A stretch of DNA of 64,000 nucleotides, taken from contig CAZXCI010000002.1 in NCBI GenBank assembly GCA_964639285.1, forward strand, positions 45,660 to 109,659, in the 5' to 3' direction. A program made the position numbers and the translations under genes. Origin of the DNA: an uncultured Candidatus Saccharibacteria bacterium. Its GTDB lineage: Bacteria; Patescibacteriota; Minisyncoccia; Phycocordibacterales; XYD1-FULL-46-19. Numbering within the stretch: position 1 is the first letter of the stretch; every line of letters starts with the position of its first letter. Positions 1-64,000 of this stretch are shown here, in pieces. Under the pieces are notes generated by a model, which saw only the letters and a list, made by a program, of their open reading frames with translations, had not been told where the DNA came from and ran no database searches.

Positions 1-541
1 GGGAGGATTTGGCCCTCTCGATGATCACAGTCATACCTTTGGGGCTTTTCTGGGCGGGAGTGGCTATTTTGTAATTCTCGCTAACGAGGTCTAAGATTCG
101 GTCAAGGCGCTCCTTAAGGAAATTGGGGTCTAAGTACTTAGAACGCCCAGGGAGGAAGAGGTCAATCTTGACTCGATGGCCCTCTTTCAAAAATTGGGAG
201 GCCTTCTTGGCCTTAAGTCCAAGATCATGCTCTCCGGTCCCAATCTTAACCTGCAAGATTTTGGTTTCGCCACCAGTCCCACCCTTAGCTTGTTTCTGTT
301 TCTTTTGCTCGAGGTACTGATATTTGCCAAAATCCATGATTTTGGCGACAGGAGGGACGGCGTTGGGCGAAATCTCAATGAGGTCTAGGTCTAGACCATT
401 AGCTTTCTCAATAGCATCAGCTAAAGACAAAACACCAAGGTTAGCACCTTCTTCGTCAATGACTCGGAGTTCCCTGGCTCGGATCTGGTTATTGATTCTA
501 ATCGCTGGCTGATACAAGGTACCGCAATAATAACAGGTAAT
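1..541 (-). CDS. infC: Translation initiation factor IF-3 (partial; the C-terminus runs off the window start)
   Basis: Hand translation of the minus strand gives ...RINNQIRARELRVIDEEGANLGVLSLADAIEKANGLDLDLIEISPNAVPPVAKIMDFGKYQY...GETKILQVKIGTGEHDLGLKAKKASQFLKEGHRVKIDLF..., a typical IF3 N- and C-domain. There is no in-frame ATG. The likely start is a non-canonical ATT at 539-541, downstream of an AGGAGG on the minus strand (559-564), as is usual for infC. Confidence 0.85.
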   Translation of the reverse strand, partial: MTCYYCGTLYQPAIRINNQIRARELRVIDEEGANLGVLSLADAIEKANGLDLDLIEISPNAVPPVAKIMDFGKYQYLEQKKQKQAKGGTGGETKILQVKIGTGEHDLGLKAKKASQFLKEGHRVKIDLFLPGRSKYLDPNFLKERLDRILDLVSENYKIATPAQKSPKGMTVIIERAKSS

Positions 542-721
542 AAGAACATAATCAAGGTCCTCCTATCAGACAATCTTCTAAAAAGTCCTCGGATCTCCTC
601 GCTGCGCTCGGCCAGACATTTTTATAAGCTTGTCTGGCAGGAGCTTTCCTCTCCTCACCCCGCCAGACCTCAAGTGGGCCCGAGGTGTGGCGGGGGTTTT
701 TAATTCTGGTATTATTAACGT

Positions 722-1174
722 GTGCCTAGCCTAATCGAAAATAAAAAAGCTGGTTTAAACTATGAACTCCTCGAGGCCTATGAGACAGGACTGGAGCTTC
801 TTGGGGGTGAAGTTAAGTCGCTTAAGGGGAAGCAGGGTTCGCTCGAGGGGGCCAGAGTTATCATTCGGGGCGAGGAGGCATATCTCGTCGGGGCTTTCAT
901 CCCCCCCTATCAGCCGGCTAATATTATTGGCGAGTATGACCCTTATCGGACTCGACGTCTATTGCTCAAGAAGAAAGAATTATCTGAGTTGGCGGTGAGG
1001 GGGGAACAGCGGGGATTGACAATTATCCCACTTTCGGTGTATAATAAAGGGAGGTTCCTCAAGTTGAAGATATCTGTCGTGCGAGGCAAAAAGAAGTTTG
1101 ATAAGCGCGAAGATCTCAAGAAGAAGGAATCTAAACGCGATATCTCGCGTGATCTCAAGAGCTCGTTGACATAA
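722..1174 (+). CDS. smpB: SsrA-binding protein SmpB
   Basis: The 150-aa ORF has an SmpB-like N-terminus (LIENKKAGLNYELLEAYETGLELLGGEVKSLKGKQGSLEGARVIIRGEEAYLVGAFIPPY) and a basic C-tail. It lies immediately upstream of the tmRNA gene. Confidence 0.85.
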   Translation: MPSLIENKKAGLNYELLEAYETGLELLGGEVKSLKGKQGSLEGARVIIRGEEAYLVGAFIPPYQPANIIGEYDPYRTRRLLLKKKELSELAVRGEQRGLTIIPLSVYNKGRFLKLKISVVRGKKKFDKREDLKKKESKRDISRDLKSSLT

Positions 1175-1179
1175 TTTTT

Positions 1180-1564
1180 GGGAGTGATCGGCTTCGACGA
1201 GTAGCCACTCTTTGGTTTGTATGTAGAGTTCCAGTTTACTCTTAAAACTTACTGGAAACTGTTAAATGCCAACGCATCTAACAAGGGAGGTGTGGCTTCG
1301 CCATATTTCTCTCCAGCCTTCGCTTTAGCGTAATGCTGGTGTTCGCTAGGTTGTTGTCTGGGCAATCTAACCGGGCATAATAAATTCAGACTAGCTTTTA
1401 AGATCGTCTCGACTTAAATGCAAAACTTAGAGACTCGATTATTTAAATTCTTGATTATTTCTGACTTAAATAATTTAAATCCACTTTAGTGGTTGAAATA
1501 ATCTAAACATATAGATTGGTCAAGGAGTTCTGTTCGCACGCGGGTTCGATTCCCGCCACTTCCA
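1180..1564 (+). ncRNA. ssrA: tmRNA (SsrA)
   Basis: The 5' end GGGAGUGAUCGGCUUCGACG matches the tmRNA consensus. The 3' tRNA-like end is GGUUCGAUUCCCGCCACUUCCA. A 7-bp acceptor stem pairs GGGAGUG with CACUUCC and includes the G3:U70 alanine identity pair, followed by discriminator A. An internal tag frame at 1268-1333 (ANASNKGGVASPYFSPAFALA-stop) ends in ALA. Confidence 0.85.
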
Positions 1565-1578
1565 CAAAATTTTTCCCC

Positions 1579-1606
1579 TTGACTTTTTGGGGGCTTTTAA
1601 TAAGAT
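1579..1606 (+). promoter_or_regulatory. sigma70-like promoter (TTGACT, 16 nt, TAAGAT)
   Basis: The -35 TTGACT at 1579-1584 and the -10 TAAGAT at 1601-1606 are separated by a 16-nt spacer, immediately after the tmRNA. Confidence 0.5.
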
Positions 1607-1617
1607 GAAGAGTGAAC

Positions 1618-2098
1618 CGGTTCTTTTTATAGGAAGTCGGAACGCCTACAGACGGAAGGAGGTGATAGTGGCGTGGATCTGTTTCTCTTTTTGTTCCCGT
1701 TGGTTTCCGTCGCACCGCCATCTCTTTTTATAGAGGGGAGGATGCCGGCGGAGGTTCCGTTTGCTCCCGCGTTTTTTGTGGGCTTGGCAGCGGTCGGGCT
1801 GTTTCCTTGGTTTTGGCCGAGGTTTCGCTCGTCTATCTGTCTTGGCTTTTTGTCTCAAGCTCTCACCTTGAGAGCACAAGAGAGAAACGCTGTGGCCTGG
1901 GTCTAACTGCACGGGCATCAATTAGATCCAGTAAATTCCTTTGCCCATCTGTGTTCGCCACTGTGGCGCGGTCGCAAGACCAACTTGTCGGTCTTTCTTC
2001 GAGGGGCCTTCCTTCGGAGGGTAAAGGTACTGTTCTGTTTCGCGTAGTTGGAGGCGCAGGGTCGTTTCGCAACTCGACCCTGCGCCTTTTTTCTTTTT
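1618..2098 (+). other. GC-rich transcription unit of unknown nature (candidate ncRNA, or short-peptide ORFs) bounded by a promoter and a strong terminator
   Basis: About 480 nt at roughly 58% GC in a roughly 40% GC genome. A perfect SD AAGGAGGTGA at 1653-1662 precedes GTG codons at 1668 (21 codons) and 1673 (77-aa hydrophobic ORF). No ORF has recognisable homology, and the segment ends at the terminator 2053-2098. Confidence 0.3.
2053..2098 (+). terminator. Rho-independent terminator
   Basis: A 12-bp perfect stem GGCGCAGGGTCG/CGACCCTGCGCC is followed by TTTTTTCTTTTT. Confidence 0.8.
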
Positions 2099-2282
2099 AA
2101 TAAAATATAAAAAATAGCTATCCCCAGGATTTTTTATTGTTCACTTTGCAAATTTCCAAAGAGGAATAACATTAATATTAGATTACCTGATCTTTGATTT
2201 CGGCTTTGTTGGGAGGCCCATTCCATAATGGAGTCTCACTTTTTGAGTAGTGTGGGCAACAAAATAAGGAGAACCCCCCACC

Positions 2283-2687
2283 ATGAAACGTATGCGCTTT
2301 TTTGTTCTGATGCCCTCCGCTATTATCGTAGTCGTAGCACTGGCCGTCGTCCCCGTCGCCGCGAAAGATATGGCGATACCCTCGGCAGAAATGACCATCG
2401 CGAAGATGCCTGGCGCGACCGCTCTGGAGACCACGACGATCAAGTGCATTGTCGACACCGCCCAGGTCCTGGGCGAAATCTCCGGCGCTGGCACAGTCGA
2501 TGACGCAGCCGAATCTTGTTTGGCAAAGACGCTTTTGGCCAAAGAAGATATGTCGGGCACGGAGGACGTTTCGACGGCATTGAAATGCGTTTTCGTGGCC
2601 GCCGCTGAAGTTTCTTTCCCCACGAGTACGGTATCGGCGCGCGGCGTTGTGCCTGATACTGTAACCACGGGGATCGCCGTCGCCTAA
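2283..2687 (+). CDS. Small secreted Ala/Val/Thr-rich protein (hypothetical), GC-rich
   Basis: AGGAGA lies 7 nt upstream of the ATG. The N-terminal signal peptide is MKRMRFFVLMPSAIIVVVALAVVPVAA. There are 134 aa and the gene is followed by the terminator 2745-2780. It is about 58% GC, so it looks foreign. Confidence 0.5.
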   Translation: MKRMRFFVLMPSAIIVVVALAVVPVAAKDMAIPSAEMTIAKMPGATALETTTIKCIVDTAQVLGEISGAGTVDDAAESCLAKTLLAKEDMSGTEDVSTALKCVFVAAAEVSFPTSTVSARGVVPDTVTTGIAVA

Positions 2688-2744
2688 GGCAAAAAATGCG
2701 CCGGAGAGTTCTCCGGCAAGGCGAAAAGATCCCCAATGATTTTG

Positions 2745-2780
2745 GCCGGTACGCAAAGCGTGCCGGCCAGTTCTTTTTTT
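2745..2780 (+). terminator. Rho-independent terminator, possibly bidirectional
   Basis: The stem GGCCGGTACGC/GCGTGCCGGCC is followed by AGTTCTTTTTTT. It sits between convergent genes. Confidence 0.6.
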
Positions 2781-2794
2781 GTCTTTCCCCTTTT

Positions 2795-4522
2795 TTATTC
2801 CCAACGGCAACCGGCGCTAAGATTTGCCATTTTTGCCAAGCGGCGACAAATGTCTTCTAGGCTAGTAACTTTTTTGAAAACATGATCCTCGCCGGCATAT
2901 TTTACTAGTTCGGCTGGCTTATTCTTCAAATCAAAAATTTTCTTAATATAGTCAGCCTGGCTGGCCGGGACAGTGTGATCGGCCGAGGCTTGGACGATAA
3001 CAATTTTTTGGTCACTTAAATTTTTGATTCGATCAGCGATATCAGCTTGATAATAGAGATTACTATTTCCTTCTTCTAGCAGTCCTTTGAACTGGACGTT
3101 GAAGATCGAATTTTCTAACTTATCCAAGAGAACAAACCAGTCTGTAACTCCATTGATGGGCATTGCGCCAGCAAAAGTCTTAGGGTTCTCAACAATTGTC
3201 TTAAGCGCGAGGTAACCACCATAACTATTTCCTACGAGATAAGTTGGACCAATTTTCTTAATCTTCTTTAATTCGGCAAGAGCGGTCAGGACATCGGCGA
3301 CGTCACCTTTGCCCACCTCCCCAGTAATACTCTGGGCGAAGTCTCGGCCATAGCCATAAGAACCACGGTAATCAAGTTTTAATACCAGAGCTCCGTTTTT
3401 GGCCATCTCACCCATCAGCCAATCATAGATGGCATAACCTAAGTAAGAATGATAGCCGAGAGCCACCTGGCGATAAGGTCCACCGTGGAGCCAGATAAAG
3501 AGGGGATAGCGTTTGCTGGAAGAATAATTGGCGGGCTGCATTAAGACACCACTTAATTTACCCAACTTAATTTCTTTTTCGGTGTAGCCGGTAAGAGGAG
3601 GATTAGCCGGAAAAGAGGAGAAATAAGAGAAGGCCTGCCCAGAACTAATCGTTATTGTCGGATCATAGAGAACGGGAATAGTCGAATTATTTTTGATTTG
3701 TAAAAACAAGAGCTTGCTTGCCCCACCATTGGCGGTAGTCACTCGTTGCATTCGCTGATTGTAAGAAATATTGTCGGCAATCTTTTGAACGTTTCCTGTC
3801 TTGGTGTTGAATTTATAAAGTGACCAGAGGTGATCGCTCTCGCGGTTGGCAGTGAAGTAGACGATATCTGTGTCCCAAGCTAAGAAATCGGCAATGGTAT
3901 ATTTTCTAGAAGTGATCTGTTTGCCCGGGAGTCGTCCTCCGGCGGGCGGAGTGCCGGTTAGATCAACCGAGTAGAGACTTGGGTAGCCAGAACGATCGTC
4001 AAGATAGAGTAACTTGGTGTTATCTGGCGAGAAGGAGAAGAGGCGAAGATCCTCAGAAAGAAGGTCCCAATAATTGACCTTGCCTTCTAATTCATAAGTT
4101 CGGATCTTGGTGTTGCCATTTAGGCCAATTAAGACAAACTTGCGGTTATTTTTTTTGTTGGTAAGCGAAGCTTCATAGTAGGCTAACCATTTCTCGTCGG
4201 GAGAGAGGATAATTCGAGAAGCATTGGTTCGGTCGAATTTTATATTTTTTATCTTGGCGCTTAAGGGTTCTGGGTCAGTGAAGGATTCAGAAACTTGAGC
4301 GGGTGTTGTTGACCCTAGATTTTGGCAAGATAAGTTATTAACCTGACAGAGAAAGATGTTTGTCTTTTCTAATCCGCCGTGGCGAAAGAGAATTTGGTTG
4401 TCATTAAAATCAAGAATCGTCGTCGTCTTGAGTTCAGCTGCGAAACTTAATTGACCAAGACCGAGAAGACTCAAAGTTAGTAAACCAAGAAGAATTGTTT
4501 TTTTATTAATACCTCGTAACAT
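2795..4522 (-). CDS. Secreted S9-family serine peptidase (prolyl oligopeptidase/dipeptidyl aminopeptidase-like)
   Basis: 575 aa with a signal peptide, an N-terminal beta-propeller-like region, and a C-terminal alpha/beta hydrolase domain carrying HGGP and GNSYGG (GxSxG) motifs. Confidence 0.7.
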   Translation of the reverse strand: MLRGINKKTILLGLLTLSLLGLGQLSFAAELKTTTILDFNDNQILFRHGGLEKTNIFLCQVNNLSCQNLGSTTPAQVSESFTDPEPLSAKIKNIKFDRTNASRIILSPDEKWLAYYEASLTNKKNNRKFVLIGLNGNTKIRTYELEGKVNYWDLLSEDLRLFSFSPDNTKLLYLDDRSGYPSLYSVDLTGTPPAGGRLPGKQITSRKYTIADFLAWDTDIVYFTANRESDHLWSLYKFNTKTGNVQKIADNISYNQRMQRVTTANGGASKLLFLQIKNNSTIPVLYDPTITISSGQAFSYFSSFPANPPLTGYTEKEIKLGKLSGVLMQPANYSSSKRYPLFIWLHGGPYRQVALGYHSYLGYAIYDWLMGEMAKNGALVLKLDYRGSYGYGRDFAQSITGEVGKGDVADVLTALAELKKIKKIGPTYLVGNSYGGYLALKTIVENPKTFAGAMPINGVTDWFVLLDKLENSIFNVQFKGLLEEGNSNLYYQADIADRIKNLSDQKIVIVQASADHTVPASQADYIKKIFDLKNKPAELVKYAGEDHVFKKVTSLEDICRRLAKMANLSAGCRWE

Positions 4523-4727
4523 CCTCTTAGTTTAGCACATTTTTCAAAAAAAGTTTTTATTTTTTATCTTTAGGCTTAATATGCTCCTGATAGAAGAAGT
4601 AAGGGAAAGCCACTATGAAAATCATCAGATGAATATCCATAGCTAATTATTTAGAAAATCAAACACGGTACCGTTATTATAGAAGAAAACTGTCCTTAAA
4701 GTCAAAAAAGTGTATAATATCTAGATT

Positions 4728-6695
4728 ATGGCTAAAAGTAATGGCAAAATGCCTAAAATGCCTGCCCGTTGGCCAGGCGGTCCTAATTTTAAGAAAGGGA
4801 AGGTGCTGGGGCAATTTGGCAATCAGCTCTTTTTGGGCGTGCTTATTCTCGCCGTCATTGTCTTCATTTATGCCTCTGTCGCCGAGAATAGTGCTAAGAC
4901 CGAATCTCAAATCATCCCTTTGTCTGAAGTGGCTCAACTTATCAATCAAGACAAGGTGACAAAGATTTCTGTTCAGGGCGAGAGTCTCAAGATCACTCTG
5001 GCCGACAAAACGACTAAGGAAGCCAAGAAGGAGACGGAGAGCTCTCTTTCTCAATCTCTGGTCAATTACGGAGTACCGGCAGACAAATTAAGTAAGGTTA
5101 CGATTGAAGTTAGTGATTCTTTCGGCTTAGCCTTTTGGTTGGGGACAATTTTGCCGGTACTAATTCCTATTATATTTGTCTTGATTCTTTTTTGGTTTAT
5201 CTCGCGACAAGTCAAAGGAGCTTCGATGCAGGCCTTCACCTTCGGCCAATCGCGAGCTCGTCTTATTGATCCTAAAGATGGGTCGCAACGGGTCACCTTC
5301 AAGGATGTCGCCGGGGTTAGAGAAGCAAAAGAGGAGCTCTCAGAGATTGTCGACTTCTTGCGCAATCCAAAGAAATTCTTAGACATTGGCGCTCGTATTC
5401 CTAAAGGTGTTTTACTCATGGGTGCGCCGGGTACCGGCAAGACCCTTCTTGCCCGAGCGGTGGCTGGGGAAGCTAAGGTTCCCTTCATGTATCTGTCTGG
5501 CTCAGAATTTGTTGAGATGTTTGTGGGCGTGGGCGCTTCGCGGGTAAGAGACCTCTTTACCATGGCCAAGAAGTCGGCGCCAGCCATTATCTTCATTGAT
5601 GAGATTGATGCTATTGGTCGCCACCGTGGTTCGGGTATGGGTGGGGGCAATGATGAACGTGAACAAACTCTTAATCAAATTTTAACAGAGATGGATGGTT
5701 TTGAACCGACCGAGAAGGTGATCGTCATGGCGGCGACCAACAGGCCCGATGTGCTTGATCCGGCCTTGCTTCGTCCTGGACGCTTCGATCGTCGGGTGAT
5801 GCTTGATTCGCCAGACAAGAAGGATCGTGAAGAAATTTTATTAATTCATGCCAAGAAGAAACCGTTGGGGGAGGATGTCAATATGACCATAATTGCCGAA
5901 CGCACACCCGGTTTCTCGGGGGCGGATCTAGCGAACATCATGAACGAAGCGGCAATTTTGACCGCCCGTGAGAATCGACAGAAAATTACTCAATATGATC
6001 TCTTGAGATCTGTTGAGAAAGTGATGATGGGCCCCGAGCGCAAGAGTCATATTCTCTCTGTTCAAGAAAAGAAGATTACTGCTTATCATGAGATTGGTCA
6101 CGCTCTTGTCTCCTCACTCCTTGAATTTGCTGATCCGGTGCATAAGGTCTCGATTATTGCTCGAGGTAACGCGGCTGGTTACACCCTTAAACTTCCCTTT
6201 GAAGATCGCAAACTTCAGTCACGCAAAGAATTCTTGGCTGACTTAGCTACTTCGCTTGGGGGTTATGCGACCGAGAAAATGATTTTCAATGATCTGACAA
6301 CTGGGGCCTCCAACGATATTGCCGTGGCGACGGCTTTAGCTCGAGACATGGTCACTCGCTATGGTATGAGTGAGAGTCTTGGCCCCATTGCCCTTGATTC
6401 TGGGGCTCGCGCCAGCGCGACCGGTGGTTGGCTGGCCGAGAAAACGATTTCGGAAGATACTTCAATGCAGGTTGATCAAGAAGTTAGCAAATTGATGAAC
6501 AGCGCTTTGGCTCAAGCTGAGGAGATTCTTAAGGCCAACAAGAAGGCGCTTGATAATATTTCTACCGAATTAATTAAAGTTGAGACTCTCGAACGAGAAG
6601 ATTTTGAAAAACTTTTGATCTTAAATGGTATCAAGCCAAAGGTTAAGCCAGAATCTGGCGAAGAGGGGAATATTTTTGCACCTAATCATGAATAA
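4728..6695 (+). CDS. ftsH: ATP-dependent zinc metalloprotease FtsH
   Basis: 655 aa with two N-terminal TM segments, a Walker A motif GAPGTGKT, an AAA domain with second region of homology, and the HEIGHAL zinc motif. Confidence 0.95.
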
Positions 6696-7158
6696 TAAAA
6701 TTAAACTTTTATCTGACGATACATACTTAGCTATTATCAAGAATAGTGTTGGGGCTAAAACTTGGCAGAATTCTTGGGCGAGACAAGGGGAAAAAAGAAT
6801 TGATTTGGTCAAAGGGGGAGACTTGTCCTGTGCCTTTTTTGTTTCTTCTATCCTTAAATTATTTAATTTAATTACAAACATTCACGTTACGGTTGGAGGG
6901 GCTATTGTCGATCTAGAGAAATCTGGCTGGAGAAAAACCAAAAGTTTTAAACCCGGAGACATTATTGTCTGGGGTCCAAAATTAGGAAGAGATGGGCAAG
7001 AACACCGGCACCTAGGTTTTTGTCTGGGTGGAGATAGAGCCGTCAGTAATAGTTCCAAGGCCAAGAAAATTGCTCTTCATCATGTCACTTATGGCAAGAA
7101 AAAAGGCCGGCCGGTTCGAGCCATTGAGGCAATTTACACTCACAAAAAACTAAATTGA
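6688..7158 (+). CDS. NlpC/P60-like (CHAP-like) putative cell-wall peptidase
   Basis: The ATG overlaps the ftsH stop (ATGAATAA). A Cys-containing motif GDLSCAFFV is followed by PGDIIVWG...HLGFCLGGDRAVSNSS, which resembles the NlpC/P60 Cys-His core. Confidence 0.4.
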   Translation: MNNKIKLLSDDTYLAIIKNSVGAKTWQNSWARQGEKRIDLVKGGDLSCAFFVSSILKLFNLITNIHVTVGGAIVDLEKSGWRKTKSFKPGDIIVWGPKLGRDGQEHRHLGFCLGGDRAVSNSSKAKKIALHHVTYGKKKGRPVRAIEAIYTHKKLN

Positions 7159-7212
7159 AAAAAGAAGGTTTTTGAGCTATTATTGAAAAGGTTCTTCTTT
7201 TGCTAAAAATTT

Positions 7213-7286
7213 GCGCGTGTAGCTCAATTGGTTAGAGCACAGAGCTTATACCTCTGCGGTTCCTGGTTCGAGTCCAGGCATGCGCA
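7213..7286 (+). tRNA. tRNA-Ile (anticodon UAU)
   Basis: A 74-nt cloverleaf. The acceptor stem is GCGCGTG/CATGCGC, the anticodon stem CAGAG/CTCTG, the anticodon loop CTTATAC, the T-loop TTCGAGT and the discriminator A. Confidence 0.8.
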
Positions 7287-7307
7287 CATATTTAAGACAA
7301 CCTTTAG

Positions 7308-9539
7308 TTATTCAAAATGTAATTCTTGTTTTTGGGCAGAGAGGCGGGTGAGGAATCGGGGGTGCTGCGAGAGGTCGGGGTCTTGGTCGATTATCCTTTC
7401 GGCTTCGGCGCGGGCTGCTTCTACCATTTTAATATTTTTAATGGCTTCCATACCTATGTCGGTGATACCCCATTGTTTCTCACCGGTAATTGTTCCTGAA
7501 CCGCGCAGGGCTAGGTCGTGTTCGGCTAACTCGAACCCATTTTTGGCATTAACTAAGGCCTTAAGTCGGTCCATCGATTTCTGACTTTTAGTCTCTGAGA
7601 AAATATAGCAATGAGCTTGATGATTAGAACGTAAGACTCGTCCACGCAGTTGGTGGAGTTGGGCGAGTCCGAACCTCTCAGCTCCTTCAATTACAATGAT
7701 AGTAGCATTGGGAACATTGACGCCCACTTCGATCACTGAGGTTGAAACCAAAATATTGATGTCACCGTCTACAAATTGTTGCATCGTATCCTCCTTGTCT
7801 TTGGGTTTCAATTTGCTGTGCATCACCTCAACGACAAATTCGGGGAAGACTTTGTCTTGGAGGCGGACGGTTTCGGCTTTGGCTGATTTTGCCTGCACGG
7901 CCATCTCTTTGTCAGGGTCAGGCTCATTAATGCGGGGGCAGATAACATAGGCTTGTCTCCCAGCTTTAAGTTCTGTGCGGATATGGTCATAGGCCTCGTC
8001 GCGCTTGTCGGGGGGAACGATCTTGGTAATGATCGGTTTGCGTCCGGCCGGCATTTCGTCAAGCAGAGTCAGATCAAGGTCGCCGAAGATGGTGAGGGCC
8101 AAAGTCCGGGGGATGGGGGTCGCCGTCATGGATAAAAGATGAGGCAAAGGAGTCGCTTTATCTTTGCTTGCCCGAATGCCATTGGCGGGCGGGTCACTTA
8201 CTCTTCTTACTAATTTTGCTCTTTGCATCACGCCAAAGCGATGTTGCTCGTCGATAATGGCATAGGCCAAATTTTTGAATTTAATTTGCTTTTGAATTAA
8301 GGCGTGAGTACCGACAACAATCGGGATTTCGCCGTTGGCTACCCACTTTAAGAGTTGAGGCTTAGAAATATGAGTTGCTTCATGAGGGTTAATCTTTGAG
8401 GGAAATTTTTTACATTCTTTGCCAGTGATGAGACCGATCTGAACGTTTATATGTTCGAAATATTTGATAAAAGATTCGAAGTGTTGACGAGCCAAGATTT
8501 CGGTTGGAGCCATATAAGATACCTCTAAGCCCGCCTTAACCATGACAAAGGTTGTGGCCGCCGCGACCATCGTTTTGCCTGAGCCGACATCGCCTTCGAG
8601 GAGACGAACCATGGGCTTGTCACTAGCAAAATCAGAGAGAATTTGGTCAATCGCTCTAGTCTGAGCTTGGGTTGGTTTGAAGGGGAAGCGGTCGAGAAAT
8701 TCTCGCAAATCTTGGCGATTAACTTTAGTTTTAAAACTCGGGTTACTTTGATAAATTTTCTTATCACGCAAACGGGCCAATTGAATGAAAAAGACTTCTT
8801 CGAAGGCGAAGCGCTTCCTGGCTGCTTGCGAATCCTCAATTTTTTTTGGCAGGTGGATCCAGACTAGGGCGGTAGCGAGTTTGGGCAGATTATATTTTTG
8901 GAGAATTTCTTCAGGAATAGGGTCAACAATTTTCTCATGCTCGCTCTCGCTAATTAATTTTTTAATATGATAATAAAACCAGCCCGAAGTAATGCCTCTG
9001 GTTTCTGGATAAATAGGAATTAAGGAATCTTCTTTTTCTTTGCCCGAGGCTAGTCCTCGGGCAGAATAAAACAGACTGGCTTTCCCTGCCTGCCATGCAT
9101 GCGCAGGCATTGCGGGCAGGTCAATTATCTCAGGGTTAGCTAGATAGAGTTCGGGGAGTGTGTTTTCTGGGGCACCAACCTTCTTTCTTTTGGCGGAGAT
9201 CTTTCCTCGGAAGGCGGCGAGGGTTCCCTCCGATATCTTTTTGGCCAAATAAGCTTGATGAAACCAGACGGCCTTAATCTTGCCGGTCTCATCCTCGATA
9301 ACGGCCTCGCCCATGGGGATCTTACTTCGCCAACCCTTTTTTGTTTTGGCCGAAATAACTCGACCGTAGATCGTCGCTTCATCTCCGGCTCTCAAATCAA
9401 TAATATTTTTTTGCGTTCCCGGCTCTTCGTAACGAGAGGGGAGGTGGCGCAGGAGTTTCTCTGGACTATCCACTCCTAATCTCTCCAACGCTTTTTGCTG
9501 GATAAGATTAGGTCGAAATAATTTATCAAACCAAGGCAT
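7308..9539 (-). CDS. recG: ATP-dependent DNA helicase RecG
   Basis: 743 aa with an N-terminal wedge/OB domain, a helicase motif I DVGSGKT, DEQH, and a C-terminal RecG region. Confidence 0.9.
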   Translation of the reverse strand: MPWFDKLFRPNLIQQKALERLGVDSPEKLLRHLPSRYEEPGTQKNIIDLRAGDEATIYGRVISAKTKKGWRSKIPMGEAVIEDETGKIKAVWFHQAYLAKKISEGTLAAFRGKISAKRKKVGAPENTLPELYLANPEIIDLPAMPAHAWQAGKASLFYSARGLASGKEKEDSLIPIYPETRGITSGWFYYHIKKLISESEHEKIVDPIPEEILQKYNLPKLATALVWIHLPKKIEDSQAARKRFAFEEVFFIQLARLRDKKIYQSNPSFKTKVNRQDLREFLDRFPFKPTQAQTRAIDQILSDFASDKPMVRLLEGDVGSGKTMVAAATTFVMVKAGLEVSYMAPTEILARQHFESFIKYFEHINVQIGLITGKECKKFPSKINPHEATHISKPQLLKWVANGEIPIVVGTHALIQKQIKFKNLAYAIIDEQHRFGVMQRAKLVRRVSDPPANGIRASKDKATPLPHLLSMTATPIPRTLALTIFGDLDLTLLDEMPAGRKPIITKIVPPDKRDEAYDHIRTELKAGRQAYVICPRINEPDPDKEMAVQAKSAKAETVRLQDKVFPEFVVEVMHSKLKPKDKEDTMQQFVDGDINILVSTSVIEVGVNVPNATIIVIEGAERFGLAQLHQLRGRVLRSNHQAHCYIFSETKSQKSMDRLKALVNAKNGFELAEHDLALRGSGTITGEKQWGITDIGMEAIKNIKMVEAARAEAERIIDQDPDLSQHPRFLTRLSAQKQELHFE

Positions 9540-9542
9540 TCT

Positions 9543-9716
9543 CTAGAATTCGTCACTAATCGATAAATTGTCAGGGATGTTGTTGGTAGTCGTGGCTACC
9601 GATACGGGCGAGGGCACTTCTTTATCGGGAGAGAGAATCATGAAGCCTTTTATTGTAATCACTAAGAAAACGGCCACAATTAGTCCTAAGATCAAATAAA
9701 GAGTTTTTTTGTTCAT
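9543..9716 (-). CDS. Small putative membrane protein (57 aa)
   Basis: ATG to TAG, MNKKTLYLILGLIVAVFLVITIKGF..., with one TM helix. No clear SD. Confidence 0.25.
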   Translation of the reverse strand: MNKKTLYLILGLIVAVFLVITIKGFMILSPDKEVPSPVSVATTTNNIPDNLSISDEF

Positions 9717-9842
9717 GTTTTATCTATTAAGCGATAATGCTAGAATAATAGCATAGCTTCTAACCATTAAAAATATGATAGAGAAATTAACCTCTCTAAG
9801 TAATTGTAAAATTCGTTAAATTATAGTATAAAATAGGGGTAC

Positions 9843-9934
9843 GGAGAGGTGGCTGAGTGGTCGAAAGCGCCTCACTGCTAACGAGGTAGGGGTCTTAAAG
9901 CCCCTCGAGGGTTCGAATCCCTCCCTCTCCGCCA
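9843..9934 (+). tRNA. tRNA-Ser (anticodon GCU)
   Basis: GGAGAGGTGGCTGAGTGGTCGAAAGCG... with a long variable arm, anticodon loop CTGCTAA, acceptor GGAGAGG/CCTCTCC, discriminator G and an encoded CCA. Confidence 0.85.
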
Positions 9935-10028
9935 AGACAATTTAGTATCGGTGTGACCCGAGTGCTTTAGAAGGTCTCGGATCTGTAAAACTTATGGATT
10001 TGAAGTAAGATTGTTTTGTTGTGAAAAA

Positions 10029-11765
10029 TTAATAAGAATCAACCCCAATATAGTTTTTCCCATCAATCTTTTCAATCTTCAGATTAGAAAAATTTCCCTT
10101 TTCACCCCTCCATTCGTTTGAAAACCCCCAATCATTCCATTTCCAAACAGAAACATAATTACCATTACATCTTGGCTTTTGCGAGTAATTTCCTTCGGTC
10201 GTGATTAAATCATTTTTTCCGTCACCATCAATGTCGGCAAAAGTAAATTCGCAATTTGGTGCCTCAAGATTCGACGATTGCCAAATTGGTTTAATGACTC
10301 CATTGATAAGATCAAAGACAAAAAAGTGATTTTTTATACTCATATCATCTTCTTTAACCCAAAATGGTTTCGACGAGCCAAAATTACCGGACTTCCAGAC
10401 GGATAAATTTATATCTTTAACCCCATCATTATTAGAATCAGCCAGAACAAAACTATCTACCCACCAATCAGCTGATGATTGCCAAATCATTTTTGAACCT
10501 TCGGTAATAGTCAATCGACCGTCTTCTAAAACATAAGTTTCCGGAGTTGAATTATCATCTAAATCGGCCTGATCTTTTTTTGAAGCGATTACCCTATCTT
10601 TATTGGCTTCATTATAAATTGTTGCAATAGGTATTTTGTCAAAATTATTAGTTTGATTGTTCCAAAAATATGCGATCTTGTTCGCCAAGGGAAATTTTAA
10701 CCTCTTCAAAATGTCCTTTGCTTCATTATCGTTAGCCATTCTGGGCTGAGCTAGCTTTTCCATAACTACAGGCAAAAAAGAAATCTTACTGATTCCAGTT
10801 TTCGTAAAATATACCCTAACTATTAACCCCCCTCTTGTCTCTTGTAACCATGGCTGGTCAAAAACAAAATTCCCCAGACTGTAAAAAATGTATTTTCCTT
10901 TATATTTTTCCATCGTTTGAACTACGTGGGGGTGGTGCCCAATAATTAAATCAGCTCCGGCCTCAATGGCGGTGTGAGCGAAATTTATCTGTGAATTATC
11001 TGGTTGATCAGCATATTCAATACCTGAATGTATCGAGACAATAACAAAATCAGCTTTTTGTTTTGCGATTCTCACTACTTCGATCATTTTATCAGCTCTC
11101 ATAAAAGCTGTACCAACACGAGTATCGCTCGCCTCATATGAAGCTGGCACAACATCAGAATCGTTATAAGCCAAAAAAGCAAACTTAAGACCTTTCACTT
11201 CCACATAAACTGGTTGATTAGCTTCTCTCTCATCTTTTCCAGCTCCAACATATTTAATATTGACATTATTTAGATAATTAAAAGTATCTATTAATCCATT
11301 CTCACCAAAATTAGAGGTATGATTATTAGCTAATGATAAAATAGAAAAACCAGCATCCTTTAATGCCTGTTCAGTTCCCGGGTTTGACCGAAAAATCATC
11401 TCAAGATCAAGAATTTCTCGTCCTTCCGTAATCGGTGTTTCTAAATTGCCAAAAACTAAGTCTGCACCTTTTAAATAATCTTGAATTTTTAAGAACGGGT
11501 AATTGATATTTTTTTGTTTTTCCACAATCCTTTCTACCGCTCGCGAATAAGAAACATCACCAACAGCAATTAAAGAAACCTCCTCGCTAGCTTGAGGAAG
11601 TTTCTTTTTCTGTGCTGAAAAATCTAGGAAGTCTTTATTGGCTTGTGGCTGATTGCTTGTCGTTTTCTTGTCGGCAGAGAAATGTGAATAATAACTACCG
11701 CCCAAAATGGCGACAGCCAGAACAAAAAGAGAAAATAATATTATCCACGTAATTCTTCTTAGCAT
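10029..11765 (-). CDS. CapA/PgsA-family metallophosphoesterase with C-terminal FG-GAP/VCBS-like repeats
   Basis: 578 aa with an N-terminal TM anchor and a CapA-like core (GDVSYSR..., GNLETP, IHSGIEY, GHHPHV, SLGNFVFDQ). The C-terminus has repeated DxDGDG/NNDG motifs. Confidence 0.6.
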   Translation of the reverse strand: MLRRITWIILFSLFVLAVAILGGSYYSHFSADKKTTSNQPQANKDFLDFSAQKKKLPQASEEVSLIAVGDVSYSRAVERIVEKQKNINYPFLKIQDYLKGADLVFGNLETPITEGREILDLEMIFRSNPGTEQALKDAGFSILSLANNHTSNFGENGLIDTFNYLNNVNIKYVGAGKDEREANQPVYVEVKGLKFAFLAYNDSDVVPASYEASDTRVGTAFMRADKMIEVVRIAKQKADFVIVSIHSGIEYADQPDNSQINFAHTAIEAGADLIIGHHPHVVQTMEKYKGKYIFYSLGNFVFDQPWLQETRGGLIVRVYFTKTGISKISFLPVVMEKLAQPRMANDNEAKDILKRLKFPLANKIAYFWNNQTNNFDKIPIATIYNEANKDRVIASKKDQADLDDNSTPETYVLEDGRLTITEGSKMIWQSSADWWVDSFVLADSNNDGVKDINLSVWKSGNFGSSKPFWVKEDDMSIKNHFFVFDLINGVIKPIWQSSNLEAPNCEFTFADIDGDGKNDLITTEGNYSQKPRCNGNYVSVWKWNDWGFSNEWRGEKGNFSNLKIEKIDGKNYIGVDSY

Positions 11766-11770
11766 TCATT

Positions 11771-14035
11771 TTATTTGGCCACAAACGCCTTGGTCCAGTC
11801 CGGTAATTGCGGAGCTTGACCAGTGTTAAGCATATCTCGCCATTTTTTGTCGGTTAAGCGATCGGACATTGGCCATGAAAATTCATAGTAAGAATAAACT
11901 CCGCCCTTGGCGATTCTTAATTTACCATCAATCGGAACCACCACATAAATTTCAGAGATTTTACCCGTCCCTTCTTCTAAGACTTGGCCATTGGGATCAG
12001 TGGCAACATCTGCGATGATCGCCGCTGGGTTCTGGCTCAGATAATTACTTGGGCTGTTCATCTGTTTGAATTGAGGTTCATCTTTATTTATTTCAAGCCA
12101 AAGATGTTCAAGATCTCCGCCATATGACCGAATCAGCTCGTATTCGTCATCGGTCAATTTTTCATTGCTTAATTCTTTTTCGGATATTACCTTAAGCTTT
12201 AGTGCGAGTTCTTCCATTATGCCCAAATTTTCCTTCATACTCGACGTTAAGAGCCCTCGAATTTCTAAACCAGAACTGGTCATTTTGAGAAGCGAGGATA
12301 AACGCGCATAAACATAAGGGTTTGGTTCGACATAGCCACGGTCATCCTTCTGGTCTGGCCCACCACCGCCTTTTTCAGCATAAACTTGTTTAGCGTAAAG
12401 AATAGTATCATGCTTTAATTCACTCCAACTTCCCAAAAAGGTATTAAGGTCTTTTCTTGCCCACGCTTCATTTTGCATAAATGTTGGGTAACCATTCGTT
12501 TTTTCTTCAATTAGTGGTTTGAGTTGATATAACCAACCCCAATATAGATTTTGAGTCCAATTTTCAACTGGCAAACCGGCAATGTATGATCGCATTTTGG
12601 ACATATTTTCAGGATAGCAGGCGTATTGAGTTTCTCCTTGACCAGCCAAGATATTTAAGGCCTCTTTTGATCCCAAAGCTGAGGGGATATCCAATCCCTT
12701 GGGCAACATCCGGCCACTGGCAAAGGTCGCCCCAGCGGGACAAGGGTCTCCTTTGGGCCCAACCTCTCTAGTAATCAATCGCTGAAAGATGGCGGCATCA
12801 ATGGTAAACCGTTGCCCCATAAACCTAAACCCTTTGATTTCTTTTTCTCGGTCAGGCTGAATATCCGCGTTGAAAATTGGCATTGAATTTATTTGTGGTG
12901 GTTCAAGGGCTTTTGTTTCATCAACAAAGGAAGTAAATTTATTTTGATCAGTGGAGATAGTCTGAAGCTCTGCGTTGCCATAGATTTTTACCACTAAATC
13001 ACCGAATTGGTAATAGGTAATATCATCACTTTTGCCGACAAAAAAGTTAATTGGCTCATAAATTTTGTTCCAGCTGACCTGATTACTTTCTTTATTTAGA
13101 GCTAGCGTGATTAGAATACTTGATTTTATTTCATCGTCGTTTTTCAGACGGAAAGTCAATCGGCCATACCACATCATTGACTTAAAATAAGCTTTTAATT
13201 GTTCGGTCTTGTCGTAATGGCCCCTCGGAATGTATTGCGAATAGTCTTCTTTTAAAGCATCTGGGACATTATTGGTATCGCTACCCATATTCATCACCGG
13301 GGAAACGGTGATACCTTGATGGGTCTCAATTAATGCCAATTCCTGCCCAACTTCATTTTGGACAACAGATGGTACGATTACTGAAGAATCTAAGAGTTTA
13401 CTGCCAACCGCAAAAAATCCAACATTCCTTTTGGCGGCATTTTCCCATTCAGTACCCTTCAAACTATCGTATTGACTTAGGGCTTCAGCCAGCATTCCTG
13501 CATTAAGCTGTTTCAGTTCCGCCGTAAGTTTTTGCTCTTCCAATTGCTTAAGCAAAAAATCAAACATCAAGTGGTAATTATGAAGCATGGAATCAGTCGT
13601 CACGAAGTTTGGCACAAAACTATACCGATTTGATTCATAAAGCGAATAGAATTCGTTATTATAAGCTGGTTTGACGACAAAGGCGTTTTTTACTAGCAAA
13701 TTTTTTGCCTCAGTCGAAAAAGTAAAGTCACTAGCATTAGTGACATTGCTCAAATCCTGACTAACCGAATAAGCCGGAACTTTGGGTGTAACATTTACCG
13801 ATACCTCTTCATAAGTGGCAAATTTAGAGGCAAACGCCACAGCTGGCTTAGTAGTATCTTTAATAGCCTCTTGTCCTGATTTAGGAATAACGAAATAAAC
13901 GACCAAAGCTACTAGGGCAAGCACTACTAAAACACCCACAATGACTAAAAAATTATTTTTCTTAGGATTTGGTTCTGGAATAATCGGAGGAAGAACTGTT
14001 TTTGAAAATGGCTGATTAAAATTTTGATTGTCCAT
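11771..14035 (-). CDS. Large membrane-anchored hypothetical protein (possibly DUF3160-like)
   Basis: 754 aa with an N-terminal TM anchor followed by a large extracytoplasmic domain. The family assignment is tentative. Confidence 0.35.
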   Translation of the reverse strand: MDNQNFNQPFSKTVLPPIIPEPNPKKNNFLVIVGVLVVLALVALVVYFVIPKSGQEAIKDTTKPAVAFASKFATYEEVSVNVTPKVPAYSVSQDLSNVTNASDFTFSTEAKNLLVKNAFVVKPAYNNEFYSLYESNRYSFVPNFVTTDSMLHNYHLMFDFLLKQLEEQKLTAELKQLNAGMLAEALSQYDSLKGTEWENAAKRNVGFFAVGSKLLDSSVIVPSVVQNEVGQELALIETHQGITVSPVMNMGSDTNNVPDALKEDYSQYIPRGHYDKTEQLKAYFKSMMWYGRLTFRLKNDDEIKSSILITLALNKESNQVSWNKIYEPINFFVGKSDDITYYQFGDLVVKIYGNAELQTISTDQNKFTSFVDETKALEPPQINSMPIFNADIQPDREKEIKGFRFMGQRFTIDAAIFQRLITREVGPKGDPCPAGATFASGRMLPKGLDIPSALGSKEALNILAGQGETQYACYPENMSKMRSYIAGLPVENWTQNLYWGWLYQLKPLIEEKTNGYPTFMQNEAWARKDLNTFLGSWSELKHDTILYAKQVYAEKGGGGPDQKDDRGYVEPNPYVYARLSSLLKMTSSGLEIRGLLTSSMKENLGIMEELALKLKVISEKELSNEKLTDDEYELIRSYGGDLEHLWLEINKDEPQFKQMNSPSNYLSQNPAAIIADVATDPNGQVLEEGTGKISEIYVVVPIDGKLRIAKGGVYSYYEFSWPMSDRLTDKKWRDMLNTGQAPQLPDWTKAFVAK

Positions 14036-14258
14036 ATTTTTCTAATTAAAAATTGACTATTTTTATTTTAAATTTACGACTTTATTAATATCATTCTAAT
14101 TTTACCACAATTAACGATGTATTCACAAATGCCTAATTATGCTCGGTGAGTAATGTCAACGTCTTATCTTTGTATACAATCCTCGATCTCAAGTTTGCCA
14201 ACAATTCTCGCTTTTCGATAGTCGTTCCTTCCTTCAAAATATACTTGGCATAATTACG

Positions 14259-14777
14259 AATGTCGGTTTCTTTGTTATTTTAGATCTTTTCAGTCGAGCC
14301 AAGCACCGATCGCTGAAATATTTTGATTATATTTATGCTGTTCTACACTCGCCGAGTTATCGTGAGAAGTACAAAGAATTTCTCAAAATAGATTTTCCTC
14401 GCGTGCCATATCCAAAAGACAAGAAGCAGTTTGGGGGACTAGTTACGCTCGGTCGTGAACTGCGAGAGATTCATCTGCTCGAATCACCAAAAGTAAGCGA
14501 GTTTATTACGACCTATCCAGTTTCCGGTTCAGACACTGTTGAGAAAATCTCATATAAAAATGGCAATGTATATATAAATGTCGAGCAGTATTTCGGTGAT
14601 GTCCCAGAAGTGGCCTGGAACTTTTATATTGGTGGTTACCAACCGGCGCAAAAGTGGCTCAAAGACCGCAAAGGCCGTACCCTCACCAATGGAGACATCG
14701 AACACTATCAAAGAATCATCGTAGCCCTAGTGGAAACGGACAGGATCATGAAAGAAATTGATAGGGTGATTTTGTAG
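14259..14777 (+). pseudogene. C-terminal remnant of a type IIG RM / BREX PglX-like N6-adenine DNA methyltransferase
   Basis: A 172-codon ORF begins directly after an in-frame stop. It encodes ...YFDYIYAVLHSPSYREKYKEFLKIDFPRVPYP... and ...YIGGYQPAQKWLKDRKGRTLTNGDIEHYQRIIVALVETDRIMKEID, the conserved C-terminal module of type IIG/Eco57I/MmeI/PglX-type methyltransferases. The upstream roughly 900 aa of the enzyme is missing. Confidence 0.65.
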
Positions 14778-14829
14778 CACAAAAACACCATACTTCCAAT
14801 ATTTTAGATGTCAATAATATCAACAGTGC

Positions 14830-15552
14830 ATGTTTGCATTTTATACACAGGTTATGTACACTTTAGATATGAGCACTAAATACGCATCATTTATAAAATC
14901 CCTTAGAACAAAAAGGGGTATTTCACAGTCAACAGTGGCCGAAAAACTCGGACTCTCACGCCAATCATACATGGCTGTGGAGCGGGGAAGGCGAGAGATG
15001 ACCTTGCAGGAGGCAGAAAAATTATGTGAACTATATGGTATCTCAATTGAGGAACTTTCAAAAGTAACAGCCCCACAGTACGAAAAATATAAGCAGATGA
15101 TTCTGGTGTATCTCAAATATCCAGTATCAAGGGATGGACGAGTGCCAAAGACGAAACTTGCAAAACTCCTCTATCTTGCTGACTTTGCTTGGTATTACGA
15201 GAAACTGGAAAGCATGAGCGGAATGCAGTACCTGCGTCGCGTTTACGGGCCTGTTCCTGATCCATACTTCCGAGCACTTGACGAACTCGAAGAGGAAGGA
15301 AAGATCGTCGTAGACCGCAGGGGAGACGCGATGCTTGTATCTATTGGTGCAGGAGCGAGCCGTCAGAAACTAGATCTCCTTCAGAGTGATGAGGTTAAGC
15401 TTATGAAAAAGATCTCCACAAAGTGGAAAGATAAAAGGACTCAAGAAATTGTCGATTTTACCCATGAACAGCTTCCATATAAACTGTGTGCACCCGACGA
15501 GGCTATCCCCTACGAACTAATCACACAGGAAAATCCGGAATATGTCTACTAG
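14830..15552 (+). CDS. HTH (XRE-type) plus Panacea (DUF4065/SocA-like) domain antitoxin candidate
   Basis: The N-terminus has the HTH ISQSTVAEKLGLSRQSYMAVERGRREMTLQEAEKLCELYGISIEEL. The C-terminus has the Panacea-like core KTKLAKLLYLADFAWYYEKLESMSGMQYLRRVYGPVPDPY. The start could instead be the ATG at 14869. Confidence 0.6.
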   Translation: MFAFYTQVMYTLDMSTKYASFIKSLRTKRGISQSTVAEKLGLSRQSYMAVERGRREMTLQEAEKLCELYGISIEELSKVTAPQYEKYKQMILVYLKYPVSRDGRVPKTKLAKLLYLADFAWYYEKLESMSGMQYLRRVYGPVPDPYFRALDELEEEGKIVVDRRGDAMLVSIGAGASRQKLDLLQSDEVKLMKKISTKWKDKRTQEIVDFTHEQLPYKLCAPDEAIPYELITQENPEYVY

Positions 15553-15937
15553 CTATGTGGTTATTGTCGAAAAATTTGCCGAACGACACTACATCTCAAA
15601 ATTCAAGAAGAAGTATAAAAATGCTTGGGATATTACATGGAACGCTATCACGGAACAATTCAAGCGCATTGAAACTCTTATCGGAGTAAATAGTATTGTA
15701 GAAATTATCTGTGATGCAGGAGATATAAAAATCTGCAAAACGGAATTCCGTATCGCAGGACCTGGAAAATCTCGCCATGCTTCGGGAAATAGATGTATTA
15801 TTGCGGTGCAGAAAAGCACCGCAATTGTGCACACGCTTCTTGTGTATTCGAAAGGCGACATCAGTGGAACGAATGAGACGGCTGGGTGGAAAGCCATTGT
15901 CAAAGATAACTATCCAAAATATAGAGGACTCCTATAG
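15542..15937 (+). CDS. Putative toxin partner of the Panacea-domain antitoxin (novel small protein)
   Basis: 131 aa with an 11-nt overlap with the upstream Panacea gene, which is typical TA operon architecture. No confident family assignment. Confidence 0.45.
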   Translation: MSTSYVVIVEKFAERHYISKFKKKYKNAWDITWNAITEQFKRIETLIGVNSIVEIICDAGDIKICKTEFRIAGPGKSRHASGNRCIIAVQKSTAIVHTLLVYSKGDISGTNETAGWKAIVKDNYPKYRGLL

Positions 15938-16260
15938 TTTAGGATAATCAACCTCGTTTTTCCCCTCAGCGGACTTCGGTTTTGGAACCTCAAACTATTC
16001 AGGATGTACTTTGTAGATAGCCCTTAGTTTCTGTATACTTTTATCAAGATTCTCGAATTTGAGCCATACTTTTGGTTCAAAGTTGCGGACATCGTCTTCG
16101 CCAAGTTCTACATTCAGCGAAATTGAAAGATGTTGCCTCTAAAAAGTCCTTCTCGAAAAAGTTGTGGAGAAGAGTTTTTTCTGTTAAATCTAACTTTCTG
16201 TTAAAATATGGGTATCGGCAAAATGTTTATATTTTGTCTTTTATGAATTGAGACAAACTT

Positions 16261-18861
16261 ATGGAATTTGATATTCAAAAGAAAAATTTCTGGCATCTTT
16301 CGCCCGAGGAGACAGCTCAGCTGTTAGAAATAAATACTGAGAGGGGTTTATCTGCTCAAGATGTCGAAGACCGAGTGGCGACTTTTGGTCGAAATACCTT
16401 CGAGTCAACAGAGAGAGTGGGGAGATTAAAGATTCTTCTCCGACAATTAAAAAGTCCTCTGATTCTTATCCTTATTGGAGCGGGGATTGTCACACTTTTC
16501 ATCGCTCATTATCGGGATGCTATTTTTATTTTTTTCTCCGTTGTTGTCAATTCTCTGCTTGGTTTCTGGCAGGAGAATAAAGCCGAGCAGGCTTTGTCTG
16601 AGCTGAAGACTTATCTTAAACAAAGAGCGAGAGTTATTCGTGACGGCAAGGAACGAGAGATTGATGCCGAAGAGCTCGTCCCGGGCGACATTATTCGATT
16701 TGCTCAAGGTGATCGTGTGCCGGCGGATGCCCGAATCACTTTCGCGAACGAATTACAAATCGACGAGTCGGTGCTCACGGGGGAATCTTTGCCTGTCGCC
16801 AAAACAAGAGACAAAATACTTGATTCGGTAAAGATTGCTGATCAGACCTCGATGATTTTTGCTGGCACCTTGGTCACTCAGGGAGTAGGGACAGGGATTG
16901 TTTGTCGCACGGGTTCGAATACTGAGCTGGGGAAAATTGCCTCGCTCATCGCCAGTTCGGAGAACGAGAAGACATCTCTGCAGAAAGCGATTATAAAGTT
17001 TAGTCTCACTCTCAGTGCTATTCTTGGATTCTTGACACTCGCTGTCTTTATTGTTGGGATACTTTCTGGTCGGTCAGGGTTGGAGATGTTTCTCACTTCG
17101 GTGGCGATTGCTGTGGCGGCGATTCCTGAAGGTTTACCTATTTCTATGACCGTAATTTTGGCGGTGGGGGTGGAGAGAATGGCCAAACGTAAGGGAGTTG
17201 TTCGTAAACTTATTGCCGCAGAAGCTTTGGGTGGGACAACCATTATTTTAACAGACAAGACCGGAACTTTGACCATGGCTCGGATGGCTCTGTCTAGGAT
17301 TATTCCCTTTGGATCGAGTGAAGGGGAGATATTAAAGCGGGCTTTAGCCAATGCCATGGTTTTAGTTGAGAACCCAGAAGATTCTCCAGAAACTTGGCGA
17401 ATGGACGGTCGAATTATGGAGACGACATTAGTACGCTCGGCTGGGGGGTGGGGATTATCAGTCGATGAGATATTGGACAAGGGTCATGTTCTCCAGACAA
17501 GACCTTTTAACTCAGCTCAAAAGTTTTCGGCCTCTCTAATAAAGGAGTCTGATCGACATCTGGTCGTACTCTTTGGGGCGCCAGATATCTTGATTAAGCA
17601 TTCTTCGCTTGATGAGCAAAGAAGGAGGGAACTTCTCGATCAGATAGACAAACTGGCTTCATCTGGAGAACGAGTCCTCGGTCTGGCAACCAAAGAAATT
17701 TCAAACATAGACGATTTTTCCTTGTCTAAAGATTTTGATCCTATCGGCCTATCTTTCGATGGCCTTCTTACCTTTCGAGATCCTATTAGGCCGGGGATTA
17801 AATATACGGTCGAGCGTGTTGAGCGGGCGGGCATTAAGACGGTCGTCATGACCGGAGATCATCGGGGAACGGCGATTGCCGTAGCGAGAGAGATAGGCTT
17901 AACTATCGATAAGCGATCTGTGCTTGATGCTTCTGAATTAGCGATTCTGTCAGATGAAGAACTGAAAGATCGATTGCCTTATTTGTCGGTAATTTCACGA
18001 GTTACCCCTTCTGACAAACTTAGGGTTGCGAGGCTCTTCCAAGAATTAGGTGAAGTTGTCGCGATGACGGGGGATGGAGTTAACGATGCGCCAGCTATCA
18101 AACAAGCTGATGTCGGTATTGCGATGGGATCGGGTACAGAAGTAGCACAAAGTGTCGCTGATCTTGTCCTTCTTGACGATAATTTTGAGACAATCGTAGC
18201 CGCGATCGAAGAAGGGCGTCAGATTCTTGGCAATATCCGCAAGGTGTTAGTGTATTTTCTCTCAAACACAACTGATGAGCTCATTCTTATTGGAGGATCA
18301 ATTCTGGCGGGGATTCCTTTACCTTTGAATGCCCTTCAGATTTTGTGGGTCAATTTCTTTACTGATAGTTTCCCGGCTATTGCTTTTGCTTTTGAGAGAG
18401 AGGAAAATAGTCTTTCTCATAAACCCCACAGTAAAAAGATGGTACTCTTTGATCCACTAATGAAATTTCTCATTTTAATCATTGGTGTCTCAACCAGCGC
18501 TTTGTTGTTTGTCATTTATTTCGTCTTGTTGCGATTAGGATATGAACCCTCTTTTGTCAAGACGTTTACCTTCGCAGCCTTTGGGATATATACTCTTCTT
18601 GTGGCTTTCCCCATAAGAAGTCTCGGTAGGGGCATCCTGTCTTATCCTTTGTTTTCTAATCGGTATCTTTCTGGTGGGATCCTAATCGGTTTTGTTCTCA
18701 TGGCGGCGGCTGTTTATCTGCCAACCTTCCAGGATCTTTTTGGAACAGTTCCCTTACCATTTCCTTGGGTCGTCGGAGTGATTTTTATTGGGCTGTTTAA
18801 TGTCATCCTGATTGAGTTTGCTAAATTATTTTTTAGAATCAAATCAAAAAAATATGTTTAA
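16261..18861 (+). CDS. P-type ATPase, Ca2+/cation-transporting (type IIA-like)
   Basis: 866 aa with DKTGTLT phosphorylation, TGDHRGTA and TGDGVNDAPA motifs, and about 10 TM helices. Confidence 0.9.
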   Translation: MEFDIQKKNFWHLSPEETAQLLEINTERGLSAQDVEDRVATFGRNTFESTERVGRLKILLRQLKSPLILILIGAGIVTLFIAHYRDAIFIFFSVVVNSLLGFWQENKAEQALSELKTYLKQRARVIRDGKEREIDAEELVPGDIIRFAQGDRVPADARITFANELQIDESVLTGESLPVAKTRDKILDSVKIADQTSMIFAGTLVTQGVGTGIVCRTGSNTELGKIASLIASSENEKTSLQKAIIKFSLTLSAILGFLTLAVFIVGILSGRSGLEMFLTSVAIAVAAIPEGLPISMTVILAVGVERMAKRKGVVRKLIAAEALGGTTIILTDKTGTLTMARMALSRIIPFGSSEGEILKRALANAMVLVENPEDSPETWRMDGRIMETTLVRSAGGWGLSVDEILDKGHVLQTRPFNSAQKFSASLIKESDRHLVVLFGAPDILIKHSSLDEQRRRELLDQIDKLASSGERVLGLATKEISNIDDFSLSKDFDPIGLSFDGLLTFRDPIRPGIKYTVERVERAGIKTVVMTGDHRGTAIAVAREIGLTIDKRSVLDASELAILSDEELKDRLPYLSVISRVTPSDKLRVARLFQELGEVVAMTGDGVNDAPAIKQADVGIAMGSGTEVAQSVADLVLLDDNFETIVAAIEEGRQILGNIRKVLVYFLSNTTDELILIGGSILAGIPLPLNALQILWVNFFTDSFPAIAFAFEREENSLSHKPHSKKMVLFDPLMKFLILIIGVSTSALLFVIYFVLLRLGYEPSFVKTFTFAAFGIYTLLVAFPIRSLGRGILSYPLFSNRYLSGGILIGFVLMAAAVYLPTFQDLFGTVPLPFPWVVGVIFIGLFNVILIEFAKLFFRIKSKKYV

Positions 18862-19783
18862 TAATTTATTTATCTTTCTCGTTTCTTTGTTCATGGTTGT
18901 TAAAGGGTCGACTATGGCGACAAACTACGCTGGTAAATTAGCTAAGAGTTTTCGTCTTTCTAAATATACAATTGGTTTTGTTGTTGTTGCCTTTATCTCA
19001 GTCTTGCCAGAGACATTTATCTCAATAAGTGCCGCGATTAGTGGCTTGCCCTCTTTTGGTCTTGGGATTTTACTCAGTGCCATTTTCATAAACCTGACTC
19101 TCACCTTCGCCTTAATAATCTTCCTGTCTAGACGTAATCTCAAAATAGAGAGTAAGGTCTTGAGAAATAACACAATTTATCCATTCATCTTACTTCTGCC
19201 TCTCATCTTTGGTATCAATGGCCATCTCTCCAGGCTAGAGGGAGTTGTGCTTCTTGTCGTTGGGGTAATGTTTTATTGTTTTTTATTCAAGAGGGGGAAG
19301 AATAAAGTGTCCTTGTCTTATAATAAAAGAGATCAGGCGAAGAACTTCGCAATCTTATTGTTTAGTATGGCTTTGTTACTAGTCGGGGCGCACCTTGCTG
19401 TCATGTCGGCAACAGCCTTTGCCAATTATTTGGGAGTGAGTCCTATTCTTATTGGTATTCTTATTATCGCTTTTGGGACGACGATGCCTGAATTATTTTT
19501 CTCTCTTAAGGCCGTTAGACAAGGTGATGATTCTCTTGCTGTGGGGGATGTCTTAGGGACGGTCCTCGCGGATGCAACTATTGTTATTGGTCTTTTGACC
19601 CTGATTAGCCCGTTCTATTTCCCTGTTAGGATAATTTATACTACGGGTCTCTTCGTGATCTGGGCCTCTTTTATGTTGTTCCAATTTCTTCGATCCGAAC
19701 GAATCCTGTCTAAGCGTGAGGCTTGGATGTTGCTGGCTTTTTGGCTCCTGTTTGTCTTAGTCGAACTTCTTGCTAATAGTTAA
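18854..19783 (+). CDS. Ca2+/Na+ antiporter (CaCA family, YrbG-like)
   Basis: Two alpha-repeat motifs (FISVLPETFISI and GTTMPELFFSL) in a multi-TM protein. The ATG overlaps the ATPase stop. Confidence 0.8.
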   Translation: MFNNLFIFLVSLFMVVKGSTMATNYAGKLAKSFRLSKYTIGFVVVAFISVLPETFISISAAISGLPSFGLGILLSAIFINLTLTFALIIFLSRRNLKIESKVLRNNTIYPFILLLPLIFGINGHLSRLEGVVLLVVGVMFYCFLFKRGKNKVSLSYNKRDQAKNFAILLFSMALLLVGAHLAVMSATAFANYLGVSPILIGILIIAFGTTMPELFFSLKAVRQGDDSLAVGDVLGTVLADATIVIGLLTLISPFYFPVRIIYTTGLFVIWASFMLFQFLRSERILSKREAWMLLAFWLLFVLVELLANS

Positions 19784-19866
19784 TGATTCGTCGGGCTGGT
19801 GGTATTGGGGGGAGATTCTTGATATAGTTGCTTTAATTATTATTAATAATAAATATTTATAAAATT

Positions 19867-20391
19867 ATGAGAAAAGAGATAATCATTGGGGCGTTGGTCG
19901 TTGTCATCATTGGTGCTGGAGCTGTTTTGTATCTTAGTCAAAGGGGGGGAGAAAAGGGCGGTGGCGGGAGTGTTGTGAGTGAGGCCTGTGCGTTAACCTG
20001 TGAGAAAGCGGTGGGGACCTGCCCTTCGCTTATTGCTAAAGAAGCTTGTGAACAAAAATGTGACAGCTTGAGCCAAGAAGCGAGAGATCATCTCAATATG
20101 GCAAACTCTTGTCAAGAATTAACAGAAAGGCCAGATTTAATTGCTGATTTATTAATTCCCGAACTTAACACTCCAGAACAAGTGGGGGACAAAAGTGGCA
20201 ATGACTGTGAAGCGGCTTGTGGGAGTTATGTTGGCAAATGTTTGACTTTGGTCCCAAATGCCACCCAAGCTTTATTTGCAGAAGGACAGACCTCTTGTGA
20301 GTCTGAGTGTGCCAAATGGAGCTCGAATAAGGTCGCTTGCATGGTCAACGCTCTTGATTGTGAAGCGATGACTAATGTTTGTGGCTTATAA
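19867..20391 (+). CDS. Cys-rich membrane-anchored/secreted hypothetical protein
   Basis: 174 aa with an N-terminal TM anchor, a Gly-rich linker and 12 Cys residues. Confidence 0.45.
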   Translation: MRKEIIIGALVVVIIGAGAVLYLSQRGGEKGGGGSVVSEACALTCEKAVGTCPSLIAKEACEQKCDSLSQEARDHLNMANSCQELTERPDLIADLLIPELNTPEQVGDKSGNDCEAACGSYVGKCLTLVPNATQALFAEGQTSCESECAKWSSNKVACMVNALDCEAMTNVCGL

Positions 20392-20397
20392 AGATTT

Positions 20398-21318
20398 ATG
20401 GATAGAAAAGTAATGATTATTGGAGGAACCGGTCTTCTTGTTGCGGGAGCGATTGCTACGGGAGTGATCTTAAATAATTTCGACCGTAGTTCCAGCGGGA
20501 GAGAATTAGATGACGGCGTCTCTCAAGCTCTAGAGGATCAGAATTTCAAAGATTTCGCGGATGAGGGCAAATATTCTTTTTGCCAAGGAAAGGAAGTGAT
20601 TAAGGGACCCTATACCAGCTCGGTCTTCGGTAAGGAGACAGGCGAGATCGAATATATATCTGAAGATATTAACGTCTTTGACAAAGAGAAAAATAAACTA
20701 TTTATCCTGGGAAGAAAAATTCAATATAAATATTCTGGTCAAGGACAGGTGACACTAGGTGAGGGTGAAGGAACAAAAGAGATCGAAGAGAGTGGCATGA
20801 CGGTTGAGTATTATAGTAAATTTAATGCTCCCGTGAGAATTGATTATAACGCTGAATTAATTTATCCGGCTCCAGAGAGAAAGAGGGATGATTGGGTGGT
20901 GATCGAAACCAAAGGAGTTGGGACGATCATGGGTTTCAGCCAAGAGCGAATTGATAAAGAGATGGGTGATGCTAAAACCTTTTGCCCCCCGTTCTCTCTA
21001 AAGAAAGCTCTTATTACGTCTGATTATCTCTCTTTCCAAGAAACTTGCGACACTGGATCTGGCGAAGTTTTTAGATTTTCAGGTAATTTCAAATTCGAAT
21101 GTGGCGGAATTGATAATGAACGCGGTATAGAAATTGCGAAAGAATATAGACAACTTGAAGAAGCGAGAGACGTCTTCGACTCCTCGGCTGATACCGAAGA
21201 TGGCGAAAAAAATGAATTCCAAAATATTATTAAAGAAGAACAACCAGACAATCAGGATATACAGCAAAAACTTCAAGAATTAAAAGATGAGATGACAGCT
21301 GACCAAAGAAGTCTGTGA
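20398..21318 (+). CDS. Hypothetical membrane-anchored protein with acidic C-terminus
   Basis: 306 aa with an N-terminal TM anchor. No recognisable domain. Confidence 0.4.
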   Translation: MDRKVMIIGGTGLLVAGAIATGVILNNFDRSSSGRELDDGVSQALEDQNFKDFADEGKYSFCQGKEVIKGPYTSSVFGKETGEIEYISEDINVFDKEKNKLFILGRKIQYKYSGQGQVTLGEGEGTKEIEESGMTVEYYSKFNAPVRIDYNAELIYPAPERKRDDWVVIETKGVGTIMGFSQERIDKEMGDAKTFCPPFSLKKALITSDYLSFQETCDTGSGEVFRFSGNFKFECGGIDNERGIEIAKEYRQLEEARDVFDSSADTEDGEKNEFQNIIKEEQPDNQDIQQKLQELKDEMTADQRSL

Positions 21319-21342
21319 TTGAGCTTTTTAAAAGGGGTTCTT

Positions 21343-21813
21343 TTAGGCTGCTTGGGGGTTTCTTTGCGGGAGAAAGTCTTCTAACCCCTTACTGGGATAT
21401 TTTCCCTCAAGATAATAAGTTTTATCTATTACTTCTCGGGCAAAAACAATCGCTTGTCGGATTTTTTCCTTTCTTTCTTCCTCATTTTCTCCTAAATTTA
21501 GAAGCGCCTCTTGATCTAGGGAGGTGAGGTTAGGATCTTCTTGATATCGCCTAAGAAAAATAATTGCCCATTGACGAGAGCGCTCTTTACCTGAATCACT
21601 AAGGCCATCAATATTACCTTTAGACTTGTCCCTTAATTCGAGTAATCGTCCGGTGGCATCACCGGCATCACTAAAGGCGATCATATCGGTAAATTCTTGT
21701 GCGTTTTGGGGTTCCTTGTCGTCTCTCATTTGGGTCTCAAACCAATCTGAGATATCTCCTCCTATTCGATCTGGCCGCTCGGGCAAGGCGTTATATTTTG
21801 ATTCAAGTGGCAT
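21343..21813 (-). CDS. Hypothetical protein
   Basis: A 156-aa ORF, acidic, with no recognised motif. Confidence 0.35.
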   Translation of the reverse strand: MPLESKYNALPERPDRIGGDISDWFETQMRDDKEPQNAQEFTDMIAFSDAGDATGRLLELRDKSKGNIDGLSDSGKERSRQWAIIFLRRYQEDPNLTSLDQEALLNLGENEEERKEKIRQAIVFAREVIDKTYYLEGKYPSKGLEDFLPQRNPQAA

Positions 21814-22039
21814 ATTTTTTTGTGTTTTTAGCTAATATTGCCTGATTATAACACAAAAGTGGAAAAAAAGTGGATAAATTATCAAATTTGTCAATAATCT
21901 CAATGTTCGGGAAAATTCCCTCAGCTTGACATATTATTTTCTAATGTTAGGTTAAAGATATATATTGCTTTCTACAAGACTCTTTTTCTCTCCATTTTAA
22001 AAGAGTCAAGCATTATTAGCTAATTTAATTATAAATAAT

Positions 22040-24076
22040 ATGAAAAATATATCTAAATACTTTGTATTTTCGTTGCTTTTGTCCTCTTTTGTTCTTGGGG
22101 CAATGGTGACAATTTCTCCAATTAAGGCTGCTTTTGCGGGCGAAAAGATAAAGATTTGTCACGCGAATCCACCTGAGACTGCCGCTGGTGGTTATGAGGC
22201 GCTAGAAATAAGTGTTAATGCTTTGTCTGGCCACGACGGACATGCCATGGACATTATCCCACCTTTCCCTGATTATTCTGGGCAAAATTGGAATGAAGAA
22301 GGTCAAGCTATTTGGGAAAATAATTGTGTCGTTCCGTCTACTGATCCGGGCGATGGAGAAGACCCAGAGGTTGCGACTATTATTGCTCAAAAAATTATCT
22401 GTAATGACGAAGCCGATTTACCAAATTGGGGAGCGGGTGGAGCCGATATCACCTCGACGACAGCAACTGATTATGTTGCGAGTCACCCAAACTGCCAATT
22501 AGCGCCAAATTGGGATTTTGAATGGTCGCTTGATGGAGTTGGTAATCCTGGAGACAACATCTTGTCTGGAGGGACAGGCTGGAATTCCTTTTCGAACACG
22601 GCAAATGCGACGGTTCCTACTGGTGGTAAGATTTGGGTCCGAGAAAAATATGATTCCCGTTACATTCCCTTTACTGGCGAAAATACTGACCAAGATGTTT
22701 CGGCCGAGATTTATTGTAACAACGATGTCTTAAATTATGATAACTTGGAGTGGATTGATCCAGTTGAGTCTGGTCAAACTTATCACTGTGTCGCCTTCAA
22801 TACACCCAAGGCTTGTAGTGTTGTCAGTGATGAAACAACTATTGTCGAAGGGGGGACCAATGCGGTTGAAACCTGGGATGGCCATACTGGTTGGTATCAG
22901 AGTGATCTTTTAAGTCCTGCCAAGTGGATTTGGGACGCTTTTCATGTGGCTAATCCGACCCAAGAAGAGACAAAGGTTTTTATCAAGAAATTTAGCCTTG
23001 ATGCCGAACCGATTTCCGCTTCCATTTCTGTGGCCGCCGATAACGGTTACAGTCTAGTCGTGAACGACCAACTTGTAACTACCAGACTTGCACAGTCTAA
23101 TTATGATCATCCTGCTGTCTACACTCATTTTGCAAGTTTATTTCACCCGGGGACCAACACGATTAAATTAACGGTTAAGAATTTTGCCATGCCTGACGGA
23201 ACTCCGGAAACTAACCCCGCGGGCGTCTTGTATAAAGTGACATTTCTGGGTAGTGCCGATTGCGCCAATGTCGCCGAACCAGAAACCTCAGGCAAAATTA
23301 AAGTTCGAAAAGCGTTTGCAAATATTGAAGGTATGCAAGTTGAACCGTCCGCGTTCTCTTTCTCTGTTAATGGTGGGGAGCCTCAATCTTTTGGCTTCAG
23401 CGATTTTGTCGAAGTAAATGTTCCTAATGGTCCTTATAGTATCGCCGAGATTGACCCTGGTTCTGAGTGGGCGGTTTCTACGAGTACGGGTTGTGCTGGC
23501 GAGATGGCAGGGGAGGACTTGGAATGTGTTATTACCAATACCCATGTTGATTCTGAGCCAGAAGAATCTACTGACGTTTGCCCCAATATTGAAGGTATTC
23601 AAGAAACGGTTCCCGATGGTAAGATTCTTGGTAATGGAAATTGTATAGATCAACAAAGTTCTGGTGGCGGTGGCGGTAGTAGCGGTGGTGGTAGCTTCGG
23701 TTATTTTTACCCACAAGTTTTAGGTGTTTCGACGACCACTGGGCGTGTTCTGGGCGAGAGTACCTGTGCCCCTTATCTCAAGTCTTATATAAAGTTTGGA
23801 GGAAAAAATGATAAAGACGAGGTTATGAAGCTTCAAACTTTCTTGAATGAGTATCTTGGCCTTAATATTAAGGTTGATGGCAAATATACGGCTCGGACTT
23901 ATCGCGCGGTTAAACAATTCCAAGTTGGGGCCCATGAACAGGTTCTGAAGCCTTGGATCCCCTTTGGTCTCGAGGCTAATTCTGACGGAACAGGTTATGT
24001 CTATAAGACAACAAAGCGTTGGATTAACATGATAAAGTGTCCGCAATTGGCTCTTGGCCTCCCTCAATTGCCTTAA
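22040..24076 (+). CDS. Large secreted protein with C-terminal putative peptidoglycan-binding domain
   Basis: 678 aa with a signal peptide, a Gly-rich linker (SSGGGGGSSGGGS), and a C-terminal PG_binding_1-like segment (KLQTFLNEYLGLNIKVDGKYTARTYRAVKQFQ). A terminator hairpin follows the gene. Confidence 0.5.
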   Translation: MKNISKYFVFSLLLSSFVLGAMVTISPIKAAFAGEKIKICHANPPETAAGGYEALEISVNALSGHDGHAMDIIPPFPDYSGQNWNEEGQAIWENNCVVPSTDPGDGEDPEVATIIAQKIICNDEADLPNWGAGGADITSTTATDYVASHPNCQLAPNWDFEWSLDGVGNPGDNILSGGTGWNSFSNTANATVPTGGKIWVREKYDSRYIPFTGENTDQDVSAEIYCNNDVLNYDNLEWIDPVESGQTYHCVAFNTPKACSVVSDETTIVEGGTNAVETWDGHTGWYQSDLLSPAKWIWDAFHVANPTQEETKVFIKKFSLDAEPISASISVAADNGYSLVVNDQLVTTRLAQSNYDHPAVYTHFASLFHPGTNTIKLTVKNFAMPDGTPETNPAGVLYKVTFLGSADCANVAEPETSGKIKVRKAFANIEGMQVEPSAFSFSVNGGEPQSFGFSDFVEVNVPNGPYSIAEIDPGSEWAVSTSTGCAGEMAGEDLECVITNTHVDSEPEESTDVCPNIEGIQETVPDGKILGNGNCIDQQSSGGGGGSSGGGSFGYFYPQVLGVSTTTGRVLGESTCAPYLKSYIKFGGKNDKDEVMKLQTFLNEYLGLNIKVDGKYTARTYRAVKQFQVGAHEQVLKPWIPFGLEANSDGTGYVYKTTKRWINMIKCPQLALGLPQLP

Positions 24077-24153
24077 TTAGTAATTCTCAAAAATAACCCT
24101 CCCTGGCAAACCTCGGGGGGTTATTTTTATTAATTAGTGGTATAATTTCAATA

Positions 24154-24792
24154 ATGCGAAAACCAAAAGGAATTCTCTCTTCTCGATTGAAGAAAAGCGT
24201 TTGCCTAGTTCTTCTCCTTGTTTTTATTTTCGGCCTTTTTCTTTTTTCTCAGAGCGGGGGCCTTTTGATTCAAAAGTTAAATATGGTCGCGACTGTCTAT
24301 CCGGTCGTTTTGGCTGACCTTGCGAATATGAGTCGACAACGAGAAGGAGCTCCGACCTTGATTTGGAATGAGGACTTAGCCAAGGCTGCCAAATTAAAGG
24401 CTGAAGACATGCTCGCAAAAGGGTATTTTGCTCACAATAGTCCGACAGGGGTTACTCCTTGGTTTTGGTTAAAGAAGGTAGGATATGACTTTGCTTATGC
24501 CGGAGAAAATTTGGCGGTAGATTTTACTGAGTCTAGCGATGTTCAGCAAGCTTGGCTTGATTCGCCCAAACATCGAGAAAATATTATGAACTCTAATTTC
24601 CGAGAAATTGGCATAGCGACGGTGGAGGGAATTTTTGAGGGCAAGCAGACAACTTTTGTTGTTGAGTTTTTTGGAGCACCGCTAGCTGTTACTACTCGGC
24701 CGAGAGGAGAAAATTTAGAAATAATTAAAGAAACAGATAAGTCTATCGTTATCAAAAACTTGAATGCTCAAATTAATAAGTTTTCTAATTGA
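24154..24792 (+). CDS. CAP/SCP (PR-1-like, YkwD-type) domain protein
   Basis: A TM anchor, then GYFAHNSPTG and PKHRENIMNSNFREIGIA motifs typical of the CAP superfamily. Confidence 0.7.
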   Translation: MRKPKGILSSRLKKSVCLVLLLVFIFGLFLFSQSGGLLIQKLNMVATVYPVVLADLANMSRQREGAPTLIWNEDLAKAAKLKAEDMLAKGYFAHNSPTGVTPWFWLKKVGYDFAYAGENLAVDFTESSDVQQAWLDSPKHRENIMNSNFREIGIATVEGIFEGKQTTFVVEFFGAPLAVTTRPRGENLEIIKETDKSIVIKNLNAQINKFSN

Positions 24793-24800
24793 GTAAAAAT

Positions 24801-25454
24801 ATGAAAAAGAAATACATCATCGCTTTAATAGCTATCTTGCTCATTTTGTTTGGGGCCCTTATCTCGCTAAAAGTTTTTAAGCCCGACTTGACTTGCTGGC
24901 CTTATTGTTCCCATTTGGCCGATCAAAATAAACAAAAAACTGAAGATCAGATCAACATCGGTTTACCTAATCCTGCCTCGGTCCATTGCGAGGAAGTTGG
25001 AGGGAATCTTGAAATGAAATTGGACGCTTCTGGTGGACAGGTAGGCTTCTGCATCTTGCCCGATAAATCAGTTTGTGAAGAGTGGTCTCTCTTGCGTAAC
25101 GAATGTACTGAGAACTCAGAGTATTTTCTCCATTTGAGCGTTCGCCCGGGTGATGCGATCAGTAGCCCGCTTAAAATTACCGGGGAATCTGGTGGTGGCT
25201 GGTTCTTCGAGGGATCTTTTCCCATTGACCTTGTTGATTGGGACGGCAAGATTATTGCCGAAGGTATTGCTCAAGCTAAGGGTGATTGGATGACAACTAA
25301 GTTTGTGCCCTTTGAAGCTGAATTAAAATTTGCTAAACCGGCTAATCCGACCAATCAAGACTATGCTAGTAGGGGGGCGATTATTTTCCGGAAAGATAAT
25401 CCTTCAGATATGAGGCAGTATGATGCAGCCTACGAATTACCAATAAAATTCTAA
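24801..25454 (+). CDS. DUF333 plus Gmad2 Ig-like (GerMN-related) domain lipoprotein/secreted protein
   Basis: MKKKYIIALIAILLILF anchor, then the DUF333-like motif LPNPASVHCEEVGG...C....C.EW, then a Gmad2-like region (ISSPLKITGESGGGWFFEGSFPIDLVDWDG). Confidence 0.5.
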   Translation: MKKKYIIALIAILLILFGALISLKVFKPDLTCWPYCSHLADQNKQKTEDQINIGLPNPASVHCEEVGGNLEMKLDASGGQVGFCILPDKSVCEEWSLLRNECTENSEYFLHLSVRPGDAISSPLKITGESGGGWFFEGSFPIDLVDWDGKIIAEGIAQAKGDWMTTKFVPFEAELKFAKPANPTNQDYASRGAIIFRKDNPSDMRQYDAAYELPIKF

Positions 25455-25501
25455 AAGGTTCAATATTCGTGTCTTAGCGGTTGGTCTGTTAGAATAGACC
25501 C

Positions 25502-27160
25502 ATGACTCAGAAAGAGGCTTTAGAAATTTTGAAAATGGGGCATAACGCTTTTCTGACTGGTGCGGCCGGGAGTGGGAAAACCCATGTCTTAAATGAATAT
25601 ATCGCTTGGCTCAAGGAGCAGGGGGTGGAGGTTGGTGTGACTGCTTCGACCGGAATTGCGGCAACGCATATTGGGGGAACAACTATTCATGCTTGGTCGG
25701 GCCTCGGGGTGAAAGATAAACTTTCGGCCTATGATCTTGAGGATCTCGAGAGTAAGTCTTATCTTTGGAAGCGTTTTGACCGAACTAAGGTCTTGGTAAT
25801 TGATGAAGTTTCGATGCTTCACCATTTTCGACTTGATTTGATTGAACAAGTTTTGCGTTCGTTTAAGCGGAACGAAGAACCTTTTGGTGGGTTGCAGGTT
25901 ATCCTTTGTGGTGACTTCTTTCAACTTCCGCCGGTCTCACGAGGAGGGGAGAAGGTTTCTCGTTTTGCCTACGATGCCAAGATTTGGCCCAGTCTTAATT
26001 TGAAAGTTTGTTATCTTGAAGAACAACATCGCCAGAATGATTCAATCTATTTATCTATTCTTAATGCGATTCGTGATAATGAAATGAATGAAGAATTGGG
26101 GGAAAATTTGCGCAAGCGTCTCAATAAGAAAATTTCTTCCATTGAGCCGACAAAATTATATTCGTACAATGCCGATGTTGACGAAGAAAATGAGAGAGAG
26201 TTGGCCAAATTGCCCGGCCAAGCCTTCGAATATTATATGGATGACAAAGGTAAAGATCGGATTGTTGAGACTTTGAAAAAGGGGTGTTTGGCGCCTGAAG
26301 TCTTGCGTTTGAAGAAAGGGGCGCGGGTGATGTTTGTAAAAAATAATTATGAGGCTGGTTTTGCTAACGGTACTTTGGGTGTTGTTTCTCATTGTGATTC
26401 GGATAAGGTTATTGTTCGCACCACTAAAGGTAAATTAATTAATGTTGCGCCGACAAGCTGGCGCATTGAAGAGGATGGCAAAGTTAAGGCCGAGATTACT
26501 CAATATCCCTTGCGTCTAGCTTGGGCGATCACTGTCCATAAGAGTCAAGGGCTCTCGCTTGATGCGGCCGAGATTGATCTCTCTCAATCCTTCGAGAAAG
26601 GGATGGGTTATGTGGCGTTATCTCGCGTTCGTTCGCTTGATGGTTTATCGCTTAAAGGCTTGAATGCTTTGGCGCTCCAGGTTGACGGAAATGTCTTGCG
26701 CCAAGATGAAGAATTTCGTCGTCAGTCCAATAACCATGTCGCTGAGATGGGCGCTTTTGACAAGAAAGATATTGAAGCGAAACAAAGAAGATTCCTTGAG
26801 AGAATTGGGGCGATTAATGTGCGTGGGGAAAAGATTAAAGCCAAGAAATTAAGCACGGTTGATAAGACTCGGTTGCTTGTCGAAGAGGGGAAGACTCTTC
26901 ACGAGATGGCAAAGGAAAGAGGGCTTGCTGTTGATACTATTCTTGATCATTTAGAAAAGATAAAAGAACAAGATCCGAGCATTCAATTGCAATATTTAAG
27001 TCAAGATATGATAGTTGCTCGCGCTAAGAAAATTCGGGCGGCTCTTTCCAAGAACGGGACGGTGGCTGGGGGAAAATATCTCCTTGGTCCCGCGAAAAAT
27101 ATTCTCGGCCCCAGCTTTTCGTATGACGAAATAAGGTTGGTGAGGTTGCTGATGGGATGA
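25502..27160 (+). CDS. PIF1/RecD-family ATP-dependent DNA helicase
   Basis: 552 aa with a Walker A motif GAAGSGKT, VLVIDEVSM (Walker B), and PIF1-like motifs (LCGDFFQLPPV and TVHKSQG). Confidence 0.8.
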   Translation: MTQKEALEILKMGHNAFLTGAAGSGKTHVLNEYIAWLKEQGVEVGVTASTGIAATHIGGTTIHAWSGLGVKDKLSAYDLEDLESKSYLWKRFDRTKVLVIDEVSMLHHFRLDLIEQVLRSFKRNEEPFGGLQVILCGDFFQLPPVSRGGEKVSRFAYDAKIWPSLNLKVCYLEEQHRQNDSIYLSILNAIRDNEMNEELGENLRKRLNKKISSIEPTKLYSYNADVDEENERELAKLPGQAFEYYMDDKGKDRIVETLKKGCLAPEVLRLKKGARVMFVKNNYEAGFANGTLGVVSHCDSDKVIVRTTKGKLINVAPTSWRIEEDGKVKAEITQYPLRLAWAITVHKSQGLSLDAAEIDLSQSFEKGMGYVALSRVRSLDGLSLKGLNALALQVDGNVLRQDEEFRRQSNNHVAEMGAFDKKDIEAKQRRFLERIGAINVRGEKIKAKKLSTVDKTRLLVEEGKTLHEMAKERGLAVDTILDHLEKIKEQDPSIQLQYLSQDMIVARAKKIRAALSKNGTVAGGKYLLGPAKNILGPSFSYDEIRLVRLLMG

Positions 27161-27174
27161 TATAATAAAATAAT

Positions 27175-28035
27175 ATGGGTTTGAGCTTTGCCTTTTTGGC
27201 TTTAGTCGCTTGGGGAGTCGGCGATTTTTTAATTCAGAAAAGTACTCGCCGTTTTGGTAATTGGCAGGCTCTCTTCTTCATCACCGCTCTTGGGACAATT
27301 GTTCTCTTGCCCTTTGTGGCTAAAGATTTGCCAGAGCTTTGGTCTAATTCTCAAGAATTAATACTTTTGACGGGGACGAGCCTAATTATTTTCTTAGCCG
27401 CCCTTCTAGACTTCCAAGCTCTTCGTATTGGAAAGATGTCAGTGATAGAGCCGGTCTTTGCTCTCGAAGTTCCCCTGACGGCTCTTCTGGCTAGTTTTAT
27501 TTTGCGCGAGCACTTAACGCCTGCCCAAATCTGCCTAATCGCTTTAGTTGTTGTGGGTATTTTCTTAGTTTCCAATAGGCACTTTAATTTTCTTAAGAAA
27601 TTGAGATGGGAGCGGGGGGTGCAACTTGCTCTCATGGCAACGGTTGGCATGGGCCTAGCCAACTTCTTGGTCGGGCTTTCTTCTCGTGTTACTAATCCTT
27701 TAGTGATCAATTGGTTTTTGAGTTTTTTTATTTTTGTTGTTTGTTCTATATTTTTAACTGTTTCTGGGCAGTGGGGGAAGATGTTTGGTTATTGGAAGAC
27801 AGGAAAAGGTTTAATTCTCGCCGTTGGGGTTATCGACAATACCGCTTGGGTTGCCTATGCCTACAGCGTCCTTTATCTTCCTATTGCGATCGCCATCTCG
27901 ATTACTGAGAGTTATATTGTCTTAGCGGCTCTTCTTGGAATTTTTCTCAACCGTGAGAGATTAAAAATTCATCAATATTTTGGTTTAGTTATCACTGTTG
28001 TCGCTGTGATAATTCTTGCCCGAATCACTGGCTAG
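27175..28035 (+). CDS. EamA/DMT-family transporter
   Basis: 286 aa with about 10 TM helices in two EamA-like repeats. Confidence 0.7.
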   Translation: MGLSFAFLALVAWGVGDFLIQKSTRRFGNWQALFFITALGTIVLLPFVAKDLPELWSNSQELILLTGTSLIIFLAALLDFQALRIGKMSVIEPVFALEVPLTALLASFILREHLTPAQICLIALVVVGIFLVSNRHFNFLKKLRWERGVQLALMATVGMGLANFLVGLSSRVTNPLVINWFLSFFIFVVCSIFLTVSGQWGKMFGYWKTGKGLILAVGVIDNTAWVAYAYSVLYLPIAIAISITESYIVLAALLGIFLNRERLKIHQYFGLVITVVAVIILARITG

Positions 28036-28070
28036 AATTATCAAACACCGGGTGTTTGATAATTCTAGCC
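28030..28070. repeat. Near-perfect 20-bp-arm palindrome between convergent genes
   Basis: GGCTAGAATTATCAAACACC-G-GGTGTTTGATAATTCTAGCC. It contains the EamA stop codon, and no U-tract follows. Confidence 0.7.
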
Positions 28071-28853
28071 ATGGGCGACGACTAGGCCGTAGAGGCGGTG
28101 GGGGTTTATCTTGTTACCGGTGGGGCTGGTTTGGGCGAGAAGTTTGCGAATTTCATTGATGGTTGCGCCTGTCGTGGAGACGTCGTCGATAATGACGAAA
28201 ATGATGTTGGACAAGTGCGAAGCTACATTTAGTTGCGCAAAAAACGACTTCTCACTTTTCCCTAGTGCAAATGCATTTTTTAAATTTTCTAAACGCTGAT
28301 CACGATTGCGGATCGAAACTTGGGTTGGAGTATTTTTTATCTTTTTAATTAGTTTTTTGTTTATTTCGAATTGGTTAGGATTTAGAGCAACAATTTGCTT
28401 AGCTAATTCTTCTGATTGATTGTAGCCTCGCAGACGATAGCGAGCGGGAGAGAGGGGGACAGGGATGAGGATAATCTTGGGCGAAACAATTAATTCATCC
28501 TCGAGTTCTTCAAGCAGGCAGTCGTGTAACGGTTTGGCCAGAATCTCGGCTAATTCTAGAGTTCGTTTGTATTTTAAGTGCCAGATAAGCTGCTTTACAG
28601 CCGGCGAATTATAATCAAAGACGGAAAAAATATTTTCTTCGCCTGAACAATAGCTTCGTGGTAAATCAACCAGACATTTTTGACAAAGCCAAGTTCCATC
28701 TTTTTGGCAAGAAAGGCAGTGACGAGGGAAGAGAAGGTCAAGGCTTGCTCGCCAGAATTTAGTCAGTCTCTTGTGGATAAACTGCTTGGAAAAATTAGGG
28801 TAGTACTTTCTCACTATGCTATAATAATAGCAAATTAAGCGAAAATTGCTCAT
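28065..28853 (-). CDS. comFC: ComF family protein (competence, phosphoribosyltransferase domain)
   Basis: An N-terminal double-Cys zinc-finger (CLSCQKDGTWLCQKC) and a C-terminal PRTase motif VIIDDVSTTGAT. The start is set at the ATG whose complement overlaps the pilM ATG (CATG). The 304-aa extension to a TTG at 28979 is less likely. Confidence 0.7.
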   Translation of the reverse strand: MSNFRLICYYYSIVRKYYPNFSKQFIHKRLTKFWRASLDLLFPRHCLSCQKDGTWLCQKCLVDLPRSYCSGEENIFSVFDYNSPAVKQLIWHLKYKRTLELAEILAKPLHDCLLEELEDELIVSPKIILIPVPLSPARYRLRGYNQSEELAKQIVALNPNQFEINKKLIKKIKNTPTQVSIRNRDQRLENLKNAFALGKSEKSFFAQLNVASHLSNIIFVIIDDVSTTGATINEIRKLLAQTSPTGNKINPHRLYGLVVAHG

Positions 28854-30015
28854 GGGATTTTTTGATGAATTGAAGAAAACTGTCCAAAGTGGCTTCAGCC
28901 AGAAACAGAAAAGTGTGGTGGCAGTTGATCTTGGTATTTCTTCCGTGAAGCTGGTGCAATTGCGCAAAGAGAAAGGCAAAGCTGTCCTTGAGACTTATGG
29001 CGAGTTGGCCTGTGGTCCTTACAATGATTTGTCTGTTGGCCAGGCAACTAATATTTCTGTTGAGAAAACGGTCGAGTTACTCAAAGATCTCTTTAAGGAA
29101 GCCAATGTCACGACCTCTACGGCAATCTTCTCCATTCCCCTTAGAAGCAGTTTGATTGTCTCGGCCGAAGTTCCAGAATTAGCACAAAATAATTTAGCTG
29201 AAGTTATCCCCATTGAGGCTCGTAAGTATGTTCCTGTTCCGATTTCTGAAGTTATGCTTGACTGGTGGGTCATCCCGCACAGTTCGGCTGATCGAGCGGC
29301 GGAAGCTGAACAGGCTGCCAATATCCCCACTAGTCTTGATGGTGGGGCTAAGGCCTCCTTTGATCGAGGGCGGAAGATCGAAGTTCTTATCGCTTCTATT
29401 CATAAGGATACTATTCGTCAATACCAAGATATTGCTGGCCAGATGAAGCTGAATGTTAATTCTTTTGAGATAGAGACCTTTAGTTCTATTCGTTCTGTTA
29501 TACCGAATGATCTGGCGGCAACCGCTATTTTAGACATGGGGGCGGGGACCTCGAAGATTGCTATTGTCGATTATGGCATCGTTCGTCTCTCGCACACAAT
29601 CGATAAAGGTTCGCAAGACATCACCGTAGCCATTTCTAAGTCTCTTAATATTCCTTTTGCTAAGGCTGAAGAGATCAAGCGTCGCCTTGGTCTTGTTGGA
29701 GATATCGAGAAGGGTGATCTAGTGGAAATGATTAGTCCAACTGTGGAATATATTTTTGCGGAAGCGGCTAAGACTATGTTAAACTATCAGAAGGAACACC
29801 AACGTTCAATTGACAAAATTGTTTTGATTGGTGGCGGAGCCTTGTTGAAGGGAGTTCTAGAGACGGCCAAGGCTATTGTCGGAGTCCCAGTTGTCTTGGG
29901 CCTACCGTTCGACAAGGTCGAAGCTCCCGCCTTTCTCAACGACGTATTAAAAGAAGCTGGTCCAGAGTTCGCCGTGGCCATTGGTCTGGCCCTCCGCAAA
30001 CTTGAAGACCTCTAG
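28852..30015 (+). CDS. pilM: Type IV pilus assembly protein PilM (actin-like ATPase)
   Basis: A PilM/FtsA-like fold signature (VAVDLGISSVKLVQL ...), about 388 aa, at the head of the pil operon. Confidence 0.8.
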   Translation: MGFFDELKKTVQSGFSQKQKSVVAVDLGISSVKLVQLRKEKGKAVLETYGELACGPYNDLSVGQATNISVEKTVELLKDLFKEANVTTSTAIFSIPLRSSLIVSAEVPELAQNNLAEVIPIEARKYVPVPISEVMLDWWVIPHSSADRAAEAEQAANIPTSLDGGAKASFDRGRKIEVLIASIHKDTIRQYQDIAGQMKLNVNSFEIETFSSIRSVIPNDLAATAILDMGAGTSKIAIVDYGIVRLSHTIDKGSQDITVAISKSLNIPFAKAEEIKRRLGLVGDIEKGDLVEMISPTVEYIFAEAAKTMLNYQKEHQRSIDKIVLIGGGALLKGVLETAKAIVGVPVVLGLPFDKVEAPAFLNDVLKEAGPEFAVAIGLALRKLEDL

Positions 30016-30041
30016 GTCGAAAATTTAAATCACTTATTTTT

Positions 30042-30662
30042 ATGGATAGCAAAATATCAACTTCATTTATCCCCAAGGAATCTATTAGTCCCGGCAATTT
30101 GCGTTCTAAGCGTGAACCGGCCAGTATCATTGTCTTAATTTCTCTTCTTGTCTTAGCTGTTTCTGTTATTTATTTTACCGGAGTTCTTGCTTATCGTTAT
30201 CTTGTTTTTAATCAGGTTAATTCTCCTTGCCAGGAGACGGGGAGCGGTAGCAAACAATGTGGCCTCAAAGAGTCGCTTGATCTCACTATTCGTGATTTGC
30301 AACTTGCTCGGCTGACAGAACTCAAACGTCTTGATACTAAACTCAAGAATGGAGCGGCTGTTCTTTCGAGTCATACCACTCTTAAGCCGTTTTTTGATTT
30401 ATTGGGAGACATTACGGTACAGAACATCCAATATAAAAAGTTTCAATTTGAAAAAGGGAATAACATTATCCTTAGTGGAGTGGCAAAGGGTTACGATGAC
30501 ATTGCCTATCAGCAGAAAATTTTTGCTGGAGAAGAAGGTTTGAAGCATATCTCAAGCTTTACCTTTTCTGATTTTGACCTTGACCCTAAGGGGAATGTAA
30601 CATTTTCGCTTTCTATGGTGGTCGATTCCAAATTATTATCTTATCGAGAGAATAGTCAATAA
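30042..30662 (+). CDS. PilN-like bitopic pilus assembly protein
   Basis: 206 aa with a single N-terminal TM helix and a periplasmic domain. It sits downstream of pilM. Confidence 0.45.
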   Translation: MDSKISTSFIPKESISPGNLRSKREPASIIVLISLLVLAVSVIYFTGVLAYRYLVFNQVNSPCQETGSGSKQCGLKESLDLTIRDLQLARLTELKRLDTKLKNGAAVLSSHTTLKPFFDLLGDITVQNIQYKKFQFEKGNNIILSGVAKGYDDIAYQQKIFAGEEGLKHISSFTFSDFDLDPKGNVTFSLSMVVDSKLLSYRENSQ

Positions 30663-30664
30663 AT

Positions 30665-31258
30665 ATGCCAAAATTAATTTTTTCCATTTTTTGCCTTATT
30701 GTCTCGGCTGTCCTTGTTTTTTCTGCGAGCGCGGCCGTTATGAATGGAGGAGCCGATTCTGTCTGGTCTTTTATTCTCGGTCCAGATAAAGTTGGTCTTA
30801 CTCAGCTGTTAGCCGAGAGGTCTAATCTCAACCAGGCGTTAGCTAATGCCGATCGAATTAAGAATAAGATAATCGACCTACAGAAAGCCGAGAGTAGCAT
30901 TAGCACCGAAGATCTTGATAAGTTAAACAAATTTATTCCCAGCCACGTTGATAACGTTAACCTTCTCATTGATATCAATAATATTGCCGTTAAGCAGGGG
31001 ATGACGATTAAGAATGTTCGAGTTCGTTCTAGCTCAGACGCTTCAACAGGGGCATCGCTAAAGGATAGTTCTCAAACCGGGATCCTTCCAACTTACATGT
31101 CTTTCTCCGTCACTGGTAATTATCAAGCTCTGACTGGTTTCCTTGGCGATCTCGCTAGCAGTTTGCGCGTTGTTGATCCGGTTTCCCTTTCTTTCTCGGT
31201 CGACGAGAAAGGGACCAACCAATATAATTTTGAGATTAAAACCTATTGGGTAAAGTAG
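30665..31258 (+). CDS. PilO-like pilus assembly protein
   Basis: 197 aa with a TM anchor, a coiled-coil segment and a C-terminal alpha/beta domain, in operon context. Confidence 0.4.
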   Translation: MPKLIFSIFCLIVSAVLVFSASAAVMNGGADSVWSFILGPDKVGLTQLLAERSNLNQALANADRIKNKIIDLQKAESSISTEDLDKLNKFIPSHVDNVNLLIDINNIAVKQGMTIKNVRVRSSSDASTGASLKDSSQTGILPTYMSFSVTGNYQALTGFLGDLASSLRVVDPVSLSFSVDEKGTNQYNFEIKTYWVK

Positions 31259-31284
31259 TCTGCTAAATTTACCATAAAATAATC

Positions 31285-31713
31285 ATGGGAAAATCAAAAA
31301 TAATCACTTACGTTGCGGTCGCTGTCCTCGTCTTGGTTGGCATCTATTGGGCCTATCGAATGATAAATAAACCGTCTGAAGCTCCGATGGCGGGAGTTGT
31401 CGCTGTCTCTAATACCGGAGGGATTATTTCTCCGCAGGCTGATCAGGCGAGTCAGTTCGTCTCTATCCTCAACGATATCGACAATATTGACCTTAAAAAC
31501 CGTCTCATCCTCACAAACAAAATTTTTACTTCACTTAAAGATTTCGGTCGAGATATAGAAGAACGAGCGATGGGGAGAGAGAATCCTTTTGCCCCGCTTG
31601 GAGCAGGATCAGGCACGGTTGTTAACAAAGCGACTTCTACGACCTTAGATCTTGAAGATACTCCAACGGTAGAAGTTGCCCCCGACCAAGGCGCTGATGA
31701 GAACATCTTGTAA
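31285..31713 (+). CDS. Hypothetical membrane-anchored protein (pilus operon, PilP-like position)
   Basis: 142 aa with a TM anchor. Operon context only. Confidence 0.3.
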   Translation: MGKSKIITYVAVAVLVLVGIYWAYRMINKPSEAPMAGVVAVSNTGGIISPQADQASQFVSILNDIDNIDLKNRLILTNKIFTSLKDFGRDIEERAMGRENPFAPLGAGSGTVVNKATSTTLDLEDTPTVEVAPDQGADENIL

Positions 31714-31738
31714 CGGCCCTTGGTGAGAAACCAAAGAT

Positions 31739-33313
31739 ATGGATAACGATTATAGCATTCCCATCAAAAAACTCGGGGATATTAAAGTTCCTTTTGAGGT
31801 TCTTAAATATATCCCGGTTGAGGTTTCTAAAACCTACGAGTTCATTCCGTTTGCTCTTACTGACGGGGTTTTAGAAGTGGGGATGGTTGATCCCGACAAG
31901 ACGGAAGCTCGTGATGCCTTACAATTTATCGCTAGTCGCACTGGGGTCCCTTTCAAAATTTATCTAATCTCTAGGAAGGACTTTGATTTTGCTTCTCGAA
32001 GTTATGAAGGTTTCTCCGGTGAGACCGGGGTCGTCATTGGTGACATTCAAAGTGAAATTCGGGCGGCGGAGGAATCTGTTGCTGAGTTCAAGGCGATAAA
32101 ACAAGAGGGGAAACCTCCTTCGGCCAATATCGTCGAGGAAGCTCCTATTACCAAAATTGTCTCGGTTATTATCCAGAATGCTCTCTCGGGTGGAGCCTCT
32201 GACATTCACATTGAGCCAACGGGGACAAATATCAAAGTTCGCTTTCGTGTTGACGGCACACTCTTTACTAGTCTGACTCCACCTATTTCCGTTCATGAGG
32301 CAATGGTGGCGCGCATTAAGATTCTTTGTAATCTTAAGCTCGACGAGAAACGTAAGCCCCAAGACGGTCGTTTCTCATACATGTTTGAGGGGCGTAAAGC
32401 TGATTTTCGTGTTTCAACCTTTCCTACCTATTGGGGCGAGAAGATTGTGATGCGTATTCTTGACCCGACCAAGCGTAGTGTCAACCTTACTTCTATTGGC
32501 CTCTCGCCAGAACAGCAGGCTGAAGTCAAGGAGGCTCTTGCTAAGCCTTATGGCCTCATTCTTCTCACTGGGCCAACGGGTTCGGGTAAGACCACTACTC
32601 TTTATGCCATGCTCAATTATCTTGACCGAGAAAAGCATAATGTTGTTAGTTTGGAGGATCCAATTGAATATGATATTCCCGGAGTTTCTCAATCGCAAGT
32701 TCGTCCAGAAATTGATTACACCTTTGCCAATGGCTTGCGTAGTATTCTGCGTCAAGATCCCGATATCGTCATGGTGGGAGAAATGCGTGATCGGGAAACA
32801 GCAAAGTTGGCTATCCAGGCGGCCTTGACTGGGCATCTGGTTCTCTCGACTCTTCACACCAACAATTCGATTGGGGTTATCCCACGGCTTATTGACATGG
32901 GAATTGAGCCTTATCTTATCCCCCCGACCTTAGTTCTGGCCATCGGCCAACGTCTTGTTCCGGTTCTTTGTGAAGATTCGAAAAAGCCGATTGTGGTGGA
33001 GGATAGTATTAAACTTGTGATCGAGAAACAATTTTCTGATTTGCCCGAAGAATATCGAGGGACCATCCCCAGCCTGGACACTCTTTATCGAGCCGAGAGA
33101 ACCCCGTCTTGTCCTTCTGGGACGAAGGGGCGAATTGCTGTCTTTGAGTTTCTTTCGATGGACAAAGAACTTGAACGTTTAATTTTGAAGAATCCAGGAG
33201 AAAATGAAATTTATAAATATGCTCGCAGCCGTGGATTTATTTCCCTCAAAGAAGATGCCATGATAAAATCATTTAAGGGAGTTATTCCTTTTGAAGAAGT
33301 AAACAAATTATAA
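31739..33313 (+). CDS. pilB: Type IV pilus assembly ATPase PilB (GspE family)
   Basis: Walker A motif GPTGSGKTTTLYA, Asp and His boxes, a tetracysteine-like C-terminal motif, and an N-terminal GspII_E-like region. Confidence 0.9.
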   Translation: MDNDYSIPIKKLGDIKVPFEVLKYIPVEVSKTYEFIPFALTDGVLEVGMVDPDKTEARDALQFIASRTGVPFKIYLISRKDFDFASRSYEGFSGETGVVIGDIQSEIRAAEESVAEFKAIKQEGKPPSANIVEEAPITKIVSVIIQNALSGGASDIHIEPTGTNIKVRFRVDGTLFTSLTPPISVHEAMVARIKILCNLKLDEKRKPQDGRFSYMFEGRKADFRVSTFPTYWGEKIVMRILDPTKRSVNLTSIGLSPEQQAEVKEALAKPYGLILLTGPTGSGKTTTLYAMLNYLDREKHNVVSLEDPIEYDIPGVSQSQVRPEIDYTFANGLRSILRQDPDIVMVGEMRDRETAKLAIQAALTGHLVLSTLHTNNSIGVIPRLIDMGIEPYLIPPTLVLAIGQRLVPVLCEDSKKPIVVEDSIKLVIEKQFSDLPEEYRGTIPSLDTLYRAERTPSCPSGTKGRIAVFEFLSMDKELERLILKNPGENEIYKYARSRGFISLKEDAMIKSFKGVIPFEEVNKL

Positions 33314-33325
33314 TATAATAGATAT

Positions 33326-33718
33326 ATGGATACGGATAAAAAATACTCAATTCTCATTGTCGATGATGATAAGTTTCTCCTCGATATGTACACGATCAAA
33401 TTTGTTGAGAACGGCTTCTCCGTTGAGAGCGCAAGTAGTGGCCCAGAGGCATTGCAGAAAGTTGACGCTGGTTTCACTCCAGATATTTTTCTTGTTGATA
33501 TCGTCATGCCAACTATGGATGGCTTCGAGTTGGTTCAACATATTATCCAGCGACAGAAGGAGAAGCGTAGTGCCATTATCATTTTATCTAACCTTGGCCA
33601 GCGAGAGGATGTAGAGAAGGGATTATCTCTTGGCGCCGATGGTTATATCGTGAAGGCTAGCGCCACTCCAACTGAGGTTGTCGAAAAGGTCGTCGAAATA
33701 GTTTCTCATAAAAAATAA
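33326..33718 (+). CDS. Single-domain response regulator (CheY-like receiver)
   Basis: ILIVDDDKFLL ... DIVMPTMDGFEL ... K. The phosphoacceptor Asp and the Thr/Lys are conserved. Confidence 0.75.
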   Translation: MDTDKKYSILIVDDDKFLLDMYTIKFVENGFSVESASSGPEALQKVDAGFTPDIFLVDIVMPTMDGFELVQHIIQRQKEKRSAIIILSNLGQREDVEKGLSLGADGYIVKASATPTEVVEKVVEIVSHKK

Positions 33719-33720
33719 AG

Positions 33721-34785
33721 ATGAAGGATTTTCGTCAAGAAATAGAAGAGTTAATTCTTATTGTCGCTAAGGAGGGGGCTTCAGATCTACACTTAACTGT
33801 TGGCCGTCATCCGACAATTCGTGTTTCGAGAGACCTTATCCCGATTGTTAAGATGCCGATTCTTACTCCAGAAGATACTTTGGGTATTGCGATGGAGATT
33901 CTGAATGATGAGAACAAGAAAATTTTCTTAGAACAACGCGAAGTTGACTTTTCTTATAACCCGACCGCCGAGATACGCTTCCGGGGCAATGCTTTCTTCC
34001 AACGAGGCTTGGTGGGAGTTGCTCTTCGTCTCATCCCGATGAAAATTCGTACCCCGAAGGAGCTTAGTTTGCCCGATCGTCTCTTGGATTTTGTAAATAA
34101 AAAACAGGGTTTCTTTTTGGTTGTTGGTCCGGTTGGTGTCGGTAAGTCCACAACTTTGGCTTCACTTATTGATCACATTAACCGAAGTCGAGCCGAGCAC
34201 ATTATTACGATCGAAGATCCTGTCGAGTATCTCTTCCAGGGCGAACGCTCTATCATTGATCAACGTGAGGTCCGTTTTGATACTAAGAATTTTTATACCG
34301 CTTTGCGTTCAATGTTCCGTCAAGATGTCAATGTCGCTATGATCGGGGAGATGCGTAATCCTGAGACCATCAGTATGGCGGTAACGGCAGCTGAGACGGG
34401 TCACTTAGTGCTATCAACCCTTCACACCAATAGTGCTTCTCAGACCATTGATCGTATCATCGATTCCTTCCCTGGTAACCAGCAACACCAAATTCGTATT
34501 CAGTTAGCTGGTTCATTGATCGGTATTTTCTCCCAACGTTTGCTCCCTCGAATTTCTGGAGGATTAATTCCTGCTTACGAATTGCTTGTTAATAATGATG
34601 CTGTCTCTAACCTTATTCGTGAGGGTCGTTCGGCGGAGATTGACGTGCTTATTGAGACGGGGACACAAGAGGGGATGGTTGATCTTAATCGTTCTCTAGC
34701 CGAACTTGTGCGTGATGGAGAAATTACCGCTGATAGCGCCTTCCGTTTCTCCCTCAATCCAGATGGTCTCACCAAATTAATTTAA
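33721..34785 (+). CDS. pilT: Twitching motility ATPase PilT
   Basis: Walker A motif GPVGVGKSTTLASLI, a PilT-type His box and an AIRNLIRE-like motif (AVSNLIREGR). Confidence 0.9.
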   Translation: MKDFRQEIEELILIVAKEGASDLHLTVGRHPTIRVSRDLIPIVKMPILTPEDTLGIAMEILNDENKKIFLEQREVDFSYNPTAEIRFRGNAFFQRGLVGVALRLIPMKIRTPKELSLPDRLLDFVNKKQGFFLVVGPVGVGKSTTLASLIDHINRSRAEHIITIEDPVEYLFQGERSIIDQREVRFDTKNFYTALRSMFRQDVNVAMIGEMRNPETISMAVTAAETGHLVLSTLHTNSASQTIDRIIDSFPGNQQHQIRIQLAGSLIGIFSQRLLPRISGGLIPAYELLVNNDAVSNLIREGRSAEIDVLIETGTQEGMVDLNRSLAELVRDGEITADSAFRFSLNPDGLTKLI

Positions 34786-34787
34786 AT

Positions 34788-36002
34788 ATGCTATTTATTT
34801 ATAAAACAGTTGACAGTAATGGCGCCCCTCAGTCGGGGAGCATTGAGGCCCCCAACGTTGACTTGGCCATTGGCTCGCTTCAGCGACGGGGTCTCATCAT
34901 TGTTTCGATTAAGCCTGAAGAAGTAACAAAAGGCTTCCTCCCTTTTTTGGGAACTCTACCTTTTCTTAAACCGGTGAAGGCCAAGGAGATTGTTATGTTG
35001 TCGCGGCAAATTGCGACTCTCTTTGAGGCCAAGGTTTCTGTTCTCTCCACCTTCCGTCTTTTGGCGGGAGAAGTTGAGAATCCTTTTCTTCGCAACGCTC
35101 TTGTTGAGGTGACCGATGATATCAAGGGGGGGATTCCGATTTCGGCCGCGATGGCTAAGCACCCGAAGATTTTCTCAGACTTCTATGTCAACATGGTCCG
35201 AGCTGGTGAGGAATCTGGTAAATTATCTGAAGCTTTTACCTATTTGGCTGATTACATGGATCGTACCTATGCCCTCTCTTCTCGAGCCCAGAATGCCCTC
35301 ATTTATCCAGCTTTTGTGGTCGGTTCCTTCGTTGTTGTGATGGTTCTAATGATTGTCTTCGTCATCCCTCGTCTCTCAGAGATTCTTATTGAGACAGGTC
35401 AAGAATTGCCTATTTATACTAAAATTGTTATTGGTTTTAGCAATTTTGTTGCGACTTTTGCTATCCCTCTAGTTGTTTTGTTTGGACTAATTTTTGTCTA
35501 TGTTTCTCGTTATATCGCAACACCAAACGGGAGGATGTCCTGGTCCCGCTTCAAGATTTCTGTCCCTTATATTGGGACTCTTTATCGCAAACTATATCTT
35601 GCTCGTATCTCTGACAACATGAATACCATGCTCTCTTCGGGTATCTCGATGGTTCGCGCTTTAGAGATTACTGGCGAAGTGGTGGGTAACGAAGTTTATA
35701 AACAGATTTTGACCGAAGCAGGGGAGGCGATTAAGGCCGGTAGTGCTATTTCCGATATTTTTTCCCGCTATGAAGAAATTCCTGGTGTCATGGTCCAGAT
35801 GATCAAAGTTGGTGAGGAATCAGGCCGTCTCGGTTTCGTCCTCGACAAATTATCTAAGTTCTACGAAAGAGAGGTGAATAATGAGGTCGATACCTTAGTA
35901 GGATTAATTGAACCAGCGATGATTGTCGTCTTGGGTGTGGGGGTTGGGATTCTCTTAACCTCGGTCCTTGTTCCTATTTATAATATGGCCCAGGGGTTAT
36001 AA
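34788..36002 (+). CDS. pilC: Type IV pilus platform protein PilC (GspF family)
   Basis: 404 aa with two GspF repeats and 3-4 TM helices. Confidence 0.85.
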   Translation: MLFIYKTVDSNGAPQSGSIEAPNVDLAIGSLQRRGLIIVSIKPEEVTKGFLPFLGTLPFLKPVKAKEIVMLSRQIATLFEAKVSVLSTFRLLAGEVENPFLRNALVEVTDDIKGGIPISAAMAKHPKIFSDFYVNMVRAGEESGKLSEAFTYLADYMDRTYALSSRAQNALIYPAFVVGSFVVVMVLMIVFVIPRLSEILIETGQELPIYTKIVIGFSNFVATFAIPLVVLFGLIFVYVSRYIATPNGRMSWSRFKISVPYIGTLYRKLYLARISDNMNTMLSSGISMVRALEITGEVVGNEVYKQILTEAGEAIKAGSAISDIFSRYEEIPGVMVQMIKVGEESGRLGFVLDKLSKFYEREVNNEVDTLVGLIEPAMIVVLGVGVGILLTSVLVPIYNMAQGL

Positions 36003-36047
36003 AATGTAGTTATTATAAAAATTATTATTAATAAAATTAATTTATTT

Positions 36048-36515
36048 ATGAAAAAAAGTTTACTTAAAAAAGGTTTTACCCTTATTGAGCTCTTAGTCGT
36101 CATTGCGATTATCGGTATTTTGTCAGGGATTGTTTTGACGTCACTTGGTACAGCACGAAATAAAGCGAAATCATCCTCTGCTGTCGCTAGTTTGTCTTCT
36201 ATGCGTGCACAGGCCGAACTTGGGATGACTTCTGGCGGGACATACTCTCCCACTTTGTGTACTGGGACTAGCAATGGTGAATTAGGTGCTTTGAGGTCAG
36301 CTGTCACTGGTCAAGGAGCTGCTGTCAAATGTGCCACAAAGGGGGCCTCTCCGACAGGGTGGATTGTTGTTGCTGATCTTACGAGTCTTGAGTCTGGTAA
36401 ATATTATTGTGTCGACTCTCTGGGGGCCGCGACAAGTACTGTTGCTAGTGTATATAGCGGGGTAACAGACGCGGCGACAACTCAAGCTAACGGTTGTAAC
36501 GGCACTAGTTTGTAA
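36048..36515 (+). CDS. pilA: Type IV pilin (major pilin candidate)
   Basis: A class III signal MKKSLLKKG|FTLIELLVVIAIIGIL with E5, followed by a Thr/Ser/Gly/Ala-rich body. Confidence 0.85.
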   Translation: MKKSLLKKGFTLIELLVVIAIIGILSGIVLTSLGTARNKAKSSSAVASLSSMRAQAELGMTSGGTYSPTLCTGTSNGELGALRSAVTGQGAAVKCATKGASPTGWIVVADLTSLESGKYYCVDSLGAATSTVASVYSGVTDAATTQANGCNGTSL

Positions 36516-36521
36516 ACAAAT

Positions 36522-36559
36522 CAAGGGGAGGTTTCGTCAAGGGGAGGTTTCGCCTCCCC
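36522..36559. repeat. Tandem REP-like units ending in hairpin GGGGAGGTTTCGCCTCCCC (left end of RAYT copy 1)
   Basis: CAAGGGGAGGTTTCG occurs twice in tandem. The second copy forms a 7-bp stem hairpin and also serves as the pilA terminator. Confidence 0.6.
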
Positions 36560-36596
36560 TTTGGCGTTGTTTGTGTCATAATGTTATAATTCTTGC

Positions 36597-37250
36597 ATGG
36601 CCTCAACAAAAAGTTTTGCTCTCGATGAATATTATCATCTCTTTAATCATGGTAATGGCGATCGTCTGATTTTTCTTGATGACAAAGACAAAGAACGTTT
36701 TTCTAAATTACTCTATTTGGCCAATGGTTCTACCCCATTTGATTTTGAAGACATTTCTTCTGGCCAAGAATTTTTCTTTGATCGCGGGGACCCTTTGGTG
36801 GCCATTGGTGCCTGGTGTTTGATGGATAATCATTACCATCTTTTAGTTAAGGAAATTACTGACGGTGGAATTAGTCGGTTTATGCATCGCTTAGCGACAG
36901 GCTATACAATGTATTTTAATCGTTGTCACAAAAAGCGGGGGAGTTTGTTTGAGAGTTGTTTTCGAGCAAAGTATTTGGGTCTAGATGAATACCTAAGACA
37001 TATGTTTGCCTACATCCACCTTAATCCTGTCAAAATGATTGAACCAAGATGGAAAGACGTTGGTCTAAAGGATCTCCACACGGTCAAGTCCTTCTTGCGA
37101 GATTACAAATTTTCGAGTTATTTAGATTATCTGGGTCAATCTCGCCCACAAAATAAGATACTAGACAAAGAGGCTTTTCCGAAATATTTTTTAAGTCCGC
37201 AAGAGATAGAAGATGAGATGATAGATTGGCTTGATTGGGATTATTCGTAA
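36597..37250 (+). mobile_element. IS200/IS605-type Y1 (HUH) transposase, RAYT-like, copy 1
   Basis: HUH motif HYHLLV, catalytic Tyr in YIHLNPVK, 217 aa. It is flanked by inverted copies of the GGGGAGG...CCTCCC hairpin, with a TATAAT at 36585. Confidence 0.75.
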
Positions 37251-37282
37251 AGATTTAAAATTATAACACAAGTAGGCTCGAA

Positions 37283-37300
37283 GGGGAGGCGAAACCTCCC
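37283..37300. repeat. Inverted REP-like hairpin GGGGAGGCGAAACCTCCC (right end of RAYT copy 1)
   Basis: It is the reverse complement of the left hairpin, loop included. Confidence 0.6.
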
Positions 37301-37361
37301 AACGGGTTGACGGTGGATAAAAATTTGTTACTTTGTTGAGTTATGGATTATAATAAATCTA

Positions 37362-37868
37362 ATGATAGAGATAGAAAGATCTTTATTTAAGAAAGGTTCA
37401 TCCGACCTAAAGACGGGCTTCACATTAATTGAACTTTTAGTCGTCATTGCGATTATTGGTATTCTATCGGGGATTGTGTTGACGAGTTTGAATAGTGCAC
37501 GAATAAAGGCGAGAGAATCAGCGGCAATAGCTGGGATGTCTAGTTTAAGATCGCAAATGGAAATTGTTTCCACTGATGGCAGTTATGGAACAGCTGGTTC
37601 TGTCCTCGTCCCTTCGACTGGGGAAGTAGTTGGTAATGCGGGTGTTTGTTCTGACCCTCAAAGTATAAATATCCTTAAAAATGTCGCTTCTAATGCTGGT
37701 AATGCAGCAAGATGTTATGTCGGAGTAGATGGCCAAACCTGGATGACTTATGTTCTTCTTCCTACCCAAATTTTTCCAAATAATTATTGTGTTGATAGTT
37801 CTGGCCATAGCGCAAAGCTAACCAATTTTCCTGTCTCTAACATCAGTTTTGCTGTTAAATGCAAATAA
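37362..37868 (+). CDS. Type IV pilin paralogue
   Basis: ...DLKTG|FTLIELLVVIAIIGIL prepilin N-terminus with an unusually long leader if it starts at 37362. Confidence 0.75.
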   Translation: MIEIERSLFKKGSSDLKTGFTLIELLVVIAIIGILSGIVLTSLNSARIKARESAAIAGMSSLRSQMEIVSTDGSYGTAGSVLVPSTGEVVGNAGVCSDPQSINILKNVASNAGNAARCYVGVDGQTWMTYVLLPTQIFPNNYCVDSSGHSAKLTNFPVSNISFAVKCK

Positions 37869-37953
37869 TATATTAGAAAAAACGATGCCAGACCCAGTTT
37901 TTCTGATAGTGGATAAACTCTTGTACAGATCGGAAATTTTTGTGGTATGATAA

Positions 37954-39414
37954 ATGGTAATAATTAGGCCAAAAAAAATGAAGAATAAAAAATCTCTCAT
38001 TCTTTCGATTTGTGTCAGTCTTCTGATAGTCTTAGCGTTGTTTGTTCTACCTAGCGTCGATCAATCGGTGAGGGCTCAAGAAGCAGGCAATTCTCTCCAT
38101 GGTTATGTCTGGAGTATGGATGTCGGGTGGATTAGCCTAAATGCTAATGATGCTGGGACTGGCACGACAGCCGATTATAAGGTTGAGATGATTGACGGCG
38201 TTTTGACTGGTTATGCTTGGAGTCCAAGCCTGGGCTGGCTCCGCTTTGGTAGTGATTTGAGTGGTCCCGTTGGGGCTGAGGATGATTATAGTGCTAGAAT
38301 TGTTGAAGAAGGTGGAAAGAAATGGGTTAAAGGCTGGGCGCGCTTCTGTTCTGTCTATGAATCAAATTGTTCCGGGACCGTGAAGAATATTAGTGGCCTA
38401 GAACTTGGCGGTTGGGATGGTTGGCTCAAGATGGTGAATGTAGAATATAAGCCTGATACCGACCGATTAGAAGGTTATTCTTGGGGCGATCTTAATGTTG
38501 GTTGGGTTGATTTTTCGGCCAGGACCGGATGTACCCCTGTCGATAATGTAGATACTAATTGTAATGGCCTCGTTGATTGCGCTACTAATTGTGGCGGGGT
38601 CTGTGTTTCTAATTGTGGTGGTCCCACCCCGACAGTTGAGTGTAAAGTTACCCCAAGTTCAGGCGGGGTGGGGACTGAGTTTACTTGGTATATCAATAAT
38701 CTTAGAAATTTTACTGGTGATCCAAAAGATTTCACTTATACCTGGACAGGAACAACCCCCCTTTCTGGTTCGGGAGAATGGAATAGTGTTTTAAGCCGAA
38801 ATGAAAATAAAGTAACATATTCTATGTCTGGAACTAAGACTGGTGGGGTAACGGTAACAAATGGTTCGCAAACGGCGACTGATTCCAGTTGTAATAACGG
38901 GATCGGGGATGGGGTTATCGTTACCCTTCCTTGTGTTAATCCTGGCGGAGCTATTATGGAAATCGGCCAGTATTGTTGTGATAGTCCAGAAATAGCGCGG
39001 ACTGTTGGTGATATTTGTCCTTATTCTCCGGAGGATTGCCAATTAGAGACATCTACTGGCAGTAATTATATTCGATTTACAGAAGGGAATGGTGCCACTT
39101 TAAGTCAAATTTCCGCAAAGATAACGATGACGGGCTGTGGTGGTTCAGATCTGTCTCTTTCTACTCCTGATTTGCCAGGAGGCCTCTCTTTGGTTTGTAG
39201 CAGGACGAAAGAAGGTTCTTATAACGCAGGAAATTGTTCTGGCTTGACAGGGACAATGGATATCTGGGCTGGAGTTAATTATATCTACCGGCCGACAGGT
39301 TACACTTTCTTCAATAATCCCAATAGGAAGGATCTCGTAATGGGGCTTGTTGGGGTGACACCCTCTCCAGAAGTCGTCGTGCCTTTACTATATGATGTTC
39401 CTGCTGGCACTTAA
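37954..39414 (+). CDS. Secreted Cys-rich repeat protein (possible pilus-associated adhesin)
   Basis: A signal/TM after MKNKKSL, a thrice-repeated GY(V/A/S)WS..(V/L)GW(I/L/V)(S/R/D)F motif, and many Cys in the C-terminal half. Confidence 0.45.
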   Translation: MVIIRPKKMKNKKSLILSICVSLLIVLALFVLPSVDQSVRAQEAGNSLHGYVWSMDVGWISLNANDAGTGTTADYKVEMIDGVLTGYAWSPSLGWLRFGSDLSGPVGAEDDYSARIVEEGGKKWVKGWARFCSVYESNCSGTVKNISGLELGGWDGWLKMVNVEYKPDTDRLEGYSWGDLNVGWVDFSARTGCTPVDNVDTNCNGLVDCATNCGGVCVSNCGGPTPTVECKVTPSSGGVGTEFTWYINNLRNFTGDPKDFTYTWTGTTPLSGSGEWNSVLSRNENKVTYSMSGTKTGGVTVTNGSQTATDSSCNNGIGDGVIVTLPCVNPGGAIMEIGQYCCDSPEIARTVGDICPYSPEDCQLETSTGSNYIRFTEGNGATLSQISAKITMTGCGGSDLSLSTPDLPGGLSLVCSRTKEGSYNAGNCSGLTGTMDIWAGVNYIYRPTGYTFFNNPNRKDLVMGLVGVTPSPEVVVPLLYDVPAGT

Positions 39415-39422
39415 AAATAAAA

Positions 39423-40211
39423 ATGTTTCTTATCTGGGTATTTCTCTTGGGCTTAATAATCGGCAGCTTTCTTAATGTCGTAATTCTTCGTCATCAGACC
39501 GGTCGGGCTTTGTCTGGCCGGTCTGGTTGTTCTTCCTGTGGCAAGAAGTTAAGTTGGCATGAACTTCTCCCCGTTTTTAGTTTTCTTGCCCAGGGCGGGC
39601 GTTGCCGGAGTTGCCAGAGTAAGATCTCTTGGCAATACCCACTGGTTGAACTTCTGACGGGCTTTCTCTTTGCCATTATCTTTTGGCATCTGGCCGGCTC
39701 ACCTGCTCAGGCTGGCGATTGGTTAGCAATTACTTTCTATTGGGTCATGGCCTCTCTCTTGGTTGTTATAACTGTTTATGATCTCAAGCATCAGATTATT
39801 CCCGACCGATTTGTTTTTGCTCTTATTGTTCTTGCTTTTCTCAAGCCGGTTGTTTTGTTGGAAAATCCAATCCTCCTTAATCTGGGTTGGGGAGTGGTTG
39901 GGGGATTTGCTGTTTCTCTGCCGTTATTCGTTTTGTGGCTTGTTTCGCGCGGGCGTTGGCTTGGTTTTGGCGATGTGAAGTTGGCCTTAGGCGTTGGTTT
40001 ACTCTTGGGTTGGCAACTTGGTTTGTCGGCCCTCATGCTCTCCTTCTGGCTCGGAGCGATTGTTGGCCTCTTTTTGATATTATGGGGGAAAACTCAATTG
40101 TGGCGAAAGGGAAAAAGTTATACAATGAAGAGTGAAGTACCTTTTGCCCCGTTCCTAATCTTGGGGTTTTGGTTGGTATTTTTTCTCTCAATCAATGTTC
40201 TTGTCTTTTAA
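39423..40211 (+). CDS. pilD: Prepilin peptidase PilD (A24 family)
   Basis: A tetracysteine motif CSSCGKKLSWHELLPVFSFLAQGGRCRSCQ, then a multi-TM peptidase domain with the conserved Asp residues. Confidence 0.9.
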   Translation: MFLIWVFLLGLIIGSFLNVVILRHQTGRALSGRSGCSSCGKKLSWHELLPVFSFLAQGGRCRSCQSKISWQYPLVELLTGFLFAIIFWHLAGSPAQAGDWLAITFYWVMASLLVVITVYDLKHQIIPDRFVFALIVLAFLKPVVLLENPILLNLGWGVVGGFAVSLPLFVLWLVSRGRWLGFGDVKLALGVGLLLGWQLGLSALMLSFWLGAIVGLFLILWGKTQLWRKGKSYTMKSEVPFAPFLILGFWLVFFLSINVLVF

Positions 40212-40824
40212 AAAATTTTTATTAAGCCAAAAACTTAAGCTAGCTCCTGATCGAGGTTTTTCTATGTTGGAGCTTATTGTGGTGATGGCTATTTTCTTAA
40301 TCATCACCGCGGTGGTCATTGCGGACATTCCAAATTTTCGACAGAAGAGTTCGCTAGACTTAACAGCGAATGAGGTGGCCACATATATTCGTGGTGCTCA
40401 AGTTTATGGCGCCTCACAAAAAAGTGGTGGAACTGGGCAAGTTGTTTATGGTATTCATCTTAGCTCTAGCTCTGGCGAAAATGGTGCTTTTTATTTGTTT
40501 AAAGACTTTAAACCTTCTCCTGGCGAAAAACCAGAAGAAAGTTATGAGATTAACGGCTTTAAAATCTCAAGGATAAAAGTTTACCAAGAGGTTTCTGACT
40601 CTGATTTGACCATGATTGATCTTGTCTTTAAGTCTAATAACTATGCCAATACTCTTGGGACTCAATTGGAACCATCTCTCTATGCTAATTATAGCCCAGG
40701 TGCTTTGCCATCTGACTTTGTTTCGGTAGAAATAAAAATTTCTCCCAACAACGAGTCAGCCGAATCCCGTTGCGTTCGTGTTTATAGCAATGGTCAAATA
40801 ACGGTAGAGTCTTGTAACTCATGA
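40195..40824 (+). CDS. Minor pilin / pseudopilin
   Basis: Prepilin-type N-terminus DRG|FSMLELIVVMAIFLI. Confidence 0.6.
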   Translation: MFLSFKKFLLSQKLKLAPDRGFSMLELIVVMAIFLIITAVVIADIPNFRQKSSLDLTANEVATYIRGAQVYGASQKSGGTGQVVYGIHLSSSSGENGAFYLFKDFKPSPGEKPEESYEINGFKISRIKVYQEVSDSDLTMIDLVFKSNNYANTLGTQLEPSLYANYSPGALPSDFVSVEIKISPNNESAESRCVRVYSNGQITVESCNS

Positions 40825-40830
40825 TTTTTT

Positions 40831-41412
40831 ATGCGAAATAATTCAAAAATAAAAAATAAAAAAGGCTTTACTCTTATCGAGATGATGGTAGCGGTATCGA
40901 TTTTCGTCATTGTGGCCTTTATTGTCGTCTCTACTTTGTTGGCAATGTCCTATTCCTATAAGAAGGCCCAAAGATTGCGCATCTTGATGGATAACCTAGG
41001 CTTTTCTCTTCAAAGCATGTCGATAAATATAAGAGAAGGTATAGACTATGACCAGTCTGGGTGTTCTAGTGATCAAGATTGCGTTAAATTTACGCCAATT
41101 GATTCCTGGCTCAGCACACCCTCCGGGAACGCTGTTTGCTATTCGCTTGAAGGAACAAATGTGAGGAAGTGTGAAATAGCGGGGGGGGCGGGTTCTTGCC
41201 CTTGTTCTCCTGGAACTGGATCGCTTTTTGTTTCCCCGGAAATTAAAGTTAGTACCTTAAAATTTATTATTGATCCACTCCCAGACCTCAGTAACAGATT
41301 TATTCAGAAAAAGATAAAAATAATGATTGCCGGGGAGGCTGGGGCTGTTCCTAGAGAAAAGACTAATTTTTTCATCCAAAATACTGTTTCTCAGAGAAAT
41401 ATTGGTGGTTAA
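40831..41412 (+). CDS. Minor pilin / pseudopilin
   Basis: KKG|FTLIEMMVAVSIFVIV N-terminus. Confidence 0.65.
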   Translation: MRNNSKIKNKKGFTLIEMMVAVSIFVIVAFIVVSTLLAMSYSYKKAQRLRILMDNLGFSLQSMSINIREGIDYDQSGCSSDQDCVKFTPIDSWLSTPSGNAVCYSLEGTNVRKCEIAGGAGSCPCSPGTGSLFVSPEIKVSTLKFIIDPLPDLSNRFIQKKIKIMIAGEAGAVPREKTNFFIQNTVSQRNIGG

Positions 41413-41414
41413 TT

Positions 41415-41831
41415 ATGAAAAATAAGATAAGAAAATTGAGAGGCTTTACACTTATTGAGACTTTTGTTGCGATAACAATATTGATGATCATCGTTCTCGG
41501 TCCAATGTCTCTACTTTCTAGAGCTTTACAAGATGCTCGCTATATTGGCGACAAAATTACTGCAACATATCTTGCTCAGGAGGGGGTTGAGTTAATGATT
41601 AATGATCGTAATAAAGGGGTTCCTTTTGAAATATCTAACTGCCCACTTAAGTTTGATAACATTTATGGTTATCAGTGTTCAACCGGAAACCCCACAATTT
41701 TTTCTAGAAAGATTGAGGTTAAGGCTGATTCGCCTGATCCATTGCAAAGAGAGATAGTTTCTATTGTCACTGTTGCCCACCCTGGTTTTTCCCCGGTTAT
41801 TTCTAGTACTATTATTTTTATTAATCCTTAA
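41415..41831 (+). CDS. Minor pilin / pseudopilin
   Basis: LRG|FTLIETFVAITILMII N-terminus. Confidence 0.65.
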   Translation: MKNKIRKLRGFTLIETFVAITILMIIVLGPMSLLSRALQDARYIGDKITATYLAQEGVELMINDRNKGVPFEISNCPLKFDNIYGYQCSTGNPTIFSRKIEVKADSPDPLQREIVSIVTVAHPGFSPVISSTIIFINP

Positions 41832-41839
41832 TAATTATT

Positions 41840-42394
41840 ATGTTTAAACTCTCAAAAAACAAAGGTTTCGCTTTATTATATGCCATCTTACTATCTGGGG
41901 CGGTGTTAGTTGTCGGAGTCATTTTGATGAATATAATTACCAAACAACTTATTTTTTCTTCGCTTAGCCGCAACTCTGAAACTTCTTATTATTATGTCGC
42001 TAATTCTGGTCGCGAATGCTTAATGAAACATATCAATCTAGACTCCTTTGTTGATTTTGACCCCTTTGCTCCCACCGGGTCTCAATATTCTTCTATAGGT
42101 ACTGAGATTTCTTTTTCTTGCTTTGGCACAAATTTTTCTTTGGTTGAAACTTCTTTTGCTAGTGATATTTATGAATATAAAACGGCAACTCCTGTTAAGG
42201 TGAAAATCAATGGTAATGATTATTATCTTGGTCTTTCAGTTAAGATTAACCTCGGTAAGTTAAACGGTTCCCCTGTCCCTGTAGGTGATGCCATTGACAA
42301 GTTTAATTACTTAGCTGTTGCCGATGGTTATAACCAGGACCCCTCTCTTTCTGGTGAGCGTTTTACTAAGAGGTCAACCGTTTACGCCAAATAA
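41840..42394 (+). CDS. Minor pilin-like protein (PilX-like)
   Basis: KNKG|FALLYAILLSGAVLVV N-terminus. Confidence 0.5.
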   Translation: MFKLSKNKGFALLYAILLSGAVLVVGVILMNIITKQLIFSSLSRNSETSYYYVANSGRECLMKHINLDSFVDFDPFAPTGSQYSSIGTEISFSCFGTNFSLVETSFASDIYEYKTATPVKVKINGNDYYLGLSVKINLGKLNGSPVPVGDAIDKFNYLAVADGYNQDPSLSGERFTKRSTVYAK

Positions 42395-42433
42395 TTAAAA
42401 TTTCCTCTTTTTGTCTTTAGCCTCTATAATTAG

Positions 42434-44491
<2,058 letters not shown>

Positions 44492-44500
44492 AAGCTAGTA

Positions 44501-45256
44501 ATGACGGAACCGATAATTTACCCAATCAGAATTAACCGCTACTTAGAATTGCAGGGTGTGGCGACTCGGCGAGAAGCCGATGAACTTGTCGAGCAAGGAC
44601 TCGTCTTTGTTAATGGGCAGAAGGCTGTTCTGGGTTATAAAGTTAGGCAGAATGATAAAGTTGAGGTAAAAAAGGATGAGAAGGTGCCGGCAAAGAATTA
44701 TGTCTATTTTGCCTTCAACAAACCGCGCGGGGTGGTGACCCACTCACCCCAAGAAGGGGAGAAAGAAATTGCTGATTTGGTAAAAAAGCAATTGCCAAAG
44801 GATGTTGGCACTGTTTTCCCCCTTGGTCGCCTCGACAAGGAATCAGAGGGTCTGATTCTCTTAACCAACGACGGGCGTTTGACCGATCGTCTGCTCAATC
44901 CTAAGTATGAACATGAGAAGGAATATGAAGTAGAAGTGAAGGAAAAAGTTTCGCCGATGCACAAGAAAATTCTTGAGGGCGGGATCGTCTCTTACGTTTC
45001 TGATGGTCATGGTCGACCCAAAAATGAGAAACTAAAAGCAAAAGAAGTGGAGATCACTGGCCCCAACAATATGTCTATTGTTCTGATCGAAGGCAAGAAG
45101 CATCAAATTAGGCGAATGCTGGATGGAGCTCACTTGACAGTCTTGAGTTTGAAAAGGGTAAGAATAATGAATATCAAGCTTGGCGATTTGCCGGTCGGCA
45201 AATTGAACCCTCTCACTCCTGCCGAATTGAAAGAATTCCTAGCAATGTTATACTGA
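44501..45256 (+). CDS. RsuA/RluB-family pseudouridine synthase with S4 domain
   Basis: An N-terminal S4 domain (RINRYLELQGVATRREADELVEQGLVFVNG), then FNKPRGVVTH and GRLDKESEGLILLTNDG catalytic motifs. Confidence 0.85.
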   Translation: MTEPIIYPIRINRYLELQGVATRREADELVEQGLVFVNGQKAVLGYKVRQNDKVEVKKDEKVPAKNYVYFAFNKPRGVVTHSPQEGEKEIADLVKKQLPKDVGTVFPLGRLDKESEGLILLTNDGRLTDRLLNPKYEHEKEYEVEVKEKVSPMHKKILEGGIVSYVSDGHGRPKNEKLKAKEVEITGPNNMSIVLIEGKKHQIRRMLDGAHLTVLSLKRVRIMNIKLGDLPVGKLNPLTPAELKEFLAMLY

Positions 45257-45261
45257 CCTGT

Positions 45262-45570
45262 ATGTTAGAACGAAAAGATATTGATAATTTGGCAAATTTA
45301 GCCAGAATTGCTCTGTCGGAGGGGGAGAAGGATAAGCTCCAGCAGGATATGGAGTCTATTTTGGGTTATGTGTCGGAGTTGAAGAAAGCCCCCTCCTTCG
45401 CCGAGGCTTCGGAGGGCAAGCCTGAGAGGTATTATCTGCGCAATGTGATGCGCGAAGATGTGGAGCCATTCGAGAGTGGAGTAAATACGGAGATGATTTT
45501 ATCTCAAGCGCCTAAGCGCAAAGATGATTTCTTTGTGGTGAAGAAGATTCTCGGTGATTCTATTAGTTAA
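45262..45570 (+). CDS. gatC: Asp/Glu-tRNA amidotransferase subunit C
   Basis: 102 aa with a GatC-like N-terminus and position immediately upstream of gatA. Confidence 0.8.
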   Translation: MLERKDIDNLANLARIALSEGEKDKLQQDMESILGYVSELKKAPSFAEASEGKPERYYLRNVMREDVEPFESGVNTEMILSQAPKRKDDFFVVKKILGDSIS

Positions 45571-47043
45571 GTGGTTAAGAACAAGATGAAAATAGATTTA
45601 GAAAATTTAACTATTACTAAAGCTCACGAAGCTTTTATTGGTGGTAATTTTACAGCAACAGATCTCGCTGATGCTTATCTATCTGAGATCGAGAAGAAGA
45701 ATTCCGAACTCAATGCTTATCTTGAAGTTTTTTCTGACGTCCGAGAACAGGCCGAAGAAGCAGACAAGAAAATTAAAGAAGCGATTTCTGAGGGGAAAGA
45801 AAAAGATCTAGATGTCTTAGTTGGTATTCCGTTGGCGATTAAAGATAATATTTTGATTAAGGGGCGAATTGCTTCATCAGCTTCGAAGATGCTCGAGAAT
45901 TATGTGGCGACTTATGATGCGACAGTGATTGAGAAATTGAAGGGGCGTGGAGTAGTTTTTTTGGGGCGCACTAATATGGACGAATTCGCAATGGGTGGTT
46001 CAACCGAAAACTCAGCTTATGGGGTGACGAGGAATCCTCATGATCCCAATTGTGTTCCTGGCGGATCGTCAGGGGGTTCAGCTGCGGCTGTAGGTGGGAA
46101 TCTCTGTTTGGCGGCGCTTGGTTCGGATACTGGCGGTTCTATTCGCCAGCCGTCCGCTTTTTGTGGAGCGGTGGGGCTCAAGCCAACTTATGGGGCGGTT
46201 AGTCGTTATGGTGTTATGGCCATGGCTTCTTCTCTTGACCAGATCGGTCCGATTGCTAAGACAGTAGAAGATGCTGAGATTATCTACAATGCTATCCGCG
46301 GTTGGGATCGCTATGATTCGACAAGTTACGATTTGCCAAAAGTTGAGCCTGTGAAGAAGGTGAGGATTGGTGTTCCCGAATCATTCTTAAATCAGGGGGG
46401 GATTCATGATGTTGTCATCAAAAATTTTCGCGAAACTTTGAAGAAATTAGAAGGAGCTGGGTGTGAAATTAAGACCATCGAGATGCCCAACCTTCATTAC
46501 TCTCTTGCTTGTTATTACATTACGGTTTTCTCAGAAGTCTCAGCCAACATGGCCCGTTTTGATGGCGTGCGTTACGGCTCTCACTTAGAAGGCAAAGATT
46601 TGCTCGAGGATTATATGAAGACTAGGGGCGAGAAACTAGGGCGAGAAGTTCGTCGCCGAATTATGCTTGGTACCTATGTGCTCTCGGCTGGTTATTATGA
46701 TGCCTATTATAACAAGGCAACAGAGGTGCGAGAATTGATTCGTCGTGATTATGCTAAAGCCTTCGAGGAAGTAGACGTTGTCGCGACACCGACAGCTCCC
46801 TCACCAGCTTATCTGATTGGCAAGAATACCAACGATCCACTCCAAATGTATCTTGAAGATATTTTTACTGTGCCGATCAATATGGCTGGTGTCCCCGGGA
46901 TGAGCGTGCCTAGCGGTTTTACTCCGCCGGTGGCGGGGCAAGCAGAAAGCGGTTTACCGCTCGCTATTCAGATCGTGGCCCCGTGGCGTCGGGATGACAT
47001 TTTGTTCACACTTGGTAAAATAATAGAGTCATGTCAAATGTAG
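45571..47043 (+). CDS. gatA: Asp/Glu-tRNA amidotransferase subunit A (amidase)
   Basis: The amidase signature GGSSGGSAAAV is present with the Ser-cisSer-Lys triad context. Confidence 0.9.
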   Translation: MVKNKMKIDLENLTITKAHEAFIGGNFTATDLADAYLSEIEKKNSELNAYLEVFSDVREQAEEADKKIKEAISEGKEKDLDVLVGIPLAIKDNILIKGRIASSASKMLENYVATYDATVIEKLKGRGVVFLGRTNMDEFAMGGSTENSAYGVTRNPHDPNCVPGGSSGGSAAAVGGNLCLAALGSDTGGSIRQPSAFCGAVGLKPTYGAVSRYGVMAMASSLDQIGPIAKTVEDAEIIYNAIRGWDRYDSTSYDLPKVEPVKKVRIGVPESFLNQGGIHDVVIKNFRETLKKLEGAGCEIKTIEMPNLHYSLACYYITVFSEVSANMARFDGVRYGSHLEGKDLLEDYMKTRGEKLGREVRRRIMLGTYVLSAGYYDAYYNKATEVRELIRRDYAKAFEEVDVVATPTAPSPAYLIGKNTNDPLQMYLEDIFTVPINMAGVPGMSVPSGFTPPVAGQAESGLPLAIQIVAPWRRDDILFTLGKIIESCQM

Positions 47044-47624
47044 ATGGCACCCTTTATCCATATTTTGGCCAACTTTTATCTGAGGCCTTCGCTTTTTTGG
47101 GGATTGATCTTGCCTCTACTGGCGAAAAATTATTTCATTGGCTCGATATCGCTTGGTTTGTTTGTCTTTTCTTGTCAGTGATTTTTTTTGCTGGGATAAT
47201 TTATTTTGTCAGTAAGGTTAATGAAATAAGACGTTTTGAGCATGAACGAGTTTATGGCCGGCAAAATTTAATTGAGGAGATTAAGGAAGGGTTGGAGATA
47301 ATTCCTCCGAAGAAAAATCAAGATTGGGAGAAAGTTCTCAAACTTATTGGGTCAGATAATCCAAATGATTGGAAGTTGGCCATTATTGAAGCAGACAAAA
47401 TGCTTGAAGTCGTGATCGACACTTTTGCTGTTCCTGGGGAAAACATGGGAGAGAAGATGAAGAATATTGAGCGGAGTGATTTTATTCATTTAGACCAGGC
47501 TTGGCAGGCTCATAAAGTGCGAAATCAGATTGCTCATGAGCACAACTTTCATCTTAGCCAGAGAGACGCCCGAATGGTCATTGATAACTTTGAGAAAGTT
47601 TTTCAAGAATTTGGTTTTATTTAA
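47031..47624 (+). CDS. Membrane protein with C-terminal HEPN-like (Rx4H) motif, DUF4145-like
   Basis: Overlaps the gatA end. One TM helix, then a C-terminal KVRNQIAHE motif (R-x4-H). Confidence 0.35.
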   Translation: MSNVDGTLYPYFGQLLSEAFAFLGIDLASTGEKLFHWLDIAWFVCLFLSVIFFAGIIYFVSKVNEIRRFEHERVYGRQNLIEEIKEGLEIIPPKKNQDWEKVLKLIGSDNPNDWKLAIIEADKMLEVVIDTFAVPGENMGEKMKNIERSDFIHLDQAWQAHKVRNQIAHEHNFHLSQRDARMVIDNFEKVFQEFGFI

Positions 47625-47658
47625 GTTGATATTATTGTCATTTGTGATATACTGCTAA

Positions 47659-47729
47659 CGCGGAGGAGAGCGATGGTTGTTCGCAAGGCTCATAACCTTG
47701 AGGTTCGGGTCCGATTCCCGACTCCGCAA
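47659..47729 (+). tRNA. tRNA-Met (anticodon CAU), initiator-like
   Basis: Anticodon loop CTCATAA, a C1xA72 mismatch, an A11:U24 pair, T-loop TCCGATT and discriminator A. These are initiator features. Confidence 0.7.
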
Positions 47730-47793
47730 CCGCGTAAAAAGAAGAAGAGTGGGGTTGAAAAGCTCGCTCTTTTTCGTTAAGATATACCTGTTT

Positions 47794-47890
47794 GTCGGCG
47801 TAGCCCTGCCTGCCGGCAGGCAGGTCAGTTGGTTACCCGCCCGAACGTATCATTCGGTACGGGCAAGGAGCGCAGGTTCTATAAGCACTT
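47794..47890 (+). pseudogene. Degenerate 5' copy of tRNA-Met(CAU) carrying two palindromic insertions
   Basis: It starts with the same GTCGGCGTAGC as the intact tRNA at 47909. One insert is a 20-bp perfect palindrome CCTGCCTGCCGGCAGGCAGG. The D-loop TCAGTTGGTTA follows. A second hairpin insert CCCGCCCGAACG...CGGGC sits before the GAGCG.. continuation. There is no T-arm and no acceptor 3' half. Confidence 0.6.
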
Positions 47891-47908
47891 TGCAATGATG
47901 ATTTGTTT

Positions 47909-47985
47909 GTCGGCGTAGCTCAGTTGGTTAGAGCGTGGGACTCATAAGCCCAAGGTCGGTGGTTCGACCCCACCCGCCGACACCA
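47909..47985 (+). tRNA. tRNA-Met/Ile2-type (anticodon CAU), elongator-like
   Basis: GTCGGCGTAGCTCAGTTGGTTAGAGC..., anticodon loop CTCATAA, T-arm GGTGGTTCGACCCCACC, acceptor GTCGGCG/CGCCGAC and an encoded CCA. Confidence 0.8.
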
Positions 47986-47988
47986 CTC

Positions 47989-48017
47989 TTTGTAAAAAGG
48001 GTAGGAATGTGTAGAAT
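47989..48017 (+). promoter_or_regulatory. sigma70-like promoter (TTGTAA, 17 nt, TAGAAT)
   Basis: The -35 at 47989-47994 and the -10 at 48012-48017 position a TSS about 5 nt before the partial tRNA-Asp copy. Confidence 0.5.
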
Positions 48018-48027
48018 ATAACGGTTT

Positions 48028-48105
48028 GCGGTCGTAGCTCAACTGGTTACCCGCCCGAACGACTGAATTGTTCAGTCGGGCGGGGAGCATCCACCTGTCA
48101 CACTT
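48028..48105 (+). pseudogene. Degenerate 5' half of tRNA-Asp with a hairpin insertion in the D-loop
   Basis: GCGGTCGTAGCTCAACTGGTTA is identical to the intact tRNA-Asp at 48346. An inserted hairpin CCCGCCCGAACGACTGAATTGTTCAGTCGGGCGGG follows. The tRNA then continues as GAGCATCCaCCTGTCACaC through the GUC anticodon with two G-to-A changes, and the T-arm is missing. Confidence 0.6.
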
Positions 48106-48112
48106 GTTCTTT

Positions 48113-48355
48113 ATGTATACAGTATATGTATTAGCTGACGACTCTAACCATTTATATAAGGGGGTTACAAATGATTTAGAGAGAAGGCTAAAAGAGCATA
48201 AATATGGTAAAACAAAAACAACGGCAAAAATGACAAATTTGCATGTTGTTTATACGGAAGTATATAATAGTTTTACAGAGGCTCGATCTCGGGAGATTTA
48301 TTTTAAAACTGCGGCCGGGAGGAGGTTTCTAAAAAGTAAAATACTGCGGTCGTAG
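48113..48355 (+). CDS. Small stand-alone GIY-YIG nuclease (YhbQ/UPF0213-like)
   Basis: MYTVYVLADDSNHLYKGVTNDLERRLKEHKYGKT...LHVVYTEVYNSFTEARSREIYFK matches the GIY-YIG core (Y..Y...G.T.dl.rRl.eH....E). The 3' end overlaps the first 10 nt of tRNA-Asp. Confidence 0.65.
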   Translation: MYTVYVLADDSNHLYKGVTNDLERRLKEHKYGKTKTTAKMTNLHVVYTEVYNSFTEARSREIYFKTAAGRRFLKSKILRS

Positions 48356-48419
48356 CTCAACTGGTTAGAGCATCCGCCTGTCACGCGGAAGGTTGAGGGT
48401 TCAAGTCCCTTCGACCGCG
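48346..48419 (+). tRNA. tRNA-Asp (anticodon GUC)
   Basis: Acceptor GCGGTCG/CGACCGC, anticodon stem TCCGC/GCGGA, loop CTGTCAC, T-arm GAGGGTTCAAGTCCCTT and discriminator G. Confidence 0.85.
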
Positions 48420-48518
48420 CATTAAGGGACTAAGGGAGGTAAAAGCCCATCTCTGGTCAAGGTCAGATATCTATATCTAAATAGATGGAAGGTTAAAATT
48501 GACTAATAAAGCGCCGAA

Positions 48519-48556
48519 TTCCCGTTGGGAATTCGGCGCTTTTTTGCGCACAATGT
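48519..48556. terminator. Bidirectional rho-independent terminator
   Basis: The stem GCGCCGAATTCCC/GGGAATTCGGCGC (13 bp) has TTTTTT on the + side and TTTATT on the minus side. Confidence 0.8.
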
Positions 48557-48559
48557 GGC

Positions 48560-49879
48560 CTAGTTCAGGACCGGAAAAACTTTTGCGAGGAAAAGGCGGT
48601 TTTCCTCATCTTTCCCGAATTCCCCATTGAGGCTCTTCCTGCCTTCTTCTATCAATGATTCGATCTTGCCGTCAGGAAAAGTTTCAGGGAAGAACCAGCC
48701 ATTTCTACCGAGACGTTTATGAGCCAAGAGCAGGCGGCTAAAATCGTCCCAGCTCCATTTGAGGGGGTATCTTTCAACTCCCTCTAGCATCGCTTGCCCA
48801 ACGTCCTCTTTGCTTCTGATGGGGCGACCTTCTTCTGGAGCGAGAGTATCTTCAAGGGCCCCACCCTCTGCTCTTTGGATTGGTTCATCATTGGTAGAGG
48901 GACGGGCAATGATTTGTTTTCTCTCTAATAACTCCAGTGTCTCTTTCACTTTGTTGTGAATCATTGCGTCTGGTGCTGTCGAGAGATCGAACCCGACAAT
49001 CCTTGCTTCCTCTTTGATTTTCTGGGGTTTGTCCAGTTCTCTCCAGCTGATTCCCCAAAGATTATTTGAGAGGATTGCGAGGATCATTGTCTGCCAATCA
49101 TCCCCGTTGCCGTTGGGAGACTTTAATTTCCCAATCGAGGGATTAGCCGGCGGGTCATCTCTTTCGACACTTCGACTTCTGGGGGAGTGGGCTTTGCCGG
49201 TGACAATCAAAGCTCTCTTGTAAGCATCTTTGAGCTGCCTTTTTCTACTCGGCGCTGGGTTACCTGGCCCTGCTCTTGAGATCTCTCTTCCTGCCGAGAA
49301 CTCCTCGCTCTCTCCATCGTCTGGAGTTTCGCGCTTGTCGTCGTCTTTTTCAAGGAAATAAACCCTTGTGCTTCCTTTGTCGCTCTCTCGACGAGAAGAG
49401 ATCCTGTGACGGCCGGTTCTTCTAATCCCTTGCAGAGCCGCCATCGTCAGTTTGCGCTCGTCATTTCCTGGTGAGGCTAGATTCAATTCAATTAAATGTC
49501 GATGGATCTGGAGAATTGTACTCTCGCCGTTTTTTGCAAGGAAGTCGAGGATAGCGGCGCTTTTGCTTTCTCCACGTTTTCTTCTCTTTGAGACTTTTGT
49601 CTCTTTTCCCGTCGTCGGCATCGAGGATCGGTTTTCCAACGTAAGAGTAGTTGTGCCTGCCTCAGTCTGTAGTTGGGCCAATCCCGCTTCTAGCTGAGAC
49701 TTTTCTCTCTGTAACTCTGGGAGTTTCTCTTCCAGAAGGGTGACAGCAGATCTGATGTTTCCTATCTGGAGATTGAGGACTCTAATTTTTGTTCCAATCT
49801 CCTGCTCCCCTGTTAGGAGACTTCCAGACGTCATCATCTGAGCGATGTCATTTGGGCCGAAGTGTTTTCTCGTAAGCAT
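48560..49879 (-). CDS. Hypothetical protein, GC-rich, with coiled-coil N-terminus and basic/acidic low-complexity centre
   Basis: 439-aa ORF at about 52% GC, clearly above the local background. No recognised catalytic motif. Confidence 0.4.
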   Translation of the reverse strand: MLTRKHFGPNDIAQMMTSGSLLTGEQEIGTKIRVLNLQIGNIRSAVTLLEEKLPELQREKSQLEAGLAQLQTEAGTTTLTLENRSSMPTTGKETKVSKRRKRGESKSAAILDFLAKNGESTILQIHRHLIELNLASPGNDERKLTMAALQGIRRTGRHRISSRRESDKGSTRVYFLEKDDDKRETPDDGESEEFSAGREISRAGPGNPAPSRKRQLKDAYKRALIVTGKAHSPRSRSVERDDPPANPSIGKLKSPNGNGDDWQTMILAILSNNLWGISWRELDKPQKIKEEARIVGFDLSTAPDAMIHNKVKETLELLERKQIIARPSTNDEPIQRAEGGALEDTLAPEEGRPIRSKEDVGQAMLEGVERYPLKWSWDDFSRLLLAHKRLGRNGWFFPETFPDGKIESLIEEGRKSLNGEFGKDEENRLFLAKVFPVLN

Positions 49880-50044
49880 AACCTTGCTTCTCCTTTCTTT
49901 TTGTTTATTGCCTCCTATGCCACATAAGTTATCAATGCTTCCGAGCTCATATTATGAGGTAATCCTTCAAAAGTCAATCAAGGGGAGGCTAGATTTTCTT
50001 GGCTATTTAGTGTATAAATAAAGGTGTCTAATTTAAGGATTTAG

Positions 50045-50120
50045 GCCGTTGTAGCTCAGTTGGTAGAGCACGTCATTGGTAATGACGAGGTCGCCGGTTC
50101 AATCCCGGCCGACGGCTCCA
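50045..50120 (+). tRNA. tRNA-Thr (anticodon GGU)
   Basis: Acceptor GCCGTTG/CGACGGC, anticodon stem CGTCA/TGACG, loop TTGGTAA, T-loop TTCAATC and an encoded CCA. Confidence 0.85.
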
Positions 50121-50174
50121 GTTTTAGAGAAAGTGAAATTCCCGGCCGGCAGCTCAGGATAGAGTGATTAAAGC

Positions 50175-50247
50175 GCCACCTTAGCTCAGTTGGCAGAGCG
50201 ACGCACTCGTAACGCGTAGGTCCCCAGTTCGATCCTGGGAGGTGGCT
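50175..50247 (+). tRNA. tRNA-Thr (anticodon CGU)
   Basis: Acceptor GCCACCT/AGGTGGC, anticodon loop CTCGTAA and T-loop TTCGATC. Confidence 0.8.
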
Positions 50248-50251
50248 CAAA

Positions 50252-51130
50252 GTGAATGATGAAATAAAACAAAAAATTGAACAAATTGAGCAAGCAATGT
50301 TGGCTTCAGATTTTTGGTCCAATAAGGATCTCGCTCAGGAGAAGATTAAGGAACTAAGTCGTCTTAAGGAAGAATTATCTGGTCAAGGTAAATATGATAA
50401 GGGTGATGCTATTATCACCATCTTTGCCGGGGCGGGGGGGGATGATGCTGAGGATTGGGCACGGATGCTCTTCGATATGTATTTCAAATGGTCAGACAAA
50501 AACAAGTTCGAACTGAAGATAATTCATCAGAATGTGAATGATCGCGATGGTTATCGCAACATCACTTTTGAGGTGAGGGGGAGAGGTGTCTATGGTTTAC
50601 TTAAAAATGAATCGGGAGTTCATCGCCTTGTTCGGCTCTCGCCCTTCAATGCTAAGAGTTTGCGTCATACTTCTTTTGCCTTGGTCGAAGTGATTCCTCG
50701 TTTTGCTAAAATGGAAGAGGTTAAGATTCCCGATGACGACTTGAAGATTGAATTTGCCCGATCCTCTGGCCCTGGTGGGCAGAATGTTAATAAGCGTGAG
50801 ACGGCTGTTCGACTGGTGCATCTTCCCACGAACATTGCTGTTCATGTAGATTCGGAGCGTTCTCAATTGCAAAACCGAGAGAAGGCTCTCGCTATTCTAG
50901 CTGGTAAACTTTATAAAAAAGCGGAGGAAGAAAGACTGAAGAAAGAACAGGGAATGTATGTTAGTAAGACAACAGAGATAGAATGGGGTAATCAGATTCG
51001 TTCTTATGTCTTGCATCCTTATAAGTTGGTGAAGGATCATCGAACAGAAGTTGAAACAAGTGATGTTGAAGGAGTTCTCTCTGGGGGCTTGGATATGTTC
51101 CTCCAGGCCGAGAAAGATCTGACTGTTTAA
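50252..51130 (+). CDS. prfB: Peptide chain release factor 2 (short N-domain, no programmed frameshift)
   Basis: SPF tripeptide motif (SPFNAK) and GGQ motif (SGPGGQNVNK). 292 aa, encoded in a single frame. Confidence 0.85.
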   Translation: MNDEIKQKIEQIEQAMLASDFWSNKDLAQEKIKELSRLKEELSGQGKYDKGDAIITIFAGAGGDDAEDWARMLFDMYFKWSDKNKFELKIIHQNVNDRDGYRNITFEVRGRGVYGLLKNESGVHRLVRLSPFNAKSLRHTSFALVEVIPRFAKMEEVKIPDDDLKIEFARSSGPGGQNVNKRETAVRLVHLPTNIAVHVDSERSQLQNREKALAILAGKLYKKAEEERLKKEQGMYVSKTTEIEWGNQIRSYVLHPYKLVKDHRTEVETSDVEGVLSGGLDMFLQAEKDLTV

Positions 51131-51175
51131 CTTTTTGCCGATATACGATATACTAGATATTGTATACAAATTATT

Positions 51176-51853
51176 ATGATTTATTTTGATAAAGTAAGTA
51201 AAATTTATCCTAATTCTATCGCTTTGAAAGATATAAGCTTCACGATTACACCGGGGGAGTTTGTTTCGATTGTCGGTCACTCGGGAGCGGGGAAGACAAC
51301 TTTGCTTAAAATGATTCTGGCTGAAGAGGCCCCAACTTCGGGTAAAGTCTTTTTTGATTCTGTTGATATACAGAAAGCTAATCAACATCAGATTCCGAAA
51401 ATTAGACGTCGAATCGGTAGCGTCTTCCAAGATTTTCGTCTCTTACCCAACAAGACCGCTTATGAGAATATTGCTTTTACCATGGAGGCGGCCGGTCGTT
51501 CTGATCAAGAGATTAAATCTGATGTTCCGCATGTCTTAGAGCTTGTCGGTCTTGGCAACAAATTGGGGAGTTTCCCTTATGAATTGTCTGGGGGTGAACG
51601 TCAGCGCATTTCTATTGCTCGAGCGATTATTAATCAGCCAGATTTACTTATTGCCGATGAACCAACGGGGAATCTTGATCCTATTACTTCTGCCGAAATA
51701 ATTGAGATCTTTAAGAAGATCAATGAGATCGGGACAACTATTGTTGTTACGACTCATAATAAAAAAATTGTTGACTCGCTTGGTCGCCGAGTCATAACTC
51801 TCGAACGAGGCCAGATCTCCAGGGATGACAAAGAGGGCAAGTATGCCTTATAA
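51176..51853 (+). CDS. ftsE: Cell division ABC ATPase FtsE
   Basis: Walker A motif GHSGAGKTT, ABC signature LSGGERQR, Walker B LLIADEPTGNLD. Confidence 0.85.
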   Translation: MIYFDKVSKIYPNSIALKDISFTITPGEFVSIVGHSGAGKTTLLKMILAEEAPTSGKVFFDSVDIQKANQHQIPKIRRRIGSVFQDFRLLPNKTAYENIAFTMEAAGRSDQEIKSDVPHVLELVGLGNKLGSFPYELSGGERQRISIARAIINQPDLLIADEPTGNLDPITSAEIIEIFKKINEIGTTIVVTTHNKKIVDSLGRRVITLERGQISRDDKEGKYAL

Positions 51854-51862
51854 TTAAGTATT

Positions 51863-52780
51863 ATGTTGTGGACGAATATTAAACGTGTTTTGAAATTAGG
51901 GTTAGTCAATTTTGGCCGCAATGGTCTAGTTTCTGTTTCTTCGGTAATGGCGATGACCATTACTCTTTTTGTGATCGGCACACTATATCTTGGTGGCAAT
52001 TTTCTAAACTCAGCCTTGGCCGATGTTAGAAATAAAATGGACATAAGTATTTCTTTCAAGATTGATGCCCCCGAGGTTGATATTCTTGCCCTTAAAAAAG
52101 ATCTTATTCTTTTGCCTGAAGTTAAGGCCGTGGTCTACTCTTCTCGCGAAGACGAATTACTTGCTTTTCGTGAGCGTCACAAGGACAACGAGACCATTGT
52201 CCAGGCTCTCGATGAGGTTGATAACCCCTTCGGTGCGAGAATCAATATTCAGGCGGTAGACCCTATTCATTTTGACAAGATTACCAACTTTATTACTAGC
52301 AAGAATAGTCCGGCCAATGGCGGAACAAGCATTGTTGACCAGATCAGTTACAAAAAAGATGTTATTAGTAAGTTGACTAGTCTTATCGGTGCTAGCGAGA
52401 AGCTAGGTTGGGCCATTGCTTTTGCCTTGGCTCTTCTATCCATTTTTGCTGTTTTTAATACTATTTCTTTAGCCATTTATACTTCGCGAGAAGAGATCTC
52501 CGTCATGCGTCTCGTTGGAGCAAGTAGTTCGTACGTTAAGGGTCCTTTTATGGTTGAGGGCATGATCGCCGGGATTATTGCTTCCATCTTATCCCTTGCC
52601 CTACTTTATCCTGCTGTTCTCTGGGTGCGAGGAGTGACAGCCAATATTTACGGCGGGATTAACCTTGTTTCCTTCTACTTCAGTAATTTTGGTCAAATTT
52701 TCCTTCTCCTTCTCTTTTCAGGTATTGCCCTCGGTTTTTTGGCCAGCTTCTGGGCCACTCGCCGCTACGCCAAAATATAA
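51863..52780 (+). CDS. ftsX: Cell division permease FtsX
   Basis: 305 aa with four TM helices and a large first periplasmic loop. It sits immediately downstream of ftsE. Confidence 0.8.
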   Translation: MLWTNIKRVLKLGLVNFGRNGLVSVSSVMAMTITLFVIGTLYLGGNFLNSALADVRNKMDISISFKIDAPEVDILALKKDLILLPEVKAVVYSSREDELLAFRERHKDNETIVQALDEVDNPFGARINIQAVDPIHFDKITNFITSKNSPANGGTSIVDQISYKKDVISKLTSLIGASEKLGWAIAFALALLSIFAVFNTISLAIYTSREEISVMRLVGASSSYVKGPFMVEGMIAGIIASILSLALLYPAVLWVRGVTANIYGGINLVSFYFSNFGQIFLLLLFSGIALGFLASFWATRRYAKI

Positions 52781-52882
52781 ATAAGATCATATGGAAACCA
52801 CTCATAACTTCTCCCCACCATAAACTAAGGGGGAGGAAGCCCGGTGGTTTTTTTGTTGGTTAAAAATTAACGTAATTAAAAA

Positions 52883-54538
52883 ATGAAAAAGCACAAATAT
52901 ATTTTTGTTTTAGGTGGAGTGATGTCTGGGGTGGGCAAAGGAGTTACCGCTTCAGCCATTGGGAAGATCTTGCAGGCTCGTGGCTATAAAATTAATCCGC
53001 TTAAGATTGACCCTTATCTTAATGTTGACGCTGGGACAATGAATCCGATTGAGCATGGCGAGGTCTTCGTTCTGGATTCTGGTCTAGAGTGTGACCAAGA
53101 CATGGGTAATTATGAGCGCTTCCTTGATATCAGTGTGCCTCACGAGAATTATCTGACCAGTGGCATGGTCTATAAATATGTCATTGATAAGGAGCGAGCC
53201 CTTGGTTATGGTGGCCGGTGTGTGGACCCGGTCCCTTTTATCTGCGAAGAGATCTTTCGTCGTTTGGGGGTCTCGGTCAAGAAGACCAAAGCCGATATTA
53301 CCATTGTTGAGATCGGAGGGACGGTGGGTGAATATCAGAATGCCATGTTTGTCGAAGCGGCTCGTGTTTTGAAATTGCGTCATCCGGGTGACGTTTTCTT
53401 TGTCTTAGTTAGTTATTTGCCGGTGCCAAGTAAGATTGGCGAGATGAAGACCAAACCAACACAAACCGCTGTCCAAACCATGAACTCTTATGGTGTCCAA
53501 CCGGACATTATTATTGCTCGAGCCGATCGACCGCTTGACGACAAGCGTAAGGAGAAAATTGCTTTCTCGAGCAATGTTCGCCCGGAGAATATTATCTCGG
53601 CACCGGATATTGAAAGTATTTATGATATTCCTTTAAATTTTGAAAAAGATGATCTCTCGGCCACTCTTCTTAAATTGCTTAAATTGCCGATCAAGAGATC
53701 TAACCTCACCGATTGGCAGAAGATGGTGATCAAGGCTAAGAGGGCAAAAGACGAGGTCCAGATTGCAATTGTGGGCAAATACTTCAAGACGGGGGATTTT
53801 GTCTTGTCTGATGTTTATCTATCGGTGATTGAGTCGCTTAAGCATGCAGGTAATTTCCTTGGGAAGAAGGTGAAGATTGACTGGCTTGATTCGCACGATT
53901 ACGAAGCTGACCTTAAGAGGCTCAAAGATCTTAAGAAGTATCAGGGGATCTTGGTGCCCGGCGGTTTCGGCGAGCGAGGAGTAGAGGGCAAGATTAAGGT
54001 TATTCAATTTGCCCGTGAAAATAAGATTCCTTATTTGGGCTTGTGTTATGGTTTGCAATTAGCAGTTATCGAATTTGCCCGTCACGTCTTGGGGCTCCGA
54101 GACGCGCACACTACCGAGATTAATCCAGGGACGAAGAATCCGGTTGTCGTGATTATGGATGAACAACGCCAATTAATGGCTGAGAAAAATTATGGTGGCA
54201 CCATGCGTTTAGGAGCTTATCCTTGCGTGGTTAGGGCTCAGACACTTGCCGAGGAGGCCTATCAAGTAGGGCAGAGATTAGGGAAGGGGAATCTGATTAG
54301 CGAGCGTCATCGTCACCGCTTCGAAGTTAATCCGGCCTACATTACCTCTTTAGAGAAAGCGGGCCTAGTCTTCTCTGGCACTTCGCCTAACGGTATTTTG
54401 ATGGAGATGGTCGAATTGCCTCGCTCAAAACATCCCTTTTTCTTGGGTTCACAATTTCACCCCGAATTCAAATCTTCGCCACTCAAGCCCCATCCTCTTT
54501 TTGTCGAGTTTATAAAATCAGCGATGAAACAAAAATAA
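52883..54538 (+). CDS. pyrG: CTP synthase
   Basis: N-terminal synthetase domain (KYIFVLGGVMSGVGKG) and a C-terminal class I glutamine amidotransferase domain (GLCYGLQ and HPEF). Confidence 0.95.
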   Translation: MKKHKYIFVLGGVMSGVGKGVTASAIGKILQARGYKINPLKIDPYLNVDAGTMNPIEHGEVFVLDSGLECDQDMGNYERFLDISVPHENYLTSGMVYKYVIDKERALGYGGRCVDPVPFICEEIFRRLGVSVKKTKADITIVEIGGTVGEYQNAMFVEAARVLKLRHPGDVFFVLVSYLPVPSKIGEMKTKPTQTAVQTMNSYGVQPDIIIARADRPLDDKRKEKIAFSSNVRPENIISAPDIESIYDIPLNFEKDDLSATLLKLLKLPIKRSNLTDWQKMVIKAKRAKDEVQIAIVGKYFKTGDFVLSDVYLSVIESLKHAGNFLGKKVKIDWLDSHDYEADLKRLKDLKKYQGILVPGGFGERGVEGKIKVIQFARENKIPYLGLCYGLQLAVIEFARHVLGLRDAHTTEINPGTKNPVVVIMDEQRQLMAEKNYGGTMRLGAYPCVVRAQTLAEEAYQVGQRLGKGNLISERHRHRFEVNPAYITSLEKAGLVFSGTSPNGILMEMVELPRSKHPFFLGSQFHPEFKSSPLKPHPLFVEFIKSAMKQK

Positions 54539-54555
54539 GGAATTTCATCGAACTT

Positions 54556-54574
54556 ATCAAGGCACGCCCTTGAT
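54556..54574. repeat. Subterminal hairpin ATCAAGGCACGCCCTTGAT (left end of RAYT copy 2)
   Basis: A 7-bp stem. Near-identical copies occur at 55275-55297 in the same orientation and at 54763-54781 (inside the ORF) in inverted orientation. Confidence 0.6.
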
Positions 54575-54605
54575 GATCCCTGCATCTGGGGGTATAATAC
54601 TGATT

Positions 54606-55271
54606 ATGCAAAGGAGTTTTTCTTTTGGCCCGGGAGAAGTTTATCATCTTTATAATCGGGGGGTTAATAAACAAAGGATTTTTTCGGGTGACCATGATCG
54701 CTTTCGTTTTTTGATACTTATGTATCTTTGCAATAGCAAAAAAGATGTTCATGTCAGCAATTATCAAGGGCGTGCCTTGATGGACTACTTTACTATTGAA
54801 AGGGGTGATCCTGTGGTTGAGATCATGGCTTATTGTTTGATGCCAAATCATTTTCATCTGTTAGTGAAAGAAAATAAAGAGGGTGGTATTTCTAGATTTA
54901 TGCTTAAACTTTTGACTGGTTATGGTATGTATTTTAACAAAAAGAACGAAAGAACTGGGCCAATTTTTGAGGGGCGTTTCAAGGCTAAGCATGTTGTTGA
55001 GGATTCTTATCTAGAGTACCTGTTAGCTTATATTCATCTAAATCCAGTGAAAACAAAAGATGAAAAAGGTTGGGATGAAAAGAAGATTTTCAAGACTAAA
55101 ATAGCAAAAGACTTTTTGAGTTCGTACCGTTTTTCTAGCTATCAGTATTTTTTGGGTCAAAATCGTTCAGAAGATCGCATCCTCAATACCACTTCTTTGC
55201 CTAAGGAGTTAATTGATGGTCAGAAAGATACAGATGATTTGATAAACATATGGTCAGAATTTGAAGCCTGA
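54606..55271 (+). mobile_element. IS200/IS605-type Y1 (HUH) transposase, RAYT-like, copy 2
   Basis: HUH motif HFHLLV and Tyr in YIHLNPVK. It is roughly 45% identical to copy 1 by eye. A TATAAT at 54592-54597 lies 8 nt before the ATG, so the mRNA is probably near-leaderless. It is flanked by hairpins at 54556 and 55275. Confidence 0.75.
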
Positions 55272-55357
55272 TTACCATCAAGGTACGCCCTTGATGGTCA
55301 GGTTAATTTGGTGAGGCTTGGATTTTGGTCAATTTTTTGCTAAATTGTACTAGTTAT

Positions 55358-55428
55358 TGCCGGATCGTCTAATGGTAGGACACATCCCTCTGGAGGATGG
55401 TATCTTGGTTCGAGTCCAAGTCCGGCAG
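55358..55428 (+). tRNA. tRNA-Gln (anticodon CUG)
   Basis: Acceptor TGCCGGA/TCCGGCA, anticodon stem CATCC/GGATG, loop CTCTGGA, T-arm CTTGGTTCGAGTCCAAG and discriminator G. Confidence 0.75.
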
Positions 55429-55589
55429 CACGCTAGTTTCGGTATCGAAGGACCTAAACAGGTAATAATTGTAATGGTTCTAGAATGATCTAAACTGGTA
55501 TGTGTCTTGTACATAGAACTTTTATTCAAAAAGTACCAGACCTAGACCAGTGACATTCCTAGAGGGTCAGCAGTCTAGAAAAGTATCGA

Positions 55590-58169
55590 ATGACCAAGAG
55601 GGGTCAATTTCCTAGTAACCTTCAAAATAGCTATAATTCGCACATGGAACCTCCAGAAGATACAACCGATGAATCACAGGCTTGGGTCTCAAAGATAAGG
55701 ATATGGGTGAAAAGCAGACTTGATTTTATATATGGTAAATGTAAGGAGGTAATACGTCACACCTCTAATATTTGCATTCTCTTCAAACAACAAAAGATCT
55801 TTCGCTGGGGAGTAAGGTTCAGATACCTTTTGTACAAGATTTCTCAGCATACAAAATTCCTAAGGCATATCTTTTTGGTCATTTGTGCTGTTATTCTTGC
55901 ATATTTTTTAATCCAGTTTACTGATCTTACTGATCCAAAGACCGCCTCAATCTCGAGTTTTGCAGATTATCTTTCAACAATAGGGGCAATGGTAGGTGGG
56001 GTGTTGGCCGTTGTGTTTTCATTGACCATATTTGGACAGCAGAGTATTTTGGATGTTCATTCAACAAAATTGCTTCACAAGTATGTGTATGGAATACGAG
56101 AGAAGAGCACTTTCTTTGGGATAAGTTTCATTACGTTGCTTTTCTTCGTGGCTAGCAGATGGTCGGCGAATGTAATCGAGCCCAACCCAGTTACATACAG
56201 CATTTTAATTTACGGATCCTCTATGCTCGTGGCGGTAGTCTTCGTATTAGTTGATCTGCTTTACCAGCGAGTCAGTGGCAAATCTTCCTCTGCTGAGATA
56301 TTCGGCTTCCTACAGAAAGAAAGTCTTGCGGTTTTGAAGAAGATAGATAAATACTCGCAACGTCTTGTAAACATTGGCGTTGCTGAGGGACGAGTGAAGA
56401 AACAGGAAGTTCAGATGGGCCTTCTAAAAGCTCAGAGTCGAGCTGCCGTATCTAAGACATTTCGAGCCGAACTAGATGAGAAACTCAAGGTTATTTATGA
56501 AATTACAGTTCGTCTTATAGCACGCAAGGAGTACGAACCTGCAAACAACGGGCTGCGCACTTTGCACGCTGTTATTAGGGAGTATCTATTACTGGTCAAA
56601 GATTCTTCGACCTCAATCCCTGCAAATAGTAGTTCTCTTGGTGTGTTGGGTTTACTCGCTCGGCAGAGTGATAGCGTTGATTTCCTGAATACCAACTTAG
56701 AACGTTTGGCTCGCATTGGGGAACAAAATGTTCTGAATGAAAATGTACAAAATCTTCAACTTGTAACGGATGTTTTTAAAGCCCTTGTTGCTCAAGCTGA
56801 GAGTATCAATCATGTTGGAAACGATACAGAAAACTACATTCTTCCCCTGATTATCGGTTATCAGACTGAGTATCTTGAGTTCGCCATTCTCCAAAATAAT
56901 CTCGAATCTGTCTGGCAAACAGCTCAAGCTCTTGATAACATGGCAGGATCTGCGGTTCGAGGAAAGTCTCAACAAGCACAACAGCAGATTAGAGAAAGCA
57001 TAGACAAGGTAATTCTGTTTGGAATCAAGAACGACAGAAGCTTTGTAATAAATGAATGTATGAATGCGGTGCTTGTTAGCATCATGTCTTTGTTCCATGA
57101 CAAGATGCCTTACGCATATACCTCAATTGATGATTCCCTAAAGCAAGTTGCAGCAAAGACGGAGCTGATTTATGTTGGAGTAAAAACAGGAATACTTACT
57201 GATCAGTTCACTACCACTCATTTCTTCACTCAGTGGTTGATTCATTTCCCAGTTCTTATAAATCAGTATCAGGATATAGTGGACAAGCGTGAAAAAGAAA
57301 GCTACCGAGAGAAACTCATACAAACAACAAAAGGCCTACAAAGACAACTCCGGCACATCTCTGAGAACATCAAAGATGTAGATAATCCGCTCGTTGAAGT
57401 TATTGGTAGAGTTATAGATGCTATGGGGGAATACCTTATATATTTCCTAAACCATCCGGATTTTATAGACGAGAAACGAGAAATCGAGAAAGTCCTTTAT
57501 GGCTATATTCATTTACCAGGATGGTTTGTTCATCATGCAACAACATACGAAAAGAATAATCAAAACCGATCTCTTGTTGAAGCCATAACAAAAATAGGCA
57601 TTTTTTTATTTGAAAAGTATCGCGATGAACGTCTCATCGAAGCTTGTATTGATTCCTTGTTTACTTTAGTGAAGGCGCTTTTTGAAAAGAATCCAAAATC
57701 ATACTTGTTCGATGAAGCTCGTGTAATGGTTAAGATTTGTTATCTCGGCGTTTTAGCAAGGAAGCACAGCATGAAGAGACTTTATGCTCTTGTGCGTGTA
57801 AAGATTCTTGAATTCGATAGATTGTACGCGGCTGCATATCAAAAAGAACTTAAAAAAGTACCTCAAGATTTGCGTGCTCAAATTGAAGCAAGAACAGTTT
57901 ATGGCTTCCCTGATAAAGAACGACTAAAGCAGGAGGTCTTTGCTTGGCGAAATGACGTGTATCGAGATACTAGTGGTGGCATGGCTCGCATGATGGGTGA
58001 TTCTCGAGGAATTGTTCAAGATTCTGTTACTATTGAGGACATTGATTGGTTTATGTGGGAAGTCTGGAGTGAGATTGACGCGTCCAGCTCGATCTCTGAT
58101 AAGATAGATTTGCAGTGGGCCAGAGAGCGTCTTTCGAAGACTTTAAGAAAAATTGCTGATGGAAAGTAA
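55590..58169 (+). CDS. Large (859 aa) hypothetical membrane protein with extensive cytoplasmic alpha-helical domain
   Basis: Four predicted TM helices within residues about 90-230, then roughly 600 aa with no recognised motif. It converges on the serine recombinase and overlaps it by 27 nt. Confidence 0.45.
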   Translation: MTKRGQFPSNLQNSYNSHMEPPEDTTDESQAWVSKIRIWVKSRLDFIYGKCKEVIRHTSNICILFKQQKIFRWGVRFRYLLYKISQHTKFLRHIFLVICAVILAYFLIQFTDLTDPKTASISSFADYLSTIGAMVGGVLAVVFSLTIFGQQSILDVHSTKLLHKYVYGIREKSTFFGISFITLLFFVASRWSANVIEPNPVTYSILIYGSSMLVAVVFVLVDLLYQRVSGKSSSAEIFGFLQKESLAVLKKIDKYSQRLVNIGVAEGRVKKQEVQMGLLKAQSRAAVSKTFRAELDEKLKVIYEITVRLIARKEYEPANNGLRTLHAVIREYLLLVKDSSTSIPANSSSLGVLGLLARQSDSVDFLNTNLERLARIGEQNVLNENVQNLQLVTDVFKALVAQAESINHVGNDTENYILPLIIGYQTEYLEFAILQNNLESVWQTAQALDNMAGSAVRGKSQQAQQQIRESIDKVILFGIKNDRSFVINECMNAVLVSIMSLFHDKMPYAYTSIDDSLKQVAAKTELIYVGVKTGILTDQFTTTHFFTQWLIHFPVLINQYQDIVDKREKESYREKLIQTTKGLQRQLRHISENIKDVDNPLVEVIGRVIDAMGEYLIYFLNHPDFIDEKREIEKVLYGYIHLPGWFVHHATTYEKNNQNRSLVEAITKIGIFLFEKYRDERLIEACIDSLFTLVKALFEKNPKSYLFDEARVMVKICYLGVLARKHSMKRLYALVRVKILEFDRLYAAAYQKELKKVPQDLRAQIEARTVYGFPDKERLKQEVFAWRNDVYRDTSGGMARMMGDSRGIVQDSVTIEDIDWFMWEVWSEIDASSSISDKIDLQWARERLSKTLRKIADGK

Positions 58170-59477
58170 CTTTTCTTTCATGTTAATTTTGCTTTTAAAA
58201 CAGGTAAGTAGATCTCGCTTCTCAAACAGTGTTCCTTCCAACAAAAGATATTTTGCATAATTTCTAATATCAGCGTCTTTTGCCGAGTAATTTTCTTGGG
58301 TTTTTCCCATAATTCCAGAGTGAAACTTTTTATGTCTCTCAATTTCGACTTCAAGCTTTTTTCTTATACCAGATTTATCTAGATCTACCTTGTCTATAAT
58401 TTTAGCCAATTGATCAATCAGAACTTTCTCCTCAATATAACCCTCCTTGCAGTTGATATCTCGTGAGCGAGTACAACCATAATAAATATATTTGGAGACA
58501 GAACCATCTTTTAAGGTCTTAAATTTCTCCTGGGCAGTTACACCAGATCCACACGCTCCACAAAAGAGAAGCCGGGTAAAAGCAAATTCCTTATTTCTAT
58601 CCTTTGCCTTTACTTGCAAATGAAGTTGGGTTTGTACTTGGTCAAATAAACTCTTCGAGATAAGAGGCGTATGTTTACCTTGAAACCATCGACCACTTTT
58701 CTTTGGGTATTCAAAGGCCCCATAGTAGAAATGACTGTTGAGGATTACGTAGATGTTACTAAGCGTAAGAGACTTTTCGTTTCGTGTTGTAAATTTTATC
58801 TCCTTGAGCCATCGATACACTTTTCTGCCACTCCATCCCTCGTTGCCAACTTTTTGAAATATTTCTTTCATAATCGGAGCACGATCTGGATCAACAAAGA
58901 CAACACCTGGTTGGTCCTTGTTCTTCGAGTTAAGGTATCCAGTAGGGGCAACGGATGGCCAAAGTCCCATTTCGCACCGAGTTTTTAACCCTCGTTTAAC
59001 ATTCACACTCTTGTTGTCGTTTTCAAGTTTAGCCTGTGATCCGAGAATCATGAGGAGGAATTTTTCGTTTGGATTGTTAGTAAATCTTTGACTGTAGGTT
59101 CTAATTTCGATTAGTTTTTTCTGATCAAGTAAATCTACCAGTGCGCCCAGATCACCGGCGTTTCTAGAAAGACGATCAGGATGCCAGACAAGAATACTGT
59201 TGAATTTACCCTCCCTAATATCTGTGAGCAGTTTATTAAAAACCGGTCTTTGTCCGCAATCTTTCGCAGAGTGTGATTCTCGATACATGTCAGCCACATT
59301 GATGCCCTCTCGCTGAGCAAGGGTCAACATTTCTTTGATCTGGGAGTCAATCGACAAGGCCTGCCTTTCTTCAGCCTCGCTCGATTTACGGGCGTATAGG
59401 CAGTACTTGAGGGGAATTACTGCTGGTACCTCGTCAGTCGCTTGTAGTGGACTTTGTATTTGCACAACACAACACAT
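58143..59477 (-). mobile_element. Large serine recombinase (resolvase/integrase family)
   Basis: An N-terminal resolvase catalytic domain with YARKSS (Ser nucleophile) and the conserved R, D, R residues, then a recombinase domain and a zinc-ribbon (LLFCGACGSGV...YYGCTRSRDINC), then a coiled-coil C-terminus. Confidence 0.8.
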
Positions 59478-59593
59478 ACCGGGATTATTTCTATTAGTCT
59501 AGCTTGAGGAGTTGATAACTAAGGAATCACCAAAGAGGCAATAAATTTCTTGCCCTAAAATCACTACAAAAATAACGCTATTTATGCTATAAA

Positions 59594-60349
59594 TTGATTA
59601 TGGAAAAAATGCCAGACGGCAAAGAAATTGAGCAAAAAGAATCCCTAGGTAAGGCTATTGGAAGAATAACGGTTATTAGACATGGGGACACTAGATATAC
59701 CGGTGATTATCCCGATCTAACAGAGCAAGGAATTGAGCAGATTTCTGCCCAAGCTGATACTTTGTCTGACGAGGTTGACCAAAACAAAGAAGAGATAATT
59801 TTTGTTTCTTCCCCAACCCCCAGGACTAGAGGGAGTATGGACATAATAAAAGAAAAGCTAGGTTTGGCTGAGCAAAGAACAAATGTTGTGCATGGAATTC
59901 GAGGTATTGACGTCAAAGATATGCCTAAAGCATTGGATATTATTAACGAGATAATGGGTGATGGTTTTGATTTAACTAAGATTGATCGAGCTTACGCTAC
60001 CGAAAAAAGATTTGAAGAAATGCCTGACGTTTGGGAAGCCCCATCAAACGTCGAAAAAAGATCGCTTCGCGCCCTAGAGTATGCGATTCGTGGATTAATT
60101 AAGGCCAAAGAATTAACCCCAGATAGAAATCCCCACATAGTTGCAACCTCCCATTTTGAGATTGTTGATCTTCTTTTGGCTAAAGTTTTTTATCGTGAGC
60201 CTGGTGATTTTCCACCCGGATCAAGAGTTGATCTTGCCTTATTTGAAAGCGAACAAAATCCTCAACAAATTAACATAGAAGTCACTTTTAGAGGTGAAAC
60301 GAGGAGTGCGATATTCAATCGTGAATCAAGAACAATCGAGAATATTTAG
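59594..60349 (+). CDS. Histidine phosphatase superfamily protein (PGAM-like)
   Basis: RHGDT catalytic motif (VIRHGDTRYTG) and a second His in TSHFEIV. Confidence 0.6.
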   Translation: MIMEKMPDGKEIEQKESLGKAIGRITVIRHGDTRYTGDYPDLTEQGIEQISAQADTLSDEVDQNKEEIIFVSSPTPRTRGSMDIIKEKLGLAEQRTNVVHGIRGIDVKDMPKALDIINEIMGDGFDLTKIDRAYATEKRFEEMPDVWEAPSNVEKRSLRALEYAIRGLIKAKELTPDRNPHIVATSHFEIVDLLLAKVFYREPGDFPPGSRVDLALFESEQNPQQINIEVTFRGETRSAIFNRESRTIENI

Positions 60350-60350
60350 T

Positions 60351-61370
60351 ATGGATAACTACAATAAAATTATTGAAGCGTTTAAAAATGGCGATATCGC
60401 AGGACTACCAGAGTCTGGCTCTAAACCTGAATATTTGCAAACTGAAATTTCCCACATATTTCTCTTTCCACAAACCGTTTTCAAGTTCTATCGTCGAGAT
60501 AGTAAGGGTTTTAACGAATACTTTTTTGATTTAAACGATAACGATAAGAGAAAAAACTTTTATCAAGAAGAGTTTATTTCTAATCATTATTTTAATCCAG
60601 AAGTCTACTCAAAATTGATGGGGTTAAAAATCGACGAAGGCCAAGTCTTGATTTTTGAGAATCTCGACGATGTCGAAGATAGAGTTATTCAGATGAAGAG
60701 GATCAATGCCGATAATAACCTGACAAACATTTTATTGCATGGGAAATTAAGTTCAGAAGATTATTACAAAATTGGAGATCAAATGACTAAGGCGCTGATT
60801 GGGTTTAATAAGGGGAAAGAGCTAGATGGCAATTACTACGAAATAATGGTCGCTTTTCTAAATGATCTTGAAAATTATCTTTACCTGTATGATAAAAATA
60901 TTTCCCGCGAAGAGTCTGGGCAAATTATGGTAAGTTTGAGGAAATTCTTAGAAGAGAACAAAGATCGTTTTGTTGACGCATCAAGATCGTTAATTGAAAC
61001 AATCGACAACCATGCCGACAATACTTACTACAATGACAATAAGGTTTCTTTTATTGATGCTTACTTACCCAAAGACAGTTGGCGAATTGTCGAGCCACTT
61101 TACGGCGTCTATCGACTACTTACCGATGTCGCCGCCTTGACCAATGACGAGACGGCGGAGCCAATGTTTAAGGGCTTTCAAAATAATTATCCAGATCTTC
61201 AATTTGATCTTGAACTGGATACTTTTTATAAGATATATTTTGCTTGCATTCGAGTTGGCCATTTTTTTGAGATTGCTATGAGAGACGCTTCAAACTACGA
61301 CGTTGCTAATCGTTACTTGGATTTTATAAAGAAGAAATTTTTATTACTAAATAATGGGAGATTACGATAA
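60351..61370 (+). CDS. Hypothetical protein (possible kinase-like fold)
   Basis: 339 aa from the ATG at 60351, directly after the upstream stop. The HG-containing segment NILLHGKLS weakly recalls APH-type phosphotransferases. Confidence 0.35.
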   Translation: MDNYNKIIEAFKNGDIAGLPESGSKPEYLQTEISHIFLFPQTVFKFYRRDSKGFNEYFFDLNDNDKRKNFYQEEFISNHYFNPEVYSKLMGLKIDEGQVLIFENLDDVEDRVIQMKRINADNNLTNILLHGKLSSEDYYKIGDQMTKALIGFNKGKELDGNYYEIMVAFLNDLENYLYLYDKNISREESGQIMVSLRKFLEENKDRFVDASRSLIETIDNHADNTYYNDNKVSFIDAYLPKDSWRIVEPLYGVYRLLTDVAALTNDETAEPMFKGFQNNYPDLQFDLELDTFYKIYFACIRVGHFFEIAMRDASNYDVANRYLDFIKKKFLLLNNGRLR

Positions 61371-62055
61371 AATCGCTGAACAGTATGCTGCCTACGGCAA
61401 AATAGTCACTACTGACTGGCTACTTGGGCATATGGGTGTGGCTAGATTATTAGAGCCGATCGCCGGCAAAAAGATTCTCGATTATGGCTGTGGCAACGGT
61501 AAGTTCAGCGTCTATTTACAAGACTCAGGAGCTGAGGTTGTTGGGGTGGACATATCGGCTAGCCAACTGGAAGTGGCCAAGAGAGAAAACAGCGAAAACA
61601 TAACTTACCTTCTAAGCAACGATCCAGTAATAGAGGAAAAATATACTGGCTACTTTGATGTCGCTGTTTTGATTTTTGTACTTTGCGAAAACTCCTCTCA
61701 GGAGAAGATTATTTCCATTCTCAAAAGGGTTCATCGTTTACTTAAGCCTAATGGCCAGCTAATTGTTTTGAATCCAAATTGGGATAAGAGTAATGGTAAG
61801 GATTTTATGACTCATCAAATGCTCTTTACTCCAAATCTTACGCCAGGCAGTAAAGTTACGACAATTTTAAAAGGGCCTTCGCCAATTGAGATACCGGATT
61901 TCTATTGGTCAAAAGATAATTATTTAGAGATGCTTAAAGTTTCTGGTTTCAATAATTTTAAGATTTCAGAACCATTGGCTTCCGACAATGAAAGAGAGTG
62001 GAAAGACGAAAAAGAGTTTCCGCCTTATCTCATCATTAAGGCTCGGAAAATCTAA
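61354..62055 (+). CDS. Class I SAM-dependent methyltransferase
   Basis: Motif I ILDYGCGNGKFS, a motif II acidic residue after the beta2 strand (VVGVDIS), and motif post I/III LLKPNGQLIVL. Confidence 0.7.
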   Translation: MGDYDKIAEQYAAYGKIVTTDWLLGHMGVARLLEPIAGKKILDYGCGNGKFSVYLQDSGAEVVGVDISASQLEVAKRENSENITYLLSNDPVIEEKYTGYFDVAVLIFVLCENSSQEKIISILKRVHRLLKPNGQLIVLNPNWDKSNGKDFMTHQMLFTPNLTPGSKVTTILKGPSPIEIPDFYWSKDNYLEMLKVSGFNNFKISEPLASDNEREWKDEKEFPPYLIIKARKI

Positions 62056-62109
62056 AAATTGTACCTAACCAATACTAGACAAAGATTCTTTTGCATTTCA
62101 GACCAGATA

Positions 62110-62139
62110 TTGACAGTATGTCTTACATGTGCTAGGATT
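62110..62139 (+). promoter_or_regulatory. Consensus sigma70 promoter (TTGACA, 18 nt, TAGGAT)
   Basis: It marks the start of a GC-rich (about 55-58%) segment. The downstream RBS GGAAGGAG precedes the ATG at 62248. Confidence 0.5.
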
Positions 62140-62247
62140 ACAGACAGAGCATGAAGGAGCTTCCTGGCTTCTTGAAATAGAGTTATTTACCTAGGGTCTT
62201 CAGCATCACCCTCTTGAAAAGGGGTGTGACAACGGAAGGAGTCGGTT

Positions 62248-62670
62248 ATGAATTGGATTATTGCGATGGCGTTGTGCTTCATCTTATGGAGCGTCTATGC
62301 AATCCCTGGAAACTTCGCCGAGAAGGTTCATGGGGTGTCGGTGAACATGCTCTTCGAGACAATCGCGTTCGTAGGGGTAGCTATCCTCTTGAGCGGGAGA
62401 ATCTGTGAAGGGTTGCCGAGAGTCACGGCTGGCTCTGCCACCTTAGGGTTGCTCATGGGATTAGGGTCAGCGGTCGGCTTCTACTTCTTCTTGACCGCCC
62501 TAAGTCTTGCACCGGGGACAAAGGGAATCGTTCTCGTCGTCCTGGTTGCCGGAATCACTTTTCCCATGCAAAGCGTCCTGTTCAGCTTCTTTGGTGAGGC
62601 CTTGAGCCTTCGCCAGTGGCTGGCCATCGTCGGGATGGGAGTTTCCCTGATCGTCTTCAACTGGAAGTGA
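62248..62670 (+). CDS. Small 4-TM transporter (EamA half-size / SMR-like DMT protein)
   Basis: 140 aa with four hydrophobic helices and a strong SD. The terminator 62684-62727 follows. Confidence 0.55.
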   Translation: MNWIIAMALCFILWSVYAIPGNFAEKVHGVSVNMLFETIAFVGVAILLSGRICEGLPRVTAGSATLGLLMGLGSAVGFYFFLTALSLAPGTKGIVLVVLVAGITFPMQSVLFSFFGEALSLRQWLAIVGMGVSLIVFNWK

Positions 62671-62683
62671 ACTTCCTCCCCTC

Positions 62684-62727
62684 CGCCCGCAGAACCGTCT
62701 GGCTCTGTCGGGCGGTTTCTGTTTTTA
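62684..62727 (+). terminator. Rho-independent terminator
   Basis: Stem CCGCCCG...CGGGCGG followed by TTTCTGTTTTT. Confidence 0.65.
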
Positions 62728-62769
62728 TGTAAAGCTAGTCCGAACTTTATATGCCCATCGGAGCCAAGA

Positions 62770-62798
62770 TTGACATACCGGTTCAAATATGTTAACAT
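62770..62798 (+). promoter_or_regulatory. Consensus sigma70 promoter (TTGACA, 17 nt, TAACAT)
   Basis: It lies just upstream of the AAGGAGG RBS and the ATG at 62822. Confidence 0.5.
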
Positions 62799-62821
62799 AA
62801 GAGGTAGAAAGGAGGTGTCCC

Positions 62822-63418
62822 ATGGACATCACATTGTGGTTCGGAGTAATTGCGGGCCTTATGCATGTGACAGCATTCGTTCTTTACAACAAGCAGATGC
62901 TTCGGGGAACTTCGGTTCCCAATGCGGCGACGTGGACACTTTGGGCTTTCCTTACGGTTCTGAATGTCTCAAGCTATGCGGCAATGAGTGGAGATCTCGT
63001 CAAGAGTATCTTGCCAGCCGCCAGCTCGCTCGCCTGCATCGCAACATTCTTCTTCTCCTTGTATAAAGGAAAGTTGTCGCGAATTGATACCTGGGATGGA
63101 ATTGCTCTGGCCATTGGGGCAGTATCAGGAATCGTCTGGTGGTGGTACAAATCCGCGACCTATGCCAACCTGATACTGCAACTATCGGTCGCGATCTCTT
63201 TCGTTCCGACCTATCGCGGCGTTTGGAGAAATCCCAGTGTCGAGAAGGCCTTTCCCTGGTATCTCTGGAGCTCTGCGTACATTTTGAGCATTGTCGTGAT
63301 CATTCTGCGCTGGAATGGCCAGTATGTCGATCTGGTTTACCCGATCAACTGCCTGTTCCTTCACTTGGCGGTGGGGCTTCTCACTGTCAGAAAGATTCCG
63401 ACGCCTGCTCATGCCTGA
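62822..63418 (+). CDS. Hypothetical polytopic membrane protein (about 6 TM), GC-rich
   Basis: 198 aa, Trp-rich and hydrophobic, with a perfect SD AAGGAGGTG 6 nt upstream. Confidence 0.5.
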   Translation: MDITLWFGVIAGLMHVTAFVLYNKQMLRGTSVPNAATWTLWAFLTVLNVSSYAAMSGDLVKSILPAASSLACIATFFFSLYKGKLSRIDTWDGIALAIGAVSGIVWWWYKSATYANLILQLSVAISFVPTYRGVWRNPSVEKAFPWYLWSSAYILSIVVIILRWNGQYVDLVYPINCLFLHLAVGLLTVRKIPTPAHA

Positions 63419-63557
63419 TACATACATGCCCCGACAGAGAAGCTTTGGCTCTCTGCCGGGGCTTCTTCGTTCATTGAAATATAAAAATTTTTCTGATATT
63501 CTAAAATCACAATTGAATATGGTGGCCTAAACCTACGCTTTTCAATTAAGGCTAGGC

Positions 63558-63680
63558 ATGGCTCAAAGTCCCGATGAAGACACTGAACCCCGCGTTCAGC
63601 AACTCTTCATCGGGCCATATCGGGAAACCGGTATGGGGTCGCAAGACCTAGCTAGCGCGGGGCTTAGTGTATATGAATGA
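63558..63680 (+). other. Structured GC-rich leader with a 40-codon upstream ORF preceding the T5orf172 gene
   Basis: Long stem CCCGATGAAGA...CTCTTCATCGGG (63570-63614) with an internal hairpin. GNRA hairpin GGTC-GCAA-GACC (63637-63648). The ORF MAQSPDEDTEPRVQQLFIGPYRETGMGSQDLASAGLSVYE has a stop that overlaps the downstream ATG. Confidence 0.3.
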
Positions 63681-64000
63681 AATAATCTACATTTTAACCA
63701 ACGAAGCCATGCCGGGGTATATTAAAATCGGGATGACTAATAATTCTCTAGAAGAGAGAATTCGGCAGTTAGACCGAACAAATATCCCGTTGCCTTTTGA
63801 GTGTTATTACGCTTGTGAGGTAGAAAATGCTCACGAGGAAGAAAGATGGCTCCACTCAGTTTTTTCCGATCGAAGAGTTCGAGATGGTCGCGAGTTTTTT
63901 CAAATTGACCCAGAAAGAGTCGTTACGGCCATTCGAAGAGTTCAGAAAAAAGATATAACGCCGAAGAATTTTATTAACACCACTAAAGAAGAAGAAAAAG
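63673..64000 (+). CDS. T5orf172 / GIY-YIG-like domain protein (partial; continues past the window end)
   Basis: MNEIIYILTNEAMPGYIKIGMTNNSLEERIRQLDRTNIPLPFECYYACEVENAHEEERWLHSVFSDRRVRDGREFFQIDPERV matches the T5orf172 (GIY-YIG-like) pattern VY.L.N.AMPG..KIG.T...eeR..eL......P..f...Y...v.....E..lH.....RV...REFF. Confidence 0.7.
   Translation, partial: MNEIIYILTNEAMPGYIKIGMTNNSLEERIRQLDRTNIPLPFECYYACEVENAHEEERWLHSVFSDRRVRDGREFFQIDPERVVTAIRRVQKKDITPKNFINTTKEEEK

Follow-up and report, generated by a model that had tools for sequence, protein, structure and literature searches.

How did two tRNA genes come to be preceded by partial copies of themselves, and what is the role of the small nuclease gene that ends inside one of them? 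These questions are raised by a locus in the window, which is the whole stretch of 64,000 nucleotides that was analysed. The locus consists of two units, one at tRNA-Met and one at tRNA-Asp. The upstream copy of the 5' part of a tRNA is called the 5' copy and the recurring palindrome is called HP.

Organisation of the Met and Asp units

47755-47783, + strand: promoter-like site TTGAAA-17-TAAGAT before the Met unit, in the native tRNA-Met upstream region
47794-47888, + strand: 5' copy of tRNA-Met (about positions 1-40) with two palindromic inserts, at the original position of tRNA-Met
47805-47824: perfect 20-bp palindrome CCTGCCTGCCGGCAGGCAGG, between positions 11 and 12 of the tRNA-Met copy
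47836-47864: HP palindrome, inner-stem class GTACCG/CGGTAC, mutated, after GGTTA of the tRNA-Met copy
47895-47918, + strand: seven-codon mini-ORF (ATG ATG ATT TGT TTG TCG GCG TAG), from sequence
47909-47985, + strand: intact tRNA-Met(CAU), 67.1 bits, now 115 bp downstream of its original position
47990-48017, + strand: native tRNA-Asp promoter TTGTAA-16-TAGAAT, the same promoter that lies directly before intact tRNA-Asp in L086, L087, L092, and L093
48028-48101, + strand: 5' copy of tRNA-Asp positions 1-38, split by an HP, at the gene's original position according to the empty-site comparison
48050-48084: HP palindrome CCCGCCCG-AACG-ACTGAA-TTG-TTCAGT-CGGGCGGG, exactly between A21 and G22 of the tRNA-Asp copy
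48113-48355, + strand: GIY-YIG nuclease ORF (80 aa), UPF0213/SLX1-like by Pfam, structure, and sequence matches
48346-48420, + strand: intact tRNA-Asp(GUC), 72.8 bits, where U8-A9-G10 doubles as the ORF stop
48509-48547, + strand: terminator-like hairpin and T run, from sequence

The half-copies that the original prediction placed before tRNA-Met and tRNA-Asp are real, as judged by identity to the neighbouring tRNA. Their starts were placed correctly, and their ends lie at 47888 instead of 47890 for Met and at 48101 instead of 48105 for Asp. Neither half-copy was scored at E <= 10 in the covariance-model check (Rfam RF00005). As both are truncated and carry interruptions, their derivation from tRNA is judged by direct sequence identity. 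The first 22 tRNA positions of the Met copy are all identical to intact tRNA-Met (22/22). The Asp copy is almost intact, where 38 of the 39 positions outside the hairpin are identical to tRNA-Asp (22/22 and 16/17) and one is a mismatch. The copies had been called degenerate, which fits Met and does not fit Asp, and the copies across the family are not generally decaying.

The Asp unit is read from the native tRNA-Asp promoter in the order of 5' copy, ORF, and tRNA-Asp. The promoter was anticipated correctly except for its spacer, which is 16 nt and not 17 nt. It had been noted as a consensus promoter before the Asp copy, and it is simply the native promoter of tRNA-Asp that is also present in relatives free of the insert. 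The ORF does end within the first 10 nt of tRNA-Asp as had been noticed. This overlap with positions 1-10 comprises three final sense codons and the stop TAG (48353-48355), which is U8-A9-G10 of the tRNA. The terminator-like hairpin is likely the end of the transcription unit. In the sequence, promoter, half-tRNA, ORF, and tRNA are arranged as one such unit, as had been proposed. The Asp-unit hairpin (48050-48084) exhibits a folding energy of -23.2 kcal/mol (z = -5.0). CCCGCCCGAACG occurs twice in the window, only in the Met and Asp hairpins, where 0.23 occurrences are expected by chance.

The sequence upstream of the Met unit directly precedes intact tRNA-Met in the empty relatives L083-L085. 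The perfect 20-bp palindrome reported for the Met copy was found at 47805-47824, and it is a member of a second recurring palindrome family. The same 20-mer also lies within a tRNA-Val fragment of L021, and a related palindrome, CCTGCCTG..CAGGCAGG, lies in the D-loop of the 5' copy of L215. The HP of the Met unit has a degenerate 3' foot, and a better-paired form (...GTACCATTCGGTAC...) is present in the 96% relative. The mini-ORF ends at U8-A9-G10 of tRNA-Met in the frame of the full-length family ORFs, a frame and stop usage that agree with 44 of 73 family loci. The mini-ORF is likely the remnant of a deleted GIY-YIG ORF, and the Met locus looks like a cassette unit that has lost its ORF.

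The GIY-YIG family and its empty sites

The ORF product had been predicted to be a YhbQ-like GIY-YIG protein of 81 aa. The class is upheld by profile, sequence, and fold (YhbQ/UPF0213-like), and the length is 80 aa. The ORF acquired 46.2 bits against Pfam GIY-YIG (PF01541; cut-off 22.6, E = 5.6e-12). Among 29 homologues, the catalytic residues R24 and E61 are invariant, and Y5, Y15, and G17 are nearly invariant. The AlphaFold model of the 80-aa protein (pLDDT 91.8) exhibits the element order E-E-H-E-H-H of the GIY-YIG fold, in which helices flank a three-stranded sheet. The Foldseek matches of the model consist of UPF0213, Slx1, the I-TevI catalytic domain, and UvrC-N, where ranks 1-6 are UPF0213 and Slx1. 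The sequence matches are led by 1ywl (E = 2.7e-10) and 1zg2 (E = 9.3e-9), with SLX1 next. By sequence and modelled fold, the product is a minimal UPF0213/SLX1-like GIY-YIG protein and a predicted nuclease that is not closest to I-TevI or UvrC. All 80 aa belong to the catalytic domain in both Pfam and the model, and a DNA-binding module for a long recognition site is absent. The ORF family is under purifying selection (dN/dS 0.04-0.14), and only 2 of 82 ORFs are disrupted.

The ORF has 374 relatives in GTDB species genomes, and the layout was counted in the best 80 of the 374, all of which are in Patescibacteria MAGs. The ORF ends at most 40 nt from a same-strand tRNA in 74 of the 80 loci. At least 11 tRNA types are represented (Ala, Asp, Thr, Val, Phe, Ile, Arg, Lys, Met, His, and Pro). 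The ORF stop lies inside the tRNA in 61/73 loci and is U8-A9-G10 in 44/73. About 60 of the 80 loci exhibit an upstream copy of the 5' part of their own tRNA, which covers its first 15-47 nt (median end position 35). Nearly all ORF-tRNA loci have an upstream 5' copy with at least one HP. As a control, 88 further tRNA genes of these loci were compared, and few of them have a hairpin-bearing copy of their own. The layout of the family is native tRNA promoter, 5' copy, 80-aa GIY-YIG ORF, and complete tRNA. It is apparently undescribed, as no description was found in the literature searched.

Five relatives (neighbour protein about 70% identical) have the promoter followed by intact tRNA-Asp, and their tRNA-Met is also intact. 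No tRNA copy, hairpin, or ORF is present at the Asp and Met sites of these five relatives. L086-L088 and L090-L093 have neither site occupied. At the Met site, the 84% relative (L083-L085) is likewise empty, and the 96% relative (L081/L082) is occupied. The otherwise conserved site thus exhibits presence/absence polymorphism, as is expected of homing endonuclease genes. The native promoter directly precedes the intact tRNA in the relatives, and because of this the units are regarded as insertions that are read from the tRNA's own promoter. The empty sites and the range of tRNA types in the 80 loci bear out the small mobile cassette at tRNA genes that had been suggested. The contigs of the closest relatives terminate inside cassette units.

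The family pattern is one of target fidelity, where switches of tRNA type are rare. ORF pairs that are at least 80% identical have the same anticodon in 6/6 cases, and the closest relative of the window ORF (75%) resides at tRNA-Ile(GAT). Paralogues in the same genome are only 61-68% identical and no near-identical ORF copies at different sites were seen among the family loci compared; therefore, recent transposition is not documented. The closest ORF pairs are orthologous loci that are syntenic over kilobases. The distribution of the cassette could come largely from vertical inheritance and repeated loss. The leader that consists of 5' copy and HP is 98% identical in L008/L014 versus 72% at the third codon positions of the ORF, and the half-copies of the family exhibit conservation equal to or above that of ORF synonymous sites.

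The HP palindrome and known systems

HP is a separate and widely dispersed palindrome family that occupies hairpin loops and tolerated sites. The repeated hairpin element of the original prediction is thus borne out (at least 120 HP-bearing metagenome stretches, with one HP 32-mer identical in 28 loci), and its restriction to one D-loop site is not. HPs lie at tRNA positions 9/10, 13/14, and 20-22, in the anticodon loop, and in the T loop. Others occupy the tips of unrelated palindromes or belong to tandem-repeat arrays, and some are in-frame insertions in protein genes, where HPs of 30 or 36 nt are within open frames for GyrA, SecA, PurL, RecG, UvrD, and aldehyde dehydrogenase domains. The conserved parts are the outer stem and the asymmetric AACG with its partner CGTTC. 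The inner stem varies and its changes are compensatory (pairs A-T/T-A, C-G/A-T, C-G/T-A, and G-C/C-G), with at least five consecutive pairs in 73 of 89 HPs. No target-site duplication was found at tRNA sites, where nothing but CCCGCCCG...CGGGCGGG lies between A and G. HPs can be inverted at the same site (L004 versus L048), and one HP can be nested within another. Of 78 HPs in 439 kb of GIY-YIG loci, 77 are within 5' copies. In the HP-centred metagenome sample, a GIY-YIG ORF adjoins only about 14 of 126 HPs. The density of HPs in the 5' copies and the conservation of the leader above synonymous sites in some pairs suggest that HP is an integral working part and not a passenger.

The best sequence and fold matches, UPF0213/YhbQ (EF2693, BH0048) and the SLX1 domain, share the minimal GIY-YIG fold with the ORF product. 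SLX1 cuts branched and stem-loop DNA. However, SLX1 depends on its partner SLX4 and carries a RING domain, and both are absent here. We know of no function of bacterial UPF0213 proteins and of no reported linkage of them to tRNA.

The Seg genes of phage T4 are a second comparison, where SegB lies in a tRNA gene cluster (PMC2330249). The T4 Seg genes (SegB; SegF with 'intronless homing') are also small selfish GIY-YIG genes between or next to conserved genes, exhibit presence/absence polymorphism, and presumably spread through the repair of double-strand breaks, in which the flanks are co-converted. However, Seg proteins have about 200 aa or more and a DNA-binding domain, whereas the putative nuclease here is a bare 80-aa domain. 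Seg genes also have their own stop and no duplicated target, whereas here a 5' tRNA copy with a hairpin flanks the ORF, which is fused to the 5' end of the tRNA.

HP resembles Rickettsia palindromic elements (RPEs; PMC1779305), prokaryotic MITEs (reviewed in PMC10969869), and REPs as a short, GC-rich, multi-copy palindrome. Like them, HP is found in intergenic hairpins and in sequence derived from RNA genes, and it also lies in-frame within essential protein genes. HP shares dispersal, a compensated stem, and in-frame insertion with RPEs and MITEs, but not the target-site duplication of MITEs. HP is 28-50 nt, whereas RPEs are about 100-150 nt. HP also differs from all these elements by the conserved asymmetric AACG/CGTTC and by its strong concentration beside the GIY-YIG gene. 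No RAYT or other transposase is evident with HP. The likeness to REP/RAYT systems (REPtrons) is in layout only, as the adjacent gene is GIY-YIG and not HUH/Y1 (IS200/IS605-type).

In integrase-type tRNA islands and prophages, the tRNA is also kept intact by partial duplication and a partial copy is left at one end. However, these islands span kilobases, encode a tyrosine or serine integrase, and duplicate the 3' part of the tRNA, whereas the cassette here duplicates the 5' part and inserts about 250 bp with one gene. No integrase lies between the tRNA repeats, where the GIY-YIG ORF is the sole gene.

Group I introns have been reported at position 35/36 of tRNA-Asp and tRNA-Asn in Patescibacteria (PMC13011429). 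They share the phylum and the tRNA-Asp target, and the insertion boundary in the window is near the anticodon loop. However, the tRNA here is restored by duplication and not by splicing, the uninterrupted tRNA lies downstream, and the cassette boundaries of the family range from position 15 to position 47. The unit has no Rfam intron match and too little non-coding sequence for a group I intron ribozyme. GIY-YIG genes or hairpins are not mentioned in the group I intron paper. The eukaryotic retrotransposons Ty3 and TRE5-A, which insert immediately 5' of tRNA genes, likewise exploit this flank as a safe haven where the genome is dense with genes (PMC6101501). However, they depend on reverse transcription and Pol III factor targeting and are not fused to the tRNA.

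A proposed selfish cassette and its alternatives

We consider the Asp locus to be a selfish, homing-endonuclease-like cassette at tRNA 5' ends in Patescibacteria, together with an RPE-like palindrome that is either a coloniser of the spare copy or a part of the cassette (probability about 0.5). In most cases the ORF lacks its own stop and ends at the conserved TAG of the tRNA (U8-A9-G10), so the cassette borrows both promoter and stop from the tRNA. Duplication of the 5' part keeps the tRNA functional. The cassette may spread like a free-standing homing endonuclease. The predicted nuclease would nick or cut a cassette-free tRNA gene, probably in a structure-dependent manner as SLX1 does. Repair would then copy the cassette from the occupied allele, with the 5' copy as left arm and the intact tRNA as right arm, and such transfer would recreate the duplication each time. 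Jumps to a new tRNA type would be rare. HPs may accumulate in the 5' copy because it is tRNA-shaped yet dispensable. They would probably stabilise the cassette by breaking up the direct repeat, as a recombinant that loses the ORF downstream of an HP would keep the HP in its sole functional tRNA.

Several observations stand against parts of this reading, among them the absence of documented recent transposition and the signs that HP is a working part. The intact tRNA of an occupied genome retains any tRNA-internal target, which leaves the self-immunity of the cassette unaccounted for. The bare catalytic domain lacks the DNA-binding domain of classical GIY-YIG homing endonucleases, which speaks against homing. 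In the classical enzymes, the DNA-binding domain confers long target sites.

The protein might instead mobilise HPs in a REPtron-like system, where it would recognise their bulged-hairpin form when the DNA is single-stranded or cruciform. The HP beside the gene would be the home copy, dispersed HPs would be non-autonomous offspring, and the tRNA gene would supply merely promoter, stop codon, and safe site. We regard this as rather doubtful. Each 5' copy next to an ORF contains one or more HPs, which lie 10-40 nt from the ATG. In an unbiased sample, about 12% of HPs have a GIY-YIG ORF within 75 nt, where such ORFs make up far less than 1% of a genome. Distant GIY-YIG relatives (35-47% identical) also adjoin palindrome-bearing tRNA copies. 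The conserved outer stem and AACG/CGTTC with a compensatory inner stem point to folded-hairpin recognition, Slx1 proteins as nearest structural relatives cut branched and stem-loop DNA, and HPs insert at stem-loop junctions and in loops of other hairpins. However, GIY-YIG enzymes are hydrolytic and have no known strand-transfer activity, most HPs of the metagenome sample lie in stretches of DNA that contain no GIY-YIG ORF, and the enrichment near the ORF could come solely from the 5' copy as a tolerated, hairpin-rich target. It is unlikely that protein and HP form a new nuclease-plus-palindrome mobile system in which the enzyme reads the bulged hairpin, or is guided by a transcript of 5' copy and HP, seeds HPs into tRNA copies, essential protein genes, and the loops of hairpins, and spreads itself between tRNA genes.

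A domesticated, host-maintained operon is considered distinctly improbable. The leader would control the expression or processing of the tRNA and of a repair nuclease that benefits the host. If RNase P cut at tRNA +1, for instance, the ORF would lose its stop and protein output would be limited. The strong purifying selection on the ORF, the leader conservation in L008/L014, the stop codon within the tRNA in most loci, and the kilobase synteny of orthologous loci, which indicates long vertical residence, are in line with it. However, the distribution is patchy and close relatives have empty sites, and the presence of the ORF family at so many tRNA types leaves no tRNA-specific logic. ORF-less remnants, tandem duplicates, and disrupted ORFs also occur, and free HP orientation flips argue against a defined RNA regulatory element.

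Ordinary decaying tandem duplications beside an unrelated ORF and unrelated hairpins, to which the visibly degenerate Met copy and the lack of Rfam scores would be congenial, are extremely improbable and are contradicted by the three-part layout in about 60-74 of 80 independent loci, by the consistent frame and stop usage across loci, and by the other tRNAs of the same loci that have no such copies.

In practice, the cassette units break assemblies and falsely extend predicted proteins at their N and C termini. The UPF0213/YhbQ-type GIY-YIG proteins, which are widespread and functionally blank, gain a testable context of tRNA genes and DNA hairpins. The conserved palindrome that lies in-frame in gyrA, secA, recG, and other core genes parallels the RPEs in another reduced-genome lineage. 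To our knowledge, no mobilising enzyme has yet been identified for RPE-like in-frame palindromic elements, and a nuclease-plus-palindrome system, if true, would provide one. If the selfish cassette is true, a 240-bp selfish gene lives inside the essential, single-copy tRNA genes of very small genomes, where it takes the promoter and stop of the tRNA and pays by duplicating the front half of the tRNA.

The tRNA-Met and tRNA-Asp locus

The second and third of the three plus-strand tRNA genes at 47,640-48,560 are each preceded by a spare partial copy of their own 5' part (tRNA*) that is split by a GC-rich hairpin palindrome (HP). A sigma-70-like promoter lies shortly 5' of each of the three genes.

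Features of the tRNA locus (window coordinates; tRNA genes from tRNA gene detection)
47659-47731, + strand: initiator-like tRNA-Met
47794-47888: tRNA*-Met, copy of the 5' part of the second tRNA-Met, upstream of the gene at 47909-47985
47805-47824: perfect 20-bp palindrome in tRNA*-Met
47836-47864: hairpin in tRNA*-Met
47909-47985, + strand: tRNA-Met(CAU), intact
48028-48101: tRNA*-Asp, tRNA positions 1-38 with one mismatch, upstream of tRNA-Asp
48050-48084: HP of 35 nt in tRNA*-Asp, exactly between A21 and G22
48113-48355: GIY-YIG ORF of 80 aa, starting 11 nt past tRNA*-Asp
48346-48420, + strand: tRNA-Asp(GUC), intact
48509-48547: terminator-like hairpin 3' of tRNA-Asp

The half-tRNAs, hairpins and ORF described in the original prediction were confirmed from sequence, tRNA and Pfam evidence with small corrections. 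Both half-copies had been called degenerate, which is true of the Met copy only. The Asp promoter is present with a spacer of 16 nt instead of 17, and the small nuclease ORF stops in tRNA-Asp as claimed with 80 aa instead of 81. Its stop is a TAG made of U8-A9-G10 of tRNA-Asp. tRNA*-Met is identical to the intact gene at tRNA positions 1-22 and is split by two insertions. The hairpins of both half-copies have the 12-mer CCCGCCCGAACG in common, which has no further occurrence in the 64 kb window, and the HP of tRNA*-Asp folds with much greater stability than shuffled sequence (z = -5.0). The half-copies, hairpins and leader have no Rfam match at the gathering threshold or at E <= 10. The Rfam tRNA model thus gives the half-copies no score at E <= 10, contrary to the expectation that covariance models would recognise them, but as one would expect of truncated and interrupted copies. 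Their tRNA origin is established at the sequence level by direct identity to the neighbouring tRNAs.

The Met unit has a 15-nt filler that holds ATG ATG ATT TGT TTG TCG GCG TAG. This frame consists of seven codons with the stop at U8-A9-G10, the phase usual for the GIY-YIG/tRNA family. The Met locus is thus probably a unit after deletion of its ORF.

Recurrence, insertion and the nuclease family

The first clue to recurrence was ORF homologues with N-terminal extensions such as VAQSVPART...VRAG, which is the translation of GTAGCTCAGTCGGTA followed by CCCGCCCGAAC...CGGGCGGG. The C-terminal IAQLVEQ of one homologue is translated tRNA. In some homologues (P0031, P0033, P0043, P0051, and P0056), gene callers carry the ORF upstream across the hairpin-bearing tRNA copy or downstream into the tRNA, so protein databases contain artefactual extensions at the N or C terminus.

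A scan limited to a single genome for each GTDB species gave 374 ORF relatives, and the best 80 loci of these 374 were analysed. All 80 belong to Patescibacteria MAGs. The ORF ends at most 40 nt from a same-strand tRNA gene in 74 of the 80 loci. Only a hairpin-bearing tRNA copy separates ORF and tRNA in two further loci, and another two are interrupted by contig ends. The one true exception is L065, whose ORF lies shortly past the 3' end of an intact tRNA-Arg. The target tRNAs of the 80 loci are Ala (25), Asp (14), Thr (10), Val (9), Phe (5), and also Ile, Arg, Lys, Met, His, and Pro. The stop codon is located inside the tRNA in 61/73 loci and is the conserved U8-A9-G10 in 44/73; most of the remaining in-tRNA stops are TAG or TAA at positions 13-15 or 21-23.

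A clear 5' copy of the adjoining tRNA was identified upstream of the ATG in about 60 of the 80 loci. These copies start at about +1, and their median end position is 35 (interquartile range 29-39); the gap to the ATG is usually 0-15 nt. Practically every one of them exhibits at least one HP-type palindrome, most commonly at positions 20-22 (39 cases), then at 9/10 (12 cases), and in a few instances at positions 12-14, the anticodon loop or the T arm. Among the 88 further tRNA genes of these loci, only a few have a hairpin-bearing copy of their own. Variant arrangements consist of the order ORF, intact tRNA and HP-bearing tRNA copy of positions ~10-76 (L018, L070, L078, and L021), a full-length tRNA copy with two HPs between ORF and intact tRNA (L016), tandem duplication of the whole unit (L075 and L215), and units without the ORF like the Met locus of the window (L038 and L076). 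Another locus (L214) has a 42%-identical GIY-YIG ORF with no tRNA detected near it, flanked by direct repeats of ~85 nt (1408-1490 and 1738-1822) that resemble tRNA fragments full of small TCCGCC..GGCGGA hairpins.

Relatives of the window were reached through the neighbouring 197-aa protein by protein database and contig look-ups; a metagenome scan with this protein gave no matches. The gatC-gatA-197aa-tRNA cluster is kept in five genomes whose neighbour protein is ~70% identical (L086-L088 and L090-L093). Their contigs have the same promoter ...TGTGTAGAATATAACGGTTT as the window with the intact tRNA-Asp directly after it, and their tRNA-Met has no half-copy, hairpin or ORF. The Met site is also empty in an 84% relative (L083-L085), and the Met unit is present in a 96% relative (L081/L082), where its hairpin is better paired and its palindrome is 16 nt long. 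Relatives lacking the inserts, for the comparison suggested in the original prediction, were thus found for both sites, and this comparison identifies the half-copy/ORF units as insertions. Since the empty sites follow the same promoter, tRNA* sits at the original position of the tRNA gene and the intact tRNA has moved further downstream. The unit thereby borrows the promoter position as well as the stop codon, and the native promoter must read tRNA*, HP, ORF, and tRNA in turn. The contigs of the two closest relatives break off inside units, as expected of repeats.

The surrounding cluster varies in other ways. Between tRNA-Asp and two tRNA-Thr genes the window has a 439-aa ORF (48560-49879, - strand) without a Pfam match; in relatives such as L092 the tRNA-Thr genes come directly after tRNA-Asp. 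Other relatives have different lineage-specific ORFs in the tRNA cluster (L088:4540-5031 and L090:4532-5122), which indicates that the cluster is an insertion hot spot. Some relatives have a GC-rich insert of ~200 nt (..GGCGGGAGTTGAACGAGAAGGGGGTCGGGGAAACATC..) between the two tRNA-Met genes (L088:4230-4390 and L092:4240-4390); the window lacks this insert, which may be a structured RNA or some other small element. A reverse transcriptase gene beside a bAvd gene lies just upstream of gatC in L090 (356-1735) in the layout of a diversity-generating retroelement; nothing comparable is found at the matching window position. Elsewhere in the window are a LOOT RNA (63524-63649, +; Rfam RF03000, 76.9 bits), a tmRNA (1180-1567, +), and a tRNA-Ile with anticodon UAU (7213-7287, +).

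The ORF matches the GIY-YIG profile of Pfam (E = 5.6e-12). Its nearest solved structures by sequence are the UPF0213 proteins EF2693 and BH0048, then SLX1. The AlphaFold model (pLDDT 91.8) consists of the GIY-YIG domain alone, and its top fold matches are UPF0213 and Slx1 (TM 0.58-0.69), followed by the I-TevI catalytic domain and UvrC-N. The homologues show little or no variation at the GIY Tyr, YIG Tyr, Arg, and Glu positions, dN/dS is 0.04-0.14 in close ORF pairs, and only 2/82 ORFs are disrupted; the family is therefore under selection and maintained as a working protein. No match was found among PHROGs profiles, NCBIfam gave nothing beyond a sub-threshold group I intron endonuclease match, and tblastn against 50,697 phage records gave a single weak match, so the ORF does not belong to the typical phage genes.

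Median pairwise ORF identity is 60%. The anticodon is the same in 6/6 ORF pairs at >=80% identity and in 15/19 pairs at >=75%, and within-genome paralogues are only 61-68% identical. The nearest known relative of the window ORF (75%) is at tRNA-Ile(GAT), and a 47% relative is at tRNA-Arg(CCU) behind a tRNA* with a CCTGCCTG...CAGGCAGG palindrome in the D-loop. This pattern points to long-lived residence at a given tRNA with occasional switches. Except for the tandem duplicate in L075, no recent intragenomic jumps were found among the ORF loci.

The dispersed palindrome

HP has the canonical form CCCGCCCG-AACG-[inner stem]-loop-CGGGCGGG. Its inner stem occurs in discrete classes (ACTGAA/TTCAGT, TACCG/CGGTA, ACCGA/TCGGT, and others) that differ by changes on both sides of pairs. 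The asymmetric GAACG has a conserved partner CGTTC, giving two alternative inner helices of similar energy. HPs are seen in both orientations (52 vs 25). Orientation as a sign of independent insertions is weakened by one pair of loci (L004 and L048) where ORFs 84% identical have, at the same site, HPs that are exact reverse complements, which indicates that HPs flip in place. HPs are also nested in the loop of another HP (L005 and L106).

The recurrence of the hairpin beyond the window was borne out by an HP-centred metagenome scan, in which HP occurs in at least 120 stretches. The matches listed contain 126 HPs, only ~14 of which adjoin a GIY-YIG ORF and ~18 of which are in tRNA-like sequence; in the 439 kb of the 80 GIY-YIG loci, 77/78 HPs are in tRNA-derived copies. 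Several HPs lie at the exact centre of unrelated palindromes, as shown by flanks that are mutual inverted repeats (L149:2311-2346, L154:502-540, L166:2576-2626, L172:436-474, L193:4731-4766, and L210:2851-2886), an arrangement that suggests a preference for insertion at hairpin tips. Others are within tandem-repeat arrays of short (~7-8 nt) units such as (AACCAGG)n (L094:6633, L100:8119, L110:3301, L130:1080, L139:937, L140:684, and L165:1301). HPs of 30 or 36 nt are in-frame in long ORFs whose Pfam matches are GyrA, SecA, PurL, RecG, UvrD/PcrA, and aldehyde dehydrogenase.

In-frame HPs in protein genes (locus:coordinates)
L189:2491-2520
L135:4321-4350
L204:2198-2227
L105:7841-7876
L122:262-291
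L163:2628-2660
L171:2940-2975

One 32-mer of HP is identical in 28 loci. The restriction of the hairpin to a D-loop site, as originally proposed, is ruled out by the HPs at other tRNA sites, at palindrome tips and in protein genes. HP is therefore a selfish palindrome that is dispersed independently. HP density in tRNA* beside the nuclease gene is nevertheless orders of magnitude over background. The tRNA* and HP leader can also be more conserved than synonymous sites in orthologous pairs (98% vs 72% in L008/L014).

Proposed mechanism and relation to known systems

We infer that the cassette acts as a free-standing homing endonuclease gene would. The nuclease would damage the DNA of tRNA genes without the cassette, plausibly at stem-loop structures because it is SLX1-like and has no DNA-binding domain. 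Repair would draw on the occupied allele, with tRNA* forming the left homology arm and the intact tRNA the right one, which would copy the ORF and remake the duplication. Such repair may have left the many partial tRNA copies near these genes as scars. HPs would settle in tRNA* because it is tRNA-shaped and dispensable, and their breaking up of the direct repeat may be an advantage at this place. A recombinant that forms downstream of an HP and loses the ORF would have the HP in its sole functional tRNA, which would be lethal. A predicted side effect is that the RNase P cut at +1 parts most ORFs from their stop codon, so that protein levels could be low.

The main rival explanation is that the GIY-YIG enzyme itself would mobilise HP, in a system like a REPtron. 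The universal presence of HP beside the gene is better accounted for by this rival; however, no strand-transfer chemistry is known for GIY-YIG enzymes. A regulatory operon domesticated by the host is less probable, because the distribution is patchy, many tRNA types are involved and remnants exist. A simple long target-site duplication per insertion leaves the hairpin-bearing copy downstream of the intact tRNA (L018, L070, and L078) unexplained and is at odds with the full-length copy in L016. An integrase-type island is ruled out by the lack of an integrase and the duplication of the 5' instead of the 3' part of the tRNA, and a group I intron by the lack of an Rfam intron match at the gathering or E <= 10 thresholds.

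The nearest known concepts are free-standing T4 Seg-type GIY-YIG endonucleases, of which SegB is found among tRNA genes (PMC2330249), palindromes of the RPE, MITE, and REP kinds (PMC1779305 and PMC10969869), integrase islands at tRNA genes, and the group I introns recently described in tRNA-Asp and tRNA-Asn of Patescibacteria (PMC13011429). Each of them is set apart from the present module by a defining feature: the module has no DNA-binding domain, integrase or ribozyme, the tRNA part duplicated is the 5' and not the 3' one, and the ORF is fused to the TAG of the tRNA. HP is comparable to the Rickettsia palindromic elements, to which its in-frame copies in protein genes are a parallel in other small genomes. 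No description of the layout or the hairpin sequence was found in the literature searched, which covered papers outside subscription-only access, or in the full text of PMC13011429. The module combines two known kinds, a selfish nuclease cassette and a palindromic mini-element, and the chance that both parts belong to one new system is appreciable.

Follow-up and report, generated by a model that had tools for sequence, protein, structure and literature searches.

What lies beyond the tRNA-Gln gene of this Paceibacterota (CPR) genome, and which of its genes travelled together? Within the window, the whole 64,000-nt stretch of DNA analysed here, an earlier note had read everything from this tRNA to the window end as a probable integrated element that included a large serine recombinase (LSR), an 859-aa membrane protein, an enzyme cluster, two membrane proteins and a T5orf172 gene. 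Part of that reading stood, namely a non-core region with a phage-type LSR in the geometry of an integrated element, whereas the compositional argument and the assignment of the whole island as cargo did not. We consider it fairly likely that a phage-like integrative element of Patescibacteria has its integration module at 55.4-59.6 kb, at the 3' end of tRNA-Gln, and what lies to the right of this module appears, with similar likelihood, to be a flexible island of uncertain ownership. The features are listed in Table 1.

Table 1. Features of the tRNA-Gln region, in window positions
Feature	Position	Strand	Basis or remark
RAYT/Y1_Tnp gene	54570-55271		ORF listing and profile search
tRNA-Gln (CTG)	55358..55429	+	ARAGORN; would supply the chromosomal half (B arm) of the junction
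Candidate att junction, 48-bp pseudo-palindrome	55407..55454	+	T-arm GGTTC (55407) to GACC (55451-55454); centre at the tRNA 3' end
tRNA-to-859 intergenic region with three degenerate GACCTAGACGGGT copies	55451..55604	+	copies at 55451, 55539 and 55592
859-aa ORF, four TM helices and ~630-aa cytoplasmic all-alpha solenoid, unnamed family	55590..58169	+	ORF listing
Overlap of two convergent 3' ends	58143..58169	.	27 nt, ORF coordinates
LSR (integrase), 444 aa, apparently intact	58143..59477	-	Pfam, PHROG and motifs
Bipartite non-coding motif GTTATCAAC...CTAGACT	59496..59519	-	precedes the LSR start; bounds the conserved LSR module on its upstream side
Histidine phosphatase (branch 1), RHG motif, first gene of conserved pair	59594..60349	+	Pfam His_Phos_1 5e-8
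339-aa protein, no known family	60351..61370	+	ORF also open from 60294 (358/339-aa)
Class I SAM-dependent methyltransferase	61354..62055	+	Pfam Methyltransf_23/25/31/11
140-aa membrane protein	62248..62670	+	own promoter-like site; strong terminator 62692-62718
198-aa membrane protein (m198)	62822..63418	+	own promoter-like site
T5orf172/MUG113 (GIY-YIG-like) gene	63673..64000	+	Pfam T5orf172 3e-19; continues off the window

Judged by its domains, the 444-aa protein is very probably an intact large serine integrase, of a clade that in viral contigs normally closes a ParB-DNA-methylase, TerS, TerL, LSR block. It matched Pfam Resolvase (1.3e-24), Recombinase (2.2e-15) and Zn_ribbon_recom (5e-6) as well as the phrog_95 integrase (1.9e-69), and carried both the YARKSS serine motif and four invariant zinc-ribbon cysteines, bearing out the earlier assignment on these two features; its nearest solved relative was SPbeta SprA/YokA. 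Sequence comparison indicated that it is a member of a large phage-borne integrase clade that was common in viral contigs (78 loci retrieved, with ~60 IMG/VR relatives at 45-64% identity). The usual gene order before the LSR was fixed, and the ParB-methylase was present in 48-51 of the 78 viral-contig loci, TerS in 44 and TerL in 37. The bipartite motif GTTATCAAC...CTAGACT recurred 5' of clade LSRs and marked the start of the homology block between related loci L007 and L095; we infer that it acts as a promoter or operator.

The standard integrated geometry in this clade runs from the tRNA 3' end through an accessory gene to the LSR 3' end. Wherever a clade locus had a downstream tRNA, the first one lay on the opposite strand with its 3' end facing that of the LSR (16/16, binomial p = 1.5e-5), at a distance of 0.1-4.7 kb (120-152 nt in four loci); in L095 the LSR is followed by an 859-family gene (845) and then by tRNA-Met on the opposite strand. 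GACC was found 18-24 nt past the tRNA at 12 of 15 LSR-associated tRNAs versus 2 of 68 control tRNAs (Fisher p = 4e-10), the exact tetranucleotide being missing from the other 3 of the 15 junctions, and the span from GGTTC to GACC was 43-52 nt with a mode of 47-48. Trimming of proviruses in IMG/VR could enrich tRNAs at contig ends, but would explain neither the bias in strand nor the spacing of GACC. On balance, the 15 junctions suggest that the clade integrates at tRNA 3' ends. In our model, which was built on one junction type only, one half-site would consist of the T-arm of the tRNA, with its universal GGTTC, and the acceptor strand, the other would be derived from the element with GACC ~20 nt past the tRNA end, and crossover would occur at or adjoining the tRNA terminus.

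Applied to the window, where the tRNA lies as previously annotated, this model makes the 48-bp pseudo-palindrome the candidate att junction, and its part past 55429 would be the putative element-derived half-site. With the junction at 55407-55454, the 859-aa gene would belong to the element, filling the space from the att site to the integrase 3' end. All three window matches to GACCTAGACGGGT at ≤2 mismatches were located in the tRNA-to-859 region, with 0.63 expected for the whole window. Related GACCTAGACGGGT copies flank a 253-aa gene beyond the window. As far as window-equivalent 66320, the search showed neither a distal att site nor a partial copy of tRNA-Gln.

Across related loci, the conserved unit was the 859-aa gene plus the LSR, ~4.1 kb, and the flanks were different in every locus. 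DNA homology between the window and L009 was limited to 55568-59281, and L007 and L095 had only the LSR+845 block in common, at 88% identity. A less likely alternative is that the mobile unit comprises only these two genes, a minimal serine-recombinase element of 4.1 kb that entered an already existing flexible island at its tRNA-Gln end; the genes for the phosphatase, the 339-aa protein, the methyltransferase, the membrane proteins and T5orf172 would in that case be island residents rather than cargo. Homology between loci indeed ends where the two-gene block does, and the LSR 5' flanks differ even beside the 88%-identical blocks (a DNA methylase in L007, RadC in L095).

The genes right of the LSR bear on the same question. 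Profile matches agreed with the earlier calls of a histidine phosphatase and a SAM methyltransferase, whereas the label "kinase-like" for the 358/339-aa protein, resting on an HxDxxxxN...D pattern seen by eye, found no database support (no Pfam, NCBIfam, PADLOC or PDB match). This protein had ten homologous clusters and was always paired with the phosphatase. The pair occurred at 68-77% identity at other chromosomal places in relatives, without an LSR, following tmRNA in L200 (74% identity) and adjoining fucose isomerase in another MAG; the cargo status proposed for the enzyme cluster is therefore not established, and this distribution also favours the two-gene unit. In L111, 4 kb away from a gene of the 859 family and an LSR, a methyltransferase with 65% identity was joined to another methyltransferase domain. 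Weak homologues of the methyltransferase (34% identity, L014) and of m198 (25% identity, L015, near PyrG/tRNA-Gln) even lay by the relatives' own tRNA-Gln, as would be expected of island residents. The 140-aa protein had no family match in Pfam, PADLOC or NCBIfam profile searches. Two membrane ORFs are present as described, but not as a GC-rich foreign cassette: their GC of 0.49 lies within the window range of 0.48-0.50 and they are no tetranucleotide outlier. An identical Logan contig (L002) confirmed that the T5orf172 gene runs past the window, ending at window-equivalent 64266 with 197 aa complete. Its match to a candidate defence model, 5.5 kb from the integrase, counts in favour of the main reading.

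Three observations argue against the two-gene unit. Clade LSRs normally follow TerL inside a large element, to which the conserved upstream motif is internal; no att-like GGTC...GACC site was present in the 116-nt spacer between LSR and phosphatase gene; and the order of the pair varied by locus (convergent, tandem, or divergent around DUF2726), a pattern more in keeping with shuffled modules than with a fixed cassette. The window's element contains no terminase, capsid or ParB-methylase gene. A 158-aa "TerS-like" protein had only a PHROG match of 3e-6 and no BLAST similarity to the TerS of the clade, which leaves the window without a firm phage gene besides the LSR. Lacking packaging and structural genes, the phage-like element would be degenerate at best, and we regard degeneracy as an even call.

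We then turn to the 859-aa protein, for which profile-library and structure-database searches found no Pfam, PHROG, NCBIfam, PADLOC or PDB relative. Because its homologues begin at M19, we place the probable true start at 55644, giving 841 aa. The AlphaFold model was confident (pLDDT 91, pTM 0.81) and reproduced the four TM helices and helical domain of ~600 aa described before, but a fold search with it returned generic repeat-protein matches only and was thus uninformative. The family comprised five close clusters and ~250 representatives by full HMMER, with a strongly conserved TM2 motif. Its C-termini diverge past about residue 840.

Some family members lie on contigs of phages or viruses. 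Within 3 kb, ~12 of 25 distinct loci had an integrase of the serine or tyrosine type, about half being without an integrase, and the tyrosine integrases were convergent in L103, L104, L108 and L109. Restriction-modification genes were frequent neighbours (hsdMSR at a 3-nt gap, Eco57I/MmeI-type enzymes), along with a FokI-domain protein, ResIII, AbiV and DNA methylases. None of the 78 LSR-clade viral-contig loci had an 859-family gene within 6 kb of the LSR, indicating that the gene is accessory and dispensable for integration. Because the family lies repeatedly beside integrases and restriction-modification genes, we took the protein for a defence or exclusion protein: going by its neighbours, the gene is probably an accessory one of defence type, and its expression from the resident element in defence or exclusion is a tentative proposal. 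The cytoplasmic alpha-solenoid might serve as sensor or binding platform, and the very conserved glycine-rich 4-TM bundle as membrane effector or gate, analogous to Rex-type/superinfection-exclusion systems.

Less probable still than the two-gene unit is a role in the life cycle of the element itself, whether in membrane tethering, in control of lysis or of DNA entry or exit, or as a directionality or regulatory partner of the recombinase. The tight linkage to two unrelated integrase families, with 3' ends often overlapping or near-abutting, the position of a family gene 3' of a lysis cassette (holin and amidase genes) in phage contig L094, and the failure of any known defence model to match would all suit such a role. 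However, absence from 78/78 clade loci means that integration, excision and packaging do not depend on the family, R-M and Abi genes dominate its neighbourhoods, and the gene persists in the window though phage functions are gone.

The convergent overlap of the two genes was exactly the 27 nt reported earlier, with no terminator predicted between them; it measured 27 nt in L009 and 31 nt in L115 and did not occur in L007, L095 or L012. The earlier note took it as a possible sign of coupled expression or antisense control. Since the LSR 3' end covers the last 9 codons of the 859-aa gene, and family C-termini diverge, this could be a host gene targeted by the element with att in the overlap, as at comK, sigK and rlmH. 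We consider this very unlikely: relatives carry no 859-family gene at the tRNA-Gln locus, family members are found on phage and viral contigs, the LSR is upstream of the family gene in L007 and L095, and the tRNA junction motif accounts for the site without the gene. It is about as unlikely that the LSR is an invertase flipping the 859-aa gene as a phase-variation switch. That would explain why the two genes converge in the window, L009 and L115 and are tandem in L007 and L095, but no inverted repeats flank the gene (seed 7), the LSR has full integrase-type C-terminal domains, and the differently oriented loci differ by 27% in protein sequence, which points to evolutionary rearrangement rather than switching within a population.

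Comparison with relatives indicated that the region is not core. The order RF1-FtsE-FtsX-PyrG-(RAYT)-tRNA-Gln was kept in Paceibacterota/Vogelbacteria relatives, tRNA-Gln likewise standing 3' of PyrG in L013, L014, L017 and L018. The RAYT gene noted before the tRNA was confirmed and also precedes it in L017, so the left boundary of the island is the tRNA-Gln. Beyond this point each relative genome had a different set of genes, and apart from the two weak homologues above, neither the 859-aa protein nor the LSR nor other island proteins were found in the stretch fetched. A search of related genomes for an empty site, proposed in the earlier note, recovered none; the relatives, species representatives that do not include the window's own genome, were too distant for flank alignment. 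Contig breaks at tRNA-Gln in Logan assemblies were rejected as evidence of excision because the tRNA is common to several genomes. The compositional break expected across 55.4-64 kb was weak, only the 859-aa gene region being a mild tetranucleotide outlier (z ~2), not above another region at 10-16 kb. This weak signal, and a phosphatase/339-aa pair diverging about as much as core genes, would suit ordinary core genome with a domesticated or decayed recombinase, which is nonetheless highly improbable given that the gene order, recombinase included, exists in no relative, that the 859-aa gene and LSR have entirely different flanks in other organisms, and that the LSR is intact.

Among known systems, the large serine integrases of temperate phages (SPbeta SprA/YokA, TP901-1, A118, Bxb1, phiC31) share with the LSR the three-domain architecture, the catalytic serine motif and, as in its clade, a gene position at the end of a phage-like element by the chromosomal junction. 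They differ in targeting protein-coding or intergenic sites, whereas the clade described here is tRNA-adjacent with at least 7 tRNA types; for this LSR no RDF was identified. The best NCBIfam matches of the LSR were the SCC cassette recombinases CcrA/B/C (CcrB 3e-37), but its score of 128 bits compares with a cut-off of 900, and target site and element type differ. Lambda RexAB, P22 Sie and integrase-adjacent defence genes of mycobacteriophages form the set of prophage membrane exclusion and abortive-infection systems for comparison. Like RexAB/Sie-type proteins, the 859-aa protein is located at the integrase/att end, combines multi-pass membrane and cytoplasmic parts and is dispensable for the element; unlike them, it consists of one 840-aa chain that includes a large alpha-solenoid, and it has no sequence or fold relationship to them. 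The 197-aa T5orf172 protein matched PADLOC PDC-S57 over its full length (2.2e-68), PDC-S57 being itself only a candidate system.

Serine integrases using t(m)RNA genes accounted for only 14 of 297 mapped islands in a survey that described them as not previously reported (PMC7192596), and the apparent tRNA 3'-end insertion by this clade is notable as unusual for such enzymes. Tycheposons are tRNA-anchored islands that carry integrase elements at the tRNA-proximal end, where degenerate elements and foreign DNA accumulate, and a minority of them (27/937) have a large serine recombinase (Hackl et al., bioRxiv 10.1101/2020.12.28.424599). They are hosted by marine cyanobacteria rather than Patescibacteria, and the window has neither a replication module nor a partial tRNA-Gln repeat; the serine integrase is here the rule and not the exception. 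The likeness lies in the layout, a tRNA followed by an integrase module and then a heterogeneous island in the window, and tandem mini-islands split by repeats and partial tRNA-like ends in L007.

The window comes from a small-genome member of the Patescibacteria whose nearest matches are Candidatus Paceibacterota and Vogelbacteria MAGs (FtsX 81-83% and 63% identity). ORF calling, tRNA prediction and domain searches located all of the features that the earlier note had named in proposing an integrated element beside tRNA-Gln, and a Logan contig (L002) that is 100% identical to window 55375-64000 carried the sequence on to window-equivalent 66320.

Features around and to the right of tRNA-Gln
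Feature	Position	Basis or remark
RAYT, IS200-like Y1 transposase	54570-55271	ORF and domain match
tRNA-Gln(CTG)	55358-55429	tRNA prediction
859-aa ORF	55590-58169	
LSR (large serine recombinase), 444 aa	58143-59477	Strand opposite to 859-aa ORF; Resolvase, Recombinase and zinc-ribbon domains
Histidine phosphatase	59594-60349	PF00300
339-aa protein, no family	60351-61370	
Class I SAM methyltransferase	61354-62055	
Two membrane-protein ORFs	62248-62670 and 62822-63418	Promoter-like site before each
T5orf172 gene, 197 aa	63673 to window-equivalent 64266	Completed from Logan contig

The Logan extension also encodes a TM2-domain peptide, a 158-aa protein with a weak PHROG match to 'terminase small subunit' and a 253-aa protein whose AGOG/HhH-like match is weak and below threshold. 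The phosphatase belongs to branch 1 of the histidine phosphatase superfamily (PF00300, 5e-8) and carries the RHG motif (...VIRHGDT..., residues 27-33), and the T5orf172 protein corresponds to the candidate defence gene PDC-S57 (PDLC05041, 2.2e-68 over residues 2-196; PF10544, 3e-19). The 339-aa protein, for which an alternative 358-aa ORF starts at a GTG within the phosphatase gene, is always paired with a histidine phosphatase and is recognised by no profile library; its earlier description as possibly kinase-like found no match in Pfam, NCBIfam, PADLOC or PDB sequences. By eye, it contains an H-x-D-x4-N ... D pattern (NHADNTYYN...FIDAY) that recalls the HxDxxxxN catalytic loop and metal-binding Asp of aminoglycoside/choline-kinase-like folds.

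Comparison with relatives showed that the order RF1-FtsE-FtsX-PyrG-tRNA-Gln is kept in four of their FtsX regions (L013, L014, L017 and L018). A RAYT with 71% identity also lies between PyrG and the tRNA in L017, from Vogelbacteria, indicating by its matching position that the RAYT is older than the LSR element. Downstream of tRNA-Gln, gene content differs in every relative examined: these stretches lack the 859-aa, LSR, phosphatase, 339-aa, 140-aa membrane-protein, T5orf172 and downstream genes, and the only matches were a methyltransferase with 34% identity (L014) and, at 25% identity, a homologue of the 198-aa membrane protein (L015, another relative). Conserved synteny that includes the recombinase, named earlier as the mark of core genome, was thus absent from the relatives examined, so the region is not assigned to the core and its left boundary is placed at the tRNA.

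No exact empty site emerged: the FtsX-anchored scan yielded only species- or genus-level relatives, at which distance the post-tRNA flanks do not align; the window's own species was not among the representative genomes scanned, and its exact PyrG protein has no database record. Contig breaks at tRNA-Gln (L002 start at 55375; end of another contig, L005, at 55394; L013 end) were rejected as a hint of polymorphism, since a tRNA almost identical among related genomes accounts for assembly breaks within it in three metagenome assemblies. In L015 and L016, tRNA-Gln is inverted relative to FtsX (in L016 together with PyrG), with 5-6 kb of unrelated genes between; in this lineage the surroundings of tRNA-Gln are a hot spot for rearrangement. 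The RAYT is bracketed by near-identical palindromes, ATCAAGG(C/T)ACGCCCTTGAT, at 54550-54572 and 55277-55300, with a related copy inside the gene (54762-54785); these are REP-like elements.

Composition gave a weak signal. GC is 0.36-0.41 across 55-62 kb vs about 0.43 for the window, a weaker break than had been suggested, and the membrane cassette described as GC-rich (GC 0.49) lies inside the range of other window parts and is no outlier. The sole tetranucleotide outlier in the island was the 859-aa gene region (z = 2.2 and 1.7), and the 10-16 kb region is at least as strong a one. Because the signal was weak, composition was dropped as a sign of foreign origin.

The LSR itself is an apparently intact integrase, with a catalytic domain (PF00239, 1.3e-24) containing YARKSS and having R30 and S32 invariant among three homologues, C-terminal domains (PF07508, 2.2e-15; PF13408, 5e-6) and a zinc ribbon whose C306, C309, C335 and C343 are invariant among homologues. 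Its nearest solved relative is the SPbeta integrase SprA/YokA, and its best PHROG is 'integrase' (1.9e-69). Scanning IMG/VR returned 78 LSR loci, of which about 60 share 45-64% identity. The clade LSR usually closes a block of fixed order made up of a ParB-N6/N4 DNA methylase, a TerS-like HTH protein, the large terminase and the LSR; among the 78 loci, the ParB-methylase was found in 48-51, the TerS-like HTH gene in 44 and the large terminase in 37. The window lacks these three partners, and two other loci in which the LSR adjoins an 859-family gene (L009 and L007) keep the ParB-methylase and TerS with other genes replacing TerL, which marks the window's element and these relatives as eroded versions of a common phage-like element. 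Across 55.4-66.3 kb, TerL, capsid, tail and ParB-methylase genes were absent and the 158-aa protein gave the only, weak, TerS-like match; with no packaging, structural or transfer genes, the region is therefore a degenerate element or island and not an intact prophage. BLASTP gave no support for the 158-aa protein as the clade TerS.

Upstream of the LSR start by 20-100 nt lies a bipartite non-coding motif, GTTAYCAAC-N8-20-CTRGACT(Y)CC (window 59496-59519, minus strand), which recurs in L007, L095, L129, L131-L133, L149, L167 and L175 (all comparison loci) and is kept though the LSR proteins share only 45-70% identity. Homology between L007 and L095 starts exactly at this motif, which could be a promoter, an operator or a recombination-related site. 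Five IMG/VR contigs carry two clade LSR genes each, tens of kb apart: 3300000970_000154 (L128/L139), 3300014205_009253 (L125/L146), 3300042286_000458 (L156/L158), 3300032737_000190 (L159/L161) and 3300009873_002614 (L179/L180). Each pair may reflect elements in tandem or a single element with two integrases. A literature search on Patescibacteria prophages with serine recombinases found no paper.

Examination of the clade loci pointed to tRNA 3' ends as their likely insertion sites. Of 60 in-clade loci, 16 have a tRNA gene downstream of the LSR, and in all 16 the first downstream tRNA is on the opposite strand with the 3' ends facing (p = 1.5e-5), at a distance of 0.1-4.7 kb that shrinks to 120-152 nt in four loci, leaving no room for a further gene. 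The tRNAs concerned are Gln (CTG and TTG), Ser (three anticodons), Asp, Glu, Trp and Asn, to which L095 adds Met. The window has the same geometry, its LSR 3' end facing tRNA-Gln with the 859-aa gene alone filling the gap. GACC occurs 18-24 nt past the tRNA end in 12 of 15 junctions vs 2 of 68 control tRNAs taken from comparable genomes (Fisher p = 4e-10); the remaining three junctions read GACT, GACA and CAAC. The stretch that begins with the T-arm GTTCGA and closes with GACC measures 43-52 nt, mostly 47-48, and because GGTTC and GACC are near reverse complements of each other, the junction forms an imperfect palindrome of about 48 bp centred on the tRNA 3' terminus.

Serine-integrase att sites are short, about 40-50 bp, and judged from sequence the junction appears to have the size and symmetry expected of one. 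In the window, the candidate 48-bp junction is 55407-55454, a position that places the 859-aa gene inside the element, and the LSR would be the catalyst of attP x attB recombination there. The tRNA side would represent the chromosomal half-site and the GACC side the half-site brought by the element, with crossover at or next to the tRNA end, and the invariant T-arm would open many tRNAs to the relatives of a single integrase.

Of the two control matches, one is the window's own tRNA-Ser(GCT) (9843-9934; GACC at +21), whose 3' flank TTTAGTATCGGTGTGACCCGAG almost matches the junctions next to the LSRs in L131, L128 and L132. That region (9843-16000) lacks an LSR. The tRNA adjoins the low-GC tetranucleotide outlier at 10-16 kb, which encodes a PGA_cap/FG-GAP protein, a DUF3160 protein, a 124-aa Type ISP C-terminal restriction fragment and an HTH_3+SocA_Panacea antitoxin; a second element of this type has probably left its scar there.

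Next to the tRNA, the 859-aa gene and the LSR behave as a unit. A word-indexed protein search recovered four further 859-aa clusters (81, 73, 71 and 44% identity), and an LSR adjoins each of the four closest clusters, the window's own included. The pair is convergent in L009 with the same 27-nt overlap as in the window, the other neighbours being SNase, TerS-like HTH and ParB-methylase genes; it is in tandem in L007 and L095 (LSR followed by an 845-aa gene) and divergent in L012, the fourth of these loci, with a DUF2726 gene between. DNA similarity between the window and L009 is limited to 55568-59281. That between L007 and L095 (88% identity) is limited to the LSR+845 block, from 52-71 nt upstream of the LSR to tRNA-Met, and their left flanks are unrelated (DNA methylases/HNH/HATPase in one, methylases/RadC in the other). 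An invertible-segment switch was rejected, as no inverted repeats bracketing the 859-aa gene were found; the differences in orientation therefore reflect evolutionary rearrangement.

The overlap between the two genes is exactly 27 nt, and another locus, L115, has a convergent overlap of 31 nt with a membrane protein of only 23% identity and an LSR of 56% identity; the overlap is missing in L007, L095 and L012. With no terminator predicted between the genes, convergent transcription would collide, and expression of the 859-aa gene could plausibly damp that of the integrase. In L007, three repeat copies of 60-148 nt (12599-12676, 14256-14403 and 16611-16780), adjoining tRNA-Met and interleaved with partial tRNA-like 3' ends, part two mini-islands (GDSL lipase/tRNA_bind; Fic) from the LSR+845 block, and the array suggests that islands have accreted in tandem at a single att site. 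In L095, the block abuts tRNA-Met directly.

The right-hand end of the element was not located. Att-like repeats and direct repeats of the tRNA-Gln 3' end were sought across 55.4-66.3 kb without a convincing case, and neither a partial tRNA-Gln nor a GGTC...GACC site was present up to 66.3 kb. Three candidates were discarded: the 10-nt AGACCTAGAC common to 55538 and 65398, which occurs at background frequency over 2.3 Mb of loci; sites found by the regular expression GGT(T)C-N35-42-GACC, which gave only chance-level matches; and GGTTCGAGTC at 65430 (minus strand), which lacks the complementary stem of a tRNA remnant. Copies of AGACCTAGAC cluster around the 253-aa gene. That gene is also bracketed by direct and inverted copies of GACC[TG]AGAC(GGGT) (L002 10025-10900, window-equivalent 65399-66274), with four matches in <1 kb vs a background of about 15 per Mb; the Logan contig ends within one copy, and the copies resemble REP-like or att-like sequences.

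The phosphatase/339-aa pair occurs in relatives at 68-77% identity in other chromosomal places without an LSR: in L200 (3135-6420), a relative, it directly follows SmpB-tmRNA in the order tmRNA, 143-aa gene, HisPhos, 335-aa gene, 112-aa gene and IF3, and in another MAG it lies beside fucose isomerase. A tmRNA is a classic integration hot spot; the GACC junction motif is absent from the L200 tmRNA locus. A methyltransferase with 65% identity lies 4 kb from the 859-family gene and LSR of L111, a further comparison locus. These three genes thus behave as flexible island genes, and as cargo of the LSR element they are plausible but unproven. The L111 match is the first half of a 435-aa fusion of two methyltransferase domains (13134-14441), the window protein having 233 aa.

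Two readings were weighed. A minimal mobile unit, consisting only of the 859-aa gene and LSR (4.1 kb), may have inserted before an older island, a reading that agrees with the extent of DNA similarity to L009 and with the occurrence of the phosphatase pair without an LSR. We ranked it below a degenerate element that spans 9.7 kb or more and has lost its original interior to replacement; this second reading is preferred because of the clade's normal architecture and because the upstream motif is internal to intact elements. The proposal of an integrated element at tRNA-Gln is supported for the tRNA-proximal 4.1 kb and is plausible, though unproven, for the rest.

We then characterised the 859-aa protein. 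A HMMER scan with a five-member profile against 1.84 billion representatives (E ≤ 1e-3) gave a family of 250 clusters, of which about 100 are full-length (750-850 aa), with no Pfam domain and no name but 'hypothetical protein'; a word-index protein search with a 79-sequence profile returned only the five close members. The AlphaFold model from 79 sequences (pLDDT 91, pTM 0.81) bore out the earlier description of four TM helices and a helical domain of roughly 600 aa: a basic N-terminal helix is followed by four TM helices (about residues 90-231) and an all-alpha solenoid of about 630 residues, which should lie in the cytoplasm, since the TM helices are even in number and the N-terminus is basic. 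In Foldseek searches of PDB and BFVD, matches were confined to karyopherins and to designed repeat proteins of circular or toroidal shape (TM ≤ 0.24); a profile search of PDB sequences gave only designed repeats, and PADLOC 2.0 no defence model at E ≤ 0.01. The second TM helix (GAMxGGxLAIVFSLxIFxQQ) is the most conserved part; D361, N415, R588 and D817 are other conserved polar positions. One member, P0006 (cluster of P0003; 845 aa), is deposited as a 'Nanoarchaeota archaeon' MAG protein (MEK6840277.1) on a 3.5-kb contig, an assignment that is probably a binning error because near-identical copies lie on bacterial contigs with GatCA and LigA.

Of 25 distinct 859-family loci, about 12 have an integrase no more than 3 kb away. 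Further LSR neighbours occur in L115, L100/L116, L111 and L108, and in four distant loci (L103, L104, L108 and L109) a tyrosine integrase and then DUF488 are convergent to the family gene, a recurrent DUF488-integrase pairing. The gene is optional, as no member of the family was found within 6 kb of the LSR in any of the 78 loci. Immediately upstream, restriction-modification genes are very often found: hsdM-hsdS-hsdR with a 3-nt gap (L104), Eco57I/MmeI-type enzymes (L098, L102), a FokI-cleavage-domain protein (L109), ResIII (L099), a C5-methylase and a Vsr-like gene, the latter assigned from sequence alone (L108), and DNA methylases (L007, L010, L094, L095, L103). On one viral contig AbiV lies two genes after the family gene, and on another the family gene comes after holin and amidase genes. 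From these integrase, restriction-modification and viral-contig neighbours, we infer that integrated elements carry it as an accessory gene of the defence or exclusion type; the solenoid would then sense or offer a binding platform, and the conserved TM bundle would be the effector.

Apart from its degenerate state, the element in the window is an ordinary one. More noteworthy are the evidence for tRNA 3' ends as targets of a whole Patescibacteria-phage serine-integrase clade, together with a junction motif that can be defined, and the 859-aa membrane-solenoid family. The combined proposal, that the clade uses a T-arm half-attB with crossover at the tRNA terminus and that the 859-aa family is a new membrane defence/exclusion system, is tentative and rather unlikely to hold in both parts. 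If true, use of the T-arm (GGTTC) would let close relatives retarget to Gln, Ser, Asp, Glu, Trp, Asn and Met tRNAs, a mode of site choice undocumented for serine integrases, and the 859-aa family would be a single-gene system that such elements carry in their att-proximal slot. For unidirectional insertion into genomes, serine integrases are the principal tools, and in nature their choice of targets is thought to avoid tRNA genes. A T-arm-docking clade would explain how streamlined CPR genomes gain flexible islands and would offer integrases with attB sites in nearly every bacterium, and the 859-aa family, sizeable, well folded, unannotated and tracking integrases and restriction systems, is a candidate for a new phage-defence or exclusion mechanism.

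Among precisely mapped islands, t(m)RNA use by serine integrases amounts to 14 of 297 (4.9%) vs 44.5% for tyrosine integrases, and was called 'not reported previously' (PMC7192596). A tycheposon-like island would have a complete proximal tRNA and partial tRNA copies at the element ends: the window has the complete tRNA, no partial tRNA-Gln copy was found in the window or L002, and partial tRNA-like ends are seen in the related loci L007, L145, L128 and L166. In the Prochlorococcus tycheposons themselves, an LSR occurs in 27 of 937 tRNA-anchored elements (bioRxiv 10.1101/2020.12.28.424599).

Follow-up and report, generated by a model that had tools for sequence, protein, structure and literature searches.

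In a 64,000-nt stretch of a Candidatus Paceibacterota (Patescibacteria/CPR) chromosome, hereafter the window, we found a GC-rich interval that probably holds three independent modules (gene A, gene B and a LOOT small-RNA gene) set in a variable, probably mobile island, with genes A and B gained laterally from Patescibacteria of higher GC content; we give this reading a probability of roughly 60%. The interval 62060-63670 had been flagged in the initial annotation as one cassette; it does contain genes A and B, but 63524-63649 is a separate RNA gene. The gene A module would comprise a strong sigma70-type promoter, a leader of ~100 nt, a Shine-Dalgarno (SD) site and a terminator of its own, the gene B module a permease-like protein of predicted PQ-loop/SWEET fold, likewise with its own promoter, SD site and terminator, and the third module the LOOT gene. 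The features are as follows.

55358..55429, + strand: tRNA-Gln(CTG), where the core genes end; possible island integration site
58143..59477, - strand: large serine recombinase/integrase (Pfam Resolvase, Recombinase and Zn_ribbon_recom; phrog_95 integrase, E 1.9e-69)
62110..62138, + strand: candidate promoter of gene A, TTGACA, 17-nt spacer, TG-extended -10 TAGGAT (TGCTAGGAT); 10/12 match
62145..62247, + strand: putative 5' leader of gene A, ~103 nt, its transcription start predicted from the sequence; includes the hairpin and the SD site GGAAGGAG
62207-62226, + strand: hairpin in the leader of gene A, CACCCTCTT-GAAA-AGGGGTG
62234-62241, + strand: SD site of gene A, GGAAGGAG
62248..62670, + strand: gene A, ORF of 140 aa with 5 predicted helices, putative divergent single-EamA (DMT) half-transporter
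62692..62728, + strand: intrinsic terminator of gene A, hairpin at 62692-62718 with a 12-bp stem, then the T-run CTGTTTTTAT
62770..62798, + strand: candidate promoter of gene B, TTGACA, 17-nt spacer, TG-extended -10 TAACAT (TGTTAACAT)
62809..62817, + strand: SD site of gene B, AAGGAGGTG, 4 nt 5' of the ATG
62822..63418, + strand: gene B, 198 aa, Trp-rich, 7-TM, predicted 3+1+3 PQ-loop/SWEET/KDEL-receptor-like fold, putative small-molecule permease
63429..63475, + strand: terminator-like hairpin after gene B, CCCCGACAGAG...CTCTGCCGGGG, then CTTCTTCGTTCATT; weaker than that of gene A
63524..63649, + strand: LOOT RNA gene (Rfam RF03000), cmscan 76.9 bits vs a gathering threshold of 46.4, full model 1-121; 24 nt upstream of the T5orf172 gene
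63673..64000, + strand: T5orf172 (GIY-YIG-like) gene, Pfam T5orf172 E 3e-19 to 8e-20, cut by the end of the window

Base composition and continuity of the locus

In 200-nt windows the GC content rises from 0.33-0.38 at 61.9-62.2 kb to 0.51-0.57 at 62.2-62.8 kb, stays at 0.50-0.52 up to 63.4 kb and then returns to 0.40-0.45, and the abrupt rise at ~62.1 kb described in the initial annotation is borne out by these windows as well as by codon usage. The shift lies in the third codon positions: GC3 is 0.702 in gene A and 0.613 in gene B vs 0.404 +/- 0.059 in the 54 other genes of the window (z of about +5.0 and +3.5, respectively), with GC1 ordinary in both genes and GC2 merely 1.1-1.6 sd high. 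Uniform GC and codon usage after recalculation had been named as a result that would remove the argument for a foreign origin; the GC3 contrast remains (0.70 and 0.61 vs 0.40). The three most hydrophobic proteins of the window (GRAVY > 0.9) are encoded at a GC3 of 0.42-0.46, therefore the composition of membrane proteins does not explain the shift.

In this contig from a metagenome-assembled genome the GC content changes abruptly at 62.1 and at 63.5 kb, which could also point to a chimeric assembly or to the fusion of contaminant DNA with the contig, as was conceded from the start. This explanation is already largely refuted, and we give it next to no weight. From 58051 to 64000 and beyond, an independent Logan assembly (run SRR8925774) agrees with the contig at 100% identity and spans both GC boundaries; this second assembly thus reproduces both boundaries exactly and makes a chimera unlikely. 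Moreover, two joins would be needed because low-GC DNA lies on both flanks, the insert has its relatives within the phylum of the host, and plasmids and phages of cultured organisms showed no similarity to it.

Expression signals of genes A and B and the style of the host

An SD-like motif of any kind precedes just 5 of the 56 window genes (background 4.8%), and TATAAT (>=5/6 matching) lies <=22 nt from the start codon in 22 of them (background 9.8%), which points to a leaderless-type host and indicates that most of its genes have no SD site and appear to be leaderless. Genes A and B are different. Both have the strong SD sites and the near-consensus sigma70 promoters first reported for them, except that the spacer in the promoter of gene A is 17 and not 18 nt, and both promoter calls are consensus matches made from sequence alone. 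The pattern TTGACA-N16-18-TANNNT occurs at 5 sites in 64 kb vs 1.7 expected, two of these being the promoters of A and B and one preceding the tmRNA, so the description of the A and B signals as atypical for their surroundings holds for SD sites and promoters alike. The predicted leader of gene B is short (~17 nt). Factor-independent terminators follow both genes as originally proposed, and for the weaker one, after gene B, the terminator scan reports part of the hairpin (63447-63463) and a similar element also lies 3' of gene B in a related locus.

These arrangements recur in other genomes. Among 11 loci with gene A homologues, TTGAC[AT]-17-TGnTAnnAT is present 50-110 nt upstream in nine, and all 11 have an SD-like site and, straight after the stop codon, a terminator-like hairpin with a T-run. 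Gene B homologues keep a GGAGGTG-type SD site in six loci (L002, L008, L009, L017, L076 and L078), even beside SD-less neighbours. Nucleotide homology with the nearest relatives begins only at 62210 (A) and 62809 (B); since the promoters and terminators are thus not homologous to those of the nearest relatives, the signals may have been locally rebuilt rather than imported. Genes A and B would be stand-alone, SD-translated transcription units set among the mostly leaderless and SD-less genes of the host, an arrangement that both families appear to keep across genomes, and it is as such self-contained expression units, SD-led in contrast to the leaderless style of the host, that these families appear to move between CPR lineages.

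The idea of a two-gene cassette did not survive comparison with other genomes. In a tblastn search with gene A against 67 gene B loci, no gene A homologue was found <=4 kb from gene B (0/67), which rejects an operon or conserved pair. With a terminator and a second promoter between A and B and no locus shared elsewhere, we regard them as two independent single-gene units.

The small hairpin noted in the first 5' untranslated region is present, and it was suggested that the leader be scanned for guanidine and fluoride riboswitches, in view of the small transporter downstream. Control of gene A by a riboswitch or another structured cis-regulator in its ~100-nt leader, as guanidine and fluoride riboswitches do with small SMR/DMT exporters, would fit the length of the leader, the position of the hairpin just 5' of the SD site, the pairing maintained in the closest relative (ACCTCT-TACG-AGAGGT; L069/L080), and the occurrence of some short hairpin 5' of the SD site in most gene A homologues. 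The loops of these hairpins are, however, plain GNRA or UNCG tetraloops. A cmscan of 61900-64000 at E<=10 matched no Rfam riboswitch family (guanidine I-IV, fluoride and others; Rfam 15), nor did a scan of the whole window at gathering thresholds report a riboswitch. Among nine homologous leaders the sequence is not conserved past the closest relative, and folding is no more stable than in dinucleotide shuffles (minimum free energy z = +0.22 for the leader of gene A, mean -0.72 for the nine). A riboswitch in this leader was accordingly rejected, and structured regulation of this kind is very improbable here.

Gene A, a putative half-transporter

The gene A protein has no Pfam or NCBIfam match at E<=1. 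We found 35 homologues, all metagenomic and from Patescibacteria where named, whose neighbouring genes differ from genome to genome; EamA is weakly matched by 5 of 34 relatives (best E 2.8e-5), and two relatives carry the JGI label 'DMT-like permease'. Five hydrophobic segments can be made out by eye from hydropathy, and the AF2 monomer model shows five main helices and a short 6-residue segment at a low confidence (pLDDT 59) that is too poor for a fold search. These features suggest that gene A encodes a divergent DMT half-transporter with a single EamA domain, which might act as a homodimer.

With the single-EamA half-transporters of the DMT superfamily (PF00892), gene A shares its size (~140 aa) and would share the five hydrophobic helices, whereas the motifs EKxHG, NMLFET, GSAVGFYFF and QWLA appear to define a Patescibacteria-specific subfamily, and the putative domain is single, without the duplication that leads to the usual 10-TM form. 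From the SMR family (EmrE/Gdx/SugE, PF00893), which it resembles in being small, multi-helical and probably dimeric, it differs in having five predicted helices instead of four and 140 aa instead of ~105-120, in the lack of a Pfam match, and in its first helix (MNWIIAMALCFILWSVYA), which has no membrane-embedded Glu; membership in the SMR family was rejected on these grounds. The original description of a 140-aa, 4-TM DMT/SMR-like transporter is thereby narrowed: its DMT part is retained on the weak EamA matches of the relatives, the predicted helices number five and not four, and the SMR part falls away.

Gene B, a protein of predicted PQ-loop/SWEET fold

Gene B was modelled by AF2 with high confidence (pLDDT 93.7, pTM 0.88) as a protein of seven helices. 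The initial annotation was right in calling it Trp-rich (11 Trp among its 198 residues), but had counted six helices. In a Foldseek search of the PDB, the KDEL receptor, cystinosin and SWEET were the top matches (TM 0.52-0.66, prob 0.85-1.0) with a sequence-level E of just 0.02-0.8, i.e., the likeness is one of fold only. The model thus has the 7-TM, 3+1+3 fold of the PQ-loop/SWEET clan, with two predicted triple-helix bundles. At the level of sequence, gene B has no match in Pfam (E<=1), NCBIfam, PHROGs or the PDB. Two of 50 relatives weakly match MtN3_slv (E 0.037), and a profile search of PDB sequences returned spurious short matches only, so that neither a sequence link to solved structures nor membership by sequence profile in the clan (MtN3_slv, PF03083; PQ-loop, PF04193) was established. 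The two halves of the protein are aligned in register by hhalign, but not significantly (E 0.15), and an internal duplication was therefore not accepted.

Compared with the PQ-loop/SWEET/KDEL-receptor proteins (cystinosin, SWEETs and KDEL receptors, and the related SemiSWEET and PnuC), gene B shares the predicted seven-helix 3+1+3 arrangement. Its Pro motif after TM1 reads SxPN where PQ-loop proteins carry PQ, a matching PW..W motif is present in the second half, and its conserved Trp and Asn resemble residues of the SWEET pocket. It differs from these proteins in showing no significant sequence similarity to them and in being a bacterial, full-length 7-TM protein, mainly of Patescibacteria, with distant relatives in Actinobacteria. 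The alternative that gene B is a PnuC (PF04973) was rejected, because there is no profile match and Foldseek aligned it poorly to 4qtn (TM 0.33-0.35, prob 0.33). The gene B protein may be active as a monomer, in which conserved Trp, Asn and Tyr would line a pocket.

No Pfam model covers the gene B family, which numbers 2,981 cluster-50 representatives at E<=1e-3. With their tiny genomes, Patescibacteria obtain most building blocks from hosts, and their permeases, the majority of them unannotated, are therefore central to their way of life. Genes A and B could be accessory small-molecule permeases through which an auxotrophic bacterium that relies on a host would take up or export metabolites. 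In this respect the locus offers two permease-like families, one of which has thousands of uncharacterised relatives and a SWEET/PQ-loop-like fold predicted with confidence.

Origin of genes A and B

The initial annotation proposed to search with both ORFs for the donor lineage and considered a proteobacterial or actinobacterial source. Our searches recovered 111 homologues of gene B, all metagenomic, and the 35 of gene A, and their names are Patescibacteria, Paceibacterota or Lloydbacteria, save one plain 'bacterium' and uninformative JGI function labels. All relatives above ~35% identity are Patescibacteria or lie on short MAG contigs that are probably mis-binned; we suspect mis-binning for the several gene B-bearing contigs labelled Gammaproteobacteria, Acidobacteria etc., all of them short MAG contigs. 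The relatives of gene B in Actinobacteria reach just 21-31% identity, and neither gene was matched in plasmid or phage collections. On these names, the low actinobacterial identities and the empty plasmid and phage searches, a proteobacterial, actinobacterial, plasmid or phage donor was rejected. Because the relatives are Patescibacteria and the CTP synthase and other core genes of the host are those of Paceibacterota, the donor was probably another CPR lineage.

Horizontal acquisition, already suggested by the initial annotation, remains the best reading of the foreign composition and the atypical expression signals. The donors would be other Patescibacteria at ~50-55% GC, and the transfer, probably into this genome and fairly recent, would have left genes A and B not yet drifted to the composition of the host, so that their synonymous sites stand out. 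Over 26 loci the GC content of gene B ranges from -0.08 to +0.15 relative to its flanks; it matches or falls slightly below that of the host where the gene stands among core genes after rpsI (L076, L078), and it matches or is below host composition also in L003, L005, L010, L011 and L024-26. A high GC content is thus not a trait of the gene B family. Homologues of gene A, on the other hand, are GC-richer than their flanks in 9/11 loci (median about +0.04), so part of the excess of gene A may be intrinsic to its family.

This last observation could also be read as a sign that A and B are native genes, not recently transferred, in which high GC3, a strong promoter and an SD site were selected (e.g., for high or regulated expression), the contrast being functional and not historical. 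The conservation of the promoter/SD/terminator architecture across hosts would agree with this, as would the high GC3 of other SD-led small genes in the locus L080 and the lack of homology between the regulatory DNA of A and B and that of their nearest relatives. We nevertheless consider it unlikely: gene B lies at or below host GC in the many genomes listed above, a GC3 of 0.70 on a background of 0.40 is far above the median excess of the family, and the genes lie next to an integrase in an accessory island of low GC content rather than in a core region. Acquisition from GC-richer relatives of the same phylum would be a real, fairly ordinary gene transfer, which overturns no current view but provides a clean example of exchange within a phylum and draws attention to a transporter family.

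The probable island, its phage-associated elements and the LOOT RNA

Core genes (RF2, FtsE/X, CTP synthase) end at 54.5 kb, and the tRNA-Gln, the serine integrase and the T5orf172 gene, which has many PHROG matches and is complete in locus L001 (5623-6216), together suggest a mobile island. In a related genome (L014), a tRNA-Gln, a recombinase remnant, an AT-rich patch and gene B occur within 4 kb. A search of the window for att repeats or an end of the island gave only short, chance-level repeats; the right end lies past 64 kb, outside the window.

Classical phage morons have their own promoter, their own terminator and a composition unlike that of their neighbours, and A and B resemble them in all three respects (the promoters as consensus matches), with the phage-type integrase (phrog_95) and the PHROG-rich T5orf172 gene nearby and with a LOOT RNA that is also found in viral contigs bearing terminase or portal genes. 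The two genes might then be morons of an integrated CPR phage or its remnant, and their own promoters would uncouple them from the phage programme. We think this quite unlikely, since there are no phage structural or replication genes and no prophage body in 55.4-64 kb, and since both genes stand among core housekeeping genes in other genomes. Moreover, scans of 2.9 million IMG/VR contigs, PHROGs and GenBank phages yielded no relative of A or B, so that neither is directly tied to a known mobile element, and phage carriage of either gene found no support in these scans. We therefore retain lateral gain from other Patescibacteria into a variable island as the preferred reading.

A broader interpretation, which we regard as possible but tentative, joins the parts of the locus. 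Gene B would represent a large undescribed family of full-length 7-TM permeases of SWEET/PQ-loop fold (~3,000 clusters at 50% identity, without a Pfam model; centred on Patescibacteria, with the distant actinobacterial relatives), which might supply auxotrophic episymbionts with host metabolites (a sugar, nucleoside or vitamin held in the Trp/Asn pocket) and travel between otherwise leaderless genomes as a single-gene module, SD-led and self-expressing. LOOT would then belong to CPR phages or mobile elements as one of their small RNAs, marking the insertion regions where such modules land.

The segment 63524-63649 is a LOOT RNA, with a score above the gathering threshold and helices that have compensatory support. 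It forms a GC-rich module separate from A and B. Across six distinct sequences, 93% of cells are paired, compared with 27-40% in slid controls, and compensatory changes occur in 32 of 43 pairs, in an alignment of these six sequences that was fitted to the model. To our knowledge, the LOOT family was described out of metagenomes, with no organism assigned; this orphan RNA is now placed in a Paceibacterota chromosome, beside T5orf172, and in phage contigs, and it shows no difference in kind from RF03000. An exact-pattern scan of viral contigs gave 80 loci, of which only ~5 are true by the covariance model, the remainder being consistent with chance matches of the 17-base pattern; LOOT was found in the viral contigs L158, L135, L155, L153 and L088. 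Where T5orf172 is the gene following LOOT in the window, L009 and L158 have a Zn-ribbon membrane protein downstream. In locus L009, too, a LOOT RNA adjoins gene B.

Composition and expression signals of the two GC-rich genes

Genes A and B, encoding a predicted DMT (EamA) half-transporter and a predicted PQ-loop/SWEET-fold protein, lie on the same strand and together fill a stretch (62.2-63.4 kb) in which the GC content of 200-nt windows reaches 0.51-0.57, against 0.33-0.38 immediately upstream and a window mean of about 43%:

62110-62138: promoter of A, TTGACA-17-TAGGAT, TG extended -10
62248-62670: ORF A, 140 aa, SD GGAAGGAG
62692-62718: terminator of A, 12-bp stem followed by a T-run
62770-62798: promoter of B, TTGACA-17-TAACAT, TG extended -10
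62822-63418: ORF B, 198 aa, SD AAGGAGGTG
3' of B: hairpin with a T-rich tail, weaker than the terminator of A

The compositional anomaly reported in the initial annotation persisted on recalculation: GC3 is 0.702 in A and 0.613 in B, compared with a mean of 0.404 +/- 0.059 over the 54 other genes of the window. Because GC1 is normal, GC2 just mildly raised and GC3 only 0.42-0.46 in other strongly hydrophobic proteins of the window, the anomaly resides at synonymous sites and is not due to amino-acid composition. High GC is no trait of the B family: the difference between B and its flanks ranged from -0.08 to +0.15 (26 loci), and in two genomes, where B is located just 3' of the ribosomal genes rplM-rpsI, its GC3 is equal to or below that of its neighbours, with the SD kept. 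The excess of +0.12 in the window is among the largest and is consistent with B having come recently from a lineage whose GC is about 50-55%. A exceeded its flanks in 9 of 11 loci (median about +0.04), and its excess may to a small extent be intrinsic.

Perfect -35 boxes with a plausible -10 occur at five sites in 64 kb, two of which are the promoters of A and B, and one lies 5' of tmRNA. SD-like motifs precede only 5/56 window genes, the background level (about 5%), whereas 22/56 carry TATAAT (at least 5/6 match) in the 22 nt before the start codon (background 9.8%), which points to largely leaderless transcripts of the host genes. The signals of A and B are thus as unusual for their surroundings as had been claimed. 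The only other clearly SD-led gene of the window, 48560-49879 (-), with SD AAAGGAGAAG, sits among tRNA genes, has raised GC (0.49; GC3 0.50) and no match in a Pfam scan; it may be another acquired gene.

Origin of A and B

Contamination or an assembly chimera, which would account for the GC shift and had been considered initially, is unlikely, because L001, assembled from run SRR8925774 in Logan, agrees with window 58051-64000 at 100% identity, covers both GC boundaries and runs on for 643 nt, low-GC DNA flanks the insert on either side, and a nucleotide search of the interval in plasmid and phage collections gave no match. A tblastn search of these collections with protein B was likewise negative.

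The host is a Candidatus Paceibacterota bacterium: the best named matches of its CTP synthase (52883-54538) belong to that group (83-86% identity). We found 111 homologues of B and 35 of A, all metagenomic, the closest being 83% and 91% identical, respectively; those with names belong to Patescibacteria, Paceibacterota or Lloydbacteria. Actinobacterial relatives of B, also without a Pfam model, are just 21-31% identical. Since the named homologues and the host are all Patescibacteria, transfer probably took place within the phylum, and the proposed proteobacterial or actinobacterial donor is not supported. Horizontal acquisition itself is supported by the foreign GC3 and the atypical signals.

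A and B do not form the two-gene cassette originally described: no A homologue was present within 4 kb of B in any of 67 B-bearing genome loci, and the neighbours of A homologues change from genome to genome, among them a ribosome hibernation factor, DNA ligase, LysRS and ribosomal protein L27. Upstream of A, TTGAC[AT]-17-TGnTAnnAT was found at 50-110 nt in 9/11 loci, and each of the 11 shows a purine-rich SD, with a terminator immediately past the stop codon. Nucleotide homology of A and B to their nearest relatives extends over the coding region and 13-38 nt upstream, no further, so promoters and terminators seem to be conserved in function, not in sequence. The best reading is a lateral, intra-phylum acquisition of two independent, self-expressing putative permease genes into a CPR accessory island.

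A riboswitch in the leader of A, for which a scan had been proposed initially, is unlikely: a search of 61900-64000 against Rfam (E<=10) matched no riboswitch, nor any family other than LOOT, no shared sequence was found among the leaders of nine A homologues, and folding energy was not lower than in dinucleotide shuffles (z +0.22 in the window; mean -0.72 in the nine homologues). The small hairpin noticed in this leader is present at 62207-62226; the relative with 91% identity preserves its pairing (ACCTCT-TACG-AGAGGT), while other leaders show just generic short hairpins. The hairpin may act in mRNA stability or SD modulation. The leader of A also holds a 9-codon mini-ORF without SD (MKELPGFLK*, 62151-62180), which that of the closest relative does not conserve.

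A probable accessory island

Core genes (RF2, FtsE/X, CTP synthase) stop at 54.5 kb, and are followed by a Y1-transposase-like gene with palindromic repeats, tRNA-Gln, an uncharacterised 859-aa protein, a large serine integrase (phage-type; phrog_95, E 1.9e-69), a histidine phosphatase, an uncharacterised protein, a SAM methyltransferase, and then A, B, LOOT and a T5orf172 gene. The arrangement resembles an accessory island of mosaic make-up next to a tRNA gene. A search for att repeats in the window found none, and the far end of the island lies beyond the window. In a related genome (L014), tRNA-Gln, a recombinase remnant, an AT-rich patch and B all occur within 4 kb. A and B might also be phage morons, which their anatomy fits, but both are absent from viral collections (IMG/VR, PHROGs).

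With a Pfam match to Y1_Tnp (E 1.4e-7), the Y1 gene at 54570-55271 is IS200-like; a 23-nt palindromic repeat, ATCAAGGCACGCCCTTGATGATC, occurs in three copies that bracket it (54556, 54763, 55277; 54556-55299 overall), a layout resembling REP/RAYT. tRNA and tmRNA genes are typical integration hot spots, and A/B homologues often lie 0.01-1.5 kb from one (loci L002, L007, L011, L018, L070, L071, L028).

Proteins A and B

Protein A matched nothing in Pfam or NCBIfam; 5/34 of its relatives weakly matched EamA (best E 2.8e-5). It has five hydrophobic helices instead of the four first counted and its most plausible interpretation is a divergent DMT half-transporter with a single domain, which would have to dimerise; the poor monomer model (pLDDT 59) is consistent with this. 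An SMR protein was ruled out by the five helices and the lack of Glu in TM1.

The confident model of B (pLDDT 93.7, pTM 0.88) has seven helices, not six. Among PDB structures it matches the KDEL receptor, cystinosin and a eukaryotic SWEET best (TM 0.52-0.66) and PnuC poorly. The alignment shows SxPN..TW..W after TM1, PW..W..AY after TM5, and invariant or nearly invariant Trp, Asn, Tyr, Asp, Lys, Glu and His positions. When the two halves of B were aligned with each other, the register matched but the score was not significant. An exhaustive profile search yielded 2,981 cluster representatives (E<=1e-3), so B belongs to a large family without a Pfam model, in which no characterised member was found. 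From the fold alone, we infer a putative transporter. Tandem paralogues (L014, 2029-3325; L007, 3319-4594) and double-length proteins with two matched stretches (P0164, 400 aa; P0185, 377 aa) also occur in the family.

LOOT RNA

The flagged interval also contains a LOOT RNA (RF03000), and a single-sequence covariance model recovered further copies in the B-bearing locus L009 and five IMG/VR contigs:

Window, 63524-63649: full model length, 76.9 bits (gathering score 46.4)
L009, 3741-3867 (-)
L158, 2928-3050
L135, 3685-3808
L155, 7962-8085 (-)
L153, 1843-1956
L088, 5532-5654 (-)

Compensatory changes affect 32/43 pairs among these copies. In L009, no more than 135 nt separate LOOT from a divergently oriented B gene; read by eye from translations, L158 and L088 carry a terminase-like gene, and in L135/L155 LOOT adjoins a large ORF, possibly a portal protein. 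This places LOOT in a Paceibacterota chromosome and in viral contigs with terminase- or portal-like genes. The window copy stops 24 nt short of the T5orf172 gene (63673 onward), and the copies in L009 and L158 are followed by homologous genes for a Zn-ribbon membrane protein. Directly outside the Rfam model, a motif like GCGGGGCTT recurs on the 3' side and ACAAT(T/C)GAAT on the 5' side, the latter in three loci (window, L135/L155, L153; only ACAAT in L009); because motifs recur outside both ends, the transcript may be longer than the model. The significance of the locus is modest, resting chiefly on the uncharacterised SWEET-fold family and the placement of LOOT.

Other genes of the window

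ARAGORN identified a tRNA-Ile with anticodon TAT (UAU) at 7213-7287, an uncommon solution, as bacteria usually decode AUA by a lysidine-modified CAU tRNA. The release-factor gene at 50252-51130 (PCRF and RF-1 domains) encodes just 292 aa from a GTG start immediately behind tRNA-Thr. Its match to PCRF sets in only at profile position 66, so the protein may lack its N-terminus, or a frameshift or another start may supply it.
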